From NCBI GenBank assembly GCA_041650835.1, contig JBAZKL010000003.1, forward strand, positions 291,682-355,681: DNA of 64,000 nucleotides. The letters are read 5' to 3'. Under the pieces are notes generated by a model. That model was given only the letters and a program-made list of their open reading frames with translations, had not been told where the DNA came from and searched no databases. Shown here piece after piece: positions 1 to 64,000 of this stretch. How positions within the stretch are numbered: the first letter of the stretch is position 1; each line of letters begins with the position of its first letter. This DNA comes from Candidatus Omnitrophota bacterium (GTDB lineage Bacteria > Omnitrophota > Gorgyraeia > Gygaellales > Profunditerraquicolaceae). A program made the position numbers and the translations under genes.

Positions 1-314
1 AAGCATATTTGGCGCAAGGCCGCAGTATTGCTTTGTGCCTTGACTTTAAGGGCGCGCTGCGATTGAAAAAACTTTATCCGGCTGCCGCGGTGACGGTTTT
101 TGTCCGGCCCTCTTCGGTAAAAGACCTGTCGCGGAGAATAGAGGGCAGGTGCCGTAATACCGATAAAGAGGAAATTAAAAAGAGGGTCGAGCTTGCAGAG
201 AAGGAGATGCTGCAGGCGGATAAGTACGATTATTGCGTAGTTAATAAGAAGTTGGATGTGGCGGTAGAAAAGCTTAAAAAAGTGATAATGAAAGAAATAG
301 GAAAAACAGTGTAA
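1..314 (+). CDS. gmk: Guanylate kinase, C-terminal part (5' end truncated by window edge)
   Basis: ORF 9..314 translation matches the conserved C-terminal region of guanylate kinases and runs off the left edge with no plausible start; it sits in the conserved gmk-rpoZ arrangement. Confidence 0.7.
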   Translation, partial: AYLAQGRSIALCLDFKGALRLKKLYPAAAVTVFVRPSSVKDLSRRIEGRCRNTDKEEIKKRVELAEKEMLQADKYDYCVVNKKLDVAVEKLKKVIMKEIGKTV

Positions 315-318
315 TGAG

Positions 319-534
319 GTGTCTATGGCGTATATTGATTTGGAAAGGCTTTTAGAAAAAAGCGGCGGCTCGATCTATAAATTAGTAGTCGTGGCATCCC
401 GCAGGGCTTTAGAGATAGCCGAAGGACAGGCAAAGCTTGTTGAAGTAAGCAGCGCTGTCAAGCCGTCGAGCGTTGCTCTTATGGAAATTGCTGCGGGCAA
501 GGTGCGGTATAAGAAAGCTGCCGCGGCAAAATAA
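319..534 (+). CDS. rpoZ: DNA-directed RNA polymerase subunit omega
   Basis: 71-aa product with a YKLVVVASRRA-type core typical of RpoZ, immediately downstream of gmk. The true start may be the ATG at 325 rather than the GTG at 319. Confidence 0.8.
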   Translation: MSMAYIDLERLLEKSGGSIYKLVVVASRRALEIAEGQAKLVEVSSAVKPSSVALMEIAAGKVRYKKAAAAK

Positions 535-593
535 GCGTTTCTTTTAACGCAAGCCCCACTAACAGGATGATAGGGCGAGTGAAGGTAACGATG

Positions 594-1127
594 GGGAACA
601 AGCATGTTATTGTAGGAGTAACCGCAGGAATCGCTATTTATAAAGCCTGCGAGGTCGTGCGTCAGCTTAAGAAGCTTGGGCTGGCGGTAACGGTAGTCAT
701 GACCAAAGAGTCGGAGGAATTCATTAAACCGGCGCTTTTTCGGGGCCTCTCAGGTAATAAGGTGTATCAAGGATTATTTGATGATCCTGAATCCTGGGAG
801 ATCGGGCATATTTCCCTGTCTGATAAAGCCGCGGCCGTCGTCGTAGTCCCGGCGACCGCGAATTGTATCGGAAAGATCTCCGCCGGTATTTGTGATGATC
901 TCTTGACCTGCGTGATCGCGGCGACAAAAGCCCCGGTATTGATCTGCCCGGCAATGAACGAAAACATGTACACGAACAGGATCGTTCAGGACAATATAAA
1001 AAAATTAAAAGCGGCAGGATATAGATTCGTTGAACCAAAGATCGGCAGGCTTGCCTGCGGGAAGACGGGGATCGGCTGTTTGGCAGAAGTTGAAACGATA
1101 GTGAAATCGCTACAAAAGCTTATTTAG
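594..1127 (+). CDS. coaC: Phosphopantothenoylcysteine decarboxylase-like flavoprotein (stand-alone CoaC domain)
   Basis: Product aligns to the N-terminal flavoprotein (PPC decarboxylase) half of Dfp/CoaBC (GVTGGIAAYK-like FMN-binding region, PAMN motif). Start taken at the ATG giving MGNKHVIVGV. Confidence 0.7.
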   Translation, partial: GNKHVIVGVTAGIAIYKACEVVRQLKKLGLAVTVVMTKESEEFIKPALFRGLSGNKVYQGLFDDPESWEIGHISLSDKAAAVVVVPATANCIGKISAGICDDLLTCVIAATKAPVLICPAMNENMYTNRIVQDNIKKLKAAGYRFVEPKIGRLACGKTGIGCLAEVETIVKSLQKLI

Positions 1128-1131
1128 ATTT

Positions 1132-1203
1132 GGCGACGTAGCCAAGTGGCAAGGCAGCTGTCTGCAAAACAGCTATTCAGCGGTTCGAATCCGCTCGTCG
1201 CCT
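1132..1203 (+). tRNA. tRNA-Cys (anticodon GCA)
   Basis: Manual cloverleaf: 7-bp acceptor GGCGACG/CGTCGCC, anticodon loop CTGCAAA, T-arm AGCGGTTCGAATCCGCT, discriminator U as typical for tRNA-Cys. Confidence 0.85.
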
Positions 1204-1205
1204 CA

Positions 1206-1239
1206 TAAAATTGCTTTTGCTTTGCAAAAGCAATTTTAA
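1206..1239 (+). terminator. Hairpin AATTGCTTTTGC...GCAAAAGCAATT following tRNA-Cys
   Basis: Perfect 12-bp inverted repeat with a short loop in a T/A-rich context directly after the tRNA. Confidence 0.45.
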
Positions 1240-1316
1240 TCCCGAGCTGCTTTCATTTTTCTGTCGGCAGCGAGGGACAAATACTGAACGCCGTTTGGGG
1301 AAAAAATAGATCATCC

Positions 1317-1399
1317 GGGCAAGTGGTGGAATGGCATACACGATAGACTTAAAATCTATTGGCTGAAAGGCTGTGAGGGTCCGACTCCCTCCTTGCCCA
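1317..1399 (+). tRNA. tRNA-Leu (anticodon TAA)-like, type II, with atypical T-loop
   Basis: Perfect 7-bp acceptor GGGCAAG/CTTGCCC plus discriminator A, 3-bp D-stem, anticodon stem ATAGA/TCTAT with loop CTTAAAA, long variable arm, and a 5-bp T-stem. The T-loop reads TCCGACT (C at position 55 instead of the near-universal T), so it may be a degenerate copy. Confidence 0.55.
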
Positions 1400-1487
1400 T
1401 AAATGATATTGATTCTTTGTTTTAAAAGATTTAAGTAAGGCTCATGGTTCGACGTTGCTCACCGTGGCATCGGTAATAAATAGATTA

Positions 1488-1564
1488 GGGCTCATAGCTC
1501 AGTTGGTTAGAGCGTTGCGTTGACATCGCAAAGGTCTGAGGTTCAAGTCCTCATGGGCCCACCA
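1488..1564 (+). tRNA. tRNA-Val (anticodon GAC), CCA encoded
   Basis: GGGCTCATAGCTCAGTTGGTTAGAGC D-arm, anticodon loop TTGACAT, T-arm GGTTCAAGTCC, 3' ...GGGCCCACCA. Confidence 0.85.
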
Positions 1565-1772
1565 TTTTTTCGCGAAGCGAAAAAATGACCCCGAGCCGCC
1601 CTTGTTCTATTGTCAGCGGCGAGGGGCCATTCGACTCGCTGCTTCGCAGCTCGCTCATGGTTAAGGGTATCCGAATGATACCGAGCGAACAGCCTGAGTA
1701 GTGAGTCGAGGTACCATTCGACTCGCTTCGCGCGCGGGAAGTTAGGACAAAGATCATCAAGCAAGAAAGAGT

Positions 1773-2843
1773 ATGGATAAAATCGATTTAGGGCCGATCC
1801 AGGACCTTATTAATGATCCGCTGGTCTCTGAAATCATGATCAACGGCCCGAAAAAAATTTTCGCGGAAAAAAAAGGCAAGAAGCTCCTTACCGGCATCAC
1901 TTTTTCCGGCGAAGAAGAATTACGCGCTTTGCTCGACCGTATCTTTAGCGCTTCAAGTAAAAGAGTTGACGGGGATGTCCCGTATGCCGATGTTTGTTTG
2001 GATGACGGCACGCGCATTAATGCCATTATTCCTCCCTTATCGCGTTTTGGAATAAGCGTTACGTTCCGGAAATTCTCCCAGGAAATCAAGTCCCTCGACG
2101 ACCTTATTAAGAACGGCACCGTGACACAGAAGGCTGCCGATCTTTTGGTCGCCTGTATCAAGGGGAAGGTCAATATGATCTTTTCCGGGGGTACCGGCGT
2201 CGGCAAGACAACAACGCTGCAGGTCTTGTCCCGGTGCTGCCCGCCGGAAGAACGCGTGATCACCATTGAGGACGCGGCAGAATTACGCTTGGAGCAGGAA
2301 AACGTTATTTCTTTGGAAACCAAGGTGGCGGATAAGAACGGCCGCGGAGAAGTTACGATCCGCGACCTGATCCGTAACGCCTTGCGCATGTCTCCCGACC
2401 GGATCATCATCGGAGAGGTCAGAGGGGGAGAAGCTATCGATATGATCCAGGCAATGGCGACGGGCCATACGGGGACGATCGGTATCGTCCATGGAAATTC
2501 CCCCCGGGATGTCATTGCCCGGTTGGAAACGATGATCCTTATGTCGGGCTTGCTGCTTCCTCTGGCGGAGATCAGGAAAATGATCTGCTCAACGATCAAT
2601 ATCATCGTTCACCAGGAGCGCATGAGGGACGGGGTCCGCAGGGTCACCTATATTACCGAAGTCCGGGGTATTGAGCGCGAAGATATTGTTTTTAACGACC
2701 TGTTTACGTTTCAAACAGATGCTATTGAAGAGAGCGGGGCTATTCGAGGGGCATTAAAGCCGTCGATGCGCTATTACCCGTTGTTTTTCCAAAGGTTCCA
2801 GAAGATGGGGCTGCTTTCCAGCGACGTATTAGTGAAGGGGTAA
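1773..2843 (+). CDS. cpaF: CpaF/TadA-family type II/IV secretion ATPase
   Basis: VSEIMINGP N-terminal motif, Walker A GGTGVGKTT and a Walker B / His-box region typical of CpaF/VirB11-like ATPases. Confidence 0.75.
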   Translation: MDKIDLGPIQDLINDPLVSEIMINGPKKIFAEKKGKKLLTGITFSGEEELRALLDRIFSASSKRVDGDVPYADVCLDDGTRINAIIPPLSRFGISVTFRKFSQEIKSLDDLIKNGTVTQKAADLLVACIKGKVNMIFSGGTGVGKTTTLQVLSRCCPPEERVITIEDAAELRLEQENVISLETKVADKNGRGEVTIRDLIRNALRMSPDRIIIGEVRGGEAIDMIQAMATGHTGTIGIVHGNSPRDVIARLETMILMSGLLLPLAEIRKMICSTINIIVHQERMRDGVRRVTYITEVRGIEREDIVFNDLFTFQTDAIEESGAIRGALKPSMRYYPLFFQRFQKMGLLSSDVLVKG

Positions 2844-2845
2844 CC

Positions 2846-4588
2846 ATGGATTTAGAGATATTACGGCATTCGTGTTCTCATATTATGGCGCAGGCCGTGC
2901 AGGCATTATGGCCGCAGGTGAAATTAGGAATCGGCCCTTCCATTGAAGACGGGTTTTATTACGATTTCGAAAAGAAAGAGGCGTTTACCGACGAAGACCT
3001 CGCGCGGATCGAGCAGAAGATGCGCCAGATCATCGCTAAAGACGAGCCTTTTGTCAGGCGGGAACTTTCCAAGGATGAGGCGCGGGACTTGTTCCAAAAG
3101 CTCGGCCAGCAGTATAAGCTGGAGTTGATCCGCGATATTCCCGATGAAAAAGTTTCGGCCTATAAGACGGGCGATGATTTTATCGATCTGTGCCGCGGGC
3201 CGCACATAGAATCCACCGGAAAAATAAAGGTATTTAAGTTGTTATCGGTTGCCGGGGCGTATTGGCGCGGTATCGAGACCAATCCTATGCTGCAGAGGAT
3301 CTACGGCACCTGTTTTGAGACGCAAAAAGAACTGGATGATTACCTGAAGGTCATCGCGGACAGTAAGCTCTATGACCACAGGAAGCTGGGGCCGGCGCTG
3401 GAATTATTCGATGTTTACCAGGAAGAAGCAGGCGCGGGCCTGGTCTTTTATCATCCTAAAGGCGCTCTTTTGCGTAAGATCATCGAGGATTATGAGAAGA
3501 ACGAGCATTTAAAACGAGGGTATCAGCTGGTGATGACCCCGCATATCATGCAGGCGCAGCTGTGGCAACAGTCCGGGCATTACGACTATTACCGGGAGAA
3601 CATGTATACCCTCAAAGTGGATGACAAGGAATTTGTTTTAAAGCCGATGAATTGCCCGGGGCATATCCTGATCTATAAGTCGAAAAGCCGCAGTTACCGG
3701 GAAATGCCGGTACGCTTCTTTGAGCTGGGGACGGTCTACCGCTATGAAAAGGCAGGGGTGTTGCACGGGCTTTTACGTGTCCGCGGTTTTACGCAGGATG
3801 ACGCCCATATTTTTTGCCTGCCGTCGCAGTTGAAAGCGGAGATAAAGGCTATCGTTGAATTCGTTTTCTCCACCATGAAGATGTTCGGTTTCGAGTCGCT
3901 GGGAGTCGAATTGAGCACCCGCCCGGAAAAATCCATTGGCAGCGATGAGGATTGGCAGGAGGCTACCTTTGGCCTTACAGAATCATTGAAAGAGCTGGGG
4001 CTTGCCTATGAGGTCAATGAGGGGGAAGGGGCTTTTTACGGCCCCAAAATAGATATTAAATTAAAGGACGCGTTAAAGCGTTCCTGGCAGTGCGCGACGA
4101 TACAGTGCGATTTCGCGTTACCGAAGCGTTTCGACCTGAAGTATGTCGATACCGACGGCGCCCTTAAGCAGCCGGTCATGCTGCATAGGGTTTTATTAGG
4201 CAGTCTTGAGCGTTTTATCGCCTGTTTGACCGAACATTACGCCGGGACATTCCCGCTCTGGTTATCTCCGACGCAAGTAATGATCATACCGATCAAAGAA
4301 AGCGTTTATGAATACGGCAGCCGCGTGCAGGCGGCTTTAGAAGTTAACGGGATCCGCGTGGAAGTCGATAGCAGGAATGAGACATTGGATAAGCGCATAC
4401 GGGAAGCTGAGCTGGCGAAGGTCCCCTATACCCTGGTTTTGGGGGAGCGCGAGGCCAAGCAGGATACCGTATCGCTGCGGAAAAAAGGCGCGGGAAACCT
4501 CGGGGTTGTTCCCCTGGAAGATTTAATTAAAAAATTAAAAGAAGAAATAGATAACAAAAGTGCCGTGGACCAAGTGCGGAAAGAATAA
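2846..4588 (+). CDS. thrS: Threonyl-tRNA synthetase (short form lacking N-terminal TGS domain)
   Basis: 580-aa product with the second additional domain CSHIMAQA, a class II core and a C-terminal anticodon-binding domain; DHRKLG motif present. Confidence 0.9.
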   Translation: MDLEILRHSCSHIMAQAVQALWPQVKLGIGPSIEDGFYYDFEKKEAFTDEDLARIEQKMRQIIAKDEPFVRRELSKDEARDLFQKLGQQYKLELIRDIPDEKVSAYKTGDDFIDLCRGPHIESTGKIKVFKLLSVAGAYWRGIETNPMLQRIYGTCFETQKELDDYLKVIADSKLYDHRKLGPALELFDVYQEEAGAGLVFYHPKGALLRKIIEDYEKNEHLKRGYQLVMTPHIMQAQLWQQSGHYDYYRENMYTLKVDDKEFVLKPMNCPGHILIYKSKSRSYREMPVRFFELGTVYRYEKAGVLHGLLRVRGFTQDDAHIFCLPSQLKAEIKAIVEFVFSTMKMFGFESLGVELSTRPEKSIGSDEDWQEATFGLTESLKELGLAYEVNEGEGAFYGPKIDIKLKDALKRSWQCATIQCDFALPKRFDLKYVDTDGALKQPVMLHRVLLGSLERFIACLTEHYAGTFPLWLSPTQVMIIPIKESVYEYGSRVQAALEVNGIRVEVDSRNETLDKRIREAELAKVPYTLVLGEREAKQDTVSLRKKGAGNLGVVPLEDLIKKLKEEIDNKSAVDQVRKE

Positions 4589-4632
4589 TATTTATTATTA
4601 TTCCGTGATTTTGGCGCGACAAGGAGGAGATT

Positions 4633-5196
4633 GAGATTAAAAAATTTATTCGAATAAACGAAAGGATCCGTGTGCCGCAAGTGAGGCTGGTAGGAGCAGA
4701 AGGCAGCCAGCTGGGTGTTGTTACTATTGATAAAGCGCAGGAGTTGGCGAGCCAAGCCGCGTTAGACCTGGTTGAAGTAGCGCCCCAGGCAAACCCCCCG
4801 GTCTGCCGTATCATGGATTTCAGCAAATTTAAATACGACCAGGAGAAAAAAGAGCGCGAGGCAAAGAAGCATCAGCGCCAGAGCCGGCTTAAAGAGATCC
4901 GCCTGCACCCGAATATCGATGAACATGACCTGCAGGTAAAAGTAAAACAGGCGATCGGTTTCCTGGCTAAAAAAGACAGAGTGAAAGTCGATCTTTTCTT
5001 CAAGGGCAGGCAGATGGAGCATATGGACCTGGGAAGAAAAGTTTTAGATAAATTTATCAGTGATACGCAGAATGACGCGCTGGTGGAAAAAGAGCCTTCC
5101 TTGGAGGGGCGGATCATTTCATTGGTGCTTGCTCCTAAAAAGGGCGATGTGGTAAAGGTTGTCGCGAGTCCCGCGAAAAAAGAGGAAAAAAGTTAA
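4633..5196 (+). CDS. infC: Translation initiation factor IF-3, probable non-ATG (ATT/ATA) start
   Basis: ORF-track ORF begins at the GTG at 4672, but the reading frame is open upstream and encodes IKKFIRINERIRVPQVRLV, the canonical IF-3 N-terminus. An AAGGAGG Shine-Dalgarno sits at 4621-4627 and no ATG/GTG lies between. The exact start codon is uncertain. Confidence 0.75.
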   Translation, partial: EIKKFIRINERIRVPQVRLVGAEGSQLGVVTIDKAQELASQAALDLVEVAPQANPPVCRIMDFSKFKYDQEKKEREAKKHQRQSRLKEIRLHPNIDEHDLQVKVKQAIGFLAKKDRVKVDLFFKGRQMEHMDLGRKVLDKFISDTQNDALVEKEPSLEGRIISLVLAPKKGDVVKVVASPAKKEEKS

Positions 5197-5218
5197 ACTA
5201 TCGAGGCTGGAGCGTAAA

Positions 5219-5419
5219 ATGAAAAAGTTAAAGACAAAAAAGGGAGTTGCAAAAAGGTTCAAGTTGACCAAAAAAGGAAAGATCAAATATAAGGCCTGCG
5301 GAAAGGGCCATCTTTTGACCAATAAAAAATCTTCACGCATCCGCCGCTTGCGCAAAGCAGGTGTCTTGGAGGAATGCAAGGAAGTGAAATATCTAAAACG
5401 CATGCTGCCGTACGGATAA
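5219..5419 (+). CDS. rpmI: 50S ribosomal protein L35
   Basis: MKKLKTKKGVAKRFKLT... matches the L35 N-terminus. Start chosen at the internal ATG of ORF 5159..5419 because the upstream part overlaps the infC 3' end. Confidence 0.8.
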   Translation: MKKLKTKKGVAKRFKLTKKGKIKYKACGKGHLLTNKKSSRIRRLRKAGVLEECKEVKYLKRMLPYG

Positions 5420-5469
5420 ACACGCGCGTATAACGAAAAAATAATAAAAGAAGTTTTAAGGAGGATGTA

Positions 5470-5826
5470 ATGGCAAAGGCAAAACACAGCGTGGCAACAC
5501 GCAAACGTAAGAAGAAGCTGCTCAAACAAACAAAAGGATATTTCGGCGACCGCAGCAAGCAGTTCCAGCAGGCGCGGCGCGCGCTTGCCCAGGCGTTGGA
5601 ATACAGCTACCGCGACCGCCGTACCAAGAAGCGCGATTTTCGCAGGCTTTGGATCGCCCGTATTAACGCCGCCTGCAGGCAAGAGGGCATGACTTACAGC
5701 GCGTTTATGAAGGGTATGAAGAGCGCAGGCGTTGGTTTGGACCGGAAGATCATCGCTGAACTCGCGGTAAGAGAGCTTGCCGCATTTAAAAGGCTCCTCG
5801 AGATCGCGAAAAAACCTAAAGCGTAA
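5470..5826 (+). CDS. rplT: 50S ribosomal protein L20
   Basis: 118-aa basic protein with the conserved L20 core; completes the canonical infC-rpmI-rplT operon. Confidence 0.9.
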   Translation: MAKAKHSVATRKRKKKLLKQTKGYFGDRSKQFQQARRALAQALEYSYRDRRTKKRDFRRLWIARINAACRQEGMTYSAFMKGMKSAGVGLDRKIIAELAVRELAAFKRLLEIAKKPKA

Positions 5827-5866
5827 ACGGTTTTCAAACCGCAGGTAAAAACATTACGTAAAAAAT

Positions 5867-6511
5867 ATGTTTATTATCATTGTGGGATGCGGCAGGGTAG
5901 GGGCGGAGCTCGCCAAGTTATTATCGAGCGAAGGGCATAATGTGGCGGTCATCGACAAGAACCGCGCGTCCTTCGACCGTTTAGGCAACGCCTTTAACGG
6001 CCTGGTCCTGATCGGCAACGGCTTTGATCTGGGCCTGCTGAAGCAGGCGGGCATAGAAAAAGCGGACGCCTTTTGCGCGGTCACCAACGGCGATAATACG
6101 AATTTAGTCGCCGCCCAGGTCGCGCAAAAAATATTTAAGGTGCCGAAAGTGCTTGCCCGCGTCTATGACCCGCAGCGCGCCCATATTTACAGCGCCCTGG
6201 GCTTGAATATTATCAGCGGGACCATCCTTTTCGCGGCGATGCTGCGCGATAAGATCGTGGAAAGCCGTTTTTCGAGTTACCTGATCGAAAGCAATGAGAT
6301 CGGGGTCATCGAGATCGAGGTCAAAAACGGGTTGGTGCATAAAAAGATACAGGATATCAATATCCCCCAGGAATTTCTGGTCGTCGCTATCCGCCGGCTG
6401 GATGGGGTCGTCATTCCGGAGCCCAAGACGGTATTGCGCGATAAGGATATTTTAATGGCGGTAGTCAAAGTTTCCAGTTTAGCTAAAATCAAGGCGGAAT
6501 TTAAATTGTAA
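5867..6511 (+). CDS. trkA: Trk/Ktr potassium uptake NAD-binding regulatory subunit (TrkA-N + TrkA-C)
   Basis: IIVGCGRVG Rossmann motif at the N-terminus and a TrkA-C (RCK_C) C-terminal domain. Confidence 0.75.
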   Translation: MFIIIVGCGRVGAELAKLLSSEGHNVAVIDKNRASFDRLGNAFNGLVLIGNGFDLGLLKQAGIEKADAFCAVTNGDNTNLVAAQVAQKIFKVPKVLARVYDPQRAHIYSALGLNIISGTILFAAMLRDKIVESRFSSYLIESNEIGVIEIEVKNGLVHKKIQDINIPQEFLVVAIRRLDGVVIPEPKTVLRDKDILMAVVKVSSLAKIKAEFKL

Positions 6512-6517
6512 AGTAAG

Positions 6518-7186
6518 GTGTCTATGTATATTATTATCGTAGGCGCGGGAAAAGTCGGGTATTTCTTAGCTAAGCGGCTGTGTTTAAGCAAACACACGAT
6601 CAGTATCATCGATAAAGACAAGCAGGTCTGTGAAGCGGTCGCGAAAGAATTAGAGGCGCTGGTCATTAACGGCGACGGCTGCGACCCGGTCGTCCTGGAA
6701 GAAGCAGGCGGCTCGCGCGCCGATGTGCTTGCTTCGGTGACCGGTGAAGATGAAGACAACCTGATCATCTGCCAGCTTGCCAAACAAAAATTCAGGGTCC
6801 ATCGCACCATCGCCCGCGTAAACAACCCCGATAATGAACATATTTTTTCTGAGCTGGGGATCGATATCCCCGTTGATTCGACCAAGATCATCGCCAAGAT
6901 AGTCGAGGAAGAAGTATCGTTCTCGGATTTCGTGAATTTGATGAGCTTTAAGCGGGGGAAGCTGGCGATCGTGCGCGTTGACCTCCCCGAAGATTCTCCG
7001 GTCATCAATAAAGAGATAAAAAATGTCCATCTCCCGCAGAACTCGGTCCTGGTTTCGGTTGTGCGCGGGGAGGAAGTCATTGTCCCCAAGGGGGACACCA
7101 TCCTTAAGCCGGGCGACGATGTCATTGCCATTACTTCTATCGGGAACGAGCCCCAACTTTTAAATTTACTGGTCGGGAGGTTATGA
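6518..7186 (+). CDS. Second Trk/Ktr NAD-binding regulatory subunit paralog
   Basis: IIVGAGKVG Rossmann motif plus RCK_C; tandem with the first TrkA, as in KtrA/TrkA pairs. Confidence 0.75.
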   Translation: MSMYIIIVGAGKVGYFLAKRLCLSKHTISIIDKDKQVCEAVAKELEALVINGDGCDPVVLEEAGGSRADVLASVTGEDEDNLIICQLAKQKFRVHRTIARVNNPDNEHIFSELGIDIPVDSTKIIAKIVEEEVSFSDFVNLMSFKRGKLAIVRVDLPEDSPVINKEIKNVHLPQNSVLVSVVRGEEVIVPKGDTILKPGDDVIAITSIGNEPQLLNLLVGRL

Positions 7187-7187
7187 G

Positions 7188-7307
7188 ATGAAGATAGCGC
7201 CTCTCATGAACACGATTGCCGGTATTGCCGTTGAGGTCATGTACGCGGCATCCATTATCCTTACAGCGTTTATAACCTGCCTTATTTTAACGTCTATAAA
7301 AATATGA
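7188..7307 (+). CDS. Putative 39-aa hydrophobic micro-protein between trkA and trkH
   Basis: ATG one nt after the trkA stop; translation MKIAPLMNTIAGIAVEVMYAASIILTAFITCLILTSIKI is a single predicted TM helix. Its stop overlaps the trkH ATG (ATATGA). It is below the 60-aa cutoff of the ORF track. Confidence 0.3.
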   Translation: MKIAPLMNTIAGIAVEVMYAASIILTAFITCLILTSIKI

Positions 7308-8806
7308 TCCTGCGGCCGCATGTAGATGATGTCAAAATAATCGGGTATTATTTAGGCAGGATCATTCTTGGCCTGGGGCTGACAATGGTCGTTCCGATCA
7401 TTCTGGGCCTTTTTCTGGGAGAAGTTAACCCGGTGCTCGATTTTGTTATCGGCCTTGAGGTCACGATGATCTTCGGTTTATTGCTGACCAAGATCTGCTC
7501 GACCGATAAAGAAATGGGCTGGATGCACGGGATGATCGTCGTGTCTCTCTCGTGGCTGGCGGCAACGCTGGCAGGCGCTTTACCGCTGGTCTTAAGCGGC
7601 CATTGGAGCTCCTACCTTGATGCCTGTTTTGACGCTATGTCGGGCTTCGCGACAACCGGATTGACGCTGGTAGAGAACCTGGACCATTTGTCTTATACCC
7701 ATAATCTTTGGCGGCATTTGATCATGTTCATCGGCGGGCAAGGTATTGTTATTGTTGCCCTGTCGTTCCTGGTCAAAGGAGGCAGTGGCGCTTTAAAGAT
7801 GTATTTCGGGGAAGGCCGCGATGAAAAGATCATGCCGAACGTTATTAATACCAGCCGTTTTATCTGGCTGGTCAGTATCGTTTTTCTGGTTTTAGGCACG
7901 CTCGCTTTGGGGCTTGTCAGCCTCTTGAACGGAATGAAGCCGTTCAACAGCTTTTTTCACGGCGCCTGTATTTTTATGGCGGCCTTTGACACCGGCGGCT
8001 TTGCCCCGCAATCGCAAAACGTACTGTATTATCACAGCTTGCCGTATGAGATCATAACCGTCATTATTATGATACTGGGCGCGATCAATTTTAAGCTCCA
8101 TTATCATGTCTGGATGGGCAACCGTAAAGAGATCATAAAAAATATAGAGACCATCACTTTGTTTGTCACCGTCTTTATTACTTTTTTCGTGACCGCCGCG
8201 GGGCTGGCGCAAACCGGCGTTTATCCGAAAGCGCTCATGTTGTTGCGTAAAGGTTTTTATCAGTTGATCTCCGGCCATACCGGAACGGGGTACCAGACGC
8301 TTTATCCGTCGCAACTCATTAATGATTGGAACCATCTTTCGCTGGTAGCGCTTATTTGCGCCATGGGCCTGGGAGGCGCGGTTTGTTCGACCACCGGCGC
8401 GATCAAAATGCTGCGCGTCGGCGTTATTTTTAAGGCGCTCATCCAGGATATTAAACGGATCATGATGCCGGAAAAAGCCGTTGTTCTGCAAAAAATACAC
8501 CATATTAGAGGGATCTTTCTGGCCGATAAACAGGTGCGCGCGGTTTTCCTGATCACCCTGGCGTACCTTTTACTTTACGGCGCGGGCGCCATGGTCGGGA
8601 TGTGGTACGGGTATCCGTTCATAAATTCACTGTTCGAATCTACCTCCGCGGCGGCAAACGTCGGCCTGTCGTGCGGGGTGACGGCTGTCTCTATGCCTGC
8701 GGGGTTAAAGCTGACCTATATCGCGCAGATGTGGGCAGGCAGGCTTGAATTCATGTCGATATTTACGCTGCTCGGTTTTTTTGTCGCCGCGGTGAAAGGC
8801 AAGTAA
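7304..8806 (+). CDS. trkH: Trk/Ktr potassium transporter membrane subunit
   Basis: Polytopic membrane protein with repeated GxxTxG-like selectivity-filter regions (GFATTGLT), TrkH/KtrB family. Confidence 0.8.
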   Translation: MILRPHVDDVKIIGYYLGRIILGLGLTMVVPIILGLFLGEVNPVLDFVIGLEVTMIFGLLLTKICSTDKEMGWMHGMIVVSLSWLAATLAGALPLVLSGHWSSYLDACFDAMSGFATTGLTLVENLDHLSYTHNLWRHLIMFIGGQGIVIVALSFLVKGGSGALKMYFGEGRDEKIMPNVINTSRFIWLVSIVFLVLGTLALGLVSLLNGMKPFNSFFHGACIFMAAFDTGGFAPQSQNVLYYHSLPYEIITVIIMILGAINFKLHYHVWMGNRKEIIKNIETITLFVTVFITFFVTAAGLAQTGVYPKALMLLRKGFYQLISGHTGTGYQTLYPSQLINDWNHLSLVALICAMGLGGAVCSTTGAIKMLRVGVIFKALIQDIKRIMMPEKAVVLQKIHHIRGIFLADKQVRAVFLITLAYLLLYGAGAMVGMWYGYPFINSLFESTSAAANVGLSCGVTAVSMPAGLKLTYIAQMWAGRLEFMSIFTLLGFFVAAVKGK

Positions 8807-9288
8807 TGCGCAAATACCTTATTTTTTATTTTTTTATTCTTTCTTTCGCTTTTTTATCCTTACCCTCGACGGCTTACGCCGCGCCTTTATCAAGCGACGA
8901 ATTGATCTCCAATGCCAAAGGCTATGACGGTGAGCCTGTGAGTTTTGCGGGGGAAGTTATTGGTGATATAATGTTCAGAGGTGCTCACGCCTGGGTCAAT
9001 ATCAACGACGGTGAGAGCGCGATCGGCGTCTGGATGCCGGGAGAACTTGCGAAAAAGGTCCGGTTTACCGGCAGCTATAAATTCATAGGGGACTGGGTCG
9101 AGATAACCGGCGTTTTCCATCGCGCCTGCCCGGAGCATGGGGGAGACCTGGATATCCACGCGCAGTCTATCGATAAAATAAGCACCGGCCGTCAAAAAAC
9201 CGAGAAATTCAATAATGAAAAAAAGAACCTGGCGCTCTTTTTGCTGGGTATATTGGGGTTAGTATGGATATTGAAGCTATTAAAATAA
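8806..9288 (+). CDS. Hypothetical secreted/membrane-anchored protein
   Basis: N-terminal signal peptide (FAFLSLPSTAYAAP) and C-terminal hydrophobic anchor; no recognisable domain. Confidence 0.4.
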   Translation: MRKYLIFYFFILSFAFLSLPSTAYAAPLSSDELISNAKGYDGEPVSFAGEVIGDIMFRGAHAWVNINDGESAIGVWMPGELAKKVRFTGSYKFIGDWVEITGVFHRACPEHGGDLDIHAQSIDKISTGRQKTEKFNNEKKNLALFLLGILGLVWILKLLK

Positions 9289-10295
9289 ATATAGACGCGG
9301 AAGTTCGCAGTATCGCGTCTCCTATGGGATTGGAAGAATTGCGGGTAAAATACCTGGGGAGAAAAGGCGTTCTTGCCGAACTTACCGGTTCTATCCCCAC
9401 GCTTCCTGTCGAGCGGCGCGCCGCTTTCGGCCAGAGCGTCAACGCCCTCAAGAATAAGATCGTGCTTTTAATTGAAGAAAAGAAAAAATTGTTGGCGGGC
9501 TCAGATGCCGGGGAGCCGTTAGCGTGCGTCGACATCGGGATGCCGGGGATCGTCCATGAACCGGGCCGCCTTCATCCGTTGACGCAGGTAACGCGGGAAA
9601 TTTGCGCGATTTTTACCCGGATGGGCTTTTCCATAATTGAAGGCCCTGAGGTAGAGACGGAGTTTAATAATTTTACCGGGCTTAATATTCCCCTGGAGCA
9701 TCCTTCACGCGAAGCCTTCGACACCTTTTACCTCAACTCCGATAACCGAAAACCGCAAGCCGAGAACCTTTTATTACGCAGCCATACCTCTCCTGTTCAG
9801 ATCCGGGTGATGAAGGAAGCGCGGCCTCCTTTAGCTGTTGTCGTCCCGGGGAGGGTTTATCGTCCGGACGCGGTTGACGCGTCGCATTCCTTCATGTTCA
9901 ACCAGATCGAAGGGTTTATCGTGGACAAAAATATCAGGTTTTCCGATCTGAAGGGAATATTGGAATTTTTCGCCAAACAAGTATTCGGACAGGATATCCT
10001 TATGCGCTTTCGGCCGCATTTTTTCCCTTTTACCGAACCTTCGGCGGAAGTCGATATTTCCTGCGTTATATGTAAAGCCAAAGGCTGTTCGGCCTGCGGC
10101 AGGAAGGGCTGGATAGAGATCCTGGGTTCGGGGATGATCCACCCCAATGTTTTCAAGCATGTCGGTTATGACCCCAAAAAGTATTCCGGATTTGCTTTCG
10201 GGATGGGGGTTGAAAGGATCGCCATGCTCAAATACGGGATCAATGATATCCGCCTGTTTTATGAAAATGACCTGCGTTTTCTTAAACAGTTTTAA
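9264..10295 (+). CDS. pheS: Phenylalanyl-tRNA synthetase alpha subunit
   Basis: Class II motifs including FNQIEGF and FRPHFFPFTEPSAEVD. Confidence 0.9.
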   Translation: MDIEAIKINIDAEVRSIASPMGLEELRVKYLGRKGVLAELTGSIPTLPVERRAAFGQSVNALKNKIVLLIEEKKKLLAGSDAGEPLACVDIGMPGIVHEPGRLHPLTQVTREICAIFTRMGFSIIEGPEVETEFNNFTGLNIPLEHPSREAFDTFYLNSDNRKPQAENLLLRSHTSPVQIRVMKEARPPLAVVVPGRVYRPDAVDASHSFMFNQIEGFIVDKNIRFSDLKGILEFFAKQVFGQDILMRFRPHFFPFTEPSAEVDISCVICKAKGCSACGRKGWIEILGSGMIHPNVFKHVGYDPKKYSGFAFGMGVERIAMLKYGINDIRLFYENDLRFLKQF

Positions 10296-10311
10296 ATACC
10301 TGGTATAAAAT

Positions 10312-12360
10312 ATGAAGCTTACCTATAATTGGTTAAAAGAGTTTGTCGATATAACGATATCCCCGCGGGAGTTGGCGGATAAGCTGACCATGGCCGGCTT
10401 AGAGGTGACGTCTTTGGAAGCGCGCGACGGTGATACCGTCATTGAAATAGAGATCACCTCTAATCGCCCCGATTGGTTGAGCGTCGCCGGTATCGCGCGG
10501 GAAGTGGCGGCGATTACAGGTAAAAAATTAAAGTTGTCGCAAGACACAAGACACAAGACACAAGAGCGAAGCAAGCTGTCGGCGAGTGGCGTGCCCCATT
10601 TTGATATTATAATTGAAGATAAAAAGGACTGCCCGCTCTATACGGCGCGGGTCATTACCGCAGTTACGGTTGAGCCGTCTCCTGAGTGGTTGCAGAGGCG
10701 ACTGGAGCTTATCGGCTGCCGCAGCGTCAATAATATCGTGGATATCACGAATTATATTTTATTTACCTGGGGAGAGCCGCTGCACGCGTTCGACCTTGAT
10801 ACCTTAAGCGGGGGATCTATTATTGTGCGCCGCGCAGAGGTGGGTGAGAAAATAACGATGATCAACGGACAGGAGAAACAGCTCGATCCGGGTATATTGG
10901 TGATCGCTGACCGGCAAAAGCCCGTCGCGGTGGCAGGGGTGATGGGTGGCAAAGATTCGGAAGTGGGAGAGAGAACAAAAAATATTCTTTTGGAAGCGGC
11001 GGTCTTCAATCCTGTTGTGGTCCGCCGCGGCCGTCAGGCTTTAGGGCTTCAGAGTGAGTCGGCCTATCGTTTTGAGCGGGGCGTTGACACAGAGAATGTC
11101 GACTTTTCATCGCAAAAAGCGCTTGCTTTGATAGGGGGATCGGCAGGCGGCAGCTGCGTGTTGGTGAAGCATTCGGGAATACAGCACGCCCCCGGCAGGC
11201 AGGTATCGTTGGAATTAGAGGCCCTTAACCGGCTCCTGGGGGTTGTTATTGAGCCGGCACAGGTAAAGCGTATTTTAATATCTTTAGGCTTTAAAGTTTC
11301 CGTTAAATCAAAAAATGTTTTCTCCGCGCAAGTCCCGTCTTTTCGCCAGGATGTTTGCCTCGACAGGGACCTGGTGGAGGAGGCCGCGCGTATCTTCGGC
11401 TATGATAATATTCCGGCGAGCCTGCCCGCGTTCATCGCGCAGGCGCGTTATACCAATTCATTGAGTGAGGCCGATCTCATAAAGGATTGTTTAACCAGCC
11501 TGGGGCTTTTTGAGGTGGTGACGCACAGCCTTGTTGATGACGCCTTCTTGCGTAAATCCTGTGTCAGCTCTGCCGATCCGGTAGCATTGCAAAATCCATT
11601 GAGTGAGGAGCAGGGAGTACTGCGCACGACGCTTATCCCGAGCTTACTGCGCTGCGCCGCCGGCAACCTTAATCAAAATCAGGAGCTGGTCAATATTTTT
11701 GAAGTGGCGCATGTGTTTTCACGCGTAGAGGGGGAGGTTTTAGAAAAGCCGGTGGTAAGCTTTGTTTTATGCGGAGAGAGGAATTTCTGGCTCACCGAGG
11801 GGCGCCTCCGGGATGAAATGGGCATGTTACACGTTAAGGGGATCATAGAAGCTGTTTTTTCGCAAGCGGGGATCCGCGATTACAGCTTTCGGGCGCAAGA
11901 GGGCTGTGCCGAGATCGAGGTGCTGGTAAAGCGTGAACCCGTCGGTAAGATGTACGCGCTGCGCAAGAATATACTTGAACAATTCCAGATCAAGAATAGG
12001 TCGCTTTTCGCCGCGGAGCTTTCTTTGGAAAAAATTTTCGCCGCGGCTGATCTTAAAAAGAAATTCAAGGCCATGCCGGCGTATCCCGCGATATCCCGCG
12101 ACATAAGCCTGGTCATAAAAGCGGGAGTCCCGGTCGCTGATATTTTAAGCGCGATCAAAGAAAAAGCGGGAGCGCTCCTGCGGGAGGCGGCGGTCGTTGA
12201 TTGTTATCAGGGCAAGCAGATACCCGTCGGATTTAAAGGATTGACTATTTCCTGCCTTTATCGCTCTGATGAGGGGACGCTGGTTGAATCTCAAATAGCC
12301 CCGCTGCACGCTGGGGCGTCTGAAGTTTTACGCGAACGATTCGCTGCTGTGTTGAGGTGA
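10312..12360 (+). CDS. pheT: Phenylalanyl-tRNA synthetase beta subunit (short, 682 aa)
   Basis: MKLTYNWLKEFVD N-terminus and B3/4, B5 and FDX-ACB-like regions. Contains a CAAGACA x3 tandem repeat encoding SQDTRHKTQ near 10541-10563. Confidence 0.85.
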   Translation: MKLTYNWLKEFVDITISPRELADKLTMAGLEVTSLEARDGDTVIEIEITSNRPDWLSVAGIAREVAAITGKKLKLSQDTRHKTQERSKLSASGVPHFDIIIEDKKDCPLYTARVITAVTVEPSPEWLQRRLELIGCRSVNNIVDITNYILFTWGEPLHAFDLDTLSGGSIIVRRAEVGEKITMINGQEKQLDPGILVIADRQKPVAVAGVMGGKDSEVGERTKNILLEAAVFNPVVVRRGRQALGLQSESAYRFERGVDTENVDFSSQKALALIGGSAGGSCVLVKHSGIQHAPGRQVSLELEALNRLLGVVIEPAQVKRILISLGFKVSVKSKNVFSAQVPSFRQDVCLDRDLVEEAARIFGYDNIPASLPAFIAQARYTNSLSEADLIKDCLTSLGLFEVVTHSLVDDAFLRKSCVSSADPVALQNPLSEEQGVLRTTLIPSLLRCAAGNLNQNQELVNIFEVAHVFSRVEGEVLEKPVVSFVLCGERNFWLTEGRLRDEMGMLHVKGIIEAVFSQAGIRDYSFRAQEGCAEIEVLVKREPVGKMYALRKNILEQFQIKNRSLFAAELSLEKIFAAADLKKKFKAMPAYPAISRDISLVIKAGVPVADILSAIKEKAGALLREAAVVDCYQGKQIPVGFKGLTISCLYRSDEGTLVESQIAPLHAGASEVLRERFAAVLR

Positions 12361-12524
12361 TACTCGGTGCTCGGTGGTCGGTTATTGGTTGTCGGTTAAA
12401 GTCACCGATCACCTATAACCGAGTCACCGATAACCGGGCTACTCTTCCCTGTCATGCCCGCCCCGTTAAAAACTGCGTTTCTAACGGGGCCCGCGAAAGC
12501 GGGCATCTATGTTTTAGAATTCCC

Positions 12525-12553
12525 TTGACTATTTCTCCTCGCTGTGGTATAGT
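12525..12553 (+). promoter_or_regulatory. Near-consensus sigma70 promoter (TTGACT-17 bp-TATAGT)
   Basis: TTGACT at 12525-12530, a 17-bp spacer, TATAGT at 12548-12553; no protein-coding ORF follows within about 700 bp. Confidence 0.5.
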
Positions 12554-12559
12554 ATAGTC

Positions 12560-12747
12560 AATAAAGGAATTAAGAAAATATCCCTGCGGTGTGCGTTGGA
12601 TAATTTGATGATTGGTGAACCAACACCTTATTACAGGGAGCCAAAACTCTCTTATCGCTTTGGCGTTTAAGAGGCGGTTCCCACCTGTAACCAAAACGGT
12701 TCACACCCATCATGTCTAACGGCACGGTGGGGTTTTTTTTTGCGCCA
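12560..12747 (+). ncRNA. Candidate small non-coding RNA (unassigned family)
   Basis: Promoter just upstream and nested complementary segments (TCCCTG...CAGGGAG; GGTGTGCGTTGG...CCAACACC). 3' end is a stem UCCCACC...GGUGGGG followed by U9. Length about 180 nt, the 6S-RNA size range, but no family-specific motif recognised. Confidence 0.3.
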
Positions 12748-13266
12748 GAAAGGCGCATACCCGCGCCATTCCGCCGCAGCAAGCGGCGTACCCGCGCAAC
12801 TCCGATCAACGCGGGGTGCGCAGGCAGCAAGCGGCGTACCCAGCCATTCCAATGAGGCTGGATGCGATCTGCGCTGGGTGTAAATCAGAAGGTCTGTTTT
12901 AATCAGGGATTAATCTAATTGAAACATCAGCGGTTATAGATTGGGTTATGCCCGCTTCTCTTATTTAACAATGCCTTCGTTATCTTTCATATCCTTAATT
13001 AACGATATCCACACATTGCCCCTGTTTCTCTTAGTTACTTCCCCAGCGTCATTCCCGTTCTCTTGCATAGCTCTAACGGGGCCCGCTTAGAGCCGAGTAA
13101 ACACGCGGGCATGACAAGAGGGCTGTCGATATTTTCCCTTGTTACAACATCTAAAGCATGATAAAATTTATAGTTAAGAATGAGTATAATTTCATCCCTC
13201 GCTGCCGGCAGTAAAAGCAGGGCAGTTCGGGATAAGGTTTTCTATGCGTAAAAGAGAGAAAATTTT

Positions 13267-13917
13267 ATGATCGTTACTCAACAAAAAACAATTACAGAGA
13301 TCACCGACAGCCTCAAGGGCTGTAAGAAAATATTTCTTGTGGGTTGCGGAGAATGCGCTACTACGTGTAAGACTGGCGGTAAGCATGAAATTGAGCAGAT
13401 GCAAAAGCAGTTGGAATCAGCCGGCTTCTCTGTCGTCGGAAGTTGCATTCCCGACGCTCCCTGTGTTGCCGCGCAGATAAAGACGGAATTTGCCAAACAG
13501 ATGAAAGCTTTGCGGGAAGCCGAGGCGGTTGTTGTCCTCTCCTGTGGTTTAGGCGTGCAGTCTGCCAAAGATAACGACCGTTTGGGTTTGACGGTTGTGC
13601 CTGCCTGTAATAGTTTATTCGGCGCCGTAGTTGACGCTCAAGGGGCTTTTGTTGAAAAATGCTCTTTATGCGGCGCTTGTGTTTTACAGGATACGGGGGG
13701 TATCTGCCCGGTCACCTTATGCGCGAAAGGCTTGTTGAACGGCCCCTGCGGCGGCGCGGATAAGGGTAAATGCGAAGCGGATAAAGAAAAAGACTGCGCC
13801 TGGATATTGATCTACCGCGAGCTTGAGAAAAAGAACCGCGTGGAGAAGTTGAAGAAAATTCAGCCTCCGCAAGATCATAAAAAAACAGGAAAACCGCGTA
13901 AAATAAGCGTTCAATGA
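13267..13917 (+). CDS. Cys-rich protein with MTHFR C-terminal-like domain (NGPCGG motif)
   Basis: GCGECATTC and CSLCGACV...GICPVTLCAKGLLNGPCGG motifs resemble the zinc-ribbon-like MTHFR_C/MetV family; adjacent to a folate enzyme. Confidence 0.45.
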   Translation: MIVTQQKTITEITDSLKGCKKIFLVGCGECATTCKTGGKHEIEQMQKQLESAGFSVVGSCIPDAPCVAAQIKTEFAKQMKALREAEAVVVLSCGLGVQSAKDNDRLGLTVVPACNSLFGAVVDAQGAFVEKCSLCGACVLQDTGGICPVTLCAKGLLNGPCGGADKGKCEADKEKDCAWILIYRELEKKNRVEKLKKIQPPQDHKKTGKPRKISVQ

Positions 13918-14504
13918 AAAATAAGCCGGAAATTATAAAAGAGCATAGGGCACTTAAAGATGTAGCATTGACAAAACAGCTAATTCGTAATAAAATTTTA
14001 ATTAAGCTAAAAAGACAGAAGGAGGAAGACCGCGTTATAAAGAGCCGGAAAATAAAAGAAAAACTTTTTAGTGAAAAAGCGTTCAAGAAAGCAAAGATAG
14101 TAATGTTTTATATATCAGTGGTTGGCGAGGTGGATACAACGGAGATGATAAAAGAAGCGCAAATTTTAGGTAAAATGATCCTGGTACCTGTTTGTTGGGA
14201 TAAAACTATAGTAGCCTGTTTGTTGGATAATAAGGCAAAACTCCAAAAAGGCCCGTATGGTATATGGGAACCTGTGGTTAAGAAGCCTTTTCCTGGAGAA
14301 AATATAAGCCTTGTCATTGTGCCGGGGCTGGCGTTTAATAAAAAAGGCAATCGATTAGGCCGCGGCAAGGGCTATTATGACCGCTTCTTGAGTAATATTC
14401 CTTCGAAAGTAACCTCTATTGGCTTGGCATTTGATTTTCAAATCCTGCCACGTATCCCTTCTACTCCCACTGACGTAAGCGTTGATAAAGTCGTTTGTGC
14501 TTAA
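13914..14504 (+). CDS. 5-formyltetrahydrofolate cyclo-ligase
   Basis: About 196 aa with the diagnostic G-x-G-x-GYYDR motif (RLGRGKGYYDRFL). Confidence 0.7.
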   Translation: MKNKPEIIKEHRALKDVALTKQLIRNKILIKLKRQKEEDRVIKSRKIKEKLFSEKAFKKAKIVMFYISVVGEVDTTEMIKEAQILGKMILVPVCWDKTIVACLLDNKAKLQKGPYGIWEPVVKKPFPGENISLVIVPGLAFNKKGNRLGRGKGYYDRFLSNIPSKVTSIGLAFDFQILPRIPSTPTDVSVDKVVCA

Positions 14505-14693
14505 GATCAACGGACGTACCCGGGTAAACGAGCAAGCAGAAACAACAATTGCAATCTCACGGTAAACTAAAACTGCAACGGTAATGCCATGGCGTTAAAA
14601 CGCAAGAATATCATGAAAATGGCATTAGTTGTGAGCTATTGGTGTTAATGAAGCGCTGTTTAACGCGATAGCTTGAAGGAGGTTGAGTAATCG

Positions 14694-16250
14694 ATGTTGA
14701 TGAATATAGTGCTTTTTATTGTTATTGCCGCAGTAGCGGCGTTTGTGGGGTATTTTTTAAGACGGTATGTTGCTGAAAAAAAGATCCAGGATGCCGAGAC
14801 CACCGTAAAACATATCCTGGAGCAGGGTAAAAAAGAAGTGGAAGACCGCCGCCGCGGCGCGGAGTTGGAAGCAAAGGACCTCTTGTACCGGATGAGGCAG
14901 GACTTCGAGAAAGAGACCAAAGACAGGCGGCAGGAAATATTTAATTTAGAGAAACGGCTTACCCAGAAAGAGGAGAATATCGACCGCAGGCTCGACCTTT
15001 TGGAAAAGAAAGAAAAAGAGATCGAGCAGCGCCAGGAAGGCGTGAAGCGGCAGGAAGAAGGCGTTAAGGCAAAGGACAACCAGCTGCATCAACTCATCGC
15101 GGAAGAGAAGGAGCGGCTGCAAAAGATCTCTTCGCTTTCCATCGAGGAAGCGCGGCAGATCCTGCTTTCCCGTTTAAGCGATGAATTAAATTCCGAGAAA
15201 GCGGTCTTGATAAAGCGGCAGGAAGAAGAGCTGCGCAGCAGCGCCGATAAAAAAGCCAAAGAGATCATCAGCCTTTCCATCCAGCGCTGCGCGGCGGATC
15301 ACGCGGTTGAGTCGACCGTAAGCGTTGTCACGCTTCCCAGCGATGAAATGAAAGGCCGGGTTATCGGGCGTGAAGGCCGTAATATCCGCGCTTTTGAAAT
15401 GGCGACGGGCGTCGATGTTATTATCGATGATACCCCTGAAGCGGTAACGCTCTCCTGCTTTGATACGGTACGCAGGGAAGTCGCGCGCTTGAGCCTGGAG
15501 AAGCTGATCAATGACGGAAGGATACACCCGGGGAGGATCGAAGAAGTCGTCGAGAAAACAAAGCAGGAGATGGATGAGAAGATCCGCGAGGAGGGCGAAC
15601 GCGCCGCGTTCGATGCCGGAGTCGACGGGCTGCATGTTGAAATAATCAAGCTGTTGGGCCGTTTGAAATACCGGACCAGCTTTGGCCAGAATGCCCTGCA
15701 GCATTCCAAGGAAGTATCTTTTCTTATCGGGGTCATGGCCTCGGAATTAGGGTTGGATTTTAAGTTGGCAAAGCGTATCGGCTTGCTGCATGATATCGGC
15801 AAGGCCGTTGACCATCAGGTTGAAGGCACGCACGCCAAGCTCGGCGCCGACCTGGCTAAGAAATTTAACGAGTCTTTTGAAGTCATACACGCTATTGAGG
15901 CGCATCACGAAGAAACTGAAGCGAAAAGTTTTTACGCTGTTTTAGCGGTCGCGGCTGATGCTATCAGCGCGGCCCGTCCCGGCGCCCGCAGAGAGACGCT
16001 TGAGACATACATTAAGCGGCTGGAGAAGCTTGAGTCCATCGCGAATGTCTTTAAAGGCGTGGAAAAGTCTTTTGCCATACAGGCAGGCCGTGAGATCAGG
16101 GTTGTCGTGCAGCCGGAAAAGATCTCGGATAATGACGCGGTCAACCTTGCCAGAGAGATCCGCAAGAAGATCGAAGAGGGCATGGAATATCCCGGCCAGA
16201 TCAAGGTGACCGTGATCCGGGAAACCAGGGCTATCGAGTACGCGAAGTAA
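14694..16250 (+). CDS. rny: Ribonuclease Y
   Basis: N-terminal TM helix, long coiled coil, KH domain ([12 protein letters not shown]) and HD domain (LLHDIGK). Confidence 0.9.
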
Positions 16251-16254
16251 TAAC

Positions 16255-16398
16255 AGGTTAAGTCTAAAGGTTAAAGTTTAAATAACAAAGGAAATTCAAA
16301 GGTCAAAGGGCCCTGCCTGCCGGCAGGTAATTTGAAATTTAACCTTAAATCTTTAACCTTGCTTTGTTATTTAGACTTTATACTTTAAAATTTAAGCA
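16255..16398. repeat. About 140-bp imperfect palindromic MITE-like intergenic element, copy 1
   Basis: TAAATAACAAAGGAAATTCAAAGGTCAAAGG...CCTTAAATCTTTAACCTTGCTTTGTTATTTAGACTTTATACTTTAAAAT with a central CCTGCCGGCAGG palindrome; related copies at about 20652-20762 and 27398-27650. Confidence 0.6.
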
Positions 16399-16401
16399 TA
16401 T

Positions 16402-17187
16402 ATGAATATACTCTTTATCGGCGATATCGTCGGAAGCCCCGGCAGGGCAGCGATCAAACAGCTGGTGCCCGTCCTTAAAAAGGAATACGCGCTTGATTTT
16501 GTGGTCGCTAACGCTGAAAACGCCGCCGGCGGCTCAGGAGTGAACGCCAGGGTAGCTGGTGAGCTTTTTGACGGCGGGGTTGACGTATTGACGACCGGCG
16601 ACCATATCTGGAAAAAGAAAGAAGTCTTTGAGATCATTCGGGAAGAACGGCGCATCGTGCGCCCGCTTAATTTCCCTCTGGGCGCTCCCGGTTATGGTTT
16701 TGGGATCTTTACCTTGAAGAACGGCGTAAAGCTCGGGGTGATCAATGTCCTGGGCAGGGTTTTTATGGAGCCGCTCGAATGCCCTTTCCGGACGACGCGT
16801 GAAGCAGTGGAGGAGATATCGAAAACAACGCGCAATATTATTGTCGATATCCACGCGGAGGCAACTTCGGAAAAAGTAGCGCTTGGGTGGTACCTTGACG
16901 GTAAGGTTTCGGCGGTCCTGGGGACCCATACGCATATCCAGACCGCGGATGAGAAGATATTGCCTCAAGGGACCGCGTACCTGACGGACGCGGGCATGAC
17001 GGGTCCGTATGACTCGGTCATCGGCAGAAGGGTCGAAGACGTCCTGGAAAAGTTCGTTACTTCGGTGCCGGTACGTTTCGAAGTCGCTGAAAATAATATC
17101 CAGCTTCACGGCGCGGTCATTGCGATCGACGATTCAACCGGCAAGGCGCAGTCGATCGTCAGAATACAAAAAAAGTTAAATGAATAA
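16402..17187 (+). CDS. ymdB: YmdB-like metallophosphoesterase (2',3'-cyclic-nucleotide phosphodiesterase family)
   Basis: MNILFIGDIVG...DFVVANAENAAGG calcineurin-like fold; sits directly downstream of rny as in the Bacillus rny-ymdB operon. Confidence 0.8.
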   Translation: MNILFIGDIVGSPGRAAIKQLVPVLKKEYALDFVVANAENAAGGSGVNARVAGELFDGGVDVLTTGDHIWKKKEVFEIIREERRIVRPLNFPLGAPGYGFGIFTLKNGVKLGVINVLGRVFMEPLECPFRTTREAVEEISKTTRNIIVDIHAEATSEKVALGWYLDGKVSAVLGTHTHIQTADEKILPQGTAYLTDAGMTGPYDSVIGRRVEDVLEKFVTSVPVRFEVAENNIQLHGAVIAIDDSTGKAQSIVRIQKKLNE

Positions 17188-19324
17188 TCTTAAAAAGATC
17201 TTTTTCTCCCGGCCTCAAAGCCTTATGTTCGCGTGTGCCCTTTACCTGGGCGCTTGTTTTTTTTCAAGGCCCTTTGCTCCCTTTGCTTTCGGGCAGGACA
17301 ACGACCTTGAATTCACGATTGATGTCTCATCCAATGTCAGCGTGCTCCCCTCGGTATTTAAGCCGAGCATCGACCTGAGCGGCCGCGGTTACCATAACGA
17401 TATTTCCTGGCCGCAGGAGCTCGCGGCGAAGAATGTCCTGGAATCATGGGCGACCGATGTCGGTTTCAAGGGCATGTACCGGCTGCAATACAACCTTTGG
17501 CAGATCAACCAGCTGGCTAAAGACAAAGCGGCGCAGGAAAAGCTTATCGCCAATTACGAATGGATCATTAAAAAAGTCAGCGACGCCGGCGGCACCGTTA
17601 TCCTGGACCTCTTCGGCATGCCTCCGGGCCTGGGGAAAGTCCTCGATAAAAAAAGCGCGCCCTGGAACCTGAACGCCTTTAAAAAGCTCGTCAAGAGCAG
17701 GATCAGGGATTTAAGCTGCAATAAGAAATATAATATCTGGTATGAAGTCTGGAGCGCTCCCGACCTGGGGGACTTTTTTTTAGGCAGAAAGCAGGAATAT
17801 TTAAACCTTTATAAAGCGGTCGCGGAAGCCGCGCGGGAACTTGAGAATGAGACCAAGGCCTCGATCCCCGTCGGCGGCCCGAGCACGAGCTGGTGGTTCC
17901 AGAACTTCGACGGTAACGCTATCGTTAACCCCGAGAACAGCCTGATCTATGAGCTGATCAAGTTTTGCTTCCGTTACAAATTGCCTCTGGATTTCATCTC
18001 CTGGCACGCGTATTCGACCGATCCTTCGGTAGAGCGCGAAATAACTTCATATAACAAGACGCCTCCGGCGCTCGTGCGCGACTGGCTCAGTTATTTTAAA
18101 CTGAATAAGGATATCCCGCTCATTGTCGACGAATGGAATTTCGACAGCGGCGATAATGTCCTTTCCGAACGCAAAGAAAATTCATTCGTCTGCGCCAGCT
18201 ATATCCCCAGCAGGATCAAGAACATGTATAAGGCGGGGCTTGATTACCAGCTGTTCTTTTCATTGGAAGATTTTCAGGACAATATGGAAGGGGTCAAACG
18301 TAACGTCGGCGTTTTCTGGTTTGAGCAGGATTCCCCGAATTACCAGGGAGGGCATAAGTCGATATATAATATGTTCCGCATGCTTTCAACCCTCGGTAAT
18401 ACTTTGGTGGCGTCATCTTCAAAGGCCGGCGACGAATTTATCGACCTCATAGCCACGAAAAAAGACAATGAAGTCGTTATCCTGGTCTATAATTATATCG
18501 ACCCGGATATTTTTACCAATTACCTGACGAGGAATATCGCCAGTTTGAATAAGGCCGAACGCGCCATTATGGTCAGTCTCCTGAGCCAGAACCAGCTCGA
18601 GAAGATCATGCGTAAGGAATTGGATTTCTCGCGCATGCACGCCCACAATAAGTATAACAAGGTTAAGAACATACTCAAGCGCGCCCAGGAATTAAACGAC
18701 CGCGCCACAAAATACAAGTTTTACGCGCGCAAGATCGATGTGACGGTCAAGAACCTTAACCGCCTGAGCGCCGCGGGGGATGCCCCCCGCCAGGAGCAGC
18801 CTTCTGCGGCGGCAGAGAAGGCGAAGTATATATACCAGCGTTATATTATTGATTCCTCCTGCAGCATGAATTGTAATTTTGTCCCTATCGAGGAAAAAGA
18901 GGTCGTGGTCAACGGCAATTACCGGGAATCATTTATCGTTAATCCCTATTCCGTCAATATGATCATTTTAAAGAAGAAGCCAAAGGAGCCTGAGCCGCCT
19001 GTAGTCGTTGTCGAAGAGCAAAAAGCCGTGGAAGCGCCTGCGGGTACTGTGGAATCAAATGGAGAGAAGCCTGTTGCTTCTGCCCCGGCGGCGCAAAACA
19101 ACGCGCCTGTTGCTCAGCAGCCTGAAGCTAGGAAAGCCCCTGCGGTAAAGAACGGGGCGGCCGCGCCTGCCGCGCAGGAGTTAACGGCTCCCGCGGCAAT
19201 AAAGAACGGCTTGGAGCATAAACCCGCGGCCCCGGCGCAGCCTGAAGCGAAGAAGCCGGTACCCGCCGCGGTGCTGAAAGATGAACCATCCGTTGATACG
19301 CAAACGCAAGAGCAGAGTGAATAA
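17180..19324 (+). CDS. Secreted hypothetical protein, possible glycoside-hydrolase-like domain, Pro/Ala-rich low-complexity C-terminal tail
   Basis: Signal-peptide-like N-terminus. Central region has TIM-barrel GH-like motifs (EVWSAPD, DEWNFDSG) but no firm family assignment. The C-terminal roughly 110 aa are P/A/E/K-rich. Confidence 0.4.
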   Translation: MNNLKKIFFSRPQSLMFACALYLGACFFSRPFAPFAFGQDNDLEFTIDVSSNVSVLPSVFKPSIDLSGRGYHNDISWPQELAAKNVLESWATDVGFKGMYRLQYNLWQINQLAKDKAAQEKLIANYEWIIKKVSDAGGTVILDLFGMPPGLGKVLDKKSAPWNLNAFKKLVKSRIRDLSCNKKYNIWYEVWSAPDLGDFFLGRKQEYLNLYKAVAEAARELENETKASIPVGGPSTSWWFQNFDGNAIVNPENSLIYELIKFCFRYKLPLDFISWHAYSTDPSVEREITSYNKTPPALVRDWLSYFKLNKDIPLIVDEWNFDSGDNVLSERKENSFVCASYIPSRIKNMYKAGLDYQLFFSLEDFQDNMEGVKRNVGVFWFEQDSPNYQGGHKSIYNMFRMLSTLGNTLVASSSKAGDEFIDLIATKKDNEVVILVYNYIDPDIFTNYLTRNIASLNKAERAIMVSLLSQNQLEKIMRKELDFSRMHAHNKYNKVKNILKRAQELNDRATKYKFYARKIDVTVKNLNRLSAAGDAPRQEQPSAAAEKAKYIYQRYIIDSSCSMNCNFVPIEEKEVVVNGNYRESFIVNPYSVNMIILKKKPKEPEPPVVVVEEQKAVEAPAGTVESNGEKPVASAPAAQNNAPVAQQPEARKAPAVKNGAAAPAAQELTAPAAIKNGLEHKPAAPAQPEAKKPVPAAVLKDEPSVDTQTQEQSE

Positions 19325-19334
19325 AAATAAAGAT

Positions 19335-20648
19335 ATGACTCATGACCTTTTTTCTCAACCCGGTGAAAAAAAACCTGACAGGCATGTTTTCTCGGTTTCG
19401 GAAATTACCCAGGGGATAAAATTCACCTTGGAAAGCACCTTTAACGAAATTTGGGTGGAAGGGGAGATCTCGGGAGTGTCGCGGATCTCTACCGGAACGG
19501 TTTTCTTCTCCCTTAAAGACGATAAAAGTATTTTGAAATGCGTGATATTCTATTCTTTTTCCCGCGCCCTTAAAGTTGAGATCAAGGACGGCATGAAGGT
19601 GATCTGTTTCGGGCGGGTGAGCGTTTATGAGAAAGACGGCAAATACCAGCTGTATGTCGAAAGCCTCGAGCCCAAAGGTATCGGGAGCCTGCAGCTGGCG
19701 CTGGAGCAATTGAAAGAAAAGCTGGAAAAAGAGGGATTGTTCGCCCCTGAGGGTAAAAAGCCCATCCCCTATCTTCCGTCGCGTATCGGGGTGGTGACCT
19801 CTCCGACGGGAGCGGCGGTCCGCGATATGCTCAAGGTCCTCAATGGGCGCTTTAAGGATGTGCATATCATTATAAATCCCGTGCGCGTCCAGGGGGAAGG
19901 CGCAAAAGAAGAGATCGCCCAGGCGATCGATGAGTTTAACCGCTGGGGAAATATCGACGTGATGATCGTCGGCCGCGGCGGCGGCAGTATTGAGGATCTA
20001 TGGGCTTTTAATGAGGAGATCGTCGCGCGGGCAATATACCGTTCAGCGATACCGGTCATTTCCGCGGTAGGCCATGAGCGGGACTGGACCGTCGCCGATC
20101 TTGTCGCCGATAAGCGCGCGGCAACTCCGTCGGTCGCGGCGGAAATGGTCATCCCTAAAAAAGAAGATTTACTGGAACAGCTCGAAGCTTTGGTAAAACA
20201 GCTTAAGAGATCGTTGTCCGATCTTTCTGTCGGCCTGCAGGAAGACTTGGACGGCTTGGCGCACCGGTTGCGCATAGCGTGCGATCACGCGCTGGAATTA
20301 AACGCGCGGCAGCTGGAATCGACGATAAAGAAGCTCTCTTTGTTGAATCCGGTTGTTTTGATCCCGCAATACAAGACAAAGGCGCTTGACCTGGCAAGGC
20401 AGATGTATGTCCTCCTCAGGCATTCGCTCGCGTTGAAAGAATCGGGTTTTACCAAGGCAATAGAAAAATTATCGAATTTGAATCCTTTGAATATCCTCTC
20501 GCGCGGCTATAGCGTTACTTTTAAAGTCCCCGGGTTAAGCGTTGTCAAAGACGCATCCGTGCTTAAGAAGGACGATGTTATTAAAACGCGGCTCCATCAG
20601 GGGAGCGTGATAAGTAGAGTGGAAGAAGTTGAGAAGGATGGAGAATAA
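19335..20648 (+). CDS. xseA: Exodeoxyribonuclease VII large subunit
   Basis: OB-fold N-terminus (VSEITQGIKFTLESTFNEIWVEGEIS) and the conserved catalytic core. Start set at the ATG giving MTHDLF because the upstream part overlaps the previous gene. Confidence 0.85.
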   Translation: MTHDLFSQPGEKKPDRHVFSVSEITQGIKFTLESTFNEIWVEGEISGVSRISTGTVFFSLKDDKSILKCVIFYSFSRALKVEIKDGMKVICFGRVSVYEKDGKYQLYVESLEPKGIGSLQLALEQLKEKLEKEGLFAPEGKKPIPYLPSRIGVVTSPTGAAVRDMLKVLNGRFKDVHIIINPVRVQGEGAKEEIAQAIDEFNRWGNIDVMIVGRGGGSIEDLWAFNEEIVARAIYRSAIPVISAVGHERDWTVADLVADKRAATPSVAAEMVIPKKEDLLEQLEALVKQLKRSLSDLSVGLQEDLDGLAHRLRIACDHALELNARQLESTIKKLSLLNPVVLIPQYKTKALDLARQMYVLLRHSLALKESGFTKAIEKLSNLNPLNILSRGYSVTFKVPGLSVVKDASVLKKDDVIKTRLHQGSVISRVEEVEKDGE

Positions 20649-20651
20649 GTA

Positions 20652-20762
20652 TAAAGGTTAAAGAACAAAGGAAATTCAAAGGTCAAAGGTTTAATTTTAA
20701 AATTTAACCTTAAATCTTTAGCCTTGCTTTGTTATTTAGACTTTATACTTTAGAATTAATAT
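20652..20762. repeat. MITE-like imperfect palindromic element, copy 2
   Basis: AAGGTTAAAGAACAAAGGAAATTCAAAGGTCAAAGG...TTAACCTTAAATCTTTAGCCTTGCTTTGTTATTTAGACTTTATACTTTAGAAT; same family as 16255-16398. Confidence 0.6.
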
Positions 20763-20797
20763 ACGGTTATATTCAGTGTAATAAACAGGGGGGAAGA

Positions 20798-21058
20798 ATG
20801 TCGGAAACAAAATTTGAAGACGCGTTAAAGAAGCTGGAAAAGATAGTCGAAGACCTGGAAAAAGGCGATTTGTCGCTCGATGAGGCGTTAAAGAAATATC
20901 AGGACGGCATTGAATTATCGCGCCTGTGCTCCCAGCGCCTGGATACGGCTAAGAAAAAGATCGATATGCTGGTCAAGAACAAAAAAGGCGAATTCGAATT
21001 AAAAGCCTTTGATGAGGGCCAGGTGGAAGAGGACGATGATAAAAAAAGAAATACCTAA
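20798..21058 (+). CDS. xseB: Exodeoxyribonuclease VII small subunit
   Basis: MSETKFEDALKKLEKIVEDLEKGDLSLDEAL is the typical XseB N-terminus; internal start of ORF 20729..21058. Confidence 0.8.
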   Translation: MSETKFEDALKKLEKIVEDLEKGDLSLDEALKKYQDGIELSRLCSQRLDTAKKKIDMLVKNKKGEFELKAFDEGQVEEDDDKKRNT

Positions 21059-22934
21059 ACCTTCTGTAGCTTCGTGCGGCTGCCGCGTCTCTCTTGATTC
21101 TATAGAGTGCCCCGCGGACCTCAAAAAGCTCACCTTTGACCAGTTGTCTCAATTGGCCGCGCAGGTGCGTAAACGCATGATCGATGTCGTTTCCAGGAAC
21201 GGAGGCCATTTGGCCTCCAGCCTCGGGACGGTGGAGTTGATCATGGCGCTGCATTATTGTTTTAACGCCCCTGAAGATAAGATCGTTTTTGACGTCGGCC
21301 ACCAGGCCTACGCGCATAAAATACTCACCGGGCGTAATAAGAATTTCGACAGCCTGCGCAAGCACCTGGGGATAACGGGCTTCCCCTGTAAAGAAGAGTC
21401 GCCCTACGATATTTTTACTACCGGACACTCCTCCAACGCTATTTCCCTGTCACTCGGGTTAGTCGCCGCCCGGGACAGCCAGAAGCAGTCGTATAGGGTT
21501 GCCGCGGTCATCGGCGACGGCTCCTTGAGCGGGGGCTTATGCTTTGAGGGCCTGAATAACGCGGGCCATCTGAAAAAAGACATCCTCATCGTTTTGAATA
21601 CCAATGAATTAAGTATCGCTCCTAATGTCGGCTCGTTAAGCACCTATCTGAACAAGGTCATTTCATTGCCGCTCTATAACCGTTTCAGGGATTCTCTTGA
21701 AGGCTTTGTGAAATCGCGTATCCCTAAAGGCCGCCGTTTGATCACCATCGCCAATAAATTCGAAGAAGGCCTGAAGGGGCTCTTTGTTCCGGGAATGCTC
21801 TTTGAAGAATTAGGCTTTCGTTATTTCGGCCCCTTCGACGGGCATAACCTGCATACGCTTATCCCGGCGCTCAAGAACATCCTGAATATTAAAGGGCCGC
21901 GCCTCGTGCATATCATTACGAAGAAGGGCAAGGGTTACGCGCCGGCGGAAAATGACCCGGTACGCTTTCACAGCGCCGGGCCTTTTGAAATAGCTACCGG
22001 AAAGCCTCTCGCCGGTGGATCTTCCGGGGCCAAGAGCTACACGGAAGTCTTCAGCAATAAAATTGTCGCTATGGCGGAGGAGAACCCCAGGATCGTGGCG
22101 ATCACTGCCGCGATGCCGGAAGGTACGGGCTTGGATAAATTCCGGGACCGTTTTCCTGAGCGCTTCTTTGATGTAGGCATTGCCGAAGCCCACGCGGTCT
22201 GTTTTGCCGGAGGATTGGCCGCCGGAGGCTTTAGGCCGGTCGTGGCGATATATTCTACTTTTCTGCAGCGGGCAATCGACCAGGTCGTCGAAGATGTGGC
22301 GCTGCAGAAATTACCGGTGGTTTTCGCTCTTGACCGCGCCGGCGTTGTTGGAGAAGACGGCGCGACGCATCAGGGTATTTATGATATCGCGTTTTTGCGC
22401 ACTATCCCGAACCTGACGATCATGGCGCCTGCCGACGCTGCGGAATTTGAGAAAATGCTTGAACTGGCTTGCGGCTCGGATATGCCGTCGGTGATACGCT
22501 ATCCTAAAGGAATATGCCCGGTCTCCGACCGGCAGGGGAGCGCTTTAGAAAAAGGCAAGGCTGAAGTGATCAGGACGGGAAAGAATTGCTGCCTGATCGC
22601 CTTAGGGAGCATGGTTACGGTCGCCTGTGAAGCAGCCGCCTTGTTAGAGAAGCAGGGAATTTCCGTCACGGTCATAAACGGGCGTTTTGTAAAACCATTG
22701 GACGTCGCTTTGTTTAAGGATGCCGCGGCAAAGTATAAATATATATTCAGTATAGAAGAAGGAGTCATCGACGGTGGTTTTGGCAGCGCGGTCAGCGAAG
22801 CGATCAATAAGCAGGTCGTCAGGATAGGGTTACCTTCGGAATTCCTTCAGCACGGAAAAAGAGAGATCTTGTTAGAGAAATACGGCTTGACGAAGGAAGG
22901 GATTGTTAAAGCGGTATTGCAGCATGTGCGGTGA
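21036..22934 (+). CDS. dxs: 1-deoxy-D-xylulose-5-phosphate synthase
   Basis: GGHLASSLGTVEL TPP-binding region and transketolase-like pyrimidine and C-terminal domains. Start approximate (MIKKEI). Confidence 0.9.
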   Translation: MIKKEIPKPSVASCGCRVSLDSIECPADLKKLTFDQLSQLAAQVRKRMIDVVSRNGGHLASSLGTVELIMALHYCFNAPEDKIVFDVGHQAYAHKILTGRNKNFDSLRKHLGITGFPCKEESPYDIFTTGHSSNAISLSLGLVAARDSQKQSYRVAAVIGDGSLSGGLCFEGLNNAGHLKKDILIVLNTNELSIAPNVGSLSTYLNKVISLPLYNRFRDSLEGFVKSRIPKGRRLITIANKFEEGLKGLFVPGMLFEELGFRYFGPFDGHNLHTLIPALKNILNIKGPRLVHIITKKGKGYAPAENDPVRFHSAGPFEIATGKPLAGGSSGAKSYTEVFSNKIVAMAEENPRIVAITAAMPEGTGLDKFRDRFPERFFDVGIAEAHAVCFAGGLAAGGFRPVVAIYSTFLQRAIDQVVEDVALQKLPVVFALDRAGVVGEDGATHQGIYDIAFLRTIPNLTIMAPADAAEFEKMLELACGSDMPSVIRYPKGICPVSDRQGSALEKGKAEVIRTGKNCCLIALGSMVTVACEAAALLEKQGISVTVINGRFVKPLDVALFKDAAAKYKYIFSIEEGVIDGGFGSAVSEAINKQVVRIGLPSEFLQHGKREILLEKYGLTKEGIVKAVLQHVR

Positions 22935-23090
22935 TCGGCTCTCGGTTATCAGCCAACACGGGTACCGAGCACCGAGTATCGAGCATCGATAATTGAGATA
23001 TGTGTCATTGCGAGGAGCCCGTCGAAGTTTTTCTGGCGGGCGACGAAGCAATCTTTTTAAACATGGCTAAAAAAACTATAGATAAGAAGC

Positions 23091-23128
23091 TAAGGTGACT
23101 GTCACGTTTTTTGTGACTGTCACCTTAG
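23091..23128 (+). terminator. Double-palindrome hairpin TAAGGTGACTGTCACG-TTTTTT-GTGACTGTCACCTTA (GGTGAC-N-GTCACC family)
   Basis: Inverted repeat with a T-rich loop, and each arm is itself a palindrome. Family members also at 23364-23386, 27319-27358, 27654-27693, 34455-34490 and 34990-35024. Confidence 0.5.
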
Positions 23129-23143
23129 CTGATCTCGTAAAAC

Positions 23144-23347
23144 ATGGCTAAGATAACCATAGATAAGAATAGATGTAAAGGCTGTCTTTTATGCATCCGC
23201 TTTTGCCCCAAGGGCTCATTGCTGGTGGATGAAGATTTAAATGCCCGGGGTATCCGGCCGGTCAAATTTAAAGATGATGCTGAGTGCCTGGGCTGTATGA
23301 TGTGCGCTCTCATGTGCCCGGATTGTTGTATTGAGGTTTTTAAATAG
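23144..23347 (+). CDS. korD: 2-oxoacid:ferredoxin oxidoreductase delta subunit (2x[4Fe-4S] ferredoxin)
   Basis: 67 aa with two CxxCxxCxxxCP clusters, immediately upstream of the alpha, beta and gamma subunits. Confidence 0.7.
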   Translation: MAKITIDKNRCKGCLLCIRFCPKGSLLVDEDLNARGIRPVKFKDDAECLGCMMCALMCPDCCIEVFK

Positions 23348-23414
23348 AAAGTCTCAAGTCGAAGCTCAGGTGACTGTCACCTGAGCTGTGCGACCTGTGA
23401 CCGGTGACTGTGCT

Positions 23415-24488
23415 ATGACTAAACGAATTCTAATGACAGGCAACGAGGCTATTGCTGCCGGAGCTCTCCAGGCGGGATGCCGCTTTTACGCGGGATATCC
23501 TATTACGCCTCAAAATGAGCTGATCGCCTATATGGCAAAATATATGCCGCAGGCAGGCGGAGTCTTCATCCAGGCGGAATCGGAATTGGCCGCGATCAAT
23601 ATGGTCTTCGGCGCATCTGCCGCGGGCGCGCGGGCGATGACTTCATCATCCAGCCCGGGGATGAGCCTGAAGCAGGAAGGCATCTCTTATATCGCGGGCG
23701 CTGAGTTGCCCGCGGTGATCGTGAACATGATGCGCGGCGGCCCCGGATTAGGCAATATCGCTCCTTCCCAATCGGATTATTTTCAGGCGACCCGCTGCGG
23801 GCACGGCGATTACCATTCGATCGTTTTAGCGCCTGCAACGGTGCATGAAGCCTATTATGGCATGAGAGACGCCTTTGATCTGGCGGATAAGTACCGTACC
23901 CCCGTTATTGTCCTGGGAGACGGGATGCTCGGTCAGATGATGGAGCCTTTAGAGCTCACTCAGGCAGCAGCTGAAAGTAGCGAGTATAAAAAAGACTGGG
24001 CATTGAGCGGATGCGCCGGCCGGCCGGCCAATGTCGTCAAATCGTTTTATTTGCATGAAGGAAAATTAGAGGAATTTAATTTACTTTTACAAAAGAAATA
24101 CAAGCGTATCAAAGAAAAAGAGCAGCGCGCTGAAAGTATCCTGACGGATGATGCCGAGATCATTTTGGTCGCCTATGGCTCAATGGCGCGGATCGCTAAA
24201 ACCGCGGTGAAAACTTTACGCGCTCAAGGCGTCAAAGCCGGATTGATCCGGCCGATCAGCTTATGGCCTTTTCCCGAAGCCGTATTCAAGAAATTAGCTG
24301 CCGGCAGGAAAAAAAGGTCGTTACTGGTTGTGGAAATGTCCTATGGACAAATGATCGAAGATGTCCGCTTATCAATAGGCGATAGGTTCCCGGTTGAGTT
24401 CCTGGGGCGCGGCGGCGGCGGAGTGCCGTCGGAAAAAGAGATCATCGTCAAGGTTAAGCATTTAACAGGCAAAAAATCACATCGATGA
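23415..24488 (+). CDS. korA: 2-oxoacid:ferredoxin oxidoreductase alpha subunit
   Basis: MTKRILMTGNEAIAAGALQAGCRFYAGYPITP is typical of the KorA/PorA N-terminus. Confidence 0.85.
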   Translation: MTKRILMTGNEAIAAGALQAGCRFYAGYPITPQNELIAYMAKYMPQAGGVFIQAESELAAINMVFGASAAGARAMTSSSSPGMSLKQEGISYIAGAELPAVIVNMMRGGPGLGNIAPSQSDYFQATRCGHGDYHSIVLAPATVHEAYYGMRDAFDLADKYRTPVIVLGDGMLGQMMEPLELTQAAAESSEYKKDWALSGCAGRPANVVKSFYLHEGKLEEFNLLLQKKYKRIKEKEQRAESILTDDAEIILVAYGSMARIAKTAVKTLRAQGVKAGLIRPISLWPFPEAVFKKLAAGRKKRSLLVVEMSYGQMIEDVRLSIGDRFPVEFLGRGGGGVPSEKEIIVKVKHLTGKKSHR

Positions 24489-25213
24489 ATAAAATATACA
24501 GCCACCCTCGAGCGTTACGCGCGTCATCCACGCACTATTGTCCCGGCTGCGGGCATGGGATAGCGCACCGGCTTGTCGCTGAAGTTATTGACGAGCTGGG
24601 CATCCGGGAGAGCGTGATCGCGGTAGCTCCCGTCGGCTGCGCGGTGGTCGCCTATGATTATTGGGATTTTGATTGTTCGGAAGCAGCGCACGGCCGGGCG
24701 CTGGCTGTGGCAACCGCGATAAAGCGCGTGCGGCCGCGGAATATTGTCTTTACCTATCAGGGCGACGGTGATCTGGCGGCGATAGGGACTAATGAGACTA
24801 TCCATGCCGCCAACCGCGGAGAAAAACTGACCGTCATTTTTATCAATAATGCCATTTACGGGATGACCGGCGGCCAGATGGCGCCGACAACGCTTTTGCA
24901 GCAAAAGACGGCAACGACCCCGCTGGGCAGGGACGCCGCGCTGCAGGGGTATCCGCTCAAAATCTCAGAAATGCTGGCTTTGTTGAACGGCGTTAAATAT
25001 GTCGAACGTGTTTCTATGCATTCGCCGCAGGAAGTAGTAAAAGCTAAAAAAGCGATTAAGCAGGCGTTCCAGAACCAGATCGACGGTATCGGCTTCTCGC
25101 TGGTCGAGGTGATATCTCCGTGCCCGACGTATTGGGAGATGCCGCCGGCGCAGGCCCTTGATTGGATAAAGAATACTATGCTCAAAGAATTTCCTTTAGG
25201 ACGGATCAAATGA
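24485..25213 (+). CDS. korB: 2-oxoacid:ferredoxin oxidoreductase beta subunit (TPP-binding)
   Basis: YCPGCGHG motif and GDG TPP-binding region; start overlaps the korA stop. Confidence 0.85.
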   Translation: MNKIYSHPRALRASSTHYCPGCGHGIAHRLVAEVIDELGIRESVIAVAPVGCAVVAYDYWDFDCSEAAHGRALAVATAIKRVRPRNIVFTYQGDGDLAAIGTNETIHAANRGEKLTVIFINNAIYGMTGGQMAPTTLLQQKTATTPLGRDAALQGYPLKISEMLALLNGVKYVERVSMHSPQEVVKAKKAIKQAFQNQIDGIGFSLVEVISPCPTYWEMPPAQALDWIKNTMLKEFPLGRIK

Positions 25214-25776
25214 CGGAGAAGATCATTATCGCCGGCGCCGGAGGACAGGGTATCATGCTTTTAGGCAAGATCCTGGCAGAGGCCGCGATGCGGGAAAACC
25301 GCTTTGTTACCTGGCTGCCCGCGTATGGCGCCGAAGTCAGGGGCGGGACAGCGCATTGTATGGTGATTATTTCCGATGAAGAGATCGGCTCTCCTTCGAT
25401 CAGTGTCGCCGACAGCTTGATCGTCATGAACGCTCCTTCATACGCGCGTTTTAAGCCGCGGCTTAAAACGAAAGGCCTGCTGGTGGGAAACAGTACTTTG
25501 GTGAAGAATAATTTAGCTGTGCATTCTTCTGATTTATGGTATCCTTTTACGGATATCGCCTTGAAGCTGGAGAATGTGAAAGTGGCGAATATGATCGCGT
25601 TGGGGTGCTTTATCGCCCGGCGCCCTATCGTTGAAGTTGAGAATATCGCGCGGGTGATCGAGGAAATAGCCCCCGCGCACAAAAAAGACCTCATTGAGAT
25701 AAATAAACGGGCGCTCTCAGCCGGTATCGCGCTCGTTACAGAGGCAAATAAAAAGTCAGGAGAAAAAAATGGTTAG
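25210..25776 (+). CDS. korC: 2-oxoacid:ferredoxin oxidoreductase gamma subunit
   Basis: MTEKIIIAGAGGQGIM gamma-subunit motif; start overlaps the korB stop. Confidence 0.8.
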   Translation: MTEKIIIAGAGGQGIMLLGKILAEAAMRENRFVTWLPAYGAEVRGGTAHCMVIISDEEIGSPSISVADSLIVMNAPSYARFKPRLKTKGLLVGNSTLVKNNLAVHSSDLWYPFTDIALKLENVKVANMIALGCFIARRPIVEVENIARVIEEIAPAHKKDLIEINKRALSAGIALVTEANKKSGEKNG

Positions 25777-27100
25777 GGTACGCTTTGCTCCCAGTCCGAC
25801 GGGAAATCTGCACATCGGCGGAGCGCGCACTGCGTTATTTAATTGGCTTTACGCGAAAGCAAAAAAGGGAATATTTGTTTTAAGGATAGAAGATACCGAC
25901 CGGGAGCGTTCAAAGAAGGAATACCTGGATGAGATCGTATACAGCTTGAAATGGCTGGGTTTTGAGTGGGATGAGATCTATTATCAGAGCGAGCGCTTTG
26001 AGATCTACCACCAGTACGCCAAAAAGCTGGTTGACGCGGGTTTAGCGTACGTGGCTTCCTCCGATGATGAACAGGCGCAGAAGATCGTTAATAAAAAACA
26101 AGATGCCATAATTTTTAAGGTCACACCCCAGAAGATCAAGATCAATGACCTGATCAGGGGAGAGATCGAGTTTGACGCTGAAACCATCAAAGACCAGGTC
26201 CTGATCAAATCCGACGGCACGCCGACCTATAATTTCGCCTGCGTGGTCGATGACGCCCAAATGAAAATAACTCATGTTATCAGGGGCGACGACCATATTT
26301 CCAATACTCCCAAGCAGATACTTTTATATAAAGCGCTGGGGTTCCCGGTGCCGGAATTCGCGCACCTTCCTTTAATATTATCAAAGGCAGGCGGCAGGCT
26401 TTCTAAGCGTAAAGGCGCCACCGCGATCTCGGAATTCCACGCGATGGGCTATCTTTCCGCGGCGCTGGACAATTATTTACTGCTCCTGGGATGGTCTCCG
26501 GGAGGAAACCGCGAGATCGTCAGTATGGATGAAGCGATCAAACTCTATGACCTGAAGAATATCAATAAGACAGCGGCGGTGCTTGACCTGGATAAGCTGG
26601 ACTGGATGAACAACCAGTATTTGAAAAATGAGGACCCTGAGAAGTTGACCGATGAAGTTATCCCTGCGTTAGTTGAGAAGAAATATATCGATAAAGATAA
26701 TTTTGATAGAAATTATGTGGTTTCTTTGGTAAAATTGTTCCAGGGGAGGCTTACGACGATCAGCGATTTTGCCGATTGGGCGGATTTCTTCTTTGTGCGG
26801 GAGCCGGTGATCGACCCGGCGGCGCAGGAGAAATTCTTATCGAAAGACCTCTCAAAAGAGTTCGGACTTTTTATTAAAAGGCTGGAGAGCTTAGAGGTTT
26901 ACGATATTGCCAATATTGAAGCGGGTTTCCGCGCGATGGCAAAGGAGCTCGATCTTGAGCCTAAGGTTTTAATTCATCCGATCAGAGTGGCCCTTACCGG
27001 CAAGACCATCGGCCCGGGCCTTTTTGAAGTTATCTATTATTTAGGTATAGAGCGGGTAAAAGCGCGGCTGGGTAAATTTATAAAAAAGGAGCAGGGATGA
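25769..27100 (+). CDS. gltX: Glutamyl-tRNA synthetase
   Basis: Class I HIGG (LHIGGART) and KMSKS-like (RLSKRK) motifs. Confidence 0.9.
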   Translation: MVRVRFAPSPTGNLHIGGARTALFNWLYAKAKKGIFVLRIEDTDRERSKKEYLDEIVYSLKWLGFEWDEIYYQSERFEIYHQYAKKLVDAGLAYVASSDDEQAQKIVNKKQDAIIFKVTPQKIKINDLIRGEIEFDAETIKDQVLIKSDGTPTYNFACVVDDAQMKITHVIRGDDHISNTPKQILLYKALGFPVPEFAHLPLILSKAGGRLSKRKGATAISEFHAMGYLSAALDNYLLLLGWSPGGNREIVSMDEAIKLYDLKNINKTAAVLDLDKLDWMNNQYLKNEDPEKLTDEVIPALVEKKYIDKDNFDRNYVVSLVKLFQGRLTTISDFADWADFFFVREPVIDPAAQEKFLSKDLSKEFGLFIKRLESLEVYDIANIEAGFRAMAKELDLEPKVLIHPIRVALTGKTIGPGLFEVIYYLGIERVKARLGKFIKKEQG

Positions 27101-27276
27101 AGACGAAGGGATTATGTATCGCTTTAGGCCTTTTTTACTGTCTGGTGTTGCTCGGCGGTTGTAACACGGTATGTAAGACCACCAAAGGCGCGGCAGAAGG
27201 CGCCAAAGAAGGCGTAAAAGAAGACTGGAAAGCGGCGCAGGGCGCTGACGCCTGGATGAAAAAGAATTTGTGGTAG
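27097..27276 (+). CDS. Small putative lipoprotein (59 aa)
   Basis: ATG overlaps the gltX stop (ATGA). Signal peptide with lipobox LLGGC and a Lys/Ala-rich mature part; below the ORF-track size cutoff. Confidence 0.4.
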   Translation: MKTKGLCIALGLFYCLVLLGGCNTVCKTTKGAAEGAKEGVKEDWKAAQGADAWMKKNLW

Positions 27277-27318
27277 GGTTGTAGATACCAGGCTTCGCTA
27301 TTCTCTGTAATTGTTTAA

Positions 27319-27365
27319 AGCAAGGTGACTGTCACGCTGTTTGTGATTGTCACCTTGCTTTTTTT
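27319..27365 (+). terminator. Rho-independent terminator GCAAGGTGACTGTCAC-GCTGTTT-GTGATTGTCACCTTGC + T7
   Basis: 16-bp stem of the GGTGAC-N-GTCACC family followed by a run of 7 T; it terminates the gltX and lipoprotein transcript. Confidence 0.6.
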
Positions 27366-27397
27366 AGAGTAGTTCATTTTTATATAGCTGCGCGCGA

Positions 27398-27650
27398 GCA
27401 AAGTCTAAAGTATAAAGTCTAAATATCAAAGGAAATTCAAAGATTAAAGATCAAATTTTAAATTTCCTACCTGCCGGCAGGAAGAATCAAAGCCATGTCA
27501 TTCCCGCGAGCCCGCAAAAGCTTTAGTGGCGGGCGAAAGCGGGAATCCAAAGAAATGCAAGAATAAAGGTTCAATTTTAAAATTTAGCCTTAAGCCTTAA
27601 ATCTTCCTTTGTTATTTATACTTTAGACTTTAAAATTAACCACATCATAT
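27398..27650. repeat. MITE-like imperfect palindromic element, copy 3, with about 90-bp internal insertion
   Basis: Arms match copies 1 and 2 (CAAAGGAAATTCAAAG...CCTTAAATCTTCCTTTGTTATTTATACTTTAGACTTTAAAAT). Centre contains CCTGCCGGCAGG plus an extra hairpin TGTCATTCCCGCGAGCCCGC...GCGGGCGAAAGCGGGAAT. Confidence 0.5.
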
Positions 27651-28014
27651 CAAAGCAAGGTGACTGTCACGCTTTTTGTGACTGTCACCTTGCTTGCCCT
27701 AAAATAACTCTTAAATGATACCATGAAAGTGCTATAATACGCATATGTGACACAGGGGGGACAATGAAGCTGGACTTGGTCAATTTTTAGGCAATCTTCT
27801 ATGCAGGTAGGGGGTTGCCGTTTTTGTTATGATGATTAAGTGATGTGTTACCCGAATTCCCCCATGCTGCCGAGATGGGCATATAATGAGATTTATATCG
27901 CTTGTAGGGATGGCTTGTTCTGTCCCCACAAATGGAAAAGGGACTACTCTGGGTTTAGGAAAATATGACTGTAACCCAATAATAAAAGATTAAATTTCTC
28001 AAAAAGGTGGAACT

Positions 28015-29052
28015 ATGAATGAAAAATGTCCTAATTGTGGTAATCCATTTGAAGGTAATAACCTACAAAAATGTTTAAAATGTGGCATTGATATTTTACA
28101 ATATACTCGAGAGAAATTAGAAGAAATGGAAAATGAGAAAGAATTATTAGTAAATAATGAAAGGCGGATAGCGAATAATATTTTTCAGAAAACTTGGAAT
28201 AAGTTAATCAAGGTGATATGGTTTTGGATTGGTGTTATTGTAGTTTTATGGGGGTTTGCAGTTGGGCTTAGTTTAAGAGAAATCTATAAAAATGTAGTAA
28301 ATGTTACTAAGAATCAAATTATAGAACTTATAACTAAACAATTTGAAGAGCCTCGCATAAGACAAACTTTAACTGAGGTAGCTAATACTGAAGCCGAAGA
28401 TATTCTTGCAAATCAAGTTCGACCAGAAATAGATAGTTTTAAAGAAGGAATAAACAAAGAATTAGATTCAGTTAAACGATTTTCAGAGGATTTAAAAACA
28501 AAATATACAATTGATTATAACACTTTTAATCTTGAAGTTGCTAAATTAAAAGACCGAAACAGGCTAATAGAATTGGGGGATATGGTTATTGCAAACAGAG
28601 ATGTGGCTGCTTATAAAGAATTGGAGCGCATTGCTAAAGATTCTGTAAAACCAGAATTGATGTCGGCGGCAGTGTCAGAAATAAAGCGAGTTAAGGTATT
28701 TTTTGCGACAATGACTAGTGTGAAAGGGGCGTCTATTTCATATAAAGGTCCCCTGGGGAGTGAATTAAAAGATAATGATATGACTAGGGATAGACTTATT
28801 TTTAATTTAAAGAATGATAATTGGTTAATTAGGGTAAAAGCAGCTCAATTGCTTCAGGGTAAAAAAGAAAAAAGTTCCGCAGAAGCCCTTTTAGAAAGTA
28901 TGAATAATGATCCTGATATGGAAGTAAGAAAAGAAGCTTTGGAATCATTTGATGCGATAACAGGGCACATAAGCAATGATGTCTTTGGTTTTGAAGCCGC
29001 GAATGAATGGTGGACTCAAAATAAGTTCGAGGTTGATAAAAAATTAAAATAA
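28015..29052 (+). CDS. Hypothetical protein: N-terminal zinc ribbon, one TM helix, C-terminal HEAT-like repeats
   Basis: CPNCGNPFEGNNLQKCLKCG zinc ribbon, a hydrophobic segment (VIWFWIGVIVVLWGFAVGL), and C-terminal LIRVKAAQLL / EVRKEALESF HEAT-like units. AT-rich compared with the flanking core genes. Confidence 0.45.
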   Translation: MNEKCPNCGNPFEGNNLQKCLKCGIDILQYTREKLEEMENEKELLVNNERRIANNIFQKTWNKLIKVIWFWIGVIVVLWGFAVGLSLREIYKNVVNVTKNQIIELITKQFEEPRIRQTLTEVANTEAEDILANQVRPEIDSFKEGINKELDSVKRFSEDLKTKYTIDYNTFNLEVAKLKDRNRLIELGDMVIANRDVAAYKELERIAKDSVKPELMSAAVSEIKRVKVFFATMTSVKGASISYKGPLGSELKDNDMTRDRLIFNLKNDNWLIRVKAAQLLQGKKEKSSAEALLESMNNDPDMEVRKEALESFDAITGHISNDVFGFEAANEWWTQNKFEVDKKLK

Positions 29053-29188
29053 TTTAAGAAGACAGGAGAGTTCTTACTTCTTTTGAATTAAGCTGGTTTT
29101 AGAATAAGAGTAGAGTTGTAGAAAAAGTAAATTAAAACATTAATTTGGTTAACCCTTGATGTTAATTTTTACTTGACAAGGTTAATGT

Positions 29189-29521
29189 ATGGATATATAC
29201 TTTAGTAGCAATAAAGATATGAGAATTTTTAATTCGGATAGAGAACTGCAAAAGAAATATGGTCATCTTTCGAAAAAGATTCAGCAAAGATTAGTAGAGT
29301 TGAGAGCGGTTAATTTTTTAGCTGATATTTCTGATTCACCTCCTCCAAGGCGTCATAAATTGGTTAATGATCGTGAAGGTCAATGGGCTGTTGATCTTAA
29401 TGGAAACAAACGATTGATTTTTGAACCAAGCAATGATCCAATTCCTAAAACTGAAACTGGGGCAATTGATTTAACTAAGGTTACCGAAATAACTATTATC
29501 GAAGTAGCGGATTATCATTAA
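29189..29521 (+). CDS. higB: HigB-family (RelE/ParE superfamily) toxin
   Basis: LVNDREGQWAVDLNGNKRLIFEP...VADYH resembles the HigB 'plasmid maintenance system killer' family (C-terminal DYH); the partner HTH gene follows 3 nt downstream. Confidence 0.6.
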   Translation: MDIYFSSNKDMRIFNSDRELQKKYGHLSKKIQQRLVELRAVNFLADISDSPPPRRHKLVNDREGQWAVDLNGNKRLIFEPSNDPIPKTETGAIDLTKVTEITIIEVADYH

Positions 29522-29523
29522 TT

Positions 29524-30627
29524 ATGACGGATAAATCGAAACCTTTCAAATATAGCCCTGATTATGCTGTTCCTCCCGGTGTTACTATTAGTGAATTACT
29601 TAATCATTTAGGAATGACTCAGGTTGAACTAGCCGATAGAACGGGTCGGCCAGAGAAAACAATAAGCGATATAGTAAATGGTAAACAAGGAGTAACTCCG
29701 GAAACTGCGTTACAGTTTGAGCGAGTACTTGGTATGTCAGCAAGCTTTTGGAATAATCTTGAAAAAAATTATCGAGAATCTTTAGTTCGTATTGAAGAGG
29801 TTAAAGCTTTAGAAAAACAAATTAATTGGCTAGAAAACTTTCCAATTGAAAGCATTATTAAAAATGGATGGATGCAGAAACATGATAATGCAGTGGCTCA
29901 ATTGCAAGAGTTGTTATCTTTTATGGGAGTTGCATCACCGAAGGAACTGAGCGTTAGTTGTTCTTCCGCGATTTTCCGAAAATCGAAGAAGATTCAAACA
30001 GATCCTTGGACGCTTTGTGCATGGCTTAGAAAGGGAGAGTTAGAGGCACAATCGGTTGAGTGTAAACCCTATGATAAAAATAAATTTAAGGAATCCTTAT
30101 ATAAAATTCGGGAAATGACAATTACTCCTGATACTCCATCAATTTTACCTCATTGGGGAAAGCTTTGTGCAGAATCTGGAGTGGCGTTAGTTATCATTCA
30201 AGAATTGCCTAAATTAAAAGTCAATGGGGCCACCCGTTGGTTAAAAGATAAGGCAGTAATTCAGCTCTCCCTTTTAAATAAATATGAAGATATTTTATGG
30301 TTTTCTTTTTTTCATGAAGCAGCACATATCTTGTTGCATGGAAGAAAGGATGTTTTTATTGAGGATAGAAATAAATTTGATCAAAATGACATGGAGAAAG
30401 AAGCGGATCAATTTGCTGAAGACTTTCTTGTCCCTCGTAACGAGTACAATGAATTTATATTAAAAGACGATTTTAACCATTCTACCGTAAATAATTTTGC
30501 AAAAAAGATAGGTGTTGGTCCGGGTATTGTAGTAGGAAGGCTTCAGCATGAAGGACTAATTAAATATAACGAACTTGCTAGTTTTAAACCTCGACTTTGC
30601 TGGAAACAACCCTCCAAGAATAACTAA
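29524..30627 (+). CDS. HigA-like HTH antitoxin fused to ImmA/IrrE-family HExxH metallopeptidase domain
   Basis: N-terminal XRE HTH (ISELLNHLGMTQVELADRTGRPEKTISDIVNG) and a C-terminal region with an HEAAH zinc-peptidase motif (FFHEAAHILLHG), COG2856-like. Confidence 0.6.
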   Translation: MTDKSKPFKYSPDYAVPPGVTISELLNHLGMTQVELADRTGRPEKTISDIVNGKQGVTPETALQFERVLGMSASFWNNLEKNYRESLVRIEEVKALEKQINWLENFPIESIIKNGWMQKHDNAVAQLQELLSFMGVASPKELSVSCSSAIFRKSKKIQTDPWTLCAWLRKGELEAQSVECKPYDKNKFKESLYKIREMTITPDTPSILPHWGKLCAESGVALVIIQELPKLKVNGATRWLKDKAVIQLSLLNKYEDILWFSFFHEAAHILLHGRKDVFIEDRNKFDQNDMEKEADQFAEDFLVPRNEYNEFILKDDFNHSTVNNFAKKIGVGPGIVVGRLQHEGLIKYNELASFKPRLCWKQPSKNN

Positions 30628-31043
30628 CAAAATAAGAAATTAAAAGATAACAAGACGTTTTCTATAACTATCTTAGAAAGACGGTGACTGCTTACATTCA
30701 AGTTTCTAATGCAACAATTTTAGTAATATGGAGTTCCGGGGACACATTACTTAATTCAAAAAGCAGATTCCCGCTAAAAGCATGCGGGAATGACAAATAG
30801 GAGTGAAATGGGGGACGTATTCGGTTCTCGATAACCGAACACCGAGCACCGATAACCCGGAAGCGGTGACAGTTACTTTGTGGACAGGCATTTTAGTGGG
30901 CTTTTAATATTGACATAAGGTAAATAAAAGGTTATGCTTTGATGAATAATCTAGTCAATTGTTCGGATTTCTATGCGTAGTAAATTTGGAGGTATACGAA
31001 ATGTAAGCGTATACCTTTTTTTATTTTAAGGAGGATACAAATT

Positions 31044-34000
31044 ATGGAGAATATAAAGAAGGCGGTATTCTTAGCCGGTATTGCGGCTGTGTGTTTTTTG
31101 TGTACCCCCGCATTCGCTTTAGTTGACAATAGCCAAGCGGTAATCGAGCAGCAAGCTGTTTCATCACAGGACACACAGCTTCCATCCCAGCCCCAACAGC
31201 CTCAAACCCCCGCGTTTGCCCCGGGAGAGCTTATCGTAAAGATCAAAGACGGAAAAACCATGGATGAACTCAGTGAGCTAAACGCTCAATATGACGTTAC
31301 TTCCATAGAAGGGATTTTCCAAAGCCCGGGTAGCCCCGAGGATATGCTTAAGAGCCTGCAACAGAAATTAGCCGGCCTTGATTCTCAACACGATAGCTGG
31401 TATTGGCAGATGGATAAAGATTCCAAGGAATATAAAGATTATGTCGCCAAGATAGAAGCGCAAAAAGAAACACTGAAAAACCAGATCAGCGCCGAAGAAG
31501 AGCTTATCGCTCATTTAGCCCAGAGACAATCCCGGGCGGATAACTCAGTAACTACTCCCGATTTAACAAACACCTATATTCTTAAAACCAATAGCTCAGT
31601 CAATATCGTCGCGATAGCTGAAGATTACTCCGCTCATCCCGCGGTAGAATACGCAGAGCCGAATTATGTGCGTAAAGTAGAGCAATCTTCTCCTATCCTT
31701 GGGCCTCCTCCTCTGCCCAGCTGGCCATATGTCCTGCCTAATGACGCGTATGTAGACCCTAACCATACTAATACCTGGACTAAAGGCGCCTGGGGGCAGG
31801 CCTACGAAGACATGTGGGGCCTCAAGAAGATCCAGGCAGATAAGGCTTGGCGATTATCGTTAGGTGAGGGGGTGATCGTAGCTGTAATCGATACCGGAGT
31901 TGATCATACCCACGAAGATATATCCGGTAATATCTGGATAAATACAAGAGAAAAACCCGGTAACGGCATAGATGACGACGGTAACGGTTATGTGGATGAT
32001 GTCAGGGGTTGGGATTTTGTCAATGATAGTAATGACCCCAAGGATGGTTTTGGCCATGGCACCCACTGCGCGGGCACCATAGCCGCAATAGGCAATAATA
32101 AGATCGGCATTATCGGACTATCTCCCAAAGCAAAGATCATGCCGGTAAAGGGGCTTGATGATTTCGGTTACGGCACTGACGCTGCATTAGTCAAATGTAT
32201 TTATTATGCCGCCAATAACGGCGCGGATGTTTTAAGCAATTCCTGGGGCGGGTCGGGAAGCAGCCAAGTAATAACAGATGCCGTTAATTATGCCTATGCG
32301 AAAGGATGCGTCGTGGTAGCATCGGCGGGCAATTCAAGCGCCGATGTTAAATATTTTTCCCCGGCCAATATTGATAAGGTTATAGCAGTCGCAGCTACCG
32401 GCCAAAATGATAAAGTATGCCTTTTTTCTAATTTCGGCAATAAAATTGATGTGACCGCTCCGGGAGGCGATGATACTCTCACATCTCTTTACGTCAATTT
32501 CAATAATGTCCTTTCATTATTAGCCCCTAATTCATATCTGGCAAAAAATTATGGCGCGGATATCGTTGGGTATAAATACCTGAAATTAGCCGGCACATCC
32601 ATGGCCTGCCCGCATGTTTCGGGCCTGGCGGCCCTGCTTATAGCCAAATACCCCGCGGATACAAATAAACAGATCAGAGGCAGGATCATGGAGACCGCTG
32701 ATGTATTATCTCAGGAGCCTTTGTATTCAGCGGGGCTCTTGGGTTCGGGGAGGATCAATTCTTATCGTGCTTTAAGCGAATCGTTTAAGCCATATTTTAA
32801 ATTTAAGGATCTGTCTCTTAAAGAGCTCAGCGGAGACGCCGACCAGATACCGGAATCCGGAGAAAGAATAAAGCTCGTCATTAAGCTGGAATCTATCGGC
32901 AAGGATATAAGCGTGGTGAAGGGCTCAATCAGCACAGACACAGACAGCCTGTACATTTCCCGTATAGACATTCCGGTTTCCTCGTTCTATAGGTCTCAAG
33001 ACGGCACAATGGATAATGCAAACAGCCCATTTGTATTTACGGTCGGCAAAGTAGAATACCAATCGCCGGTGAATATCAAGCTGACAATTAATGTCGGCGG
33101 ATATATCCAGATGTTGAATTTAAAGATAAATTTAGGCATCAGGCAGCTGCCTATTGATTACAACACCTATAAGATCGGCGCGTATTCTCTGTATAATAAT
33201 AAAATAGCCTGGGACCGTACTACGGTGGACAGCCATGTCGGTTATGTTTATAGCGGAGAGATCTATCTTTATGACATTAAGAGTAACCAGGTTAAGCAAA
33301 TATCCGCGAATGACGGCCGCATAAAAGCCTGGCCGGCAATGTATGAAAACAAAATTGCCTGTTTGGACAAGAGCTCGCCCTATTCGAATTGGAACGTGTT
33401 CCTGTATGACCTTACCGCGAAAACAGGCAAGCTCATAACCCAGGATTCCTTTAATCATCGGGATCCCGCTATCTACAAGAATAAGATCGTATGGTCTGAT
33501 GACCGTAACGGTAATAATGATATTTACCTGTATGATATCGATAAAAAGCAGGAGAGAAGGATCACGACAAATCCCGCCGGCCAGATCACTCCGAAAATTT
33601 ACGGAAATAAGATCGCGTGGATAGATTTTCGCAATGGCCCGTATGACTGGTACCGGTATGATGTTTATGTCTATGATCTGGATAAGAACGAAGAGAAGCT
33701 GATTCCCCGGACGGGGAGCAATGTCATTTGGCCGATTGATATTTTCGGTAATAAGGTCGTATGGGCGGATGATAATAATATTTATCTTTACGACTTAGAT
33801 AAGAATGAGCAGAAACTTATCAGCTCCCGTAACTATCAGTATTACATTACTTCTTTGCGGATCTACGGAAATAAAATAATCTGGGATGACAGCGTTTCCG
33901 GGAATTCAGTACAGGTGTTCATTTACGATTTAAATACCAACCAAAAAACAATGGTTACAAAAGATCAGTACGCGGTTTCGCCGATGATTTATGCCAGGAA

Positions 34001-34355
34001 TATTACCTGGCTTAACTGGAACGATGATCTTTATAAGCCGCATATGTATATTACCGAGATCCCCGATATTACTCCTCCCATCGGCTCAATAAGAATAAAT
34101 AACGGCGTTCTTTACACAAGGTTTCCCATAGTCATGCTTAATTTATATGCTCAAGATGATGAAAGCGGTATGGGAAATGGCGCGCAAATGCAATGTTCTA
34201 ATGACGGCGCGCGATGGTCAGCTCCCGGGCCATACGTAACAAGCAAATTGTGGTTTTTGACACCGGGGATCGGGTTAAAGATCGTATACGTGCGATTTAA
34301 GGATGCGGCGGGAAATTGGTCGCGTGTCTATTCAGCATACATAAAGGTATACTAG
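31044..34355 (+). CDS. Secreted subtilisin-like serine protease (peptidase S8) with C-terminal beta-propeller repeats
   Basis: Signal peptide and the catalytic triad motifs VAVIDTGVD (Asp), HGTHCAGTIAA (His) and GTSMACPHVSGLAALL (Ser), followed by at least 8 roughly 45-aa IYLYDxxxxxxxxI(T/S)...GNKI(V/A)W repeats. Confidence 0.85.
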   Translation: MENIKKAVFLAGIAAVCFLCTPAFALVDNSQAVIEQQAVSSQDTQLPSQPQQPQTPAFAPGELIVKIKDGKTMDELSELNAQYDVTSIEGIFQSPGSPEDMLKSLQQKLAGLDSQHDSWYWQMDKDSKEYKDYVAKIEAQKETLKNQISAEEELIAHLAQRQSRADNSVTTPDLTNTYILKTNSSVNIVAIAEDYSAHPAVEYAEPNYVRKVEQSSPILGPPPLPSWPYVLPNDAYVDPNHTNTWTKGAWGQAYEDMWGLKKIQADKAWRLSLGEGVIVAVIDTGVDHTHEDISGNIWINTREKPGNGIDDDGNGYVDDVRGWDFVNDSNDPKDGFGHGTHCAGTIAAIGNNKIGIIGLSPKAKIMPVKGLDDFGYGTDAALVKCIYYAANNGADVLSNSWGGSGSSQVITDAVNYAYAKGCVVVASAGNSSADVKYFSPANIDKVIAVAATGQNDKVCLFSNFGNKIDVTAPGGDDTLTSLYVNFNNVLSLLAPNSYLAKNYGADIVGYKYLKLAGTSMACPHVSGLAALLIAKYPADTNKQIRGRIMETADVLSQEPLYSAGLLGSGRINSYRALSESFKPYFKFKDLSLKELSGDADQIPESGERIKLVIKLESIGKDISVVKGSISTDTDSLYISRIDIPVSSFYRSQDGTMDNANSPFVFTVGKVEYQSPVNIKLTINVGGYIQMLNLKINLGIRQLPIDYNTYKIGAYSLYNNKIAWDRTTVDSHVGYVYSGEIYLYDIKSNQVKQISANDGRIKAWPAMYENKIACLDKSSPYSNWNVFLYDLTAKTGKLITQDSFNHRDPAIYKNKIVWSDDRNGNNDIYLYDIDKKQERRITTNPAGQITPKIYGNKIAWIDFRNGPYDWYRYDVYVYDLDKNEEKLIPRTGSNVIWPIDIFGNKVVWADDNNIYLYDLDKNEQKLISSRNYQYYITSLRIYGNKIIWDDSVSGNSVQVFIYDLNTNQKTMVTKDQYAVSPMIYARNITWLNWNDDLYKPHMYITEIPDITPPIGSIRINNGVLYTRFPIVMLNLYAQDDESGMGNGAQMQCSNDGARWSAPGPYVTSKLWFLTPGIGLKIVYVRFKDAAGNWSRVYSAYIKVY

Positions 34356-34520
34356 TTCGAGTTATCCTAATTCCGGGAATGGTGACAGTCACTTTTGGGG
34401 ACAGGCATTTTGGTGAGCGATAACCGACAACCGAGTACCGATAACCCGAACACGGTGACAGTCACAAAAAACGTGACAGTCACCGTTTTCTTGGATAAAT
34501 CATAGACGTTTTATTATTTC

Positions 34521-34919
34521 TTACTTTTGCGAGTTTTTTGATTCAAATACGATCTGTCTTAAAGCAAACTGTATTTCTTCGCCGGAATTGCCGGTTTCAA
34601 GTAACGTCAGAATATCTTTTAAGCCGGTTTCAGTCTTGATAGTCCCATTCTCTTGTGTGCGCAGAATGATGGCAAAACCGGCGATGACCGTATCCGCTTG
34701 ACGATCGAGATTTCTCACCGACAGCAGGTATTCACGTATGCGCTCAGGAGACGCTTCGATGCCTGAGATCGCCATCTTTTCGATCTCACGCCATTGCGCG
34801 TCCTGGTTCTCCGCTTCTTCGGAGCTGAGCTCCGGGGCGACAGCACTCGGAATCCTGCCTGGGGGACGTTCTGTTACGGATATTTTCTCAAGTCTCGTAT
34901 ACTGGGGGAGTGAGCGCAT
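34521..34919 (-). CDS. Hypothetical protein (orphan) flanked by composite repeats
   Basis: ORF 34521..35000 trimmed to the internal Met (MRSLPQYTRLEK...) because the upstream 80 nt are a copy of the GTGACAGTCAC composite repeat; no recognisable domain. Confidence 0.3.
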   Translation of the reverse strand: MRSLPQYTRLEKISVTERPPGRIPSAVAPELSSEEAENQDAQWREIEKMAISGIEASPERIREYLLSVRNLDRQADTVIAGFAIILRTQENGTIKTETGLKDILTLLETGNSGEEIQFALRQIVFESKNSQK

Positions 34920-35169
34920 ATCAATCCCGCCGCAAGAACGGTGACAGTCACTTTTGGGGACAGGCATTTTGGTGAGCGATACGAAAACGGTGACAGTCAC
35001 AAATTACGTGACAGTCACCGTTTTCTCAGGTATAATTAAAATTCGATTCCACGAGTATATCTCGCCAGTTAGTATTAGTAAATTTGACATATTACCCTGT
35101 CCCTCGTCGCCGACGATGTTGAATGAGAGCGACTCGGGATTGGCAAAAGAGATAAGTAAAATTAGGTTT

Positions 35170-35241
35170 TGCCCTGTCGTCTAATCGGTAGGACTTCAGA
35201 TTCTGGATCTGACTATCATGGTTCGATTCCATGCGGGGCAG
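35170..35241 (+). tRNA. tRNA-Gln (anticodon CTG)
   Basis: U1-A72 acceptor (TGCCCTG/CGGGGCA), D-arm GTCTAATCGGTAGGAC, anticodon loop TTCTGGA, T-arm ATGGTTCGATTCCAT, discriminator G. Confidence 0.8.
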
Positions 35242-35345
35242 TACTTCGACTCGCCCCTTCGGGGCTCGCTCAGTACAAGTTTTTGTGCTTGAGCCTTTGA
35301 TGCGCGTGTGGTTCTCCTCCTTCGCCCTTTAATAGACAAATTATA
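35236..35345 (+). repeat. About 110-bp direct repeat, copy 1 (starts inside the tRNA-Gln 3' end); copy 2 at 36231..36340
   Basis: GGGCAGTACTTCGACTCGCCCCTTCGGGGCTCGCTCAGTACAAGT...TTCGCCCTTTAATAGACAAATTATA present twice at about 95% identity, bracketing the 35423-36130 toxin-antitoxin pair. Confidence 0.7.
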
Positions 35346-35422
35346 TAAAGCAATAAAATATTTTTATCTTGACAATACAACCATTTAGTTGTATGCTTTA
35401 GTTGGGATAGAAGAGGGGCAAA

Positions 35423-35773
35423 TTGGCGAACATTAGCTGCTTTTATTATGTAACCGAATCCGGGAAATCGGCGGTAAGAGATTTTATTGATTCTTTGGAT
35501 GCAAGCAGCCAGAGAAAATTCTTCTTTGCCAAAAGCTTGCTTGAGGAATTTGGGCATAAGTTACCTCAACCACACGCTAAATATATAGGAGATGAGATAT
35601 TTGAGTTGAGGTTTAAAGGGCAAGAAGGCAATATCAGGGCCTTATATTTTTTCTTTCATCAAGACAAGGTCTTATTTACCAACGGATTTATTAAAAAGAC
35701 CGCTAAAGTGCCGGAAAAAGAGAAGAAGCTGGCTATTGAGAGAAGAAAAGCGTTTCTTGAAAGACATAAATAA
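35423..35773 (+). CDS. Gp49-like/HigB-type type II toxin (RelE/ParE superfamily)
   Basis: IRALYFFFHQDKVLFTNGFIKKTAKVP matches the phage Gp49-like (COG4679) toxin signature. A TTGACA-17-TATGCT promoter lies at about 35372-35400. Confidence 0.65.
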   Translation: MANISCFYYVTESGKSAVRDFIDSLDASSQRKFFFAKSLLEEFGHKLPQPHAKYIGDEIFELRFKGQEGNIRALYFFFHQDKVLFTNGFIKKTAKVPEKEKKLAIERRKAFLERHK

Positions 35774-35785
35774 GGAAGGTGCGCT

Positions 35786-36130
35786 ATGAATATGGAAAGG
35801 GTTGATGAACACTTAAAAGAGAAATTAAAGGATCCGTATTTTAAAGAACTTTATGAACTCCAAGAGCAGAAACTTGATATCGTAAAGCGGGTTATTGACT
35901 ATAGGGTTAAAAATAAGCTGACTCAAGGTCAATTAGCTAAAAAAGCGAAGGTTACCCAACAGCACATCTCTAAGATTGAAAACGGAGATTTCAGCAGTAT
36001 AGTAACCTTGGAGAAGATTTTGCTGTTTATCGGCTATACCGTGAAAATCCAAGCTGTTCCCCTTAGCAATAAAGTCAGGAATAGCATTGAGCGTCTTGTT
36101 CGGGCTAAGCATGGACTTCAGTTTGCTTAA
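35786..36130 (+). CDS. XRE-family HTH antitoxin (HigA-like)
   Basis: LTQGQLAKKAKVTQQHISKIENGDFS HTH; 13 nt downstream of the toxin gene. Confidence 0.65.
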   Translation: MNMERVDEHLKEKLKDPYFKELYELQEQKLDIVKRVIDYRVKNKLTQGQLAKKAKVTQQHISKIENGDFSSIVTLEKILLFIGYTVKIQAVPLSNKVRNSIERLVRAKHGLQFA

Positions 36131-36230
36131 TTTATTCAGGTAAAAAGCGGATTTTGGCGTGCCTATTGAAGATCTGTGTTATTTTTAGCCTGTTCCCCAG
36201 CCATAAAACCGCGCAGTCAGACGTCAATCC

Positions 36231-36340
36231 GGGCAGTACTTCGACTCGCCCCTTCGGGGCTCGCTCAGTACAAGTCTTTGCGCTTGAGCCTTTGATACGC
36301 GCGTGGTTCTCCTCCTTCGCCCTTTAATAGACAAATTATA
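36231..36340 (+). repeat. About 110-bp direct repeat, copy 2
   Basis: See copy 1 at 35236..35345. Confidence 0.7.
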
Positions 36341-36448
36341 GCTCTGACGGGCTCGGGAGGATTTGGGAAATAGGTGTCTGTGCTAACTCTGGCAGAGCAT
36401 AAATAATCATGGCATACTTAAATATTCGATGAAGCAGGGGGGCTTTCT

Positions 36449-36787
36449 ATGGAAAAAAAGAATTGTTGGGAAGTTAAAAAATGCGGCCGGGAGCCGGGTG
36501 GGGCTAAAGCGAAGGAATTAGGCGTCTGCCCCGCGGCGCTCGAATGCAGGGTCAACGGCGTTAATCGCGGTAAAAATGCCGGCAGGTGCTGCTGGGCGGT
36601 GGCGGGAACTTTTTGCGATGATAAAGTTTCGGGCTCTTTTGCCTCCAAAATGACCTCGTGCGTTAATTGTGAGTTCTTTAAAAAGGTTGTTGAAGAAGAA
36701 GGGCCGTGTTTAAAGACGACACGCGATATCTTGGAAAAGCTATACAGCCAAAAGAAAAGTGACGAAAAGAAATCGGTTGATTCTTGA
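36449..36787 (+). CDS. Small cysteine-rich protein with duplicated C-W-x(4-5)-C motifs (two-CW-like)
   Basis: 10 Cys in 112 aa, including NCWEVKKCG and CCWAVAGTFC; no signal peptide; acidic/lysine-rich tail. Confidence 0.45.
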   Translation: MEKKNCWEVKKCGREPGGAKAKELGVCPAALECRVNGVNRGKNAGRCCWAVAGTFCDDKVSGSFASKMTSCVNCEFFKKVVEEEGPCLKTTRDILEKLYSQKKSDEKKSVDS

Positions 36788-36867
36788 TTTCTAAAAGGAT
36801 ATAATAAAACAACTTTTGAAGGTTAATGTTTCGCCGGCTTGCCGGTAAAATTTGATCCTTAGATTTC

Positions 36868-36948
36868 GCGCGGGTGGTGGAATGGCAGACACGCAAGCAT
36901 GAGGGGCTTGTGCCGAGAGGTGTGGGGGTTCAACTCCCCCCCTGCGCA
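36868..36948 (+). tRNA. tRNA-Leu (anticodon GAG), type II
   Basis: Acceptor GCGCGGG/CCTGCGC, anticodon stem CAAGC/GCTTG with loop ATGAGGG (U33, G37), long variable arm, T-arm GGGGGTTCAACTCCCCC, discriminator A. Confidence 0.8.
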
Positions 36949-36951
36949 TTA

Positions 36952-37000
36952 AATAAAAGATCCCCGGTTCAATAAAATGAGCCGGGGATCTTTTATTTGT
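36952..37000. terminator. Bidirectional hairpin terminator AAAAGATCCCCGGTTCA...TGAGCCGGGGATCTTTTATTTG
   Basis: 14-bp perfect stem flanked by A-runs on one side and T-runs on the other, between tRNA-Leu (+) and the convergent GGDEF gene (-). Confidence 0.6.
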
Positions 37001-37001
37001 T

Positions 37002-37931
37002 TTAAGAGCTGCGCTTGTCTTTTACGTAATTGCTCCGCCCTATATTCTTGGCGTAGGATTTGAGCTCCGCGCCGATCTCCCCTATCTGCGCCACGTGCTC
37101 GATAGTGCGGAATTCGTTGGTGACCACTCCTATAGAGATCGACAGCAGCGTTACGTTCTGCGCTTTGCCCTGGCGGTCTTTAGCGATAATATAGCCGCGG
37201 GTACGGTCTGCCTCGTTATAAAAAGAAGGGACCGTTTTGTCGAAATCGTCAATGATCCTTTTGCAAATAGCGTCGGAGGTAGGTATCGAGGTGACGACGA
37301 TGAAATCGTCTCCGCCGATATGCCCGATAAAATCGTCGGGGTTGCCCACCGTTTGCACCGCTCGGATCAGGATGCGCGCGGTCTCTCTGATGACTTCATC
37401 CCCGTGTTCAAAGCCGTAGATGTCGTTATACGCCTTGAATTTATCCAGGTCGATATAACAGACCGCGAACGGCGCTTTGCTCGCCAGCTTCAGTGAAAAC
37501 TCGTTTAAAATAGAGACGTTGCCCGGCAGGCGGGTGAGGGGATTTGCTTCCAGGTCGATGGAGGTCCGCCGCAGGATCATGCGGATGTGCGCCATCAACT
37601 CTTTCGGCTCGAAAGGCTTGACGATATAATCATCGGCGCCCGCGTCGATACCGTCTAATTTGTCGGTAATATCGCCTTTTCCCGTTACCATGATGATAGG
37701 CAGATGCCGCAAGAGCAGGTCTTTTTTTATCAGGCGGCAGACTTCTCTTCCGTCCATGATCGGCATTTGGTAATCCAGTAAAACCAGGTCCGGAGATTTG
37801 GTGTGGATAGCTTTTAAGGCTTCTTCGCCGTTACCGGCCTCGGTGACATCGTAATTCTCCTCTGAAAGCGTAAGCTTCAGCACGTCCCTGATATCAGGGT
37901 CATCATCGACAATAAGTATTTTTATCGGCAT
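37002..37931 (-). CDS. Response regulator: receiver domain + GGDEF-type diguanylate cyclase domain (motif reads GGDDF)
   Basis: MPIKILIVDDDPDIRDVL receiver with a phospho-acceptor Asp, and a C-terminal GGDEF fold with HIGGDDFIVV. Confidence 0.85.
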   Translation of the reverse strand: MPIKILIVDDDPDIRDVLKLTLSEENYDVTEAGNGEEALKAIHTKSPDLVLLDYQMPIMDGREVCRLIKKDLLLRHLPIIMVTGKGDITDKLDGIDAGADDYIVKPFEPKELMAHIRMILRRTSIDLEANPLTRLPGNVSILNEFSLKLASKAPFAVCYIDLDKFKAYNDIYGFEHGDEVIRETARILIRAVQTVGNPDDFIGHIGGDDFIVVTSIPTSDAICKRIIDDFDKTVPSFYNEADRTRGYIIAKDRQGKAQNVTLLSISIGVVTNEFRTIEHVAQIGEIGAELKSYAKNIGRSNYVKDKRSS

Positions 37932-37959
37932 AGAATTATGGAACCCGTGGTTTTAGTTG

Positions 37960-39459
37960 TTATGCTGGCTGCGGCAACGTAAAAGAAAAAGTCGACCCCG
38001 CGCCCAGCTTGCTGCTGACCCAGATCTTTCCTTTGTGCGCCTCGATAATATGCTTTACCAGCGCCAGCCCCAGGCCGGTGCCTTTGACCTGCTGGTTGAT
38101 CAGGTTATCGACGCGGTAAAATTCTTCGAATATCGCCTTTTGCGCTTCTAAGGGGATCCCCGTCCCGGTATCGGTAATATCGATCTGTATATAATTGTTT
38201 TCAATTTTCTTGCAGGCCGCGGTGATCGAGCCTTGCGCGGGCGTGAACTTGATGGCGTTGTTGATGATATTGATGAATACCCGCTGTAACTGGTTGCGGT
38301 CCGCCAGGACCATAACGGTATCGTCGGATATCTTGTTGACGAGTTGGATCTGTTTTTCTTTTGACTGCACGCCGAGCAGGTCCATGACTTCATCGGCTGT
38401 TTTCTTTAAGTTCTGTTCTCCGAGCTTCATGGTGACCTTGCCCGATTCGATGCGCGATATGTCCAGGAGGTCGTTGACGAGCTGGACCAATTCGTCGCTG
38501 TGCCGGTTTATCTTTTCCATGCGGAGGTTGACTTCCGGCGGCAGGGCCCCGAGCTTGCCCGCCAGTAAAATGGAGGCGTATCCTTTGATCGAGGTCAGGG
38601 GGGTCCTGAGTTCGTGCGAAACGCTGGAGACAAAATCGGTTTTGCGCTGGCTGATGTTCTTTACTTCTTCCAACGCGTGGCTTAATTCGCGCGTGCGTTC
38701 TTCGACCCGTTTCTCGAGCTCCTGGTGGGCATGCCAGGTCTTTTCGAAGAGGCGGGCGTTTTCCAGAGATTGGCCGATCTGGTTCGCTAAGATCGATATC
38801 GACTCTTCGTCGCCTTCGTTGATCGTGGCTTCTTTATCGTTGATCCCGACAAAAAGGAACCCTTTGGCTCCGTCTTTCGGCAAGAGGGGGGCAATGACGA
38901 ACAAATTCGCTTTGAAAGCCGTCGGGAGCAGCTCCTGGAACGCTCCGATCTTCGACGATGTCAGGCAGGAAACGATCTTTTCGTTCTTAATGATCCCTAC
39001 GAATTCTCCCGTGTAGGCCGCCACGAAAGATTCAGCCGAATACATGTCCTGCTCTTGGTACCCCAGCGATAATTGCCTGGAAAAGCCTTTTCTTTCTTCG
39101 TCCCAAAGGAAGGCAAGCGCTTTTTCAAAGCCGAGGTCTTCCAGGTAGGAGGCGTCGATCCGTTCAAATATCTGGCTTTCTTCCAGCGTGGTGCTCATCT
39201 CCCGCGATAATTGCTGCAGCGCGTAAAGCCCGGTTATTTTTTTATCAAGTTCTTCCTGCGTCCTGTTCAATTCAAGGTCGGTGCGCACGACCAGCTTGGA
39301 CTGCTCGTCCATTTCCTCCAATGATTTATTTAATTTATCAACTTCTACCTGTAATTGCGCGGCCTTGTCGATCTTTAAAACAAGCAGGATGCTGATCGTG
39401 ACAATGGCCAGGATACTGATGAAGCCGCCGACATTCAATAATGTTTCGGGATTATACAT
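37960..39459 (-). CDS. Sensor histidine kinase (TM, coiled coil, GAF-like sensor, HisKA, HATPase_c)
   Basis: N-terminal TM helix, H-box SHELRTPLTSIKGY, and N/G-box region DTGTGIP...GTGLGLALVK. Confidence 0.85.
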   Translation of the reverse strand: MYNPETLLNVGGFISILAIVTISILLVLKIDKAAQLQVEVDKLNKSLEEMDEQSKLVVRTDLELNRTQEELDKKITGLYALQQLSREMSTTLEESQIFERIDASYLEDLGFEKALAFLWDEERKGFSRQLSLGYQEQDMYSAESFVAAYTGEFVGIIKNEKIVSCLTSSKIGAFQELLPTAFKANLFVIAPLLPKDGAKGFLFVGINDKEATINEGDEESISILANQIGQSLENARLFEKTWHAHQELEKRVEERTRELSHALEEVKNISQRKTDFVSSVSHELRTPLTSIKGYASILLAGKLGALPPEVNLRMEKINRHSDELVQLVNDLLDISRIESGKVTMKLGEQNLKKTADEVMDLLGVQSKEKQIQLVNKISDDTVMVLADRNQLQRVFINIINNAIKFTPAQGSITAACKKIENNYIQIDITDTGTGIPLEAQKAIFEEFYRVDNLINQQVKGTGLGLALVKHIIEAHKGKIWVSSKLGAGSTFSFTLPQPA

Positions 39460-39460
39460 A

Positions 39461-40669
39461 TTAACCGCCGATATTTAAGATGGTGATGCTTTGATTATGT
39501 AAATATACCTTCCCTAAATAATTCTCCGCCGTCAAGGGAGCGACCTCGCCGTGGGTATAAAGGCCTAAAATAGGAGTGTCTTGCCCGAAGCTCTTTTTTA
39601 TGATCTCCAGCTCTTGTTCTGCTTCGCGTTTGAGCAATAAATACCGCGACAGGGAGCTAAAGGCTATAATGAAATTCCGCTCGTTTTCTTTGCGATGCTC
39701 CGTCATAGGATTATAGATGCTTTTCTTGGAATCGTCAATGGCCTGGCGGGTCGCTTCCAGGCAGGTCTCTTTGGTGCTGATCATGATGCGCACCATGCTT
39801 CCCTGGGGCACGTCGCCCTGAAAGCGTAAAGAGCCGTCGTTATCCACGGAGAGCACGTTGCGTAATAAATATTCTTTTTCTCCGGGAAGGTATATCCCTA
39901 TGGGATAAAAAATAGAAATGTGTTTTAATTCGCGTTTTAGCTTTGCCAGGTTGTACCCCAGGTACGATTCGTAGAGTTGCGCGGCGGGGATATCGTCAAT
40001 GGTAACGACGATATTGCCCTGGGATAAGGTCACGGTATGCGGCTTTCCCAGTGGTTTCCAGCCGTGTTTTATGCCCATTCCGAAATTCAATTTCCCGCCC
40101 CAGAGCATCCCGACGCAGCCGTCGGAAAATATCTCCTGGTTGTAATAGAGGTTTGTTTTCACCTGGGTCAGATTATCGGCAGCCGAACCTCCGATAAAGG
40201 GGAAGCTTTTCCCCAGCTTTTCCTGGATCCCTGAAATGAGGTTGGCGCTTTCTTCGATGAGGGCGTCTGAAAAGATAACGCTGAAAGCCCGGCGCATATT
40301 CCCAAAACCCGTCAGCAGGTGGTCTCCCAGTTCCTGCCCCGCCGAGGAGCCCGATTTGCTCTTGATATTCTTGACGGCGGCCGTATGAATGTAGACCCCT
40401 TCGGGAAGGCTGATAAGCATTATTGCCAGCCCGTGCTTTAAAATGCCCTGGTTCGTCATGATAGCTTCTCCGCTGGACCCGATAAGGGGCACCCCCGGCA
40501 AGAGTCCGGAGATGGTTTTTAAAAGCGTAAAGCAGGAGAGGTCTATCGAGCTGAAGCATATTGCCAGGTCGATCTTTCTTTTGTTTAAACAGGATACTGC
40601 TTGTGAGGTTGCTTCTTTTGCGGCTTGCGTGGGGGTTTTTTCCAGACTTATGCCTAAGCCTATATTCAT
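39461..40669 (-). CDS. FIST-domain sensory protein (FIST_N + FIST_C)
   Basis: About 400 aa, soluble, with a Gly-rich organisation typical of FIST proteins; head of the FIST-HK-RR(GGDEF) operon. Assigned by overall resemblance only. Confidence 0.5.
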   Translation of the reverse strand: MNIGLGISLEKTPTQAAKEATSQAVSCLNKRKIDLAICFSSIDLSCFTLLKTISGLLPGVPLIGSSGEAIMTNQGILKHGLAIMLISLPEGVYIHTAAVKNIKSKSGSSAGQELGDHLLTGFGNMRRAFSVIFSDALIEESANLISGIQEKLGKSFPFIGGSAADNLTQVKTNLYYNQEIFSDGCVGMLWGGKLNFGMGIKHGWKPLGKPHTVTLSQGNIVVTIDDIPAAQLYESYLGYNLAKLKRELKHISIFYPIGIYLPGEKEYLLRNVLSVDNDGSLRFQGDVPQGSMVRIMISTKETCLEATRQAIDDSKKSIYNPMTEHRKENERNFIIAFSSLSRYLLLKREAEQELEIIKKSFGQDTPILGLYTHGEVAPLTAENYLGKVYLHNQSITILNIGG

Positions 40670-40835
40670 ATTCGTTAAGATCGTTTAGTTCGTTAATGCC
40701 GTTATTTTCGTTATATATGAACAACTTTCAGGCGGAGCTTTCAGAAATGGCCATAAAACAGTATATACTACCATAACTTGAGGGTCAATAAATTTATTGA
40801 CCAAATGCCGTCTTTATATTAGAATTATCACCTGC

Positions 40836-40913
40836 GGCCCCATCGTCTAGCCTGGCCTAGGACGAATGGTTCTCAGCCATTAAACACCGGTTCAAATCCG
40901 GTTGGGGCTACCA
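40836..40913 (+). tRNA. tRNA-Glu (anticodon CTC), CCA encoded
   Basis: GGCCCCATCGTCTAGCCTGGCCTAGGAC D-arm as in bacterial tRNA-Glu, anticodon loop TTCTCAG, T-arm CCGGTTCAAATCCGG, 3' ...GGGGCTACCA. Confidence 0.8.
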
Positions 40914-41257
40914 GTAATCTCTCTCTCGTTTCAAAAGGAGAGAGGCATAAAGCTCTGATTGATTTAGTTGATCAGGGCTTTTTCTTTCTCTTTACGTGTC
41001 AAAGAGTTAGGGCATTGTTTTCCGACGATGACGCTAGTTTTGAATACCATTCTCTTTTAGTGTATAAAATTTCTCCGAAAGTAGACGACTAATCTCCAAA
41101 TAAGCGCGATTTATCTCTGATTTGGCTTATTTTAGGACGCGTGTAGTAAATGGTTTTTTAGCGATTATTCGTTACTTTTGATTAAACAAATAACCATTTA
41201 CTAGGAATTGGCGGATATTTGGCTGGATTTATCTCTAGTAAATGGCGTGGTTATGGG

Positions 41258-42853
41258 CTAGTTTTGTCGAGATTTGAGGAGGCGATTCCAGATTTCTTGC
41301 TGCTTATTCCAGTCGACTTCTACGCTTACGTTGCGCAGCTTGTATTCAGGTATGTTGAATAGCGCTTTATCATTAGAGAGGAGTATTTCTTCTTGGATTT
41401 TTGACGATATGAGGAGCATATTTGCTATATGGCATATCCTTGCTGGGGTTATACCGATCCAGCCAGCGATTTCTTTCAAGGTACATTTTCTTTCGCGCGC
41501 CACTTGGTCTATCTGATGAGCTAAGATTAGATTCTGGCGTATAAGTGGTTCCTTGTTTATCTCGGCCTGCTGGCGATGGTAAGGTATATGCTTCAATTCA
41601 GCGAGCTTTAGCGTGAATTGGTGGCTCTTTTCGCCATTATGGGGCATTATTTCGAGGACTCCGTTAATCGCGTCATAATGTGCGACCTTGGCGATTGATT
41701 TGATTATTGGTATCTTTTCTTCTAAGGTTAGCGCTTCCCATCTATTGGCTTCAATACTTGGATCATTGGACATCATTCTTAAGAATTCCATAAACTTATT
41801 CTCGATCACTTGAGCGGAAACAAGACGCGTAGGGCAGTTTTTGTAGCCGCGTTTCTGGGCGTTCATACAAAGGTAGTAATGGTATTTATTGGCGCCTTTC
41901 TTGCTATAAATGTAATACATGGTACTGTCGCAGGCCTTACAGCGTAGGATGCTGTTTAGTAGGCCAGTGCTTGTTACTACGCCTGCAACCTTACGCTCTC
42001 GACGATTATTGGCTAGTATTTCTTGAGTTTTTTGGAATACGTCGTCCGGTATTATACGTTCCTGCTCACCTTGGTAAAGCACTCCAGCATGGTGGACTTT
42101 ACCGATATAAAATGGATTCTTAACTATCGTTTGGATACTCGTGCTTTTAAACTTTATGCCACCAGATTTTTTATTCTTCAGAGTTGCATAGCTTTTTGTT
42201 GTGTGATTCTTTTCATTAAGTACTATTGCTACTGAGAGAAGGGATCGCTTTTCAAGGTAAAGGCCGAATATTTCTTTTACAAGCTTTGCTTCCTTTGAGT
42301 TTATGACGAGTCTGCGGTTTATCTTGTCGATATCATAGCCTAAAGGTGGCCTACCGCCGACCCATTTGCCTTTCTTTTTGGAAGCGGCCATCTTATCGCG
42401 CGTGCGTTCACTTATGATTTCGCGCTCAAACTGGGCGAAGGAAAGGAGTATATTTAATGTCAGACGTCCCATAGAGGTAGTGGTATTAAAATGCTGCGTT
42501 ATTGAAACGAACGTTACGTTGTTTTGTTCAAAAGACTCTAAGAGCTGACTAAAGTCAAGCAGCGATCGCGATAACCTATCAACCTTATATACCACTACAC
42601 AGTTAATCTTGCCGTCTTTAATGTCAGCCATGAGCTTTTGCAGGGCAGGTCGCTCAGTATTCGCTCCTGTGTAGCCAGGATCATCATAACGTTCTGGCAA
42701 TGCTACCCAGCCTTCCGACTTTTGGCTTTGGATGTAGCTTTCAGCGGATTCGCGTTGGTTATCTAAAGACGTAAATTCCTGCGCTAGTCCTTCAGTAGTT
42801 GAGACGCGCGTATATATAGCACAGTTGATCTTTTTCTTTTCAGTTTTTTCCAT
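41258..42853 (-). CDS. Large serine recombinase (integrase)
   Basis: N-terminal resolvase catalytic domain (CAIYTRVSTTEG with the Ser nucleophile; VVVYKVDRLSRS), then a recombinase domain and a zinc-ribbon/coiled-coil C-terminus; 531 aa. Confidence 0.85.
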   Translation of the reverse strand: MEKTEKKKINCAIYTRVSTTEGLAQEFTSLDNQRESAESYIQSQKSEGWVALPERYDDPGYTGANTERPALQKLMADIKDGKINCVVVYKVDRLSRSLLDFSQLLESFEQNNVTFVSITQHFNTTTSMGRLTLNILLSFAQFEREIISERTRDKMAASKKKGKWVGGRPPLGYDIDKINRRLVINSKEAKLVKEIFGLYLEKRSLLSVAIVLNEKNHTTKSYATLKNKKSGGIKFKSTSIQTIVKNPFYIGKVHHAGVLYQGEQERIIPDDVFQKTQEILANNRRERKVAGVVTSTGLLNSILRCKACDSTMYYIYSKKGANKYHYYLCMNAQKRGYKNCPTRLVSAQVIENKFMEFLRMMSNDPSIEANRWEALTLEEKIPIIKSIAKVAHYDAINGVLEIMPHNGEKSHQFTLKLAELKHIPYHRQQAEINKEPLIRQNLILAHQIDQVARERKCTLKEIAGWIGITPARICHIANMLLISSKIQEEILLSNDKALFNIPEYKLRNVSVEVDWNKQQEIWNRLLKSRQN

Positions 42854-42861
42854 CAGCCCTC

Positions 42862-43305
42862 CTATAGATTAAAAAACAAGTAGCCATTCCAATGCGCTCC
42901 AGTTATCTCTTTGGCAATGGCGGATAAAGTCTTATAAATCTTTCCATTATACTCGAAACTTTTCTCAAGTACTTTTACTTGGCGCTTTGTGTTTTTATAT
43001 TCCTTAGTGATTACAGTCCCCGGAATAGGCAGACGCTTATCTTTGGCTGTAACCGGCAGACATGAAGCTGGCTTATCTGGCCTAAGGGCTTTATTATTGA
43101 TAGGATCGTATTCCTCAATAAGTGCTTTCAGTCGACTATTGGCTTTGGCTGATAGGCTGCCTTGTTCACGCTCCTGTAGTCTATAAGCAATCCTTCGCCA
43201 TAGATAGAGCCTATGTGTTCCGGCAGCATCCTCGTCGTAGAGTTCTTTGTACCGCCTTAGAAGCTCTTCAACAGGCGCGTTTTTAAGTGCCATTATCTCA
43301 TTCAT
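42862..43305 (-). CDS. Hypothetical protein co-oriented with the serine recombinase (DUF2924-like, possible directionality/accessory factor)
   Basis: 147 aa; the C-terminal ...YNGKIYKTLSAIAKEITGAHWNGYLFF resembles the small conserved proteins often found upstream of large serine recombinases. Assigned from memory only. Confidence 0.35.
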   Translation of the reverse strand: MNEIMALKNAPVEELLRRYKELYDEDAAGTHRLYLWRRIAYRLQEREQGSLSAKANSRLKALIEEYDPINNKALRPDKPASCLPVTAKDKRLPIPGTVITKEYKNTKRQVKVLEKSFEYNGKIYKTLSAIAKEITGAHWNGYLFFNL

Positions 43306-43431
43306 TTTGGTCTCCTTTCCTTAGGACAATAGGGCCATAGAATCAGAGATATATCAAGGGGAATAGAGAGGTATTTTTTCGATTGTGTAAGGTAGAGAAA
43401 AGCAGTATAATAAAATACAAATTGTTACATT

Positions 43432-43635
43432 TTGTATCTTGGAGAGTTAATGGGCAAAAAGATAGAGGTCTATACTGTAGAAGAAGTCGCAAGCGCTTTG
43501 AAATTACATCCATATACGATAAGAAGATTGAGCCGGGAAAAGAAAATCCCGGCTTTTAAATTTGGCGGCCAGTGGCGATTCCGAAAAGATGAAATTGATA
43601 AATGGTCGAAAAATCCGCAAGTAATTAATAAATAA
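43432..43635 (+). CDS. Excisionase-family HTH DNA-binding protein
   Basis: YTVEEVASALKLHPYTIRRLSREKKIPAFKFGGQWRF is an HTH_17/Xis-like signature. Confidence 0.6.
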   Translation: MYLGELMGKKIEVYTVEEVASALKLHPYTIRRLSREKKIPAFKFGGQWRFRKDEIDKWSKNPQVINK

Positions 43636-43637
43636 CT

Positions 43638-46433
43638 ATGACGCGTAGCGAAGCACAAACTAGACAGCAGATCATTGACCAGCGTCTTAAATTGGTTGGC
43701 TGGGATGTAAAAAATCCAACCCATGTCACCGAAGAGCTTGATATTTGGGTTGGTTTGCCCGATGGTGTTGCCGAGTCACAAACGCCATATCAAGGGCATC
43801 TATTTGCTGATTATGCGCTTCTTGGGCAAGACGGAAAGCCATTGGCTGTAGTTGAGGCAAAAAAGACTTCGGTTGAAGCTGAGAAAGGTAAAGAACAAGC
43901 GCGTATTTATACTGAAAAGATCCAGAAGACTACTGGTGGACCTATGCCGTTTGTGTTTTACACAAATGGTTATGACTTTTTTTTCTGGGATACTGAACGA
44001 TACCCTCCACGAAAAGTATATGGCTTTCCTTCACGAGCTGATTTAGATCGCATGCAATTCCTGCGCGACAATAGTAAAGTTTTATCCAGCGAACTTATTA
44101 ACCCGGCCATTGCGGGCAGGCCGTATCAGCTTCAAGCTATACGGGCAATGCTAGAAAATTTTGAACTCAAGCGTCGAAAGAGCTTGCTTGTTATGGCAAC
44201 TGGTACCGGTAAGACGCGGACTTGTATGGGATTGATTGATGTACTAATGCGTACAAATTGGGTTCAACGTGTTTTGTTTCTAGTAGATAGAATCGCTCTG
44301 CAGGAGCAAGCTCTCGATGCTTTCAAGGAGCATCTGCCTAATGCCCCGATTTGGCCCAAACAAGGGGAAGTTAAATTCGCGACAGATCGTCGGGTTTATG
44401 TTGCTACTTACCCGACTATGTTGAATATTATTGAGCAAGACAATTGTCAACTTACATCACATTTTTTCGATATGATTATTGCGGATGAAAGTCACCGGTC
44501 AATTTATAATGTTTATAAAAACATCTTTGATTATTTCGATACGATACAATTAGGACTTACCGCCACCCCCAAGGATCATGTTGACCATAACACTTTTAAA
44601 CTTTTTAACTGTGAAGAAGGTTTACCTACATTTGCATATTCATATGAAGAGGCTCTTAGTAATATTCCGCCCTATTTATCTGATTTTGAAGTCTTGAAAG
44701 TTAGAACAAAGTTTCAGCAGGAAGGCATAAACAGTAAGACAATAGCCGAGGCAGATAAGAAGCGGCTTCTTGCCGAAGGAAGCGATCCAGACGCCTTTAA
44801 TTTTGAAGGAACAGAATTAGAAAAGAAAATTTCGAATAAAGGGACTAATGCAGTTATTGTCCGCGAATTCATGGAAGAGTGTATTAAGGATCCCAATGGT
44901 GTCCTACCGGGTAAAACCATAATCTTCGCACTTTCTAAGAAGCACGCTTATCGCCTTTGTGAGGTTTTCGATGCTCTCTATCCTGAATACAAAGGTCGTC
45001 TGGCAGAAGTAATTATTTCAGATATCAAAGGAGTTCATGGTAAAGGTGGCATTCTTGATCGATTTAAGAATACCGATATGCCACGTGTAGCTATAAGCGT
45101 TGATATGCTTGATACTGGCATCGATATTCTCGAAGTGGTTAATCTCGTATTTGCCAAACCTGTCTTATCTTTCACGAAATTTTGGCAGATGATCGGACGT
45201 GGGACACGTATTTTAGACTCTGAAAAGATTAAGCCATGGTGTACCGAGAAGGAAAAATTTTTAATTATGGATTGTTGGGAGAATTTTGAGTATTTCAAGA
45301 TGAAACCTAAAGGCAAAGAAGAATCTCCGACAATCCCGCTTCCAGTGCGGCTTTTTGAATCCCGACTCAATAAATTATGGATCGCCCTCGAAGCAAAGGA
45401 AGATGAAATTGCAGAAAAGACAAAGAAGAAAATCCAGGACGATATTAAATCCTTACCACAAAATTCTGTTATTGTTCTCGACCACAAGGAATACTTAGAT
45501 CAGGTACAAGAGGAAGCATTTTGGAAGAAGTTATATTTTGGTGAGATTGACTATCTTCGTATTAATGTTGCGCCTGCCATGCGCGCTAAGTCAGACGCGG
45601 ATTTTAAAGCCATGCATTTCGAGTTAGACGTTGTGGACTTGGCAACAGCACACCTAGCTGGACGCGACGAACAATTTGAGGTATTGAAGGAAGGCATAAT
45701 TGAAACGGTCAGCGAGTTACCCTTAACCGTGAATATTGTCGCGCAGGAAAAGGCGTTTATCGAAAAAGTTCAGAGCAAGAATTTTTGGATAATATTCACT
45801 GATTTAGATCTGGATGAAATGGTAGCGCGCTTAGCGCCACTTATGAAGTTTCGCGAGCAGAATAAAATCAAACAAACCAAGGCTGATTTAATGGATTTAT
45901 TAACTGTTAAAGAGTATATCGAATTTGGCCCTGAGCATGAGCGGCTTACCATTGGTAAATATCGCCAGAAGGTTGAGGACGCAGTTCGTGAACTGATCAA
46001 ATCAAACGAGGTTTTGCAGAAGCTTCTTGCCGGAGATGACCTTTCGGAGGATGAAATCAGAAAATTGGCTGAGATTTTAGAAACCCAATACCCGAACGTT
46101 ACAGAATACATCTTGCGTGAGATTTACGATAATCGAAGCGCGAAGTTTATTCAGTTTATTAAGCACATTTTAGGGTTGGAACCACTAGGGACGTTTACCG
46201 AAACAGTTTCGATGGCGTTTGATGATTTTATCAGAAAACACAATAACTATACTCAACAACAAATCCAATTTTTGTTGACGTTAAAGACATTTATCCTGCA
46301 AAAGGGTAAAGTTGAAAAACGAGACTTAGTTAACGCCCCATTTACCCAATTGCATCCACAGGGTATTCGGGGGATTTTTCAATCGAATGAAATTAATGAG
46401 ATTCTAGCGTTGGCGCAGAAACTTGAGGGCTAA
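43638..46433 (+). CDS. hsdR: Type I restriction enzyme R subunit
   Basis: N-terminal SEAQTRQQIIDQRL...GW motif, DEAD/DEAH helicase motifs (MATGTGKT, DESH) and a C-terminal helical domain; 931 aa. Confidence 0.9.
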   Translation: MTRSEAQTRQQIIDQRLKLVGWDVKNPTHVTEELDIWVGLPDGVAESQTPYQGHLFADYALLGQDGKPLAVVEAKKTSVEAEKGKEQARIYTEKIQKTTGGPMPFVFYTNGYDFFFWDTERYPPRKVYGFPSRADLDRMQFLRDNSKVLSSELINPAIAGRPYQLQAIRAMLENFELKRRKSLLVMATGTGKTRTCMGLIDVLMRTNWVQRVLFLVDRIALQEQALDAFKEHLPNAPIWPKQGEVKFATDRRVYVATYPTMLNIIEQDNCQLTSHFFDMIIADESHRSIYNVYKNIFDYFDTIQLGLTATPKDHVDHNTFKLFNCEEGLPTFAYSYEEALSNIPPYLSDFEVLKVRTKFQQEGINSKTIAEADKKRLLAEGSDPDAFNFEGTELEKKISNKGTNAVIVREFMEECIKDPNGVLPGKTIIFALSKKHAYRLCEVFDALYPEYKGRLAEVIISDIKGVHGKGGILDRFKNTDMPRVAISVDMLDTGIDILEVVNLVFAKPVLSFTKFWQMIGRGTRILDSEKIKPWCTEKEKFLIMDCWENFEYFKMKPKGKEESPTIPLPVRLFESRLNKLWIALEAKEDEIAEKTKKKIQDDIKSLPQNSVIVLDHKEYLDQVQEEAFWKKLYFGEIDYLRINVAPAMRAKSDADFKAMHFELDVVDLATAHLAGRDEQFEVLKEGIIETVSELPLTVNIVAQEKAFIEKVQSKNFWIIFTDLDLDEMVARLAPLMKFREQNKIKQTKADLMDLLTVKEYIEFGPEHERLTIGKYRQKVEDAVRELIKSNEVLQKLLAGDDLSEDEIRKLAEILETQYPNVTEYILREIYDNRSAKFIQFIKHILGLEPLGTFTETVSMAFDDFIRKHNNYTQQQIQFLLTLKTFILQKGKVEKRDLVNAPFTQLHPQGIRGIFQSNEINEILALAQKLEG

Positions 46434-46449
46434 AATTTAAGGAGTAAAA

Positions 46450-48003
46450 ATGCTCACACAAAATATGAAAGCGCTTATAAATTCGCTTTGGGATAAATTC
46501 TGGAGCGGCGGTATTTCAAATCCTCTAACTGCAATTGAGCAAATTTCCTATCTCTTGTTCATGCGTAGGCTGGATGATATGGATACTAAGTTTAAAAGTG
46601 ACTCCGATTTTACTGGTGAGAAATATCAATCTATATTTGAAGGCAAGTTTGCGATCCCAAATACCAAGGAATCGGTTGATAAGGCTACTCTTCGCTGGAG
46701 CTATTTTAAGCAGATGGAAGGTGGTGAAATGCTTAGACACGTCCAGTTGAAGGTGTTTCCATTTGTGAAACAGGTCAATGGTAGAAATACGGTTTTTACA
46801 AAGCAGATGGAGGATGCGGTATTTATTATTCCTAAAGCATCTCTTCTAGTTGAGGCGGTCAGTATTATTGATAAGCTCTACGAAGAAATTGAGATCGGAA
46901 TGCGGGGAGGGCAAACATTTCATGATACCCAAGGCGATATGTATGAATTCCTTCTGGCAGAAATTGCCACAGCTGGGAAGAATGGTCAATTTCGTACGCC
47001 ACGGCATATTATTCAGATGATGTGTGAGCTTGTGGATCCTAAAATGTTAGAGCTTGTCTGCGACCCAGCGTGTGGTACTGGTGGTTTCTTGCTTGGTGCT
47101 TACCAACATATTTTAACTCACTATACGAGTAAAAATCGTCTGCAGAAAGACGAGAATGGCTTTATGCGGGGCACTTTGGCCGATAAACTCACAGATGAGC
47201 GATTATGGAAACAACTGAAAGAGGAAACATTTTATGGTTATGATTTTGATTCAACCATGGTTCGTATAGGTTTGATGAATCTTATTCTTCACGGAATTTC
47301 CTATCCAAATATTAATCGTAGGGACACGCTTTCTAAAAACTACAATGAGGATAATAAATATCATGTTATTTTGGCTAATCCTCCATTTAAAGGGAGCATT
47401 GATGAGGGCGATATAAATGAAAGTTTATCTTTAGATACAACAAAGACAGAGCTTCTTTTTGTTAATCGCATTATTAATTCATTACGGATTGGTGGTCGTG
47501 CTGGCGTTATTGTGCCGGATGGTGTTCTTTTTGGCTCAAGCAGAGCACATAGAGATTTACGTAGGATGTTAATTGATAAGTGTGAACTTCAAGGTATTAT
47601 TTCTATGCCAAGTGGAGTTTTTAAGCCGTACGCCGGAGTTAGTACTGCGGTTTTAGTTTTTGTTAAAGGGGGAACGACAGAAAAGGTGTGGTTTTACGAT
47701 ATGCAGGCAGATGGGTATTCGCTTGATGACAAACGTGAAAAGATTGAGACGACAGATCTGCCGACTATTGTAGAAGAATGGGGAAATCGGCATAAAGGAA
47801 AGGACAATGATCGTAAAGCCAAACATTTTTTTGTACCCGTTAAAGAAATTATCAACAAAGATTATGATCTAAGTATTAATCGCTATAAAGAAATCGACTA
47901 TCAGCCAGTCAAATATGAAAAACCAGAGAAAATTCTATTAAAGATCGAGAAAATAGAATGTGACATACAAAAAGGTATTAAGGACTTAAAGGATTTATTG
48001 TAA
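46450..48003 (+). CDS. hsdM: Type I restriction-modification N6-adenine DNA methyltransferase subunit
   Basis: HsdM N-terminal domain, AdoMet motif I (DPACGTGGF) and catalytic NPPF. Confidence 0.9.
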   Translation: MLTQNMKALINSLWDKFWSGGISNPLTAIEQISYLLFMRRLDDMDTKFKSDSDFTGEKYQSIFEGKFAIPNTKESVDKATLRWSYFKQMEGGEMLRHVQLKVFPFVKQVNGRNTVFTKQMEDAVFIIPKASLLVEAVSIIDKLYEEIEIGMRGGQTFHDTQGDMYEFLLAEIATAGKNGQFRTPRHIIQMMCELVDPKMLELVCDPACGTGGFLLGAYQHILTHYTSKNRLQKDENGFMRGTLADKLTDERLWKQLKEETFYGYDFDSTMVRIGLMNLILHGISYPNINRRDTLSKNYNEDNKYHVILANPPFKGSIDEGDINESLSLDTTKTELLFVNRIINSLRIGGRAGVIVPDGVLFGSSRAHRDLRRMLIDKCELQGIISMPSGVFKPYAGVSTAVLVFVKGGTTEKVWFYDMQADGYSLDDKREKIETTDLPTIVEEWGNRHKGKDNDRKAKHFFVPVKEIINKDYDLSINRYKEIDYQPVKYEKPEKILLKIEKIECDIQKGIKDLKDLL

Positions 48004-49157
48004 TGAATAAGCAGGTGAATATTATCGATGCTGTCGAAATAATAAATAATCGAGTAAGGCCATTTAAGGGGCAGCGAAGATATTTAGCAACCGGTGACTT
48101 GGCTGGTGATGAAATTAATGAAACTGCTTTTGTGGATTATGAATCTAGGCCTAGCCGAGCAGATTTATTGGTAAATGAGGGCGAGATTATAGTTGCTCGC
48201 ATGCAAGCTACTAATAAAGTTCTCTTGATTGATGATACGACGAAAGATCTTATTGTTTCTACAGGATTTTTAACGCTTGCTCCGAAAAAAGGCTTTGATA
48301 TAAGATATCTTGCTCATTATTTTCGATCTGATATATTTCAACGCCAAAAAGACAGATATTGTTCTGGCGCAACGCAAAAAGCCATCAATAACGGGGCTTT
48401 TGAAAAATTATGTGTTCCAAGTTATCCGCTAGATGAGCAAAGAAAGATCGCTAAAATTTTAAGCCATGTTGAATTATTACGCCAGAAACGCAAGCAATCA
48501 TTTTGGTTTCTTAATGATTTTCTTCATGCAACATTCTTGCACATGTTTGGGGATCCTATACAAAATCCTAATAATCTGGCACAGAAGAAAATCGGAGAGC
48601 TCGGAAAAGTTATTACTGGCAACACTCCCCCTCGCCATAAGAAGGAATATTATGGAAATTATATTGAATGGATTAAATCAGATAATATAAATACACCACA
48701 ATTTACACTTACGAGAGCAGAGGAATATTTATCGAAAAAGGGTGCAGGAGTCGGTAGGGTTGCTCCTAAAGGATCAGTGTTGGTGACATGTATAGCCGGT
48801 ACGCCCGATTGTATTGGTAATATTGCAATGGCAGACCGTGAAGTTGCGTTTAATCAACAAATTAATGCATTTGTCCCGGGAGGAGAAATCTCCCAAACAA
48901 TATTTTTTGCCCAGGTGTTATTTTGCAAGAAGCTGATTCAACAAGCATCTACAAACAGCATGAAGGGTCTTGTATCAAAAGGCAAATTTTCTGAGATCAA
49001 AATTATCGTTCCTCCCAAAAAACAGCAAAATCGATTCGAAGCAATATTTGATAGGGTTGTGATCTTACGTTTACAGCAGCAAAGAAGCGCATTAGAGCTG
49101 GATAATCATTTTAATGTTTTAATACAAAAAGTATTTGGAGAAGCTGAAAATGTTTAA
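48003..49157 (+). CDS. hsdS: Type I restriction-modification specificity subunit
   Basis: Two target-recognition domains separated by conserved coiled-coil spacers; start overlaps the hsdM stop. Confidence 0.8.
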   Translation: MNKQVNIIDAVEIINNRVRPFKGQRRYLATGDLAGDEINETAFVDYESRPSRADLLVNEGEIIVARMQATNKVLLIDDTTKDLIVSTGFLTLAPKKGFDIRYLAHYFRSDIFQRQKDRYCSGATQKAINNGAFEKLCVPSYPLDEQRKIAKILSHVELLRQKRKQSFWFLNDFLHATFLHMFGDPIQNPNNLAQKKIGELGKVITGNTPPRHKKEYYGNYIEWIKSDNINTPQFTLTRAEEYLSKKGAGVGRVAPKGSVLVTCIAGTPDCIGNIAMADREVAFNQQINAFVPGGEISQTIFFAQVLFCKKLIQQASTNSMKGLVSKGKFSEIKIIVPPKKQQNRFEAIFDRVVILRLQQQRSALELDNHFNVLIQKVFGEAENV

Positions 49158-49812
49158 GCGGTATTTTGAGTATAATCAAGCATTATTAAATGCTCAATAT
49201 GGAGTTTCTGAAATTATAGAGCACCTGCAAACACGAGGCGAAGTAAGGGAAGATTTTATTCGCGATTTGATTATTAAGAGAAAACGTAATTTATTGGTTG
49301 GGACAGGATTCCTATCTGATGGTCGAGCTCAAAGTCCACAATGCGATATTATTATTGCACGAGATAATGCTCCTGTTATTTCTTTTGGCCAAAAAATTTG
49401 TTTAAATGTTTCTGATTGTAAAATTGTTGTTGAAGTTAAGAGTAATCTAACGAGTCAAGATATAAAGGTGTGTAACGAGAAAGCAGCTCAGATAAAAAGA
49501 ATGGCTGGTGAGTCAAAACCATTGTATGGTATTTTCTGTTATAAATTTAATTTTAAGAAAAATACTTTATTGCGGAGTTTTCGATTTGTTTATGATCCTG
49601 AGATTATGGAATATAACGAAAATCCGGCACTTCCTATGGTTTATCCAAATATTGATTTTATAATTTCAATAAGTGATGAAGAAGAATATCTGGAAAACGA
49701 AGATATTAAAAAGCAGTTTTTCGTAATAAAAAATGAAGTGACAGGAGGATATTCTTTCTTTAATGATTATCCTCCCATTAGGTACTTTTGGCGTTTGATA
49801 GATGGATTATAA
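49135..49812 (+). CDS. Hypothetical PD-(D/E)xK nuclease-like protein overlapping hsdS 3' end
   Basis: CDIIIARD...KIVVEVKSN gives a D...(E)VK restriction-endonuclease-fold motif. Overlaps the hsdS stop by 23 nt, suggesting co-transcription. Confidence 0.4.
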   Translation: MEKLKMFKRYFEYNQALLNAQYGVSEIIEHLQTRGEVREDFIRDLIIKRKRNLLVGTGFLSDGRAQSPQCDIIIARDNAPVISFGQKICLNVSDCKIVVEVKSNLTSQDIKVCNEKAAQIKRMAGESKPLYGIFCYKFNFKKNTLLRSFRFVYDPEIMEYNENPALPMVYPNIDFIISISDEEEYLENEDIKKQFFVIKNEVTGGYSFFNDYPPIRYFWRLIDGL

Positions 49813-49997
49813 AGAAATAGACATTTAGCTAAGGTAATGACGTGGTTAAGTAAATAAAATAATAATGGAAAACGGTATGCCTGAAGCGAAACAAATTATT
49901 GTTGAAGACGAAACTCTAAATGCGGTTACAAGCGACAACCTTTTTGAGAAAATCAATATTCCCCTCAGACGGATAAGTAATAAAAGGAGGTTTGAAC

Positions 49998-50879
49998 ATG
50001 GCTGAGCAGATAGAACAGAGAAAGAAAAGATCTCAGCAAATTGTTTTTCATCTGTTCCGATATCAAATTCTGCCTACGACGCAAACAATCCAATTGCGAT
50101 TTGATTCGCCAGTTAAGAATCTGGAAGATTTAAAGGCCAAAAAGAATAACTTTTTTTCTCAGGCGTTGACGGGCATGAAAAGAATTAATTATTCAAGAAC
50201 AGAGTTAACGCATAAAGTGAGTGAAATCGATAAAGATTTTTATCTTATAAAATTAGCTGCAAAAAGAAGTCTTAAGCGGTCGACACGCGATTTTAAGGAA
50301 GAGAAGATTGAAAATTGGCCTGCCACGAATATTATTATCAATAACCATCCGGCTGTTCAGAAAGCCATTATTCAGTTTAACCAAAAGGTTTTTAATGACA
50401 CAAAGAATATTGCTGATATTTTGCAGGATAGTTTAAACGATATGCTTAAAGAGTACCAACTTCATGTAATTTTTGAGAAAATTTTTGATGAAGTTAAATT
50501 TTGGCAAGTCGTCAATCTTTATAAGAACAGGATTATTCAGGCTGAATTCGAGCTAATTTCTCCTAATTTGGCGAATATTTCAAAATCCCTACAATTTGAT
50601 TTACAAGCGTTAAATCGTTCGACTAATACACAAAAAACAAAACTGCAGCTTAACAGTGATAAGGAAGCGATACTGACTCTGTCGCAAGAAGATCCCCTGG
50701 TTTCCGGCTTAGTAGATTATGCATCTCAAGGGGGAGGCAAAATTAACCTTAAGGTTCGGGGATTAAATAAAAAAATACATACTTCTGATAAAGCCACGGA
50801 AATAACAATTGATGAGATGGTATTTAATAACGCGGATCCAAAGGATATTCTAAAGATAATTGGTGGGATTATCAAATGA
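49998..50879 (+). CDS. Hypothetical soluble protein (gene A of a two-gene module)
   Basis: ATG at 49998 preceded by AAAGGAGG; no recognisable domain. Its stop overlaps the start of the downstream membrane-protein gene (ATGATGG). Confidence 0.45.
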   Translation: MAEQIEQRKKRSQQIVFHLFRYQILPTTQTIQLRFDSPVKNLEDLKAKKNNFFSQALTGMKRINYSRTELTHKVSEIDKDFYLIKLAAKRSLKRSTRDFKEEKIENWPATNIIINNHPAVQKAIIQFNQKVFNDTKNIADILQDSLNDMLKEYQLHVIFEKIFDEVKFWQVVNLYKNRIIQAEFELISPNLANISKSLQFDLQALNRSTNTQKTKLQLNSDKEAILTLSQEDPLVSGLVDYASQGGGKINLKVRGLNKKIHTSDKATEITIDEMVFNNADPKDILKIIGGIIK

Positions 50880-51313
50880 TGGACGTCATAAAAAATATAT
50901 CGGTTTCGGTGTTACTAGGAATTATTATTAACTCGTTATCTTCCTGGATGGGAAGCCATTTTTTATTAAAGTTTTTGGATTGCAATTTGATTACTTTACT
51001 CGTTGCCTTGATGGCGATTAATACTACTACGATGAGCGTCATGATGACTAAGATGAGCGAGATTAAAGAGCGACACAAAATTGATTTTCCAAAGACTATT
51101 CGTGAGATGACGGCTTCGATTTATGAACAAATATCGTTAATATGTATTGCGGTGGCTTTACAGATTATTAGCGATAGTCCGAAGATGAAACAATTGTGGC
51201 CAAATCCCGAGTTTATTATTTCAAGTTTTTTAGTGGCAGTTTTTGTATATGCAATGTTGATATTGTTTGATACTGCAAAAGGCATATTTGTTTTATTGGA
51301 GAATGAAAAGTAG
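50876..51313 (+). CDS. Small polytopic membrane protein (gene B of a two-gene module)
   Basis: 145 aa with about 4 predicted TM helices; translationally coupled to the upstream gene. Confidence 0.45.
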   Translation: MMDVIKNISVSVLLGIIINSLSSWMGSHFLLKFLDCNLITLLVALMAINTTTMSVMMTKMSEIKERHKIDFPKTIREMTASIYEQISLICIAVALQIISDSPKMKQLWPNPEFIISSFLVAVFVYAMLILFDTAKGIFVLLENEK

Positions 51314-51392
51314 CCAAGATATCAGAATTACGGAAGACTTTAAATAAGAGACGTTCTTCAAGAATCGTTTCGACGGTTAGAATAATAATTAA

Positions 51393-53132
51393 ATGAAGAT
51401 AAGATCACTAAAAATCCATAATTTCCGTTCAATTCTGGATTCACCCGAGATAATTTTTAACGACTTCTCATTATTAGTTGGAGCAAATAATGTCGGGAAG
51501 TCTAACTTAATCGATGTTTTAAGAATTTTATATGATGATGAAAAATTTGATAGTAAACGAGATTTTCCCAAGGTTTCTTTAAAACCAACCGATAATGAAA
51601 GTTGGGTTGATGTTAAATATATCCTTTCTGAAGAAGAATATAAGAATTTGCCTGATTATGCTAAAAAATTTACAAATAAATTAAGAATCAGAAAATATTT
51701 TAAATCTGACAATTCAGAACAGTTCAAATCTGGTCAGAGCAATATCTTTGCTTATGAAGAAGAAGGAGTGATATCTAAGAACCTGTTTCATGGAGCCAAG
51801 AATGTTTCTGAAGCAAAACTTGGACGGATTATATTTATTCCATCAGTTAACAAAACAGAAGATGTATTAAAAACTTCTGGTCCCTCTCCTTTGAGGCAGA
51901 TAGCTACATTTGTTTTTGAAAAAGTTGCCAAGAAAAGTCCTGCTTTTAATAATCTTGAAACGGCGTTTTCGAGTTTTGAGAGTGATTTTTCTACTGAATC
52001 TTCTTCAGATGGTTTTTCTATCAAAGATCTTATTGTCGATGTGAATAAGCATCTGGAGGAATGGCAGATATCATTCGGCATAAATATTAAAAAAATTAAG
52101 ATTGATGATATCATCAAAAACTTATTTGAGCATAATTGGAAAGATGATAACCTTGACGGTGAGGTTATAGACATAAATCAATATGGTCAGGGGTTTCAGC
52201 GCCACATAATCTATACACTTATTAAGTTATCAGCAAAGTATGTAGATAAAAGAACATCAAGCAAAAAAGAATTTATACCAGAATTTACGCTGATTCTATT
52301 TGAGGAACCAGAAGCATTTTTGCATCCGGCTCAGCAGGAAATATTACATGCGGGTTTGAAAGAAATCACTAGCGATGGGGAAGAACAAACCCAGGTTTTA
52401 ATTTCGACTCATTCCCCCATTTTTGTATCTAGAAACATTGATGATTTAACTTCGGTAATTAGATTGCAAAAGGAAAAAGGAAATACTAGGATTTCACAAA
52501 TTACCGAAATTAATGAGGATATTTTGTTCGGTGAAAATGCAAAATTGCTAGATTTTTTAAAAACAAAGTTAACTGAAACGTCAACTCCCGCAGATGTAAA
52601 ATCAGAAATTAAAAATATTGTTAATGGAACCGATGATTCTCTTAAGCTAGAAGAAGAATCAATGCGATATTTTTTATGGTTGAATTCAGAAAGGTGCTCA
52701 TTATTTTTTGCTGATTTTGTAATTATTTGTGAGGGAGCATCAGAAAAAATATTTGTTGAGTATTTGTTTAAATCAAAATGGGAAGATTTACGAAAGAAAC
52801 GTATTTATTTACTTGACGCAGGAGGTAAATACAATATTCATAGGTATATGAATTTATTTGAATTGTTATGTATTTCCCACAGCATTTTGTTGGATTCTGA
52901 TGGTGATAGGAAACATCAGAAATATATAAATGAATTTATTGATAGTAATAAGCGTCCCCAAACTAGATCGATTCATAAGTTTAATCCTGATTTTGAGAAT
53001 TTTCTAACTATTACTCCTGCTAAGAGGCCCGATAAAAAGCCTTTAAATGTATTTCTACATTTTCGAAATGGAAAAATTACTGATGCTAAGATAAATGAGC
53101 TGAAAGAAATTATTCAAAGAATTAGTACTTAG
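51393..53132 (+). CDS. OLD-family ATP-dependent endonuclease (ABC-type ATPase + Toprim)
   Basis: Walker A GANNVGKSN, Walker B/D-loop LILFEEPEAFLHP and a C-terminal Toprim with the EGxSE-type motif (VIICEGASEKIFVE). Confidence 0.75.
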   Translation: MKIRSLKIHNFRSILDSPEIIFNDFSLLVGANNVGKSNLIDVLRILYDDEKFDSKRDFPKVSLKPTDNESWVDVKYILSEEEYKNLPDYAKKFTNKLRIRKYFKSDNSEQFKSGQSNIFAYEEEGVISKNLFHGAKNVSEAKLGRIIFIPSVNKTEDVLKTSGPSPLRQIATFVFEKVAKKSPAFNNLETAFSSFESDFSTESSSDGFSIKDLIVDVNKHLEEWQISFGINIKKIKIDDIIKNLFEHNWKDDNLDGEVIDINQYGQGFQRHIIYTLIKLSAKYVDKRTSSKKEFIPEFTLILFEEPEAFLHPAQQEILHAGLKEITSDGEEQTQVLISTHSPIFVSRNIDDLTSVIRLQKEKGNTRISQITEINEDILFGENAKLLDFLKTKLTETSTPADVKSEIKNIVNGTDDSLKLEEESMRYFLWLNSERCSLFFADFVIICEGASEKIFVEYLFKSKWEDLRKKRIYLLDAGGKYNIHRYMNLFELLCISHSILLDSDGDRKHQKYINEFIDSNKRPQTRSIHKFNPDFENFLTITPAKRPDKKPLNVFLHFRNGKITDAKINELKEIIQRIST

Positions 53133-53144
53133 CGCAAAAACGAT

Positions 53145-54272
53145 ATGAAGTTAGTTCATTTCTCAGATACGCATTTAGGTTTTTCTGATTACAATAAGGT
53201 TGATCCAGAAACAGGTATCAACTTAAGAGAAGCCGATGTATATCATGCCTTTGCGCGGGTTATTGATTACATTATCAATAACCCGCCAGATATAGTAATT
53301 CACTCTGGTGATCTTTTTGATACTCATAGGCCTTCCAATAGAGCTATCAATATTGCTTTAAAAGAAATTGCAAAAATATCTCAAAAACAAATCCCCCTTG
53401 TAATGATTTCGGGTAATCATTCAACGCCGCGCGTAAAAACCTCCGGTTCTATTTTCGAAATATTCGAAATATTCGATAATGTATATCCAGTATATCAATC
53501 AAAGTATAAAGAGATTATCATAAAAGATGCAGCATTGCATTGCGTACCACATATGGCTACAGAAGAGGAGTTAAGGAAGGTTTTTGATAATCTCAAGCCA
53601 AACAGTAAGGTTAAGTATAATATAATAATTGCTCACATGGGAGTGACAGCAGATGTACAGTATAAGATGGGTGAGTTCAACGAATTGATTATTCCCTACG
53701 GCGTCATTAAGAAAAAAAACAATTTTGATTACATAGCTCTTGGCCATTATCATAAAAACCTACTCCTAGCAGACAATTGTTATTATTCAGGTTCAACGGA
53801 ACGTTTTAGTTTTAATGAGGTAGGGCAGGATAAAGGATTTATCGAAGTAAATCTATCTCAGAAGAAAACGGTGTTTATTCCTCTAAAAGTACGAGAAATG
53901 ATAGCTTTGGAATCAATTGATTGTCGAGATCTCAATATAAATGAGATTGTTAAGAAAGTGGAGCAACTCATTACTGGAAAAACCCTGGGGAGTATACTTC
54001 AGGTTACTTTTGATAATATAAAAAAACACCAATACGCCGAGTTAAACTTTCAAAAACTAAGAGACTTAACTAAAGATGCTGTTCATCTGAAAATAATCTG
54101 CAATTGGATGAGTGAAAAAGGGAAGGAAAGCACTAATACCGCGATAGGTACGCTTTCGGCAGAATTTGAGAGCTTTATCGAACACCAAGATATCAAAGAT
54201 TTAGATAAGAAAAAACTCAAAGAATTAGGAATAAATTATCTTTCGATTACTCAGGGGGCAGAGGAAGAATAA
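53145..54272 (+). CDS. sbcD: SbcD/Mre11-family nuclease (calcineurin-like phosphoesterase)
   Basis: Phosphoesterase motifs HFSDTHLG, GDLFD, GNHS and the later His motifs; 12 nt after the OLD gene. Confidence 0.8.
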   Translation: MKLVHFSDTHLGFSDYNKVDPETGINLREADVYHAFARVIDYIINNPPDIVIHSGDLFDTHRPSNRAINIALKEIAKISQKQIPLVMISGNHSTPRVKTSGSIFEIFEIFDNVYPVYQSKYKEIIIKDAALHCVPHMATEEELRKVFDNLKPNSKVKYNIIIAHMGVTADVQYKMGEFNELIIPYGVIKKKNNFDYIALGHYHKNLLLADNCYYSGSTERFSFNEVGQDKGFIEVNLSQKKTVFIPLKVREMIALESIDCRDLNINEIVKKVEQLITGKTLGSILQVTFDNIKKHQYAELNFQKLRDLTKDAVHLKIICNWMSEKGKESTNTAIGTLSAEFESFIEHQDIKDLDKKKLKELGINYLSITQGAEEE

Positions 54273-56678
54273 ATGTTTTTAAGAAGCCTTAAATTAAAAA
54301 ACTATAGGAAGTTTCGAGAAGAAATAATCGAATTCCCAGAAGGCATAATAGCTGTAATAGGACCTAATGGTGCAGGAAAATCCTCTATTTTAGAGGCCAT
54401 AGGATGGACTTTGTATGGCAACGCAATGGCGCGGACAGACAAGCTAGAAGTAAAGAGTCAAAATGCTTCTGAGGAAGAAGGCTGTGAAGCCGAACTTGTC
54501 TTTGATTTTGGAGACCACTCATACAAGATTTTTAGAGAGCTCAAGGGGAAAAACGCTATTTCGAATGCGTTAGCATATGTAGATGGAAGTATAGATCCTA
54601 TTGCAGAAAGAGATAGTGGTGTCAATCAATATATAGAAAGTTTGCTTGGGATGGATTACGGCACTTTCATAAAAACTGTTTATGCTAAACAAAAAGAATT
54701 AGCGGCTTTTTCGATTCTTCGTGCGGAAGATAGGAAAAAAGTCATAAGGAGGATGCTTAATATTGATCGTATTGACTTAGCCGTGACGAAAATTAGATCA
54801 GACGAGAGAGATAAACAGAAATTTATCGAAGGTATTCAAACTAGTCTTGAAGATCTTGATAAGTTAGAACAAGAAAAAAACGATATCATAAACCAACAGA
54901 AAAAGATAAATAAAGATGTCAATGATCGTGCCTTGACTTTAAAAACTATTGCGGAGGACAGGGATAAAATAAAGAAAGATAAAGATCATCAAGAACAAAA
55001 ATTTAAGATTTTTAATTCTTTTAATAAAGATAGCTCTCGTTTTGATACACAAAAATCCTCACTTGATAGAAGATTGAAAGAATTATTGAAGGAGCTAGGA
55101 GAATTAAAACAAAAAAAAGAGTCATTGGAAAAAATAGAATCTAAAGAACAGGAATATTTGAAAACTAAAAAAGATAAAGAGGATCAAGAAACATTGCGCT
55201 TACAATATCAAGAAAAGGTTGCCTTAATAAAGAGAATCAAGGAGAACAACGATGATATGGCTCAACGTTAAGGCAAGCATAAATTATCCACAGAACAATT
55301 AAAAGACTTTTCCGGAGCGCAGGAAGATTCAGACAAAACAGAAAAAACTATACATGAACAAGAAATTATAAGAAGAAGGCTTGAGAAAGAGACTAAAGAA
55401 ATTGAAGGAGAAGTGCGTATTTGTTCTTCGAAAATCGGAGAATTGCTATCACAAAAAAAGAAGTTCACTCAATTAGGCAGAAATGGCAAATGTCCTACTT
55501 GTTTCCGTGAGTTAGGAGACAATTACGAGGATATAGGAGGACATATTGATAGTGAGATAAAAAGCATTAAAGAAAAATTGCAACCAATACAAGAAAAAAG
55601 AGATAAGCTTAACAAACAATTAGAGGAGGTTATTGAGAATATAGATAAATTGGTTGAGAAAAAAAATAAACTAAATGAGAAATTGAAAAGAAAGTCTAGA
55701 GCTGAACAATCAATCGAAGAGCAAGACATCGAAATTAAAAAACTAAAAATAAAAATCGAGAAAGAAAAAGAGAAGCTAGAGGGCATGAGGGATATTAAAT
55801 TTGATCAAAACGCTTACGAGAAATTGGTAGATAAATTTGATGCGTTGTCAGAAATTAGGGATACTATTTTAGCGTTAAGAAAAGAAATTCAGAGAATTCC
55901 TAAAATCAATGAGATGATAGATGCTACGGAAAAAGAAATACAACTATTAGATTCTCAAATTAAACAAGTAGAAGATGAGCTAAAGAAGCTAGATTTTGAT
56001 GAGGGTAAATATGATAGGGTTAAAGCCAGCTATGAAGTTATAAATGATAAATTAAGCGAAATACAGAATAAATTGAATGATTCTAAAAGTCAACTCGCAG
56101 TTTCGAAGCAGAGACTGATCAATCTTGAAGAAAAGATTGATCGTCAAAAAGCGAGTAGAAATAAAATAGAAGAAGCTCGTGCGGTGCTTCAATATCTACA
56201 GCGTCTTGAATCTCTCCTGGAGAGTTTTAGGCTTGAATTAACAAGCAGAATTCGTCCTTTACTTGAGACCAGGGCTTCTTATCTTTTTAGTGAAATTACA
56301 AATGGACGTTATCCTTCTATAGAATTAGATGAAGACTACGAAATGTCTATACTCGATGGTAATAAAGTTTTTAGATTAAAAAGATTCTCGGGAGGAGAAG
56401 AAGATCTAGCCAATTTATGCCTAAGAATAGCAATGTCACAAGTTATCGCAGAGCGGAGTGGAGGCATAGAGATAAATTTTATTGCTTTAGACGAAATATT
56501 CGGTAGTCAAGATGAAGACCGTAGACAAAATATCTTGAATTCTCTTAATAAATTAGCATCTCAGTTTCGTCAGATTTTTTTGATTACTCATATAGAAGAT
56601 ATTAAAGAGATGCTTTCTAGGGTTTTACTGGTAGAGGAGAATATTACGACCAAGGAAAGCAAGGTGTCATTAGGATAA
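54273..56678 (+). CDS. sbcC: SbcC/Rad50-family ATPase, interrupted by one in-frame TAA (55269-55271)
   Basis: N-terminal Walker A (GPNGAGKSS), long coiled coil with a CPTC zinc hook, and C-terminal signature and Walker B/D-loop (LDEIFGSQD). ORFs 54273..55271 and 55413..56678 share one frame and are separated only by a single TAA, with no other stops. Confidence 0.7.
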
Positions 56679-56997
56679 GAAAGAACCTGATATACAACAA
56701 GGATATGAAAGAATTCATGGTGCTGGTCAAAATTACTTCAAAGGAAAGCCATCTAAATCTAGCCTTGTTGATGAATATTATAAATCATCGGAGTCGGATA
56801 ACAAGGGAGATGAAAAACTTTTAAAAATCGCTAAGTTATTTTTGGATAAATATAATACGGAAGACTTCCCCGAAAGTGTTAAAAATTTAGCCAAACTTAT
56901 AAAATAATTCAGCATAGAAAAATCCTCCTCACTTAGAGCGGTCCATCATAAAATAAAAGAAATAGAGACAAAATACACAAATATCGGAAAGGGAGAT

Positions 56998-58851
56998 ATG
57001 AAATCCGAAACTGAAGTTAGAGATGTTTTTCTTTGTCACGCAAGTGTTGATAAAAAAGAGTATGTAAAACCGTTATTAGATCAGTTGTCATTAACAGGCA
57101 TTACTTATTGGTATGATGAAGCAGAGATAAGATGGGGTGATAGTTTAGTAGGAAAAATTAACGAAGGCTTAAGAAGATCACGCTTTGTTTTAATCTTTCT
57201 GAGCAAGAACTTTGTCGAAAGAAATTGGCCTGAGAAAGAATTAAATGCTGCGATAGGCCTGGGAATAAATTCTGGGACTACGATTGCGTTGCCTCTATTG
57301 ATAGGAAATGACAATGATATTGAAGCGATTTTGGGAAAATATCCATTATTACGGGATAAAAAATATGAAAGGTGGGACAAAGGAGTCGATTCATTGATAA
57401 TTTCATTAAAGGCGAGACTTCAGGAAGGCGCATCGCAATCAGACCCTGACAAAAACGTATATATTTATGAGCAAAAAGATAATAAGAAATATCAAAAATT
57501 CAACGGAGGCAAGATGACTCAATTTATTATTTATTTAATTTTATTTTTCATCTCTTCTGCAGGAGTCTGGTTTTTTGGAAGCAAAGCCTGGGAAACAGGA
57601 ACGAATCTTTGGTGGAAGAAGCCCGAGACACAACAAATGCAACCTCATCAATCAGCTAGCGGTAATAATAGTGTTCAATTGATGAGCACGGGCAACAATA
57701 GCCCTGTAACGTATATAGACAAACAAGTTGTTAATCCTAGTCCCAAAAATGAAGTGGTAAATAATATTGTCAATATCCCTAATGCACTTGGAAATGAATC
57801 GCAGGGGTCTGGGCGAATAATGGAAGGGAAGAGAAGTAATATTCTTGAACAAGGTTGCATTGAAAAGATTGTTGAGAAAAACTCAGGAATAGCCAAAATA
57901 GAAGTATCTCCAGTTGCGCCAGCCTTTAAACAAGCTACATTCCATCTTGAGCCCAAATCGATTGTTAACATTGAGTTTGAAGGTAAGCCGATACTTCTTA
58001 GCAACTATTATACATTTTCTTTTATTATTTTCTCAAGAAATCAAATTGTAAAATCAGACGTTTGGTTAGCTATCCAAGGCGATAATGTTGAGGCTCCTAC
58101 CAATTTTTATTTTGAAGATGCCATACCATATCAGGATATCAAGGCAGAAAATATAAAAACTTTTCGTCCACAAGTTTCAAGTTATTTCCCCGAAGCCCCA
58201 CATTCTATTAAGGGGAAAATACGAATAACAAATACAAGAGATGAGCCGTCCGATATCTCAATTGTTTTACCTGTTATAGAAGAAGGATCGTTTGCGTCTA
58301 CTCCTATTGTAAGTGGAGCAACAAGGAATGCAGTGTTTTTGAGTTATGAAAGTAAAGGTAACTTGCCATCCGATTTGAATAATGGTGGCACAATTGGATT
58401 TATGTTTTCTCCTTACTGGGATGCTAGCCGTTTAACACCAGGATACAATCCACATTTTCTTAATTGGACAGACAAAAATGGTACAAACGGGATAAAAATA
58501 ATCGCAGATTCTAAAGATAAAGGAAAAATTAAGGTTTCGATAGCAGTAGATGGTAAAACTACTACGATATCCAGCGATGTAGTTCCGCTAAAAGGCGAAG
58601 TTTATTCAGTAATTTTTAGATTCCAGAAAGGCAGTGCCGATTTAATTGTTAACGGAAATAATAAAACACCCGGTAAAAATATCGCGTTTCCAGATGTAGC
58701 TAAATTAGATACTAAATTCTTTATCGGATGCAATCCCTACAATGAGAATGATGGGGCTTTTAGCGTAATAAAAAATATTTTTGCATACGCAAGATGGCTA
58801 AATGATGATGAGGTTAAAGCCATAATAAATTATACACTAGAGAAAAGGTAA
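56998..58851 (+). CDS. TIR-domain protein with a TM segment and C-terminal concanavalin-A-like (LamG-type) domain
   Basis: N-terminal TIR signature (DVFLCHASVDK...VLIFLSKNFVERNWPEKEL), one hydrophobic helix (FIIYLILFFISSAGVWFF), and a C-terminal ...FFIGCNPYNENDGAFSVIKNIFAYARWLNDDEVKAI matching the LamG_3 consensus end. Confidence 0.7.
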   Translation: MKSETEVRDVFLCHASVDKKEYVKPLLDQLSLTGITYWYDEAEIRWGDSLVGKINEGLRRSRFVLIFLSKNFVERNWPEKELNAAIGLGINSGTTIALPLLIGNDNDIEAILGKYPLLRDKKYERWDKGVDSLIISLKARLQEGASQSDPDKNVYIYEQKDNKKYQKFNGGKMTQFIIYLILFFISSAGVWFFGSKAWETGTNLWWKKPETQQMQPHQSASGNNSVQLMSTGNNSPVTYIDKQVVNPSPKNEVVNNIVNIPNALGNESQGSGRIMEGKRSNILEQGCIEKIVEKNSGIAKIEVSPVAPAFKQATFHLEPKSIVNIEFEGKPILLSNYYTFSFIIFSRNQIVKSDVWLAIQGDNVEAPTNFYFEDAIPYQDIKAENIKTFRPQVSSYFPEAPHSIKGKIRITNTRDEPSDISIVLPVIEEGSFASTPIVSGATRNAVFLSYESKGNLPSDLNNGGTIGFMFSPYWDASRLTPGYNPHFLNWTDKNGTNGIKIIADSKDKGKIKVSIAVDGKTTTISSDVVPLKGEVYSVIFRFQKGSADLIVNGNNKTPGKNIAFPDVAKLDTKFFIGCNPYNENDGAFSVIKNIFAYARWLNDDEVKAIINYTLEKR

Positions 58852-59094
58852 AAATCTTTAACTTTAATAAAAGCAATAACTTATGGGTTGACATTTCTCA
58901 ATCTCATGGTATATTTATAGCTAGAATATTAATGCAAAATATTCTTTGGGGTAGCAGATAATACCGCTACTGAATTCAAGTGGCGCCTTATAGCGGCTTG
59001 AGTTCGCAAAACGAATGCACCTGCATTCGTCAAACGAACCAAGCCGCTTTTTGTTTGTTAAAAAGCGGCACCAACAAAATTTGGAGGTGTCGCC

Positions 59095-60375
59095 ATGAAG
59101 ATTCAAAAAATAAAAGTTTCGGAAATAAACCCCGCCGTTTATAACCCTCGCATTACGCTTCGTCCGGGCGATGCCGAGTACGAACGTCTTAAGAAGAGCA
59201 TCTTAACATTCGGCTTGGTCGAGCCTCTTATCCTTAATAAGCGCACAGGTAATCTTGTTGGTGGTCACCAGCGACTAAATATCTTAATTGAACAAGGCGT
59301 AACGGAAGTGGAAGTAAGCATAGTGGATTTGTCGCTAGAAATGGAGAAAGCTCTCAATATAGCACTCAACAAAATCTCTGGCGCCTGGGATGAGGAGAAA
59401 CTTTCAACACTACTATCCGAAATGCAAAAGATCCCGGATTTTGAAGTGGGGCTAACGGGTTTTGAGCCAAAAGAGATAAGTGAGCTCTTGGATGAGTTTG
59501 CTACGCCGCAGGAAGAAGATGACTTTGATTTCGAAGCAGAAGTCAATTCCATGCAGGAGCCGATCACAAAGCGAGGAGATATTATCGAGCTTGGTAGACA
59601 CAGAATCATATGTGGTGATTCATCTTCGTTAGAGGACGTAAAAGCGCTGATCGGTAACGAAAAAATCAACCTTATCCATACCGACCCGCCTTATAACGTC
59701 AACTACTATGGCGGTAATCGTCCGGTTCCAAATGTTCGACCAAAAGAGTCCAGAAATTGGGAGAGGATATATTCTGATAACTTAAACCAGGAGGAATATG
59801 AGATCTGGCTTAAGAAGATATTCAGTAATGTAGACTCTTTTCTTGAGACTGGTGCGTCCTTCTACATTTGGAATGGGCACAAGCAGTTCGGCCAGATGCA
59901 TGTGATGCTCGAGGGATTAGGTTATCATATTGCCTGTGTTATAACCTGGGCAAAGCCTAATTTTGCGATATCGTATGCTGACTATAATCAGCAAACGGAA
60001 TTCTGTTTGTACGGCTGGAAGAAGGATAATGGCGCTCACGCCTGGTATGGTCCTACCAACGCAAGTACTCTTTGGGAAATTAAGCGCGACAGCACTAAAG
60101 AATACATCCACCCTACCCAGAAGCCGACAGCGTTAGCGCAAAGAGCCATGAAGAATAGTTCGAAGCGTGGCGACATTGTCTTGGATCTATTCCTGGGATC
60201 TGGTTCGACATTGATAGCCGCTGAAGGTCTGGAAAGAAGATGTTTTGGCTTGGAGATCGATCCTAAGTATTGCGACTCGATCATTAGGCGCTACATTTCT
60301 TATGTAGGTAAGGATAAAGCTCCGGCTGATCTTGTGAAAAAGTATTGCAAGGAGGAGCAACATGTCGGCAAATAA
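59095..60375 (+). CDS. ParB-like nuclease domain fused to N6/N4 DNA methyltransferase (phage-type orphan methylase)
   Basis: N-terminal ParB/Srx fold (LVGGHQRL) and a C-terminal MTase with DPPY (IHTDPPYNV) and an AdoMet-binding region. Confidence 0.8.
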   Translation: MKIQKIKVSEINPAVYNPRITLRPGDAEYERLKKSILTFGLVEPLILNKRTGNLVGGHQRLNILIEQGVTEVEVSIVDLSLEMEKALNIALNKISGAWDEEKLSTLLSEMQKIPDFEVGLTGFEPKEISELLDEFATPQEEDDFDFEAEVNSMQEPITKRGDIIELGRHRIICGDSSSLEDVKALIGNEKINLIHTDPPYNVNYYGGNRPVPNVRPKESRNWERIYSDNLNQEEYEIWLKKIFSNVDSFLETGASFYIWNGHKQFGQMHVMLEGLGYHIACVITWAKPNFAISYADYNQQTEFCLYGWKKDNGAHAWYGPTNASTLWEIKRDSTKEYIHPTQKPTALAQRAMKNSSKRGDIVLDLFLGSGSTLIAAEGLERRCFGLEIDPKYCDSIIRRYISYVGKDKAPADLVKKYCKEEQHVGK

Positions 60376-61036
60376 CGACCAGGCTAATAAAGAGCAACCG
60401 ATTCTTGCGCTCATTCAGGATATAAAAGATGGCCGCATAGCTCCGGAAACCATCGACAAGGAGTTGCGTCAGCAGTGTATTGAGGTGTTTTTGGCTGAAG
60501 GCTATACCACTTCTTCAATAGCTCAGATATTCAAAAAGACCGATAGGACAATTCGTCGGGATATAGAGGATATAAGAGCGCAAAACGCCATTACCCCGGA
60601 TATAGACCTGGCTAAGAAGACCATCGGCGAAATGGTTGTATATATGCATACTCACCGAGCTTATCTTATGCGCCTTGCTCGCTTAAAAGATGCCTCAGTA
60701 GCTGAAAAAGCTCAGGCCGAATACCTGGCCGCTCGTATTGGTATCGAACTAGTCGCCAGGCTGCAAACCTTGGGGTTCCTACCTTTAAAGCCTCAGGAGA
60801 TTATTGCTGACATCTCTCACCATGTAACCGCCGATAACGAGAGTTCGTTTGACGAGTTGAGATCTCAGATAGTGGAAATCGAGAGAATTTCGAAGGAGTC
60901 TGGAGAGCTAACGCCGGAAATGACAAAAGAACTTGAGAACTTGAAGAAGAGAATTGAAAAAGCGGAAATACAAGATAAGGTAACTAAAATATTATCCCAT
61001 ACGGATGAGAAAGGAAAAGATGAAAAAGATAATTGA
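60362..61036 (+). CDS. Putative terminase small subunit / HTH DNA-binding protein
   Basis: Internal HTH (TTSSIAQIFKKTDRTIRRDIEDI) and a charged coiled-coil tail; positioned immediately upstream of, and overlapping, the terminase large subunit. Confidence 0.4.
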   Translation: MSANNDQANKEQPILALIQDIKDGRIAPETIDKELRQQCIEVFLAEGYTTSSIAQIFKKTDRTIRRDIEDIRAQNAITPDIDLAKKTIGEMVVYMHTHRAYLMRLARLKDASVAEKAQAEYLAARIGIELVARLQTLGFLPLKPQEIIADISHHVTADNESSFDELRSQIVEIERISKESGELTPEMTKELENLKKRIEKAEIQDKVTKILSHTDEKGKDEKDN

Positions 61037-62597
61037 AAATATCAGCAGTGAGATTGTGAGGTTCAGGAGGAGGGTGGGGATGGATTTCATCAGCTTCCGC
61101 AATTTTTATTTCCCAAATTATAATAAAAATCCTGACGGTGAATTCCAAAAAGAATTATCACAGATCCTCGTCAATATGAAGACTAAAAGAGGCGCGCGAT
61201 ATGCGATAGCGGCGCCACGGGGGTTCGCAAAGAGCACGATCGTAGGGTTACAGTATGTGATCTATTGTATCTGTTATAAGCTAGAGGATTTTATTGTGCT
61301 AGCTTCAAGCACAAGTAGCCAGGCGACGGATTTCTTGAGACACATTAAAGAAGAATTCGAAGCTAATGAAAGATTAAAAGCGGATTTCCCGGAAGTCTGC
61401 GAAGTCGGCAGCAAGCTAAGTCCTCCTCGCTGGACACAAAGCGAGATTATCACCAGTAATGACGTAAAAGTTATTGCTCTAGGTACAGGGCAGCAGCTTA
61501 GAGGTCGTAGACACAAAGAATCGCGGCCTACGCTGATAATTCTCGACGATATCGAAACCGATGAGACGGTGGAGAATCCTGACAGTCGTTATAAACTGGA
61601 AGATTGGATAAATAAAACCGTCTTAAAGGCAGGCGAAGCAAGGACCAATGTTATAATTATTGGTACGTTGCATCACCCTGCCTCGTTATTAGCCAAATAC
61701 ACTGATTCCAAGCAATCCCCCGGCTGGACTAGCAAAGTATATAAGGCGATAATATCGTATGCAGAACGCGTTGAATTATGGGAAGAATGGAAGCGGATAC
61801 TTCTAGGAAAAGAGCCCTACAATGGTGAATTTGGTTTAGATGCGGCGCTGGCGTTTTACAAAAAGCACGAAAGCGTCATGCTAAAAGGAGTAAAACTTCT
61901 ATGGCCAGAATTCAAAAGCTACTATGATCTTATGCTGATGAGAGAACAAGAGGGGTATTCCAGCTTTGATTCCGAGATGCAAAACGAACCCATAAATCCA
62001 CGGGACTGTGCTTTTAATATGGAAGAGGTGAGTTTTTGGGAGGATGGATTTGAATCCGAGGACAATCTAATGCATGTAATGCGCCATGAGATACTTTGTT
62101 ATGGAGCATGCGATCCAAGCCTTGGTAGAGAAGGGAAACAAAGTGATGATTCGGCCATAGTTGTTGTAGCCTGGAATCCGGAAAAAGGGAAGATATATAT
62201 ACTGGAGGCCGATATCGCCAGGCGAAGCCCTGATAAGACGATTGAAGATATCTTAGCCTATCATATGAACCGCGAGATTATAGGGTTTGGTTTTGAAACC
62301 AACCAATTTCAAGAAGTGATGGCTCAGGACCTTATGAGGCGTGCAAGGGAAGGGTGCATAGCAATAAAACTTAAGGAAATAAGAAATACCGTTGATAAAC
62401 TTGCCAGGATCCAGTCTCTCCAGGTCCTCATTAAGAGCGGCACCATACTGTTCTCTAGGAAGCACCAGACATTGCTTGAACAGTTAAGGTATTTCCCTAA
62501 GGGGCCTCATGACGATGGACTGGATGCGCTGGAGATGGTAGTGCGGTTGTGCTATAAGCCATCGAGAAACCCAAGATGCTTATCTATACCGCGGTAA
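61005..62597 (+). CDS. Phage terminase large subunit
   Basis: Walker A (APRGFAKST), Walker B (LIILDDIE), and a C-terminal RNaseH-like nuclease domain with conserved Asp residues (ACDPSLGREGKQSDDSAIVVV). Confidence 0.8.
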   Translation: MRKEKMKKIIENISSEIVRFRRRVGMDFISFRNFYFPNYNKNPDGEFQKELSQILVNMKTKRGARYAIAAPRGFAKSTIVGLQYVIYCICYKLEDFIVLASSTSSQATDFLRHIKEEFEANERLKADFPEVCEVGSKLSPPRWTQSEIITSNDVKVIALGTGQQLRGRRHKESRPTLIILDDIETDETVENPDSRYKLEDWINKTVLKAGEARTNVIIIGTLHHPASLLAKYTDSKQSPGWTSKVYKAIISYAERVELWEEWKRILLGKEPYNGEFGLDAALAFYKKHESVMLKGVKLLWPEFKSYYDLMLMREQEGYSSFDSEMQNEPINPRDCAFNMEEVSFWEDGFESEDNLMHVMRHEILCYGACDPSLGREGKQSDDSAIVVVAWNPEKGKIYILEADIARRSPDKTIEDILAYHMNREIIGFGFETNQFQEVMAQDLMRRAREGCIAIKLKEIRNTVDKLARIQSLQVLIKSGTILFSRKHQTLLEQLRYFPKGPHDDGLDALEMVVRLCYKPSRNPRCLSIPR

Positions 62598-62662
62598 TAA
62601 AGCTAAAATAGCCCTAAATGATTGAATGCATCCAGGGCTATTTTTATTGACCTAATAAGCTA

Positions 62663-62881
62663 TCAAATGAAGAAATCCAAGTTCTTCTTATAAATTCTCG
62701 CGAATTCTTTGAGCTGCATAATGTCAATTCGCCGTTGTCCCGCTTCTATTTTTGAAACAAAAGATTGTGTTCTATGTAGCAATTTTGCAACATCCTCTTG
62801 CTTAAGGCCCATATCCTTGCGGGCTTTTATCAGCCTTTCAACAAGCGCCTTATGTCCCTTCGTGTAGATCGTTTTATCCAT
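62663..62881 (-). CDS. XRE-family HTH transcriptional regulator (Cro/CI-like)
   Basis: LKQEDVAKLLHRTQSFVSKIEAGQRR HTH; 72 aa; divergent from the downstream gene. Confidence 0.7.
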   Translation of the reverse strand: MDKTIYTKGHKALVERLIKARKDMGLKQEDVAKLLHRTQSFVSKIEAGQRRIDIMQLKEFARIYKKNLDFFI

Positions 62882-62967
62882 ATAATTTGACTTCCTTTAG
62901 CTGTATGGTATATTACGTATTGGAATATGCCAAAATGGAATATAGATAAATCAGCATAGTTAAAGGT

Positions 62968-63519
62968 ATGGAAAAGACGTTAAGGAAGCGAGATTTTAAG
63001 CTAGGCCAGATACATGGTAGACTTCAGGCAGAGAATGATAAGTCAGAAGCCCAAATCCAGAGAACCGTCTTTTTAAGTCAAAAACTGAAGATCTGGAGAA
63101 AACGAAACGAGGCTACCACGGTGCGTATCTTCGGTTATGAAGTGCCGCTAAAAACAGGTTGCACGCGCGGCGAGTGCATTGATTTAATCGGTTACGATAA
63201 GGACTATAATCTTTATTTAATCGAGCTTAAAAAGAAAGAATCCCAAGAACGAATACCCGATATAATTGAACAGCTAAATGGATATGAAAATTCAATTAAG
63301 CAGATTCTTCCGTATATAAAAGAAGAATTTAAGAACGAATACTTTCTTCCTATTAATTTTGAAGCAGTGAAGAAAATCATATTGGCTCCGCGAGAATTTT
63401 ATGAGACAAGGAAGAAAGACCTAATTCCTGGCTCTATCGAATATGCATATTTTGGCGACAGAGATATTAACAAAAGAAAGCCAGGTGAGATTATTAATAT
63501 CCATCTAGTAAGAAAGTAA
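62968..63519 (+). CDS. Hypothetical protein with a possible PD-(D/E)xK motif
   Basis: CIDLIGYDKDYNLYLIELKK gives D...(E)LK; no other assignable domain. Confidence 0.3.
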   Translation: MEKTLRKRDFKLGQIHGRLQAENDKSEAQIQRTVFLSQKLKIWRKRNEATTVRIFGYEVPLKTGCTRGECIDLIGYDKDYNLYLIELKKKESQERIPDIIEQLNGYENSIKQILPYIKEEFKNEYFLPINFEAVKKIILAPREFYETRKKDLIPGSIEYAYFGDRDINKRKPGEIINIHLVRK

Positions 63520-64000
63520 TGAAGTTAATCATCCATCGTGGCACACAGGAAATTGGCGGCAGTTGTGTAGAGTTAAAAACACGTGCAATCCGTCTCCTAA
63601 TTGATTTTGGCATCCCCTTAACAACCACTCAAAATGAAAGATTTGATTCAAAAGTCCTTCTTGGAAAATCAATTGAAGAACTCAAAGCGCTAAAAATTCT
63701 GCCTCAGATAAACGGTCTTTACAGAAACCAAGACAGAGAAGTCGATGCGATCCTGATTTCCCACGCTCATCTTGACCATTACGGTCTATTAAATTACGTC
63801 CATCCGGATATCCCGGTTTATATGAGCCAAGGCGCAGAGGAGTTAATCGAGATATCCAATATCTTTACGCCAAATAAACTGAATAAGATAAATATAAAGG
63901 TAATCAACAATAAAAAGCCTTTTAATGTTGGTGATGTCAAGATTACGCCATACCTAGTGGATCATTCGGCATTTGACGCGCTTGCCTATTTGGTAGAAGC
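63519..64000 (+). CDS. Metallo-beta-lactamase-fold hydrolase (3' end beyond window)
   Basis: ATG overlaps the previous stop (TAATG); HAHLDH metal-binding motif. The frame is open to the window edge, so the ORF is absent from the track. Confidence 0.55.
   Translation, partial: MKLIIHRGTQEIGGSCVELKTRAIRLLIDFGIPLTTTQNERFDSKVLLGKSIEELKALKILPQINGLYRNQDREVDAILISHAHLDHYGLLNYVHPDIPVYMSQGAEELIEISNIFTPNKLNKINIKVINNKKPFNVGDVKITPYLVDHSAFDALAYLVE

Follow-up and report, generated by a model that had tools for sequence, protein, structure and literature searches.

In a Candidatus Omnitrophota genome, a segment that lies between a tRNA-Gln gene and a repeated copy of its 3' end is probably what remains, after rearrangement, of a small non-autonomous mobile element carrying a HigB(Gp49)/HigA toxin-antitoxin (TA) operon, and the 110-bp direct repeat that brackets this segment is probably secondary. 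The evidence was obtained in the window, i.e. the whole stretch of 64,000 nucleotides that was analyzed, and in related Omnitrophota loci. It comprises the anatomy of the locus, the ends of the element in relatives, its presence or absence among them, and a conservation of the TA genes in excess of that of housekeeping genes.

The tRNA-Gln(CUG) gene occupies 35170-35241 on the + strand (ARAGORN, anticodon ctg; Rfam RF00005, 57.5 bits), and its ends are placed at 35169/35170 and 35241/35242 by ARAGORN and Rfam. The gene closes with ...GCGGGGCA-G and does not encode CCA. Its final six bases, GGGCAG, are the core common to the right end of the element. A repeat search of the window detected a 110-nt direct repeat in two copies, 96% identical and 995 nt apart, which confirms the original prediction that a repeat of about 110 bp starts with the last six nucleotides of tRNA-Gln and recurs about 1 kb downstream. 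Copy A (35236-35345, +) is composed of the GGGCAG of the tRNA end and a 104-nt trailer, Y; copy B (36231-36340, +) is composed of a target or overlap copy of GGGCAG and again the 104-nt trailer. Pairwise alignment of A with B gave 106 identical positions of 110; the identity begins precisely at GGGCAG, and the four differences, all of them transitions, lie in the 3' tail. The first 36 nt of the trailer are a hairpin, and a tail of 68-69 nt follows (35277-35345, + in copy A) with a pyrimidine tract, CTCCTCCTT, inside. We infer that copy B is the original 3' flank of tRNA-Gln. Beyond it lies a unique segment of 51 nt (36341-36391). When loci L121-L125 were compared with the window by BLAST, homology restarted at 36392, with the final ~15 nt of a gene for a lipoprotein, which in the relatives is located upstream of the two-CW gene. 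The 36341-36391 region marks a second breakpoint. Two further observations concern repeats in the surroundings. An ORF beside the locus (34521-35000) also lies between direct repeats (34377-34491 and 34936-35026), intergenic repeats being plentiful across the window, and at the tRNA-Glu island a search for an attR found no repeat of the tRNA-Glu end within the window.

Between the two repeat copies there are just a promoter/operator and intact toxin and antitoxin genes, as had been predicted. The promoter, TTGACA-17-TATGCT (35369-35397, +), is sigma-70-like in a promoter scan, and the spacer between its −35 and −10 boxes is overlapped by a palindrome, ATACAAC-N6-GTTGTAT (35375-35394, +), which is the probable HigA operator. 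The palindrome is kept in five lineages, and promoter and palindrome together are kept in L128, L132, L144 and L145; the conserved TA module is bounded on its left by the −35 box, where homology begins. The toxin gene (35423-35773, +; TTG start) encodes a Gp49/HigB-like protein of the RelE/ParE superfamily with 116 aa, which matches Pfam PF05973 over positions 1-90 of the 90 in the profile (E=1.1e-23). There were 337 homologues of the toxin, mostly of ~116 aa and many from Omnitrophota, and the source records name a RelE/ParE family toxin; one homologue, P0121, is 99% identical. The antitoxin gene (35786-36130, +) begins 12 nt past the toxin stop codon and encodes an HTH_3/Xre-type protein of 114 aa (Pfam PF01381, E=3.4e-10). 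Its matches in NCBIfam are to HTH families of antitoxin type, each under its cutoff. Both genes are kept in L128, L132, L144 and L145, and the L146 contig stops within the antitoxin gene. The GC content of the module is 38%, compared with 44% for the window and 45-50% for the neighbouring genes. From these features the operon is predicted to be self-regulated and of the HigB(Gp49)/HigA type, and it would be active as such. It resembles HigBA type II modules in its domains, its toxin-first order, the protein sizes (116 and 114 aa), the 12-nt gap and the palindrome over the promoter. Modules of this type occur on plasmids, prophages and chromosomal integron cassettes; here, however, the pair rides on a tiny recombinase-less element tied to a tRNA end instead of an integron cassette or a plasmid.

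The TA module is situated 3' of tRNA-Gln(ctg) in three lineages, including that of the window. Loci L128-L130 match the window from 35369 to 36236 at 86% DNA identity, and L132-L134 match it from 35356 to 36188 at 84%. In the relatives the element, ~1.6 kb or less in size, is bounded by inverted repeats of ~18 bp, TTGACGTCTSACWGCG, with the consensus TTGACGTCT-S-AC-W-GCG. In L128-L130 and L132 the left end, CCA(C/A)TTTGACGTCTCACAGCG, directly adjoins the tRNA end, and it is found in L134 as well; in L128 and L132 it provides the CCA that is missing from the tRNA gene of the window. The same left end occurs in L146 after ...AATAGGCAG with no tRNA, so that the element has also entered another GGCAG site. 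L128 is the only locus with both ends. Its right inverted repeat is diverged, and a direct 6-bp GGGCAG flanks the inverted repeats. In the window, a conserved 3' segment of the element (36131-36230, +) closes with the right terminal inverted repeat, CGCAGTCAGACGTCAA (36212-36227, +, located by pattern match), followed by TCC. Reverse-complemented, this right end reads GGATTGACGTCTGACTGCGCGG, adjoining GGGCAG, and the left ends of L128, L132 and L134 match it at 16-17 of 18-19 positions. L128 reads ...AATCC-GGGCAG where the window does, and then continues into unrelated DNA. The left inverted repeat is nowhere in the window, even with 3 mismatches allowed. The window therefore retains the right end alone, inverted repeat plus GGGCAG, and a second copy of Y has replaced the left end. 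Y itself, the 104-nt sequence after GGGCAG, is missing from the element-bearing relatives. Because the relatives' ends consist of inverted repeats and GGGCAG without the 104-nt sequence, the true core repeat would be 6 bp long, and the 110-bp repeat would be a secondary, window-specific rearrangement. The original prediction had proposed a site-specific insertion into a tRNA 3' end or a TA module left behind by a decayed element. The part that holds is mobile DNA carrying the TA pair at the 3' end of tRNA-Gln, of which a remnant is left; the part that does not is the use of the 110-bp repeats as attachment sites.

GGGCAG is present at both ends in L128 and in both repeat copies of the window, and the same pattern is expected of a target-site duplication and of a recombinase overlap region. 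The layout accordingly fits either a transposon, with terminal inverted repeats and a target-site duplication, or the core of a recombinase site in the order arm-overlap-arm. No recombinase gene was found between the window repeats or among the element genes called in L128, L132 and L146. A 206-aa ORF in L128 has weak pilin-like NCBIfam matches only, and for the small L132 and L146 ORFs the precomputed Pfam annotation shows no match. Since a recombinase gene is seen in no copy, the element must be moved in trans. Among the window proteins scanned there was no match to a tyrosine integrase, and a large serine recombinase was the sole recombinase found. Viral contigs contained no match to the predicted circular junction, GACGTC-N5-GGGCAG-N6-TGACGTC. 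The inverted-repeat pattern had 9 matches there; as their flanks contained neither GGGCAG nor a tRNA, all were attributed to chance.

Comparison with relatives indicates mobility. The toxin and the antitoxin are 84% and 93% identical (aa) to those of L132, as against 55-79% for Dxs, the POR subunits and GluRS. More distant copies of the TA pair lie between topA and xerC (L144) and after gatB (L145). The closest relative found, L121, has neighbouring proteins that are 86-93% identical and a tRNA-Gln with 97% identity to that of the window; other DNA follows its tRNA-Gln, and the 20 kb that were read contain no TA gene. An empty tRNA-Gln site had been suggested as a check, and L121 supplies a tRNA-Gln without the TA pair, though not the exact empty site with Y. 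The trailer after tRNA-Gln in L121 differs from Y, and this comparison therefore does not establish Y as ancestral. In addition, the position of tRNA-Gln relative to the S8 peptidase gene differs between the window and L121, which means that the locus is more rearranged than the model below explains. Among the genomes found, none has the predicted precursor (tRNA-Gln, intact element, GGGCAG, Y) or an empty tRNA-Gln-Y site, and it is for this reason that we infer the order of events.

Two steps would account for the present arrangement. In the first, the element would have inserted at tRNA-Gln...GGGCAG, which would have put the native trailer Y, a REP-like hairpin plus tail of 104 nt, on its right. 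In the second, a later event would have taken away the left end and placed a second Y there. This might have happened by aberrant excision of a circle containing the TA pair, the right inverted repeat, GGGCAG and Y, with re-entry through the 110-bp homology, or alternatively by a tandem duplication and then a deletion from the left end to the first right end. By either route the outcome would be tRNA-[GGGCAG-Y]-TA-right inverted repeat-[GGGCAG-Y]. An intact TA pair, acting as an addiction module, would oppose loss by recombination between the repeats. The model predicts an empty site of tRNA-Gln, GGGCAG and Y, then GCTCTGACGG, and a circular junction of ...GACGTCAATCC-GGGCAG-CCAMTTTGACGTC....

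One competitor is a one-step Campbell-type integration in which the 110-bp repeats are attL and attR of a circle of ~1 kb or of a larger, decayed element; the attachment site of the circle would be the 110 bp of tRNA-Gln end plus trailer, used by an integrase or by homologous recombination. Direct repeats that begin in the 3' end of a tRNA are the geometry typical of tRNA-linked islands, and here such repeats bracket foreign DNA of lower GC. However, the element of the relatives has ends of its own, inverted repeats and the 6-bp GGGCAG, without Y. The right inverted repeat persists just inside repeat B, where a plain 110-bp attR does not need one. There is no integrase gene within the repeats. 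The tRNA is overlapped by just 6 nt, and the 3' part that tRNA-targeting integrases duplicate is usually longer. We consider this integration unlikely, and prefer the rearranged remnant of an element with a 6-bp core.

The hairpin that opens the trailer belongs to a much larger family. In copy A (35241-35276, +) it reads GTAC-TTCGACTCGC-CCC-TTCG-GGG-GCTCGCTCA-GTAC and scores 55.6 bits with covariance model R1 (E=1e-13); the same model detects the hairpin inside repeat copy B (36236-36271, +). The outermost pair of the copy A hairpin uses the discriminator G of the tRNA, and as AAGTTTTTG comes next, the hairpin may be the terminator of the tRNA. The pattern TTCGACTCGC-N-GCTCGCTCA occurs 3 times in the window (1630, 35245 and 36240), against 0 expected from shuffles. 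The first of these follows tRNA-Val(gac), where a related hairpin had been predicted, and forms part of a REPIN-like doublet (1623-1717) of a + copy (1623-1664) and a diverged inverted copy (1675-1717), with scores of 52.3 and 20.1 bits for model R1 and a fold z of −3.1. With the exception of repeat copy B, all hairpins that model R1 finds in the window are 3' of tRNA genes, which supports Y as a native tRNA trailer. More than 119 genome stretches carry the hairpin, on several contigs per genome. Model R1 gave 160 matches in 742 kb, clustered, and doublets occur in L006 and L092 as well as at tRNA-Val of the window. Covariation supports the stem, 87% of cells being paired as against 31-46% when the partners were slid. 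Members of the family occur in many phyla, mostly with no cargo, and are over-represented 3' of tRNA genes; they also lie within RNase P RNA helices, in either orientation. A 19-nt core is conserved in Actinobacteria, Acidobacteriota, Verrucomicrobiota, Armatimonadota, Patescibacteria and Omnitrophota. Visual inspection suggests that two tandem G-A pairs could form in the purine strand.

No Rfam family was found for the hairpin or the trailer, including in permissive scans of small stretches. The scans yielded only tRNA, RNase P, SRP and 6S, and the best result on the hairpin was Acido-Lenti-1 (12.5 bits, E=9.7). ORFs within 300 nt of 137 hairpin copies were clustered and revealed no common protein family, the only clusters being those of spurious ORFs that overlie RNase P RNA and of thrS downstream of tRNA-Val. 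A tblastn search for RAYT with the Y1_Tnp protein of L121, a locus that is itself without the hairpin, detected no homologue, either in the window or in the loci that carry the hairpin. Literature searches by sequence string and by phrase returned nothing relevant; the sole palindrome reported downstream of tRNAs is a different motif, in Methanopyrus. The family has apparently not been described before. The hairpin alone has much in common with REP, REPIN and BIME sequences: it is a short imperfect palindrome, extragenic and multi-copy, arranged in clusters and inverted doublets, and is frequent at 3' ends of transcription units. REPs are usually species-specific, and REP/REPIN elements are moved by RAYT transposases. 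Here, by contrast, a 19-nt core is identical across many phyla, copies lie within RNase P RNA helices, and a reading of the copies revealed no GTAG-type 5' motif. A tentative reading is that NNN-TTCGACTCGC-(stem-loop)-GCTCGCTCA-N'N'N' is an undescribed cross-phylum palindromic element or RNA module at tRNA 3' ends and RNase P tips, and that the tRNA end together with the hairpin is the landing site of the TA element here. The hairpin may then often pair with an encoded CCA, and may sit at the tips of helices P3 and P12 in either orientation. The landing site, GGGCAG|TAC-TTCGAC..., resembles the element arm, CCA-ATTTGACG..., and the mover may be a host enzyme or an unlinked one.

Membership of the hairpin in a multi-copy family raises the possibility that the whole 110-nt unit is a genome-specific dispersed repeat, long and REP- or MITE-like, and that the TA pair lies between independent copies or was placed there by recombination. 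The repeat-flanked ORF nearby and the abundance of intergenic repeats in the window would agree with this. The tail, however, argues otherwise: BLAST of its 69 nt against the window and loci L001-L125 returned only the two repeats, with no third copy, and a scan of JGI metagenomes with 20-mers of the tail gave two matches, both judged to be chance. Moreover, both copies start exactly at GGGCAG, which is the tRNA end in one copy and the flanking repeat of the element in the other. A repeat found widely beside tRNAs without cargo had been named in advance as evidence against insertion; the hairpin part is indeed widespread and not insertion-specific, but this applies to that part only. A dispersed repeat is, on this balance, somewhat less likely still than the one-step integration.

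That the TA pair is an old, vertically inherited resident beside tRNA-Gln, with the repeat an unrelated local duplication and no mobile element involved, seems quite improbable. Its occurrence 3' of tRNA-Gln in three lineages would be expected, but the pair is far more conserved than housekeeping genes, the tRNA-Gln locus of the closest relative is without it, the left end recurs at a non-tRNA site in L146, and inverted repeats and a direct repeat bound it. Although the contig comes from a short-read metagenome assembly, a chimeric join or spurious duplication is hardly credible, given that copies A and B differ at four positions and that a second contig of ~435 kb, compared by proteins, has an identical antitoxin and mostly the same neighbouring proteins. 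An integron cassette was also considered. attC sites have R''/L''-L'/R' boxes with a GTTRRRY core, fold over their full length and are usually accompanied by intI or an array. The 110-nt repeat has two copies only, with no R/L boxes and no GTTRRRY core by inspection; its full length forms no single palindrome (z=−1.2, as for shuffled sequence), and no integron integrase was found. The attC reading was rejected for want of boxes, full-length fold and integrase.

Understood as a remnant of a mobile element, the locus is an ordinary kind of genomic islet. With tRNA-targeting islets (P4-like prophages, ICEs, pathogenicity islands) it has in common its insertion at a tRNA 3' end, a far side marked by a short direct repeat of that end (35236-35241 and 36231-36236, and likewise in L128), presence or absence among relatives, and a lower GC. 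It differs from them in having no integrase, a tRNA overlap of 6 nt, inverted-repeat ends of ~18 bp and a size of ~1.6 kb or less. Cargo-bearing MITEs and IMEX elements similarly lack a recombinase of their own and have defined ends and a small cargo that can include an addiction module. IMEX elements use the host XerCD; the present element targets neither dif nor TA dinucleotides but GGGCAG at a tRNA end. Aberrant excision of the lambda dgal/dbio type with homology-driven reintegration, or duplication and deletion at prophage ends, would explain the loss of one end together with duplication of the flank; for this locus such a route is purely conjectural.

The cross-phylum core, the enrichment behind tRNA genes and the occurrence in RNase P RNA in both orientations are unusual for a REP-like repeat, and the hairpin, which could be mobile DNA or a module of RNA processing or termination, merits a separate study. 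The locus itself neatly illustrates, on a small scale, the fixation of an addiction module in a chromosome: a TA pair on a minimal, recombinase-less element targets the end of a tRNA gene, and once one end has been lost, site-specific excision is closed to the element. Elements of this kind fall below the size that island and prophage finders pick up, and they may be a common route of TA spread in uncultured phyla such as Omnitrophota.

The tRNA-Gln(CUG) gene of the window (35170-35241, plus strand) has no encoded CCA. A repeat search of the window detected a 110-nt direct repeat in two copies, A (35236-35345) and B (36231-36340). Pairwise alignment gave 106/110 identical positions, the four differences being transitions in the 3' part. 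Identity between the copies begins precisely at GGGCAG, the final six bases of tRNA-Gln, as the original prediction had stated. Its further claim, that the repeats enclose only a promoter and a toxin-antitoxin (TA) pair, was borne out: a promoter scan placed TTGACA-17-TATGCT at 35369-35397, and between the copies are encoded a Gp49/HigB-like toxin of 116 aa (PF05973, E=1e-23) and an HTH_3 antitoxin of 114 aa. Judged from sequence, this cargo is a type II TA system of the HigB(Gp49)/HigA kind. The window belongs to a 370-kb contig from an ENA metagenome assembly, and homologues of the toxin and of the two-CW protein nearby indicate Candidatus Omnitrophota. It is unlikely that the arrangement is an assembly artefact, because another contig, about 435 kb long and from an NCBI MAG, carries an identical antitoxin and mostly the same neighbouring proteins.

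The comparison with related genomes at the tRNA-Gln site, which had been proposed at the outset, was made with L121, the closest relative found (neighbouring proteins 86-93% identical). There, tRNA-Gln is followed in turn by S8 peptidase, lipoprotein, two-CW and tRNA-Leu, and the order runs on to GGDEF. No TA pair occurs in the 20 kb read of L121, and the DNA directly 3' of its tRNA-Gln is unrelated to that of the window. Unlike the L121 order, the S8 gene of the window lies upstream of tRNA-Gln, and only the last ~15 nt of its lipoprotein gene remain, homology with relatives resuming at 36392; thus, the locus has been rearranged more than once. L121 further has an insertion at 10950-16118, separating tRNA-Leu(gag) from the GGDEF regulator and comprising a 1498-aa ORF and a gene for a 160-aa Y1_Tnp (IS200/IS605 or RAYT-like) protein; the window has nothing at that site. 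Homology blocks of relatives start exactly at the promoter -35 hexamer for the S8 peptidase gene and the TA operon (window 30902 and 35369, L121 5881). The units being shuffled seem to be promoter-plus-gene modules, with the intergenic DNA swapped for lineage-specific repeats.

Other relatives carry the TA module. In L128-L130, tRNA-Gln is followed by a 206-aa ORF (weak pilin-like matches only) and the TA module, with an 86% match to window 35369-36236. The match stops at ...AGACGGCCAATCC-GGGCAG, after which comes unrelated DNA (radC and other genes, tRNA-Leu, GGDEF). In L132-L134 the order is POR, GluRS, tRNA-Gln, two small ORFs, TA module and recQ, with 84% over 35356-36188. In both groups the sequence directly after the tRNA is CCA(C/A)TTTGACGTCTCACAGCG. 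The window DNA just before the second GGGCAG reads, when reverse-complemented, GGATTGACGTCTGACTGCGCGG (exact pattern match, 36212-36227). Because the left ends of the relatives match this right end at 16-17 of 18-19 positions, the mobile DNA carrying the TA pair (the element) is bounded by inverted ends of ~18 bp. In L128, which has both ends, direct GGGCAG flanks them. L146 has the same left end (CCACTTTGACATCTGATGGCG) after ...AATAGGCAG, downstream of a sigma-like gene and with no tRNA. More distant copies are bare TA modules, lying between topA and xerC in L144 and after gatB in L145; in every case, these two included, homology begins at the -35 box. In L128 and L132 the left end provides CCA right after the discriminator base, and CCA is missing from the tRNA-Gln genes of both the window and L121.

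Between the window and L132, amino-acid identity is 84% for the toxin and 93% for the antitoxin, as against 55-79% for Dxs, the POR subunits and GluRS. The GC content of the TA module is 38%, that of the window 44%. This excess conservation and low GC, together with absence from L121 and several insertion contexts, indicate a small element, moved in trans, that has spread horizontally and favours ...GGCAG at the end of tRNA-Gln. It may be a transposon, with the inverted repeats and a 6-bp target duplication, or a site-specific element organised as arm-overlap-arm. The original prediction of a tRNA insertion or decayed integrative element holds as to mobile TA DNA at the tRNA-Gln end, but the real boundaries are the inverted repeats and 6-bp repeat, not the 110-bp repeats. 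No copy of the element encodes a recognisable recombinase. In this it resembles cargo-bearing MITEs and IMEX-type elements; it is also similar to tRNA-targeting genomic islets, which differ in having their own integrase. An integron cassette was considered and rejected.

The repeat contains the hairpin TTCGACTCGC...GCTCGCTCA, of which the window has three copies (1623-1664, 35241-35276, 36236-36271) and shuffles none. The original prediction had noted a related hairpin after tRNA-Val, and the covariance model finds there, besides that copy, a fourth one, diverged and inverted (1675-1717). The pattern of 35241-35276, the first 36 nt of the 104-nt trailer after GGGCAG (Y), was found in >119 contigs of GTDB species genomes among the matches listed, about 20 being estimated by chance at uniform composition. 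Carriers among these matches are Acidobacteriota, Microbacterium and other Actinobacteria, Verrucomicrobiota, Armatimonadota, Omnitrophota, Patescibacteria, Myxococcota, Planctomycetota, Gemmatimonadota and Firmicutes. The three flanking bases on either side pair in 99/133 distinct copies; in a 70-sequence alignment 87% of stem cells are paired, compared with 31-46% when the partners are slid, and the outer stem shows CG, UA, GC and AU variants. Copies lie <=400 nt from a tRNA in 17/137 cases (about 1.5 expected by estimate), 16 of the 17 downstream, and four abut an encoded CCA that pairs with a following TGG. A search of 742 kb with the covariance model R1 gave 160 matches, which form clusters and in many cases inverted doublets. 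Across the window copies and loci L002-L120, NNN-TTCGACTCGC-(stem-loop)-GCTCGCTCA-N'N'N' is conserved in many phyla, with covarying stems and enrichment 3' of tRNA genes. It behaves like REP/REPIN sequences in its clusters and inverted doublets, but differs in a core conserved across phyla. No matching Rfam family, recurrent neighbouring gene (300 nt around 137 copies), RAYT link (tblastn with the L121 Y1_Tnp protein against the window and the hairpin-bearing loci) or description in the searchable literature was found. The hairpin, present at both tRNAs, is a separate, widespread element. Since AAGTTTTTG follows it in the window, it may serve as terminator of the tRNA-Gln transcript. In L144 (7880-7945) a short relative of its core (CCTGAGCCTGTCGAAGG), preceded by GTGAAGCGAGCCTTTGGCGAGCGG, lies 13 nt ahead of the TA promoter; therefore a member of the hairpin family flanks the TA module at an unrelated locus as well.

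At five loci of Acidobacteriota and Verrucomicrobiota the hairpin lies inside RNase P RNA. It occupies P12 in L089 (1453-1556, sense) and L076 (6563-6603, antisense, with a further copy close to the 3' end at 6782-6830), both by printed alignment, and in L034 (4318-4359) and L099 (6508-6550), by reading of flanking sequence; in L016 (1979-2020, read by eye) it occupies P3. Placement in P12 in both orientations, in P3 and close to the 3' end suggests that DNA-level insertion put it into helix tips that tolerate it. Of all the findings, this hairpin family most deserves follow-up.

Other features of the window were also recorded. A minus-strand ORF of 132-159 aa without family match (34521-35000) is flanked by direct repeats (34377-34422 with 34936-34981, 98%; 34447-34491 with 34982-35026, 93%) containing GGTGACAGTCAC-N6-GTGACAGTCACC palindromes. 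Palindromes related to these occur at 23087, 27317, 27652 and 30862; a further one overlaps the promoter of tRNA-Gln (35008-35036). A second TA-like pair (29189-30627), upstream of the S8 peptidase gene, comprises a 110-aa, weakly HigB-like ORF (PF05015, E=8e-4, under cutoff) and then a 367-aa protein in which a HigA-type HTH is joined to a Peptidase_M78 (ImmA/IrrE) domain. Downstream of tRNA-Glu(ctc), within 40836-50000, come genes for a large serine recombinase (41258-42853, minus strand), for DUF2924 and HTH_17 proteins and for a type I restriction-modification system (hsdR 43638-46433, hsdM, hsdS, DUF6602). The region is probably a defence island acquired by integration, because in L121 a TPR protein gene starts about 230 nt after tRNA-Glu, at the end of the stretch read; no repeat of the tRNA-Glu end was found in the window. 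Rfam identifies a 6S RNA gene at 12578-12737 (62.7 bits). Housekeeping genes (rny-ymdB, xseA-xseB, after gltX) are separated by AT-rich intergenic repeats about 75 nt long, in direct and inverted copies (16256-16394, 20647-20759, 27400-27641).

As to the 110-bp duplication, the right end of the element is intact in the window, and no left inverted repeat was found anywhere in it with 3 mismatches allowed. The same Y follows the GGGCAG of the tRNA and the right-hand GGGCAG, and the interior of the element starts again some 10-23 nt ahead of the TA promoter. In the simplest reading, tRNA-Gln would natively have had Y as its trailer; insertion of the element at GGGCAG would have brought Y to lie on the element's right; and in a second event a copy of Y would have taken the place of the left end. 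That Y is native is argued by the hairpin, which in the window, copy B aside, occurs solely 3' of tRNA genes (model R1), and by the tail of Y, of which no further copy was found in the window, the other loci compared or JGI metagenomes (20-mer, two hits judged to be chance). We infer two routes for the second event, either of which yields exactly the window arrangement, and intermediates of neither were observed. A circle with TA, right inverted repeat, GGGCAG and Y might have been excised aberrantly and re-entered a tRNA-Gln-Y site via the 110-bp homology, or this same block might have been tandemly duplicated and then deleted from the left end to the first right end. As a result, the TA operon would be unable to leave via recombination between the element's own ends.

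What the first reader, a model, noticed from the sequence alone, without database searches (positions are those of the whole stretch)
49135..51313. Three uncharacterised genes wedged between Type I RM and the OLD nuclease: a PD-(D/E)xK protein overlapping hsdS, then a translationally coupled soluble + 4-TM pair
The 225-aa protein starting inside the hsdS 3' end has a D...EVK restriction-endonuclease-fold motif. Type I RM loci sometimes carry embedded accessory nucleases such as anticodon nucleases. The next two genes overlap by ATGATGG and encode a 294-aa soluble protein and a 145-aa four-helix membrane protein. That matches the sensor-plus-membrane-effector pattern of abortive-infection systems. 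None of the three has a recognisable family.
Basis: inference. Interest (0 to 1): 0.6.

Follow-up and report, generated by a model that had tools for sequence, protein, structure and literature searches.

The report
RM-linked nuclease plus Rex-like defence pair
The three genes are real but form two separate anti-phage modules inside a prophage-like defence island: a NucC-like nuclease that always travels with the restriction-modification genes, and a soluble-plus-membrane gene pair built like phage lambda's RexA/RexB suicide switch.

Summary
All three ORFs exist as described. They are A 49150-49812 (220 aa), B 49998-50879 (293 aa) and C 50876-51313 (145 aa, four hydrophobic helices, ATGA overlap with B). 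They are not one unit.

A matches Pfam DUF6602. Its putative catalytic residues are invariant and its model matches NucC over its full length. In all six contexts examined it directly follows the specificity or methylase gene of an RM operon, while the genes downstream vary.

B and C form an independent two-gene module. In 25 of 38 non-redundant loci B is followed by C, and 20 of those 25 keep the 4-nt NTGA overlap. The pair sits in prophages and defence islands. In four prophage lineages it lies directly behind a CI-like repressor, the lambda cI-rexA-rexB layout.

B and C match no Pfam or PADLOC model. B has no Foldseek match to solved structures. There is weak profile similarity to the Rex-like sensors CarolAnn gp44 and Sbash gp30 (score 25.3; 0/100 and 1/100 shuffles reach it). 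One relative carries the source name 'DUF4747 family protein'.

The best reading is a Damona/NucC-like nuclease coupled to a Type I RM, plus a Rex-like abortive-infection pair. This is a new variant of known kinds and of moderate interest.

The parts
40836..40913 (+). tRNA-Glu next to the island. G+C falls from about 0.50 upstream (1-27 kb) to 0.31-0.42 after it.
41258..42853 (-). Large serine recombinase of the element. DUF2924 (42862-43305, minus strand) and an HTH_17 excisionase-like gene (43432-43635, plus strand) follow it.
   Evidence: The same trio precedes hsdRMS-DUF6602 in L053, L055 and the P0209 contig.
43638..49157 (+). Type I RM operon: hsdR 43638-46433, hsdM 46450-48003, hsdS 48003-49157.
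   Evidence: The homologous operons carry Pfam HSDR_N, N6_Mtase and Methylase_S.
49150..49812 (+). Gene A: a DUF6602 PD-(D/E)xK nuclease with a NucC-like fold. Its start overlaps the hsdS stop. It is the conserved fourth gene of this RM block.
49813..49997 (+). 185-nt spacer between A and B, ending in the AAGGAGG ribosome-binding site of B. Promoter- and terminator-like sites are not above chance.
49998..50879 (+). Gene B: a 293-aa soluble protein of a large unannotated family. Proposed Rex-like cytoplasmic sensor.
50876..51313 (+). Gene C: a 145-aa membrane protein with four hydrophobic helices, translationally coupled to B (ATGA). Proposed membrane effector.
51393..53132 (+). OLD-family ATPase-TOPRIM nuclease. 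It is a neighbouring, separate defence gene, followed by SbcD-like and SbcC-like genes.

Best explanation
The interval holds two independent anti-phage modules. They are cargo of a serine-recombinase, prophage-like element integrated next to tRNA-Glu.

Module 1 is gene A, a NucC-like PD-(D/E)xK DNA endonuclease of Pfam family DUF6602. This is the domain of the single-gene defence system 'Damona'. A is inherited as the last, translationally coupled gene of the hsdR-hsdM-hsdS operon. It most likely acts as a second nuclease expressed together with the Type I enzyme. Its linkage and fold are shown. Its trigger and its substrate are inferred.

Module 2 is the pair B-C, which is organised like lambda RexA/RexB. 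B would be a cytoplasmic sensor, possibly DNA-binding and dimeric. On infection it would activate C, a small 4-TM inner-membrane protein made in fixed ratio with B through the ATGA overlap. C would collapse membrane potential or integrity and abort the infection. The pairing, coupling and genomic context are shown. The sensor, effector and depolarisation steps are inferred by analogy with RexAB, Sbash gp30/31, CarolAnn gp44/43, P. putida RexABpp and Sucellos.
For: Gene A:
- Pfam DUF6602, E 3e-12, above the cut-off. PADLOC cas-associated PD_DExK, E 7.5e-16.
- E31, E34, D66, E95 and K97 are invariant.
- The AF2 model has pLDDT 86 and pTM 0.86. Its top 14 Foldseek PDB hits are NucC structures over the full length (E 1.5e-9, TM 0.55-0.63).
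- It lies directly after hsdS or a fused M-S gene in the window, L051/52, L053/54, L055, the P0209 contig and L092 (39% identity). The downstream genes differ each time: HigB plus HTH-M78, Fic, an HTH gene, or B-C.
- DUF6602 'Damona' gave phage resistance experimentally (bioRxiv 10.1101/2024.07.02.601686).

Pair B-C:
- B is followed by a C homologue in 25 of 38 non-redundant loci. Twenty of those 25 have the 4-nt NTGA overlap.
- The family is large: 1299 representatives at 50% identity with E<=1e-3.
- Neighbours are recombinases, integrases, CI/S24 repressors, Type I RM, PD-T4-6 kinases, a MADS gene (mad6), AAA_15 and ThsB-TIR.
- A CI-like repressor lies directly upstream on the same strand in L009/L039, L027/L040, L041 and L042. 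That is the lambda cI-rexA-rexB order.
- Eleven loci come from IMG/VR viral contigs.
- A distant pair sits after int in an icd-integrated E. coli prophage (32 of 5426 genomes) and in a Vibrio PM2-like phage.
- The B model (pLDDT 84, pTM 0.81) has 7 strands, then 4 strands with helices, then C-terminal helices. This is the same count and order as the published RexA description (PMC11077077).
- C equals RexB in length and hydrophobic pattern.
- hhalign of B against the CarolAnn/Sbash sensor family scores 25.3. Column shuffles give 13.6 +/- 2.1 (0 of 100 reach it) and block shuffles 15.7 +/- 2.7 (1 of 100).
- A Shewanella homologue carries the source name 'DUF4747 family protein'. The literature assigns that domain to RexA-like sensors (PMC6426596, PMC6426606, PMC13373217).
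Against: Pair B-C:
- No Pfam RexA, RexB or DUF4747 hit at E<=1 for any of 68 diverse B proteins. Lambda RexA itself scores 1e-97 against Pfam RexA.
- No PADLOC hit.
- Foldseek of the B model against the PDB gives nothing at E<=1e-3. The published RexA entry 8TWQ was not among the matches listed.
- hhalign of B against RexA is at noise level (P 0.2-0.7).
- Thirteen Bacteroidota-type loci have B without C, so B can work without this effector.
- There are no experimental data for this family.

Gene A:
- No cyclic-oligonucleotide synthase appears in any of its contexts, so NucC-style activation is unexplained.
- Most of its contexts are homologous islands, so the linkage could partly reflect shared ancestry.
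Confidence: 0.6

Rival explanations
1. A, B and C together form one accessory system of the Type I RM, for example a nuclease plus sensor plus membrane effector wired to HsdRMS.
For: All three lie between hsdS and the next defence gene on one strand. B-C also lies 10-17 nt downstream of hsdR in L007 and L008. RM operons upstream of 'DUF4747/CarolAnn' operons are reported as a recurrent layout (PMC13373217).
Against: A and B-C are never found together elsewhere. Five other A contexts lack B-C. Thirty-seven other B loci lack DUF6602 among their neighbours. A 185-nt spacer with its own strong RBS separates A from B. Only about 5 of 38 B loci touch Type I RM genes.
Confidence: 0.05
2. A is a guard of the Type I RM, following the logic of PrrC with EcoprrI. 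It would be held inactive by the Hsd complex and released as a DNA nuclease when phage anti-restriction proteins attack the enzyme.
For: A is strictly positioned after hsdS or M-S with overlapping or near-overlapping stop and start, across 39-95% identity and two RM architectures. HsdR already supplies a nuclease, so a second constitutive one seems redundant. No nucleotide-signal synthase is nearby.
Against: Nothing shows an interaction. DUF6602 works as a stand-alone cassette in Vibrio ('Damona'). Most contexts are related islands. A has no similarity to PrrC or RloC.
Confidence: 0.15
3. B is mainly a DNA-binding regulator of the mobile element's own lysogeny or excision switch, as RexA is in lambda independently of RexB. 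C only modulates it, and defence is secondary or absent.
For: B sits at regulatory borders: directly after CI-like repressors, after integrases, and opposite a conserved MerR-like gene plus serine recombinase in 10 Bacteroidota loci where C is absent. RexA has such a RexB-independent role, and orphan RexA homologues exist (PMC11077077).
Against: In the window, L007 and L008, B-C lies amid defence cargo, away from the recombinase and regulator end. The tight coupling to a membrane protein in 25 of 38 loci fits an effector. All experimentally tested Rex-like pairs defend against phage (PMC6426596, PMC6426606, PMC12894663).
Confidence: 0.12
4. B-C is a superinfection-exclusion, toxin-antitoxin or lysis-control pair that blocks DNA entry or stabilises the element, rather than a sensor-triggered abortive-infection switch.
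For: Small prophage membrane proteins next to repressors often act as Sie proteins. Two-gene overlapping operons are typical of TA systems. TA genes are neighbours in L001.
Against: B, at about 290 aa, is much larger than typical antitoxins. It has a conserved two-domain fold with conserved surface motifs. The weak similarity found is to Rex-like sensors.
Confidence: 0.08

Closest known systems
Phage lambda RexA/RexB exclusion system (Pfam PF15969/PF15968; RexA structure 8TWQ)
   Same: The gene order is a soluble protein of about 280-290 aa followed by a membrane protein of about 145 aa with four hydrophobic helices. Both are prophage-borne and lie directly downstream of a CI-type repressor on the same strand. 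The predicted B architecture of 7 strands, then 4 strands, then C-terminal helices matches the published RexA description.
   Different: No sequence, profile or Foldseek similarity was detected. B and C overlap by 4 nt, whereas rexA and rexB are separated by 15 nt. B-C also occurs outside prophage immunity regions, and B occurs without C in Bacteroidota.
Actinophage Rex-like systems: CarolAnn gp44/gp43, Sbash gp30/gp31, Butters gp30/gp31 ('DUF4747/CarolAnn' system)
   Same: Each is a two-gene module of cytoplasmic sensor plus 4-TM partner with overlapping genes, expressed in the lysogen. The only above-noise profile similarity found for B is to this sensor family (score 25.3; 0/100 and 1/100 shuffles). 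One B-family member carries the name 'DUF4747 family protein'.
   Different: The actinophage sensors are about 360-370 aa against about 285-293 aa for B, and their partners are 148-178 aa. hhalign probability is only 3%. No DUF4747 hit appears in the Pfam copy used. The membrane partners show no similarity.
Sucellos (SclA/SclB, V. cholerae integron cassette VCA0367-0368) and P. putida RexABpp (PP_5643/5644)
   Same: Both are experimentally validated RexAB-like pairs that, like B-C, escape the Pfam RexA model or BLAST. Both genes are required, and the membrane partner causes cell death or permeabilisation. Close relatives of B occur in Vibrio, including V. cholerae, and a subfamily is common in Salmonella and E. 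coli prophages. The authors report the same for Sucellos homologues.
   Different: Identity with Sucellos could not be tested because no sequence was available. RexApp is about 37 kDa and RexBpp has more than 181 residues, so both are larger than B and C. RexApp is found by HHpred against RexA (98%), and no such link was shown for B.
NucC (CBASS and type III CRISPR cA3-activated endonuclease) and 'Damona' (DUF6602 single-gene defence)
   Same: A has the same PD-(D/E)xK fold as NucC over the full length. It has a weak PADLOC NucC match (E 0.0013). It carries the Pfam domain reported for Damona, with the same secondary matches to Cas PD_DExK and the CBASS small endonuclease.
   Different: No CD-NTase or Cas10 is present in any context. 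A is fixed to the 3' end of RM operons instead of being a free cassette or a CBASS effector.

Membership tests
Pfam DUF6602 (PF20247) | HMM match above the curated gathering score | tested here: met
   46.8 bits against a cut-off of 27, E 3e-12, profile positions 5-104 of 104. Precomputed PF20247 is recorded on 11 of 12 homologues.
PD-(D/E)xK nuclease superfamily | Conserved acidic and lysine catalytic motif (D ... (D/E)xK) on the restriction-endonuclease fold | tested here: met
   D66 and E95-V-K97, plus E31 and E34, are invariant in 11 sequences down to 38% identity. Foldseek matches are NucC, BbvCI, EndoMS and SgrAI.
Damona (DUF6602 single-gene defence) | Homology to the tested V. cholerae cassette protein, and autonomous anti-phage activity | not testable with these tools
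   Only the shared domain name is known.
NucC | Full-length structural similarity to NucC | tested here: met
   The top 14 PDB hits are NucC (E 1.5e-9 to 5e-7, TM 0.55-0.63, 203-245 aligned columns of 220).
NucC | Encoded with a cyclic-oligonucleotide synthase (CD-NTase or Cas10) that supplies the cA3 activator | tested here: not met
   No such gene was found among the island genes scanned, or among the called neighbours in five other contexts.
Anticodon nucleases embedded in Type I RM (PrrC/RloC) | ABC-ATPase plus PrrC-type nuclease domain | tested here: not met
   A has no Pfam, NCBIfam or PADLOC hit of that kind. A is a 220-aa PD-(D/E)xK protein.
Lambda RexA/RexB | Match to Pfam RexA (PF15969) and RexB (PF15968) | tested here: not met
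   No hit at E<=1 for B or C, or for 68 B-family members. The positive controls, lambda RexA and RexB, score 1e-97 and 8.5e-92.
Lambda RexA/RexB | RexA/RdgC-like two-domain fold | tested here: inconclusive
Lambda RexA/RexB | Soluble sensor gene followed by a 4-TM partner, downstream of the prophage repressor | tested here: met
   25 of 38 loci have B followed by C. CI/S24 repressors lie directly upstream in 4 independent prophage lineages. The hydrophobic pattern of C is like RexB.
DUF4747 / CarolAnn-Sbash Rex-like systems | Detectable homology of the sensor to gp44/gp30 or to DUF4747 | tested here: inconclusive
   hhalign gives P 0.014 and score 25.3, against shuffle maxima of 20.6 and 27.4. 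The source name 'DUF4747 family protein' is on a family member. No DUF4747 hit appears in the Pfam copy. The control comparison of RexA with gp44 is also undetectable (P 0.33).
Sucellos (SclA/SclB) | Homology to VCA0367/VCA0368 | not tested
   The sequences could not be obtained.
Any system in PADLOC-DB v2 (including Kiwa, Rex, PD-T4/Lambda and PDC candidates) | HMM match of B or C | tested here: not met
   0 families at E<=1 for B and C of the window. Divergent relatives gave only noise-level hits.

The most novel reading that the evidence does not exclude
Gene A is not a free-standing nuclease. It is an RM-coupled guard: a NucC-like endonuclease kept silent by the Type I methylase/specificity complex and unleashed when phage anti-restriction proteins disable that complex. 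This would be PrrC-like logic with a DNA-cutting effector and no nucleotide second messenger.
Probability: 0.15. Interest if true: 0.7.

Novelty: new variant of a known kind. Interest (0 to 1): 0.4.

Why it matters
B-C belongs to a large family that current annotation leaves blank. The family has at least 1299 representatives at 50% identity and is found from Omnitrophota to Vibrio, Pseudomonas, E. coli and Salmonella. It has no Pfam model and no PADLOC model, and every source calls it 'hypothetical'.

Recognising it as a Rex-like module would add many unrecognised defence loci to catalogues. It would also give tractable E. coli and Pseudomonas homologues for studying how Rex-type sensors fire.

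The fixed hsdS-DUF6602 junction suggests a so far undescribed way of pairing a NucC-fold nuclease with Type I restriction.

Tried and rejected
- **Family scans of B and C.** Pfam, NCBIfam, PHROGs and PADLOC gave nothing.
- **Sequence search of B against the PDB.** Only noise.
- **Foldseek of the B model.** Against the PDB, no hit at E<=1e-3. Against BFVD, only five uncharacterised phage proteins and no RexA.
- **hhalign of B and C against lambda RexA and RexB.** Single sequences and small alignments gave noise. The control comparisons RexA with gp44 and RexB with gp43 were equally undetectable, so these negatives carry little weight.
- **tblastn of B.** No match in phages. One distant E. coli hit in plasmids.
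- **Promoter and terminator scan around the three genes.** Not above shuffles.
- **Search for att-like direct repeats of the island.** Only short chance pairs.
- **Attempt to obtain Sucellos, Damona or PP_5643 sequences from papers or supplements.** Not available.
- **One three-gene system.** Rejected, because A and B-C are never co-located elsewhere.
- **Anticodon nuclease for A.** Rejected, because there is no such domain.
- **Kiwa-like reading for B-C.** Rejected, because there is no DUF4868 or PADLOC hit and the gene order is opposite.
Full report
**1. Observation**

The ORF table and the sequence confirm three same-strand ORFs between hsdS and an OLD-family gene.

- A occupies 49135-49812. 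The likely start is the ATG at 49150, behind GGAG, giving 220 aa. This start overlaps the hsdS stop within ATGTTTAA.
- After a 185-nt spacer, B starts at the ATG at 49998, behind AAGGAGG, and ends at 50879 (293 aa).
- C starts at 50876, inside the B stop (ATGA), and ends at 51313 (145 aa).
- C has four hydrophobic segments and a charged central loop.

The window matches a Candidatus Omnitrophota MAG.

The genes lie in a low-G+C island (0.31-0.42 against about 0.50 in the first 27 kb) that begins after tRNA-Glu. In order, the island encodes:

- a large serine recombinase, DUF2924 and an HTH_17 protein
- hsdR, hsdM and hsdS
- A, then B-C
- an OLD nuclease, an SbcD-like gene and a split SbcC-like gene
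- a 617-aa TIR protein
- a ParB-methylase, a 224-aa protein and a TerL-like protein

This is a prophage-like element packed with defence genes.

**2. Gene A**

A is not family-less.

- It matches Pfam DUF6602 above the gathering score and the PADLOC cas-associated PD_DExK model. It also has a weak NucC match.
- E31, E34, D66, E95 and K97 are invariant in 11 homologues down to 38% identity.
- The AlphaFold model is confident (pLDDT 86, pTM 0.86).
- Its 14 best Foldseek matches in the PDB are all NucC structures aligned over the full length (E 1.5e-9, TM 0.55-0.63). Type II restriction enzymes and EndoMS follow.

Context is the informative part. A directly follows the specificity gene in every context recovered:

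- L051/L052, L053/L054, L055 and the P0209 contig all show the block recombinase-DUF2924-HTH-hsdR-hsdM-hsdS-A or its hsdRMS-A core.
- L092, the most divergent homologue at 39% identity, shows a fused methylase-specificity gene followed by A.

The start of A either overlaps the upstream stop or lies 15-25 nt after it. The genes after A differ each time: HigB with an HTH-M78 protein, Fic, an HTH gene, or B-C here. A therefore belongs to the RM block, not to B-C.

No cyclic-oligonucleotide synthase is present in any context, so NucC-type activation is unexplained.

A DUF6602 cassette named 'Damona' was shown to protect V. cholerae and E. coli against phage (bioRxiv 10.1101/2024.07.02.601686).

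**3. Genes B and C: a conserved pair**

B has 58 cluster representatives in the word-indexed search, all unnamed and without Pfam hits. A full HMM scan finds 1299 representatives at 50% identity with E<=1e-3.

I collected 48 loci carrying B through exact look-ups, a genome scan and an IMG/VR scan. They reduce to 38 non-redundant loci.

- In 25 of the 38, B is followed by a homologue of C. Twenty of those 25 have a 4-nt NTGA overlap.
- Thirteen loci, mostly named Bacteroidota or Chitinophagales MAGs, have B without C.
- In ten of those thirteen, B faces a divergently transcribed MerR-like gene, with a serine recombinase beyond it.
- In those loci B is followed by variable cargo: Metallophos, protein kinase, HsdR-like or HsdM-like genes.

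DUF6602 is never a neighbour of B outside the window.

**4. Context of B-C**

The two nearest genes on each side in 37 loci are dominated by mobile-element and defence functions:

- serine recombinases (10)
- MerR-like (8)
- ResIII helicases (5)
- HsdR (3), S24 repressors (3), Metallophos (3), AAA_15 (3)
- methylases, PD-T4-6-type kinases, a MADS gene (mad6) and integrases

In four independent prophage lineages a CI/S24-type repressor lies immediately upstream on the same strand. These are L009/L039 (Mu-like), L027/L040 (Pseudomonas sp. ok272), L041 and L042. This is the lambda cI-rexA-rexB arrangement.

Other positions are:

- after a P2-type replication gene A
- next to ThsB-TIR
- after an integrase in a satellite-like element
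- 10-17 nt downstream of hsdR in L007 and L008

A distant subfamily (27% identity) lies between int and the attachment site of an icd-integrated lambdoid prophage. It is present in 32 of 5426 complete E. coli genomes and is common in Salmonella. It also occurs in a Vibrio PM2-like temperate phage.

**5. Comparison with Rex-type systems**

The size, order and membrane topology match lambda RexA (279 aa) and RexB (144 aa, 4 TM).

The B model (pLDDT 84, pTM 0.81) has, in order:

- an N-terminal region with seven strands and a long helix
- a middle region with four strands interleaved with helices
- C-terminal helices

The RexA crystal-structure paper describes the same count and order: a split seven-stranded globular domain and a four-strand/four-helix dimerisation domain (PMC11077077).

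Homology to lambda Rex is not demonstrable.

- No Pfam RexA or RexB hit was found for B, C or 68 diverse relatives. Lambda RexA and RexB score 1e-97 and 8.5e-92 as controls.
- Foldseek against the PDB gave nothing significant.
- hhalign against RexA alignments is at noise level.

My hhalign set-up also fails to link RexA with CarolAnn gp44 (P 0.33). The literature treats that pair as related. These negatives therefore have little power.

The one positive signal is B against the CarolAnn/Sbash/Sejanus sensor family.

- The score is 25.3 (P 0.014) over 76 columns, B 109-188 against gp44 118-193.
- It is exceeded by 0 of 100 column shuffles (13.6 +/- 2.1) and 1 of 100 block shuffles (15.7 +/- 2.7).

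In addition, a Shewanella atlantica member of the B family carries the UniRef name 'DUF4747 family protein'. DUF4747 is the domain through which Sbash gp30, CarolAnn gp44, Butters gp30 and RexA have been linked (PMC6426596, PMC6426606, PMC7542560). A 2026 survey lists a 'DUF4747/CarolAnn prophage system' as an immune operon often placed downstream of RM operons (PMC13373217). The Pfam copy available here returned no DUF4747 hit for any B protein, so this label could not be reproduced.

The membrane partners of the different Rex-like systems show no mutual similarity, and C is no exception.

Two further validated Rex-like pairs escape BLAST or the Pfam RexA model in the same way:

- Sucellos (SclA/SclB, V. 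cholerae VCA0367-0368)
- P. putida RexABpp

In both, the two genes are required, and the membrane protein kills or permeabilises the cell. Sucellos homologues are reported mostly in Salmonella prophages. The B family has close Vibrio members and a Salmonella/E. coli prophage subfamily. Identity with Sucellos is therefore possible, but it could not be tested because no sequences were available.

**6. Mechanism proposed**

*Shown.*
- There are two modules.
- A is a NucC-fold PD-(D/E)xK protein with intact putative catalytic residues, genetically fixed to RM operons.
- B-C is a translationally coupled soluble-plus-4-TM pair that moves among prophages and defence islands, often in the lysogeny-expressed slot behind the repressor.

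*Inferred.*
- B senses an infection cue and activates C, which dissipates membrane potential or integrity and aborts infection. B may be a DNA-binding dimer like RexA; the window protein has pI 9.5, though the family median is 7.0.
- Conserved polar residues in C may line a pore or make the contact with B. These are the AINTTT motif in helix 2, E84, D132-T133 and the charged 58-81 loop.
- A is co-expressed with the Type I enzyme. It acts either as an autonomous Damona-like nuclease or as an RM-linked back-up.

**7. Verdict**

- The nuclease call and the sensor/membrane-effector call both hold.
- The three genes are not one system.
- A does have a family.
- The closest known systems are Damona/NucC for A, and the Rex-like family (RexAB, CarolAnn/Sbash 'DUF4747', Sucellos, RexABpp) for B-C.

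I rate this a new variant of known kinds. The family of B-C is large and unannotated, and the hsdS-DUF6602 coupling appears undescribed in the papers searched. The logic of both modules is familiar. Interest is 0.4.

Noticed in passing
window 51393-56678: The OLD-family ATPase-TOPRIM gene is followed directly by an SbcD/Mre11-like phosphoesterase (53145-54272) and an SbcC/Rad50-like ATPase. The ATPase is split into two ORFs (54273-55271 and 55413-56678, with a 141-nt gap). This could be an OLD-plus-SbcCD-like defence operon, or a disrupted gene.
   Followed up: partly
window 56998-58851: A 617-aa protein has an N-terminal TIR domain (TIR_2, E 8e-19) and an unassigned C-terminal 500 aa. It is another likely defence gene in the same island.
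   Followed up: partly
window 59095-62597; L008 9879-13384; L053 9589-13088: A trio of ParB_N-N6_N4 methylase, a protein of about 220 aa and a TerL-like (Terminase_6C) protein recurs downstream of the variable defence slot in three related elements. This suggests a temperate phage or satellite backbone with a cargo hotspot between the RM genes and the packaging genes.
   Followed up: partly
L010, L020, L023-L025, L029, L030, L033, L034, L036: In mostly Bacteroidota/Chitinophagales elements, B stands alone without C. It faces a conserved divergent MerR-like gene of about 280 aa, with a serine recombinase beyond it. Changing cargo follows B (Metallophos, HsdR, HsdM, large helicase-like proteins). 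In L022 B is followed by a Ser/Thr kinase plus a Metallophos phosphatase, and in L021 by an 808-aa protein with an Hsp70-like N-terminus. B may pair with alternative effectors or have a role in element regulation.
   Followed up: partly
L050 8851-10186 (E. coli CP099174.1) and L059 2178-3543 (Vibrio phage PQ189321.1): A distant B-C-like pair (298 or 297 aa, plus 154 or 161 aa, overlapping) lies between int and icd at the end of a lambdoid prophage. It is found in 32 of 5426 complete E. coli genomes, is common in Salmonella, and occurs in a PM2-like Vinavirales temperate phage. All copies are annotated as hypothetical.
   Followed up: partly
window 28000-31000: A second low-G+C stretch (0.32-0.36) carries ORFs at 28015-29052, 29189-29521 and 29524-30627, well upstream of the island. 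It was not examined.
   Followed up: no
L007 7975-8415: In this locus the C homologue (151 aa) is followed, with overlap, by a further 146-aa ORF and several small unannotated genes, then a PAD_porph-like gene and PLD-nuclease genes. This may be an extended variant of the module.
   Followed up: no
L092 130-3614: The most divergent A homologue follows a 932-aa fused methylase-specificity protein (N6_Mtase, Eco57I and Methylase_S domains). No separate hsdR is visible on the short contig. DUF6602 could be the nuclease partner of such M-S fusions.
   Followed up: no

What the first reader, a model, noticed from the sequence alone, without database searches (positions are those of the whole stretch)
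51393..58851. OLD-family ATPase/Toprim nuclease co-operonic with SbcD and SbcC, followed by a TIR protein: candidate undescribed multi-gene defence system
Three + strand genes are packed with 12-nt and 0-nt spacers. They encode an OLD-family ABC-ATPase/Toprim nuclease, an Mre11-like SbcD and a Rad50-like SbcC with a zinc hook. They sit inside a mobile-element defence island next to a Type I RM system and a TIR protein. Characterised OLD-family systems pair the ATPase with a UvrD helicase (Gabija), an HNH nuclease (Septu-like), or AriB (PARIS). An OLD + SbcCD pairing is not one I can assign to a described system. SbcCD processes DNA hairpins and ends, so the trio could recognise and cleave replication or recombination intermediates of invading DNA. 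The alternative is that SbcCD are phage recombination genes (T4 gp46/47-like) that merely neighbour a class-1 OLD gene.
Basis: partly seen in the sequence, partly recalled or inferred. Interest (0 to 1): 0.85.

Follow-up and report, generated by a model that had tools for sequence, protein, structure and literature searches.

The report
OLD nuclease beside mobile Mre11-Rad50 genes
A prophage's defence-gene bay carries an OLD-type nuclease directly in front of an Mre11/Rad50-like (SbcD/SbcC) pair; the two are separable mobile modules, not one fixed three-gene system, the Rad50 gene here has a premature stop codon, and the same kind of pairing turns up now and then in unrelated bacteria.

Summary
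A 91%-identical relative (L182) has CAA there and an intact gene.

The pair resembles archaeal Mre11/Rad50 more than E. coli SbcCD or phage gp46/47.

The trio is not a conserved cassette:
- The closest OLD (91% aa), in a sister prophage, shares DNA with the window over the OLD ORF only, and sits between a Type III R-M and RmuC.
- Of 74 informative loci of this OLD family, 27 have R-M genes within three genes. Only 2 have SbcD or SbcC.
- SbcD(375 aa)-SbcC(801 aa) always travel as a pair, with varying neighbours.
- The TIR gene is absent from L182.

OLD next to an SbcCD-like pair does recur. I found seven other adjacent loci, involving five OLD lineages and four SbcD lineages. A 2026 preprint shows host SbcCD removes the DNA hairpins that trigger P2 OLD.

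Best reading: these are autonomous modules stacked in a prophage cargo bay. A loose partnership through shared DNA substrates is possible but unproven. Interest is moderate.

The parts
51393..53132 (+). Class-1 OLD-family gene (579 aa): N-terminal ABC ATPase fused to a C-terminal Toprim nuclease. It behaves as a single-gene mobile cassette.
   Evidence: Pfam AAA_15 9.3e-28 and OLD-like_TOPRIM 1.8e-17; PADLOC 'Old' 1.7e-55. Walker A G30-K36, EPEAFLHP 305-312, Toprim E447 and D501/D503 are invariant in a 32-sequence family alignment. DNA homology to sister prophage L003 (87% nt) spans 51391-53133 only.
53145..54272 (+). SbcD/Mre11-like metallophosphoesterase nuclease (375 aa), archaeal Mre11 type
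   Evidence: Pfam Metallophos 1.5e-17. Best solved relatives are M. jannaschii Mre11 (3auz/3av0, ~1e-20) against E. coli SbcD at 5e-7. Best NCBIfam model is Mre11_Sulfo, 4.8e-37. Phosphoesterase residues D8, H10, D56, N91-H92, H164, H201 and H203 are invariant in the clade alignment.
54273..55271 (+). SbcC/Rad50-like N-terminal fragment (332 aa: Walker A head plus the start of the coiled coil), ended by the premature stop
   Evidence: AAA_23 2.6e-19, SMC_N 8.6e-12. Same frame as the downstream part.
55269..55271 (+). In-frame TAA nonsense codon inside sbcC. The relative L182 has CAA (Gln) here.
   Evidence: dN/dS against L182 is 0.11 and 0.13 for the two halves, so the mutation is recent.
55272..56678 (+). 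SbcC/Rad50-like C-terminal part (468 codons after the stop; first in-frame start is GTG at 55413). It contains the coiled coil, the zinc hook CPTC at 55491-55502, the signature motif and Walker B.
   Evidence: SbcC_Walker_B 2.6e-07. CPTC at residue 407 of the 801-codon frame, as in L087. The intact orthologue's best solved relative is M. jannaschii Rad50, 1.5e-31.
56998..58851 (+). TIR / transmembrane / concanavalin-like protein (617 aa). A separate single-gene module, not linked to the trio.
   Evidence: TIR_2 8.2e-19, weak Laminin_G_3 0.0027. PADLOC PDC-S66 4.3e-31 over the TIR part only. Absent downstream of SbcC in L182.
43638..49157 (+). Type I restriction-modification operon hsdR (43638-46433), hsdM (46450-48003), hsdS (48003-49157). 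Context, and the commonest kind of neighbour of this OLD family.
   Evidence: Pfam families listed; PADLOC Specificity_I 7.8e-68; OLD-family neighbour survey.
49135..51313 (+). Three co-oriented genes between the R-M and OLD: a DUF6602/PD-(D/E)xK-like gene (49135-49812), an unknown 295-aa gene (49992-50879) and an unknown 145-aa probable membrane protein (50876-51313)
   Evidence: DUF6602; PADLOC PD_DExK 7.5e-16. The other two have no hit in Pfam, PADLOC, NCBIfam or PHROGs.
41258..43305 (-). Large serine recombinase (41258-42853) plus DUF2924 (42862-43305), next to tRNA-Glu (40836-40913). Left end of the integrated prophage.
   Evidence: The sister element L003 has the same recombinase/DUF2924 ... 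ParB-methylase/terminase frame with different cargo.
59095..62597 (+). Prophage backbone to the right of the cargo bay: ParB-N6/N4 methyltransferase (59095-60375), HTH protein (60362-61036), large terminase (61005-62597)
   Evidence: N6_N4_Mtase 5.6e-36; phrog_38 terminase large subunit 1e-101.

Best explanation
Window 43.6-58.9 kb is the cargo (defence) bay of a prophage integrated beside tRNA-Glu. It stacks separable, co-oriented modules:
- a Type I R-M with a DUF6602 nuclease;
- two unknown small genes;
- a class-1 OLD gene;
- an archaeal-type Mre11/Rad50 (SbcD-SbcC) pair;
- a TIR membrane protein.

OLD is a self-contained sensor-effector. By analogy with P2 OLD (inferred, not shown here), its ABC-ATPase part senses aberrant DNA, such as hairpins or unprocessed ends made during phage replication or after restriction. 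That releases the Toprim nuclease, which cuts tRNA or DNA and aborts infection.

The SbcD-SbcC pair is an autonomous two-gene hairpin- and end-processing nuclease that also circulates on its own in bacterial defence islands and plasmids (inferred function). In this window a recent CAA-to-TAA mutation truncates SbcC, so the pair is probably inactive.

OLD, SbcD and SbcC are not subunits of one obligate machine. Their tight juxtaposition is most likely a loose, facultative partnership through shared DNA substrates: SbcCD trims the structures that OLD senses.

My estimates: 'separable modules, not an obligate system' about 0.85; 'the adjacency is selected rather than accidental' about 0.5.
For: Separability:
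- Sister prophage L003 shares 87% nt identity with the window over 51391-53133 only, which is exactly the OLD ORF. Its backbone is only 66-79% identical. There OLD overlaps a Type III res gene and is followed by RmuC.
- Of 74 informative genome loci of this OLD family, 27 have R-M genes within 3 genes. A recurrent pattern is hsdM-hsdS-OLD-hsdR with 4-nt overlaps. Only L032 and L033 have SbcD or SbcC.
- SbcD(~375 aa) and SbcC(~801 aa) co-occur in 70 of 76 SbcD-seeded loci. Their other neighbours vary: SNF2+RNaseH-like, NurA-HerA, NERD-UvrD, BrxL, KAP-TIR, Type ISP R-M. Some contexts are housekeeping, in Thaumarchaeota and Brocadiales.
- L182 keeps OLD(C-terminus)-SbcD-SbcC at 91% nt identity, but homology ends 32 nt after sbcC and a primase gene follows instead of TIR.

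Inactivation:
- In-frame TAA where L182 has CAA. dN/dS is 0.09-0.13 for all parts.

Recurrence of the adjacency:
- L087: OLD(642 aa)-SbcD-SbcC.
- L102: OLD(663 aa)-NucS-like-SbcD-SbcC.
- L225: OLD(688 aa)-SbcD-like-ATPase.
- L223: YhaO/YhaN-like pair, then an OLD 85% identical to L225's.
- L032: OLD-sbcD with a 4-nt overlap.
- L033: sbcD-RhuM-RhuM-OLD-sbcC, a low-GC insertion in a 61% GC operon. Its OLD is 79% identical to L032's.
- These loci are documented.
- Among 15 non-redundant loci of the mobile SbcD clade, OLD fills 3 of 29 upstream gene slots against 0 of 108 other slots (Fisher one-sided p = 0.009, index case included).

Mechanistic rationale:
- In E. coli, deleting sbcD potentiates P2 OLD, and SbcCD counteracts OLD activation by processing hairpins (bioRxiv 10.64898/2026.07.10.737580).
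Against: - The 12-nt and 0-nt spacing and the conservation of the whole block in L182 would also fit a true operon-level system.
- The enrichment statistic is small-sample and includes the index case. My own estimate without it is p of about 0.05; this was not computed.
- Defence genes cluster anyway, so part or all of the recurrence could be island stacking.
- The window's OLD is only distantly related to P2 OLD and to Ts OLD (E 4e-8 over 60 residues). Its trigger and target are therefore extrapolated.
- No experiment or interaction prediction was run.
- If SbcCD were a needed safety partner, a truncated SbcC next to an intact OLD would be unexpected, unless the host's own SbcCD compensates.
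Confidence: 0.55

Rival explanations
1. Pure coincidence. OLD and the SbcD-SbcC pair are unrelated residents of a defence or cargo hotspot. Their adjacency, here and elsewhere, carries no functional meaning.
For: - The cargo bay of the sister prophage holds different genes.
- OLD moves as a single-ORF cassette.
- Only 2 of 74 OLD-family loci, and about 3 of 15 mobile SbcD loci, show the pairing.
- 13 of 14 sampled alphaproteobacterial plasmid SbcD-like pairs have no adjacent OLD.
- SbcC is broken here.
Against: - Two near-identical OLD lineages each sit next to different SbcCD-type genes in different positions: L225/L223 at 85% identity and L032/L033 at 79%.
- In L033 an OLD is inserted inside a housekeeping sbcD-sbcC operon.
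- Positional enrichment, p = 0.009.
- A published genetic interaction between P2 OLD and SbcCD.
Confidence: 0.3
2. A genuine, obligate three-gene defence system. OLD, SbcD and SbcC act as one machine that recognises and cleaves replication or recombination intermediates of invaders.
For: - Tight spacing of 12 nt and 0 nt.
- The block is conserved at 91% nt identity in L182.
- The same gene order OLD-SbcD-SbcC occurs in L087 and L225 with unrelated OLDs.
- No existing PADLOC assignment.
Against: - The OLDs in these loci are only 22-34% identical to one another and do not form a dedicated clade.
- The nearest OLD relatives lack SbcCD, and the nearest SbcCD relatives lack OLD.
- Gene order differs between loci: OLD lies upstream, downstream or between the two genes.
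- SbcC carries a nonsense codon here while OLD stays intact.
Confidence: 0.1
3. The SbcD-SbcC pair is the prophage's own recombination/replication nuclease (T4 gp46/47 or T5 D12/D13-like) and merely neighbours a class-1 OLD.
For: - The element is a prophage (terminase).
- The PHROGs families for SbcC- and SbcD-like subunits are hit: phrog_77 at 1e-55 and phrog_100 at 6.6e-33.
Against: - The pair lies in the variable cargo bay, not in a replication module, and the sister prophage lacks it.
- The best IMG/VR relative is 33% identical and the best GenBank phage relative 27%, against 61-95% for cellular or metagenomic relatives.
- Close relatives sit in housekeeping archaeal and Brocadiales contexts or in defence islands.
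Confidence: 0.05
4. OLD's real partner is the Type I R-M upstream (compatible with the best explanation). On this reading it is an R-M-linked second-line guard, like PrrC or RloC, that fires when restriction fails or when restriction products persist.
For: - R-M genes lie within 3 genes of OLD in 27 of 74 family loci.
- In Type I loci OLD often sits between hsdS and hsdR with overlapping stop and start codons, the position PrrC occupies in EcoprrI (that comparison is from my own knowledge).
- Type III mod/res genes flank it in L003, L005, L012 and L014.
- In the window OLD lies 2.2 kb downstream of hsdS on the same strand.
Against: - Three other genes separate hsdS from OLD here.
- 47 of 74 family loci have no R-M nearby.
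- No experiment links this OLD family to R-M function.
Confidence: 0.3

Closest known systems
Class 1 OLD-family nucleases (phage P2 Old; Thermus scotoductus OLD, PDB 6P74)
   Same: - One polypeptide with an N-terminal ABC ATPase and a C-terminal Toprim nuclease, and no helicase partner.
- Best PADLOC model is 'Old'; closest solved structure is Ts OLD.
- Carried by a prophage, as P2 old is.
   Different: - Very distant in sequence: E 4e-8 to 6P74 over about 60 residues.
- It belongs to a large, well-conserved family of its own: about 575 aa, 1524 proteins at E <= 1e-10, typically about 50% identical.
- The main genomic habit of that family is embedding in Type I and Type III R-M operons.
- Trigger and target are untested.
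Gabija (GajA-GajB), PARIS (AriA-AriB), retron-Eco8/Septu-type OLD or ABC systems
   Same: The same ABC-ATPase(+Toprim) sensor/effector logic. GajA and AriA models are hit at 1e-28 to 1e-36.
   Different: - There is no UvrD-like GajB, no separate DUF4435/Toprim AriB, and no reverse transcriptase or HNH partner within the window's cargo bay.
- The neighbouring genes are an Mre11/Rad50 pair, which is not a component of any of these systems.
Mre11-Rad50 / SbcCD DNA end- and hairpin-processing complex (M. jannaschii Mre11-Rad50, PDB 3AV0/5F3W; E. coli SbcCD, PDB 6S6V)
   Same: - Adjacent nuclease and ATPase genes.
- All phosphoesterase motifs, Walker A/B and signature motifs, a coiled coil and the CxxC zinc hook.
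   Different: - Compact archaeal-type version (375 + 801 aa), carried as prophage cargo in a bacterium.
- SbcC is interrupted by a nonsense codon.
- Close relatives are scattered in bacterial defence islands as well as in housekeeping loci.
P2 OLD - host SbcCD genetic interaction (bioRxiv 10.64898/2026.07.10.737580)
   Same: It links the same two protein families functionally. SbcCD removes the ssDNA hairpins that activate OLD, and deleting sbcD potentiates OLD defence.
   Different: - There SbcCD is the unlinked host enzyme, and no gene-neighbourhood link is reported.
- Here, and in seven other loci, the two are encoded side by side.
Lamassu (LmuA-LmuB-LmuC), proposed to derive from SbcCD (PMC12663957)
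   Same: A Rad50/SbcC-like coiled-coil ATPase used in defence islands. The LmuB model is hit at 2e-14.
   Different: - The partner here is a complete Mre11-type nuclease.
- No LmuA effector or LmuC is present.
- Coiled-coil length and the zinc hook are Rad50-like.
R-M-linked ABC-ATPase nucleases PrrC / RloC
   Same: An ABC-ATPase nuclease embedded in or beside Type I R-M loci. Many members of this OLD family occupy the hsdS-hsdR slot.
   Different: - The effector is Toprim rather than a HEPN anticodon nuclease.
- In this window OLD is 2.2 kb away from hsdS.
- The comparison with PrrC's position rests on my own knowledge, not on a tool result.

Membership tests
OLD family, class 1 (Schiltz et al. 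2019, PMC6755086) | N-terminal ABC-type ATPase with Walker A/B | tested here: met
   AAA_15 9.3e-28, AAA_21 3.3e-17. GxNNxGKS (30-37) and EPEAFLHP (305-312) are invariant in the family alignment.
OLD family, class 1 (Schiltz et al. 2019, PMC6755086) | C-terminal Toprim domain with the conserved Glu and DxD | tested here: met
   OLD-like_TOPRIM 1.8e-17 at residues 438-503. E447, D501 and D503 are invariant.
OLD family, class 1 (Schiltz et al. 2019, PMC6755086) | No tandem UvrD/PcrA/Rep helicase (this separates class 1 from class 2/Gabija) | tested here: met
   The flanking genes are an unknown 145-aa gene and SbcD. There is no helicase domain in the neighbours apart from the Type I hsdR. Class definition.
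OLD family, class 1 (Schiltz et al. 2019, PMC6755086) | ATP-dependent, metal-dependent nuclease activity | not testable with these tools
   Needs biochemistry.
Gabija | GajA accompanied by a GajB (UvrD-like helicase) gene | tested here: not met
   No UvrD-like gene adjacent.
PARIS | AriA ATPase with a separate AriB (DUF4435/Toprim) partner | tested here: not met
   Toprim is fused to the ATPase, and there is no AriB-like neighbour.
SbcCD / Mre11-Rad50 | Mre11-type phosphoesterase with the complete motif set | tested here: met
   Metallophos 1.5e-17. D8, H10, D56, N91-H92, H164, H201 and H203 are invariant. Mre11 structures hit at ~1e-20.
SbcCD / Mre11-Rad50 | Rad50/SbcC ATPase: split ABC head, long coiled coil, CxxC zinc hook | tested here: met
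   AAA_23/SMC_N at the N-terminus and SbcC_Walker_B at the C-terminus. CPTC at residue 407. Rad50 structures hit at 1.5e-31 with the intact orthologue.
SbcCD / Mre11-Rad50 | Intact, translatable SbcC reading frame | tested here: not met
   In-frame TAA at 55269-55271; the orthologue L182 has CAA.
SbcCD / Mre11-Rad50 | Reaches a curated equivalog threshold for SbcC/SbcD or Mre11/Rad50 | tested here: not met
   The best NCBIfam equivalog hits are far below their cut-offs: Mre11_Sulfo 128 bits (cut-off 500) and Rad50 PRK03918 175 bits (cut-off 700). Only the broad TIGR00619 sbcd subfamily model passes, at 94.6 bits against 77.65.
Phage recombination nuclease (T4 gp46/47-like) | Clusters with phage-encoded homologues and lies in a phage replication/recombination module | tested here: not met
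   At most 33% identity in IMG/VR and at most 27% in GenBank phages. It lies in the variable cargo bay and is absent from the sister prophage.
Lamassu | LmuB SMC-like ATPase with an LmuA effector (and LmuC) | tested here: not met
   Only the ATPase hits LmuB (2e-14). The partner is a full Mre11 nuclease, and no LmuA or LmuC model is hit.
   2 of 74 OLD-seeded genome loci, 0 of 35 viral loci, and 3 of 15 non-redundant mobile SbcD loci.
   Seven other adjacent loci, five OLD lineages and four SbcD lineages. Fisher p = 0.009 including the index case. The sample is small and no phylogenetic correction was applied.
Thoeris (for the TIR gene) | ThsB-like TIR protein accompanied by ThsA (SIR2/Macro-SLOG) | tested here: not met
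   The TIR domain hits ThsB models (1e-17), but no ThsA-like gene lies in 43.6-62.6 kb.
Type I restriction-modification | hsdR, hsdM and hsdS all present | tested here: met
   HSDR_N/ResIII/EcoEI_R_C, HsdM_N/N6_Mtase and Methylase_S. Specificity_I 7.8e-68.

The most novel reading that the evidence does not exclude
OLD nucleases and SbcCD/Mre11-Rad50-type nucleases form a recurrent, facultative 'sensor plus trigger-editor' pair. The co-encoded SbcCD clears self-made hairpins and DNA ends, which sets OLD's activation threshold. It would also act as a guarded target: phage Gam-like inhibitors of SbcCD would let the trigger build up and fire OLD. Separately, the compact 375+801-aa Mre11/Rad50 pair would be a mobile defence-island module of its own, absent from current defence catalogues.
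Probability: 0.3. Interest if true: 0.7.

Novelty: new member of a known kind. Interest (0 to 1): 0.45.

Why it matters
If the adjacency is only island stacking, this is an ordinary prophage defence bay with a decaying Rad50 gene.

If the pairing is selected, it gives natural, ready-made constructs for testing a model that currently rests on E. coli genetics alone: that SbcCD edits the DNA structures which switch on OLD-family abortive nucleases. The candidate constructs are L182 (intact version of this locus), L087, and L225 from cultured Paracoccus versutus.

Two by-products may matter more than the original claim:
- This large OLD family is habitually embedded in Type I and Type III R-M operons, in a PrrC-like position. 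That suggests a widespread OLD second line of defence linked to restriction.
- An archaeal-type Mre11/Rad50 pair circulates through bacterial defence islands with no entry in PADLOC.

Tried and rejected
- tblastn of the window's SbcD, SbcC, TIR, p295 and p145 against 80 OLD-seeded genome loci: only L033 was hit. An iterated SbcD HMM added only L032.
- Alternative genetic code or readthrough for the TAA: rejected. No bacterial code reassigns TAA (my own knowledge), and sbcC itself ends in TAA. A sequencing or assembly error cannot be excluded, because the only second contig is 100% identical.
- Split-gene idea (functional N and C halves): the first in-frame start after the stop is GTG at 55413, which would lose 47 codons of coiled coil. 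The AGGAG upstream is only 2 nt from it. Judged unlikely but not tested.
- A shared accessory gene of about 290 aa (window p295, L088 p294, L102 p290): no similarity between them. L102 p290 is NucS-like.
- Promoter and terminator scan of 49.0-59.2 kb: no more sites than in shuffles, so uninformative.
- Viral collections: no close SbcD relatives and only 3 close OLD relatives, none with SbcD.
- PLSDB hits of L087- and L102-type OLDs other than L223 and L225: solo or R-M-linked.
- Krishnan et al. 2020, the ABC-ATPase classification that might already note such neighbourhoods, is not in the held library. Prior description there cannot be excluded.
- Structure prediction and fold search were not used. 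Family membership was already clear from sequence, and they could not address the linkage question.

Full report
**1. What is in the sequence**

Between 43.6 and 62.6 kb all sizeable genes run on the + strand. In order they are:
- hsdR (43638-46433), hsdM (46450-48003), hsdS (48003-49157);
- a DUF6602/PD-(D/E)xK-like gene (49135-49812);
- two genes with no family match (49992-50879 and 50876-51313);
- OLD (51393-53132);
- SbcD (53145-54272);
- SbcC (from 54273);
- a TIR protein (56998-58851);
- a ParB-methyltransferase, an HTH protein and a large terminase (61005-62597).

A large serine recombinase and a DUF2924 gene lie on the - strand at 41258-43305, next to tRNA-Glu. Domain assignments come from Pfam, PADLOC, NCBIfam and PHROGs and from the precomputed table for the source contig. 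G+C drops from about 50% to 33-40% across this stretch. The region is therefore the cargo bay of an integrated prophage.

**2.

SbcC is not one open frame. An in-frame TAA at 55269-55271 ends a 332-aa N-terminal ORF. The rest of the protein continues in the same frame. Together the parts make 801 codons, exactly the length of intact orthologues (801 aa in L087, L088, L182 and L219).

L182 is 91% identical in DNA over window 52830-56710. It has CAA (Gln) at that codon. dN/dS between the window and L182 is 0.09-0.13 for OLD, SbcD and both SbcC halves. So the stop is recent, or an error.

The only other contig with the stop is 100% identical to the window and may come from the same reads. A second relative, L220, also has a fragmented SbcC.

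**3. What kind of SbcCD this is**

- The closest solved structures are Methanocaldococcus jannaschii Mre11 (~1e-20) and Rad50 (1.5e-31). E. coli SbcD and SbcC score 5e-7 and 7e-13.
- The best NCBIfam models are archaeal Mre11/Rad50, all far below equivalog cut-offs.
- In 76 SbcD-seeded loci, the 375-aa nuclease is followed by the ~801-aa ATPase in 70.
- The ~40%-identity relatives sit in thaumarchaeal housekeeping contexts or in NurA-HerA-Mre11-Rad50 operons. One 61% relative sits among housekeeping genes of a Brocadiales genome.
- The other close bacterial relatives lie in mobile or defence contexts with changing neighbours: R-M+OLD, NurA/HerA, SNF2+RNaseH-like (in two samples), NERD-UvrD, BrxL and AAA+subtilase, KAP-TIR, Type ISP R-M plus recombinase.
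- Phage homologues are remote: at most 33% identity in IMG/VR and at most 27% in GenBank phages.

The 'phage recombination genes' alternative is therefore not supported.

**4. Is OLD-SbcD-SbcC a conserved cassette? No.**

The OLD belongs to a large, well-conserved family: 1524 proteins at E <= 1e-10, typically about 50% identical and about 575 aa long.

Its closest member (91% aa) sits in a sister prophage with the same recombinase/DUF2924 ... ParB-methylase/terminase frame. There it overlaps a Type III res gene and is followed by RmuC. DNA homology between the two elements is 87% across 51391-53133, which is precisely the OLD ORF, and only 66-79% in scraps of backbone. OLD therefore moves as a single-gene cassette.

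In 80 genome loci found with the family profile, 74 have informative flanks:
- R-M genes lie within three genes in 27 of them. Of these, 12 are Type I and often show hsdM-hsdS-OLD-hsdR with 4-nt overlaps. The other 15 are Type III or methylase-type.
- SbcD or SbcC occurs in two, L032 and L033.
- None of 35 viral loci has it.

The TIR gene is not part of the conserved block either.

**5. But the adjacency recurs**

Besides the window and L182 I found these loci:
- L087 (Omnitrophota): R-M, then OLD(642 aa)-SbcD-SbcC.
- L102: OLD(663 aa)-NucS-like-SbcD-SbcC.
- L225 (Paracoccus versutus pTAV4): OLD(688 aa)-SbcD-like(375 aa)-ATPase(875 aa).
- L223 (Roseibium plasmid): a YhaO/YhaN-type Metallophos+AAA_27 pair, followed by an OLD 85% identical to L225's.
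- L032: OLD overlapping sbcD by 4 nt.
- L033: RhuM-RhuM-OLD (43-49% G+C) inserted between the sbcD and sbcC genes of a 61% G+C genome. Its OLD is 79% identical to L032's.
- L232: an OLD one gene away from an SbcD-like pair.

The OLDs fall into five lineages that are 22-38% identical to one another. The SbcDs fall into four lineages.

In 15 non-redundant loci of the mobile SbcD clade, OLD fills 3 of 29 upstream gene slots against 0 of 108 other slots (Fisher p = 0.009). My own estimate without the index case is about 0.05; this was not computed.

Thirteen of fourteen sampled alphaproteobacterial plasmid pairs have no adjacent OLD. The association is real enough to notice, low in frequency, and not proven to exceed ordinary defence-island clustering.

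**6. Mechanism**

*Shown here:* intact catalytic motifs in OLD and SbcD, a truncated SbcC, modular exchange of the genes, and R-M-centred neighbourhoods for the OLD family.

*Inferred from a July 2026 preprint on P2 OLD:*
- OLD is an auto-inhibited tetramer.
- It is activated by ssDNA hairpins at phage origins, or by unprocessed DNA ends.
- It then cleaves tRNAs and aborts infection.
- Host SbcCD counteracts activation, and deleting sbcD potentiates defence.

That preprint reports no gene-neighbourhood link.

*My reading:*
- OLD here is a stand-alone sensor-effector.
- The Mre11/Rad50 pair is an autonomous hairpin and end processor.
- Where the two are encoded together, the pair may set or gate OLD's trigger level, and may serve as the target whose inhibition by a phage releases OLD.
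- The R-M neighbours fit the same logic, because restriction makes DNA ends.

In this window the SbcC truncation means the pair is probably not working, which is tolerable if the host has its own SbcCD.

**7. Comparison with known systems, and novelty**

- OLD meets the class-1 definition: no UvrD partner, no retron, no AriB.
- It is not Gabija, PARIS or Septu.
- The SbcC-like ATPase hits LmuB weakly, but the locus is not Lamassu.
- No PADLOC model covers any of the SbcD-like proteins.

The components are new members of known kinds, and the proposed multi-gene system is not supported as such.

The most novel reading still open is a facultative OLD-SbcCD sensor/trigger-editor partnership, together with a mobile archaeal-type Mre11/Rad50 defence-island module. 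I put this at about 0.3.

I could not consult Krishnan et al. 2020, so prior mention of such neighbourhoods cannot be excluded.

Noticed in passing
window 55269-55271: In-frame TAA splits the 801-codon sbcC. The 91%-identical relative L182 has CAA there. Another relative (L220) also has a fragmented sbcC, so mobile copies of this gene may decay often.
   Followed up: yes
L013, L028, L044, L047, L048, L049, L057, L058, L075 (OLD at about 8001 in most of these loci); L003, L005, L012, L014: Members of this OLD family are very often embedded in R-M operons. In Type I loci they sit between hsdS and hsdR with overlapping stop and start codons, and in other loci they flank Type III mod/res genes. 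R-M genes lie within 3 genes in 27 of 74 loci. This PrrC-like position suggests an OLD guard linked to restriction.
   Followed up: partly
L033 4649-13237: A low-GC (43-49%) RhuM-RhuM-OLD insertion sits between the sbcD and sbcC genes of a 61% GC genome. OLD overlaps sbcC by 4 nt.
   Followed up: partly
window 49992-51313: Two overlapping genes (295 aa, and a 145-aa probable membrane protein) lie between the R-M and OLD. Neither matches anything in Pfam, PADLOC, NCBIfam or PHROGs. They could be another two-gene defence module.
   Followed up: no
window 49135-49812: A DUF6602 / PD-(D/E)xK-like gene overlaps the end of hsdS. It looks like a restriction-linked ORF.
   Followed up: no
window 56998-58851: The TIR protein has an unusual architecture: an N-terminal TIR domain, a hydrophobic stretch that looks like one transmembrane helix, and a ~400-aa C-terminal region with a weak concanavalin/LamG-like match. 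There is no ThsA partner nearby.
   Followed up: partly
L089 484-9231 and L183 86-8833: A four-gene arrangement, SNF2 helicase (1233 aa) - RNaseH-like (506 aa) - SbcD - SbcC, recurs in two independent samples. It is possibly a distinct system built on the same Mre11/Rad50 pair.
   Followed up: no
L234 9961-12282; L238 3573-5909: On two alphaproteobacterial plasmids, an AAA_13-type ABC ATPase (~775 aa; the two are 35% identical) sits directly next to the SbcD-like pair. This is another ABC-ATPase 'sensor' beside an SbcCD-like nuclease.
   Followed up: no
window 28015-34355: A second low-GC islet (33-41% GC) holds a HEAT-repeat protein, an HTH + ImmA/IrrE metallopeptidase and a 1103-aa subtilase. 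It lies just upstream of tRNA-Gln.
   Followed up: no
L240-L242, about 9823-12847: On sphingomonad plasmids the SbcD-like pair is followed by a conserved pair (a ~396-aa hypothetical protein and a ~609-aa ATP-binding protein), and on two of the three (L241, L242) preceded by an AbiE toxin-antitoxin pair.
   Followed up: no
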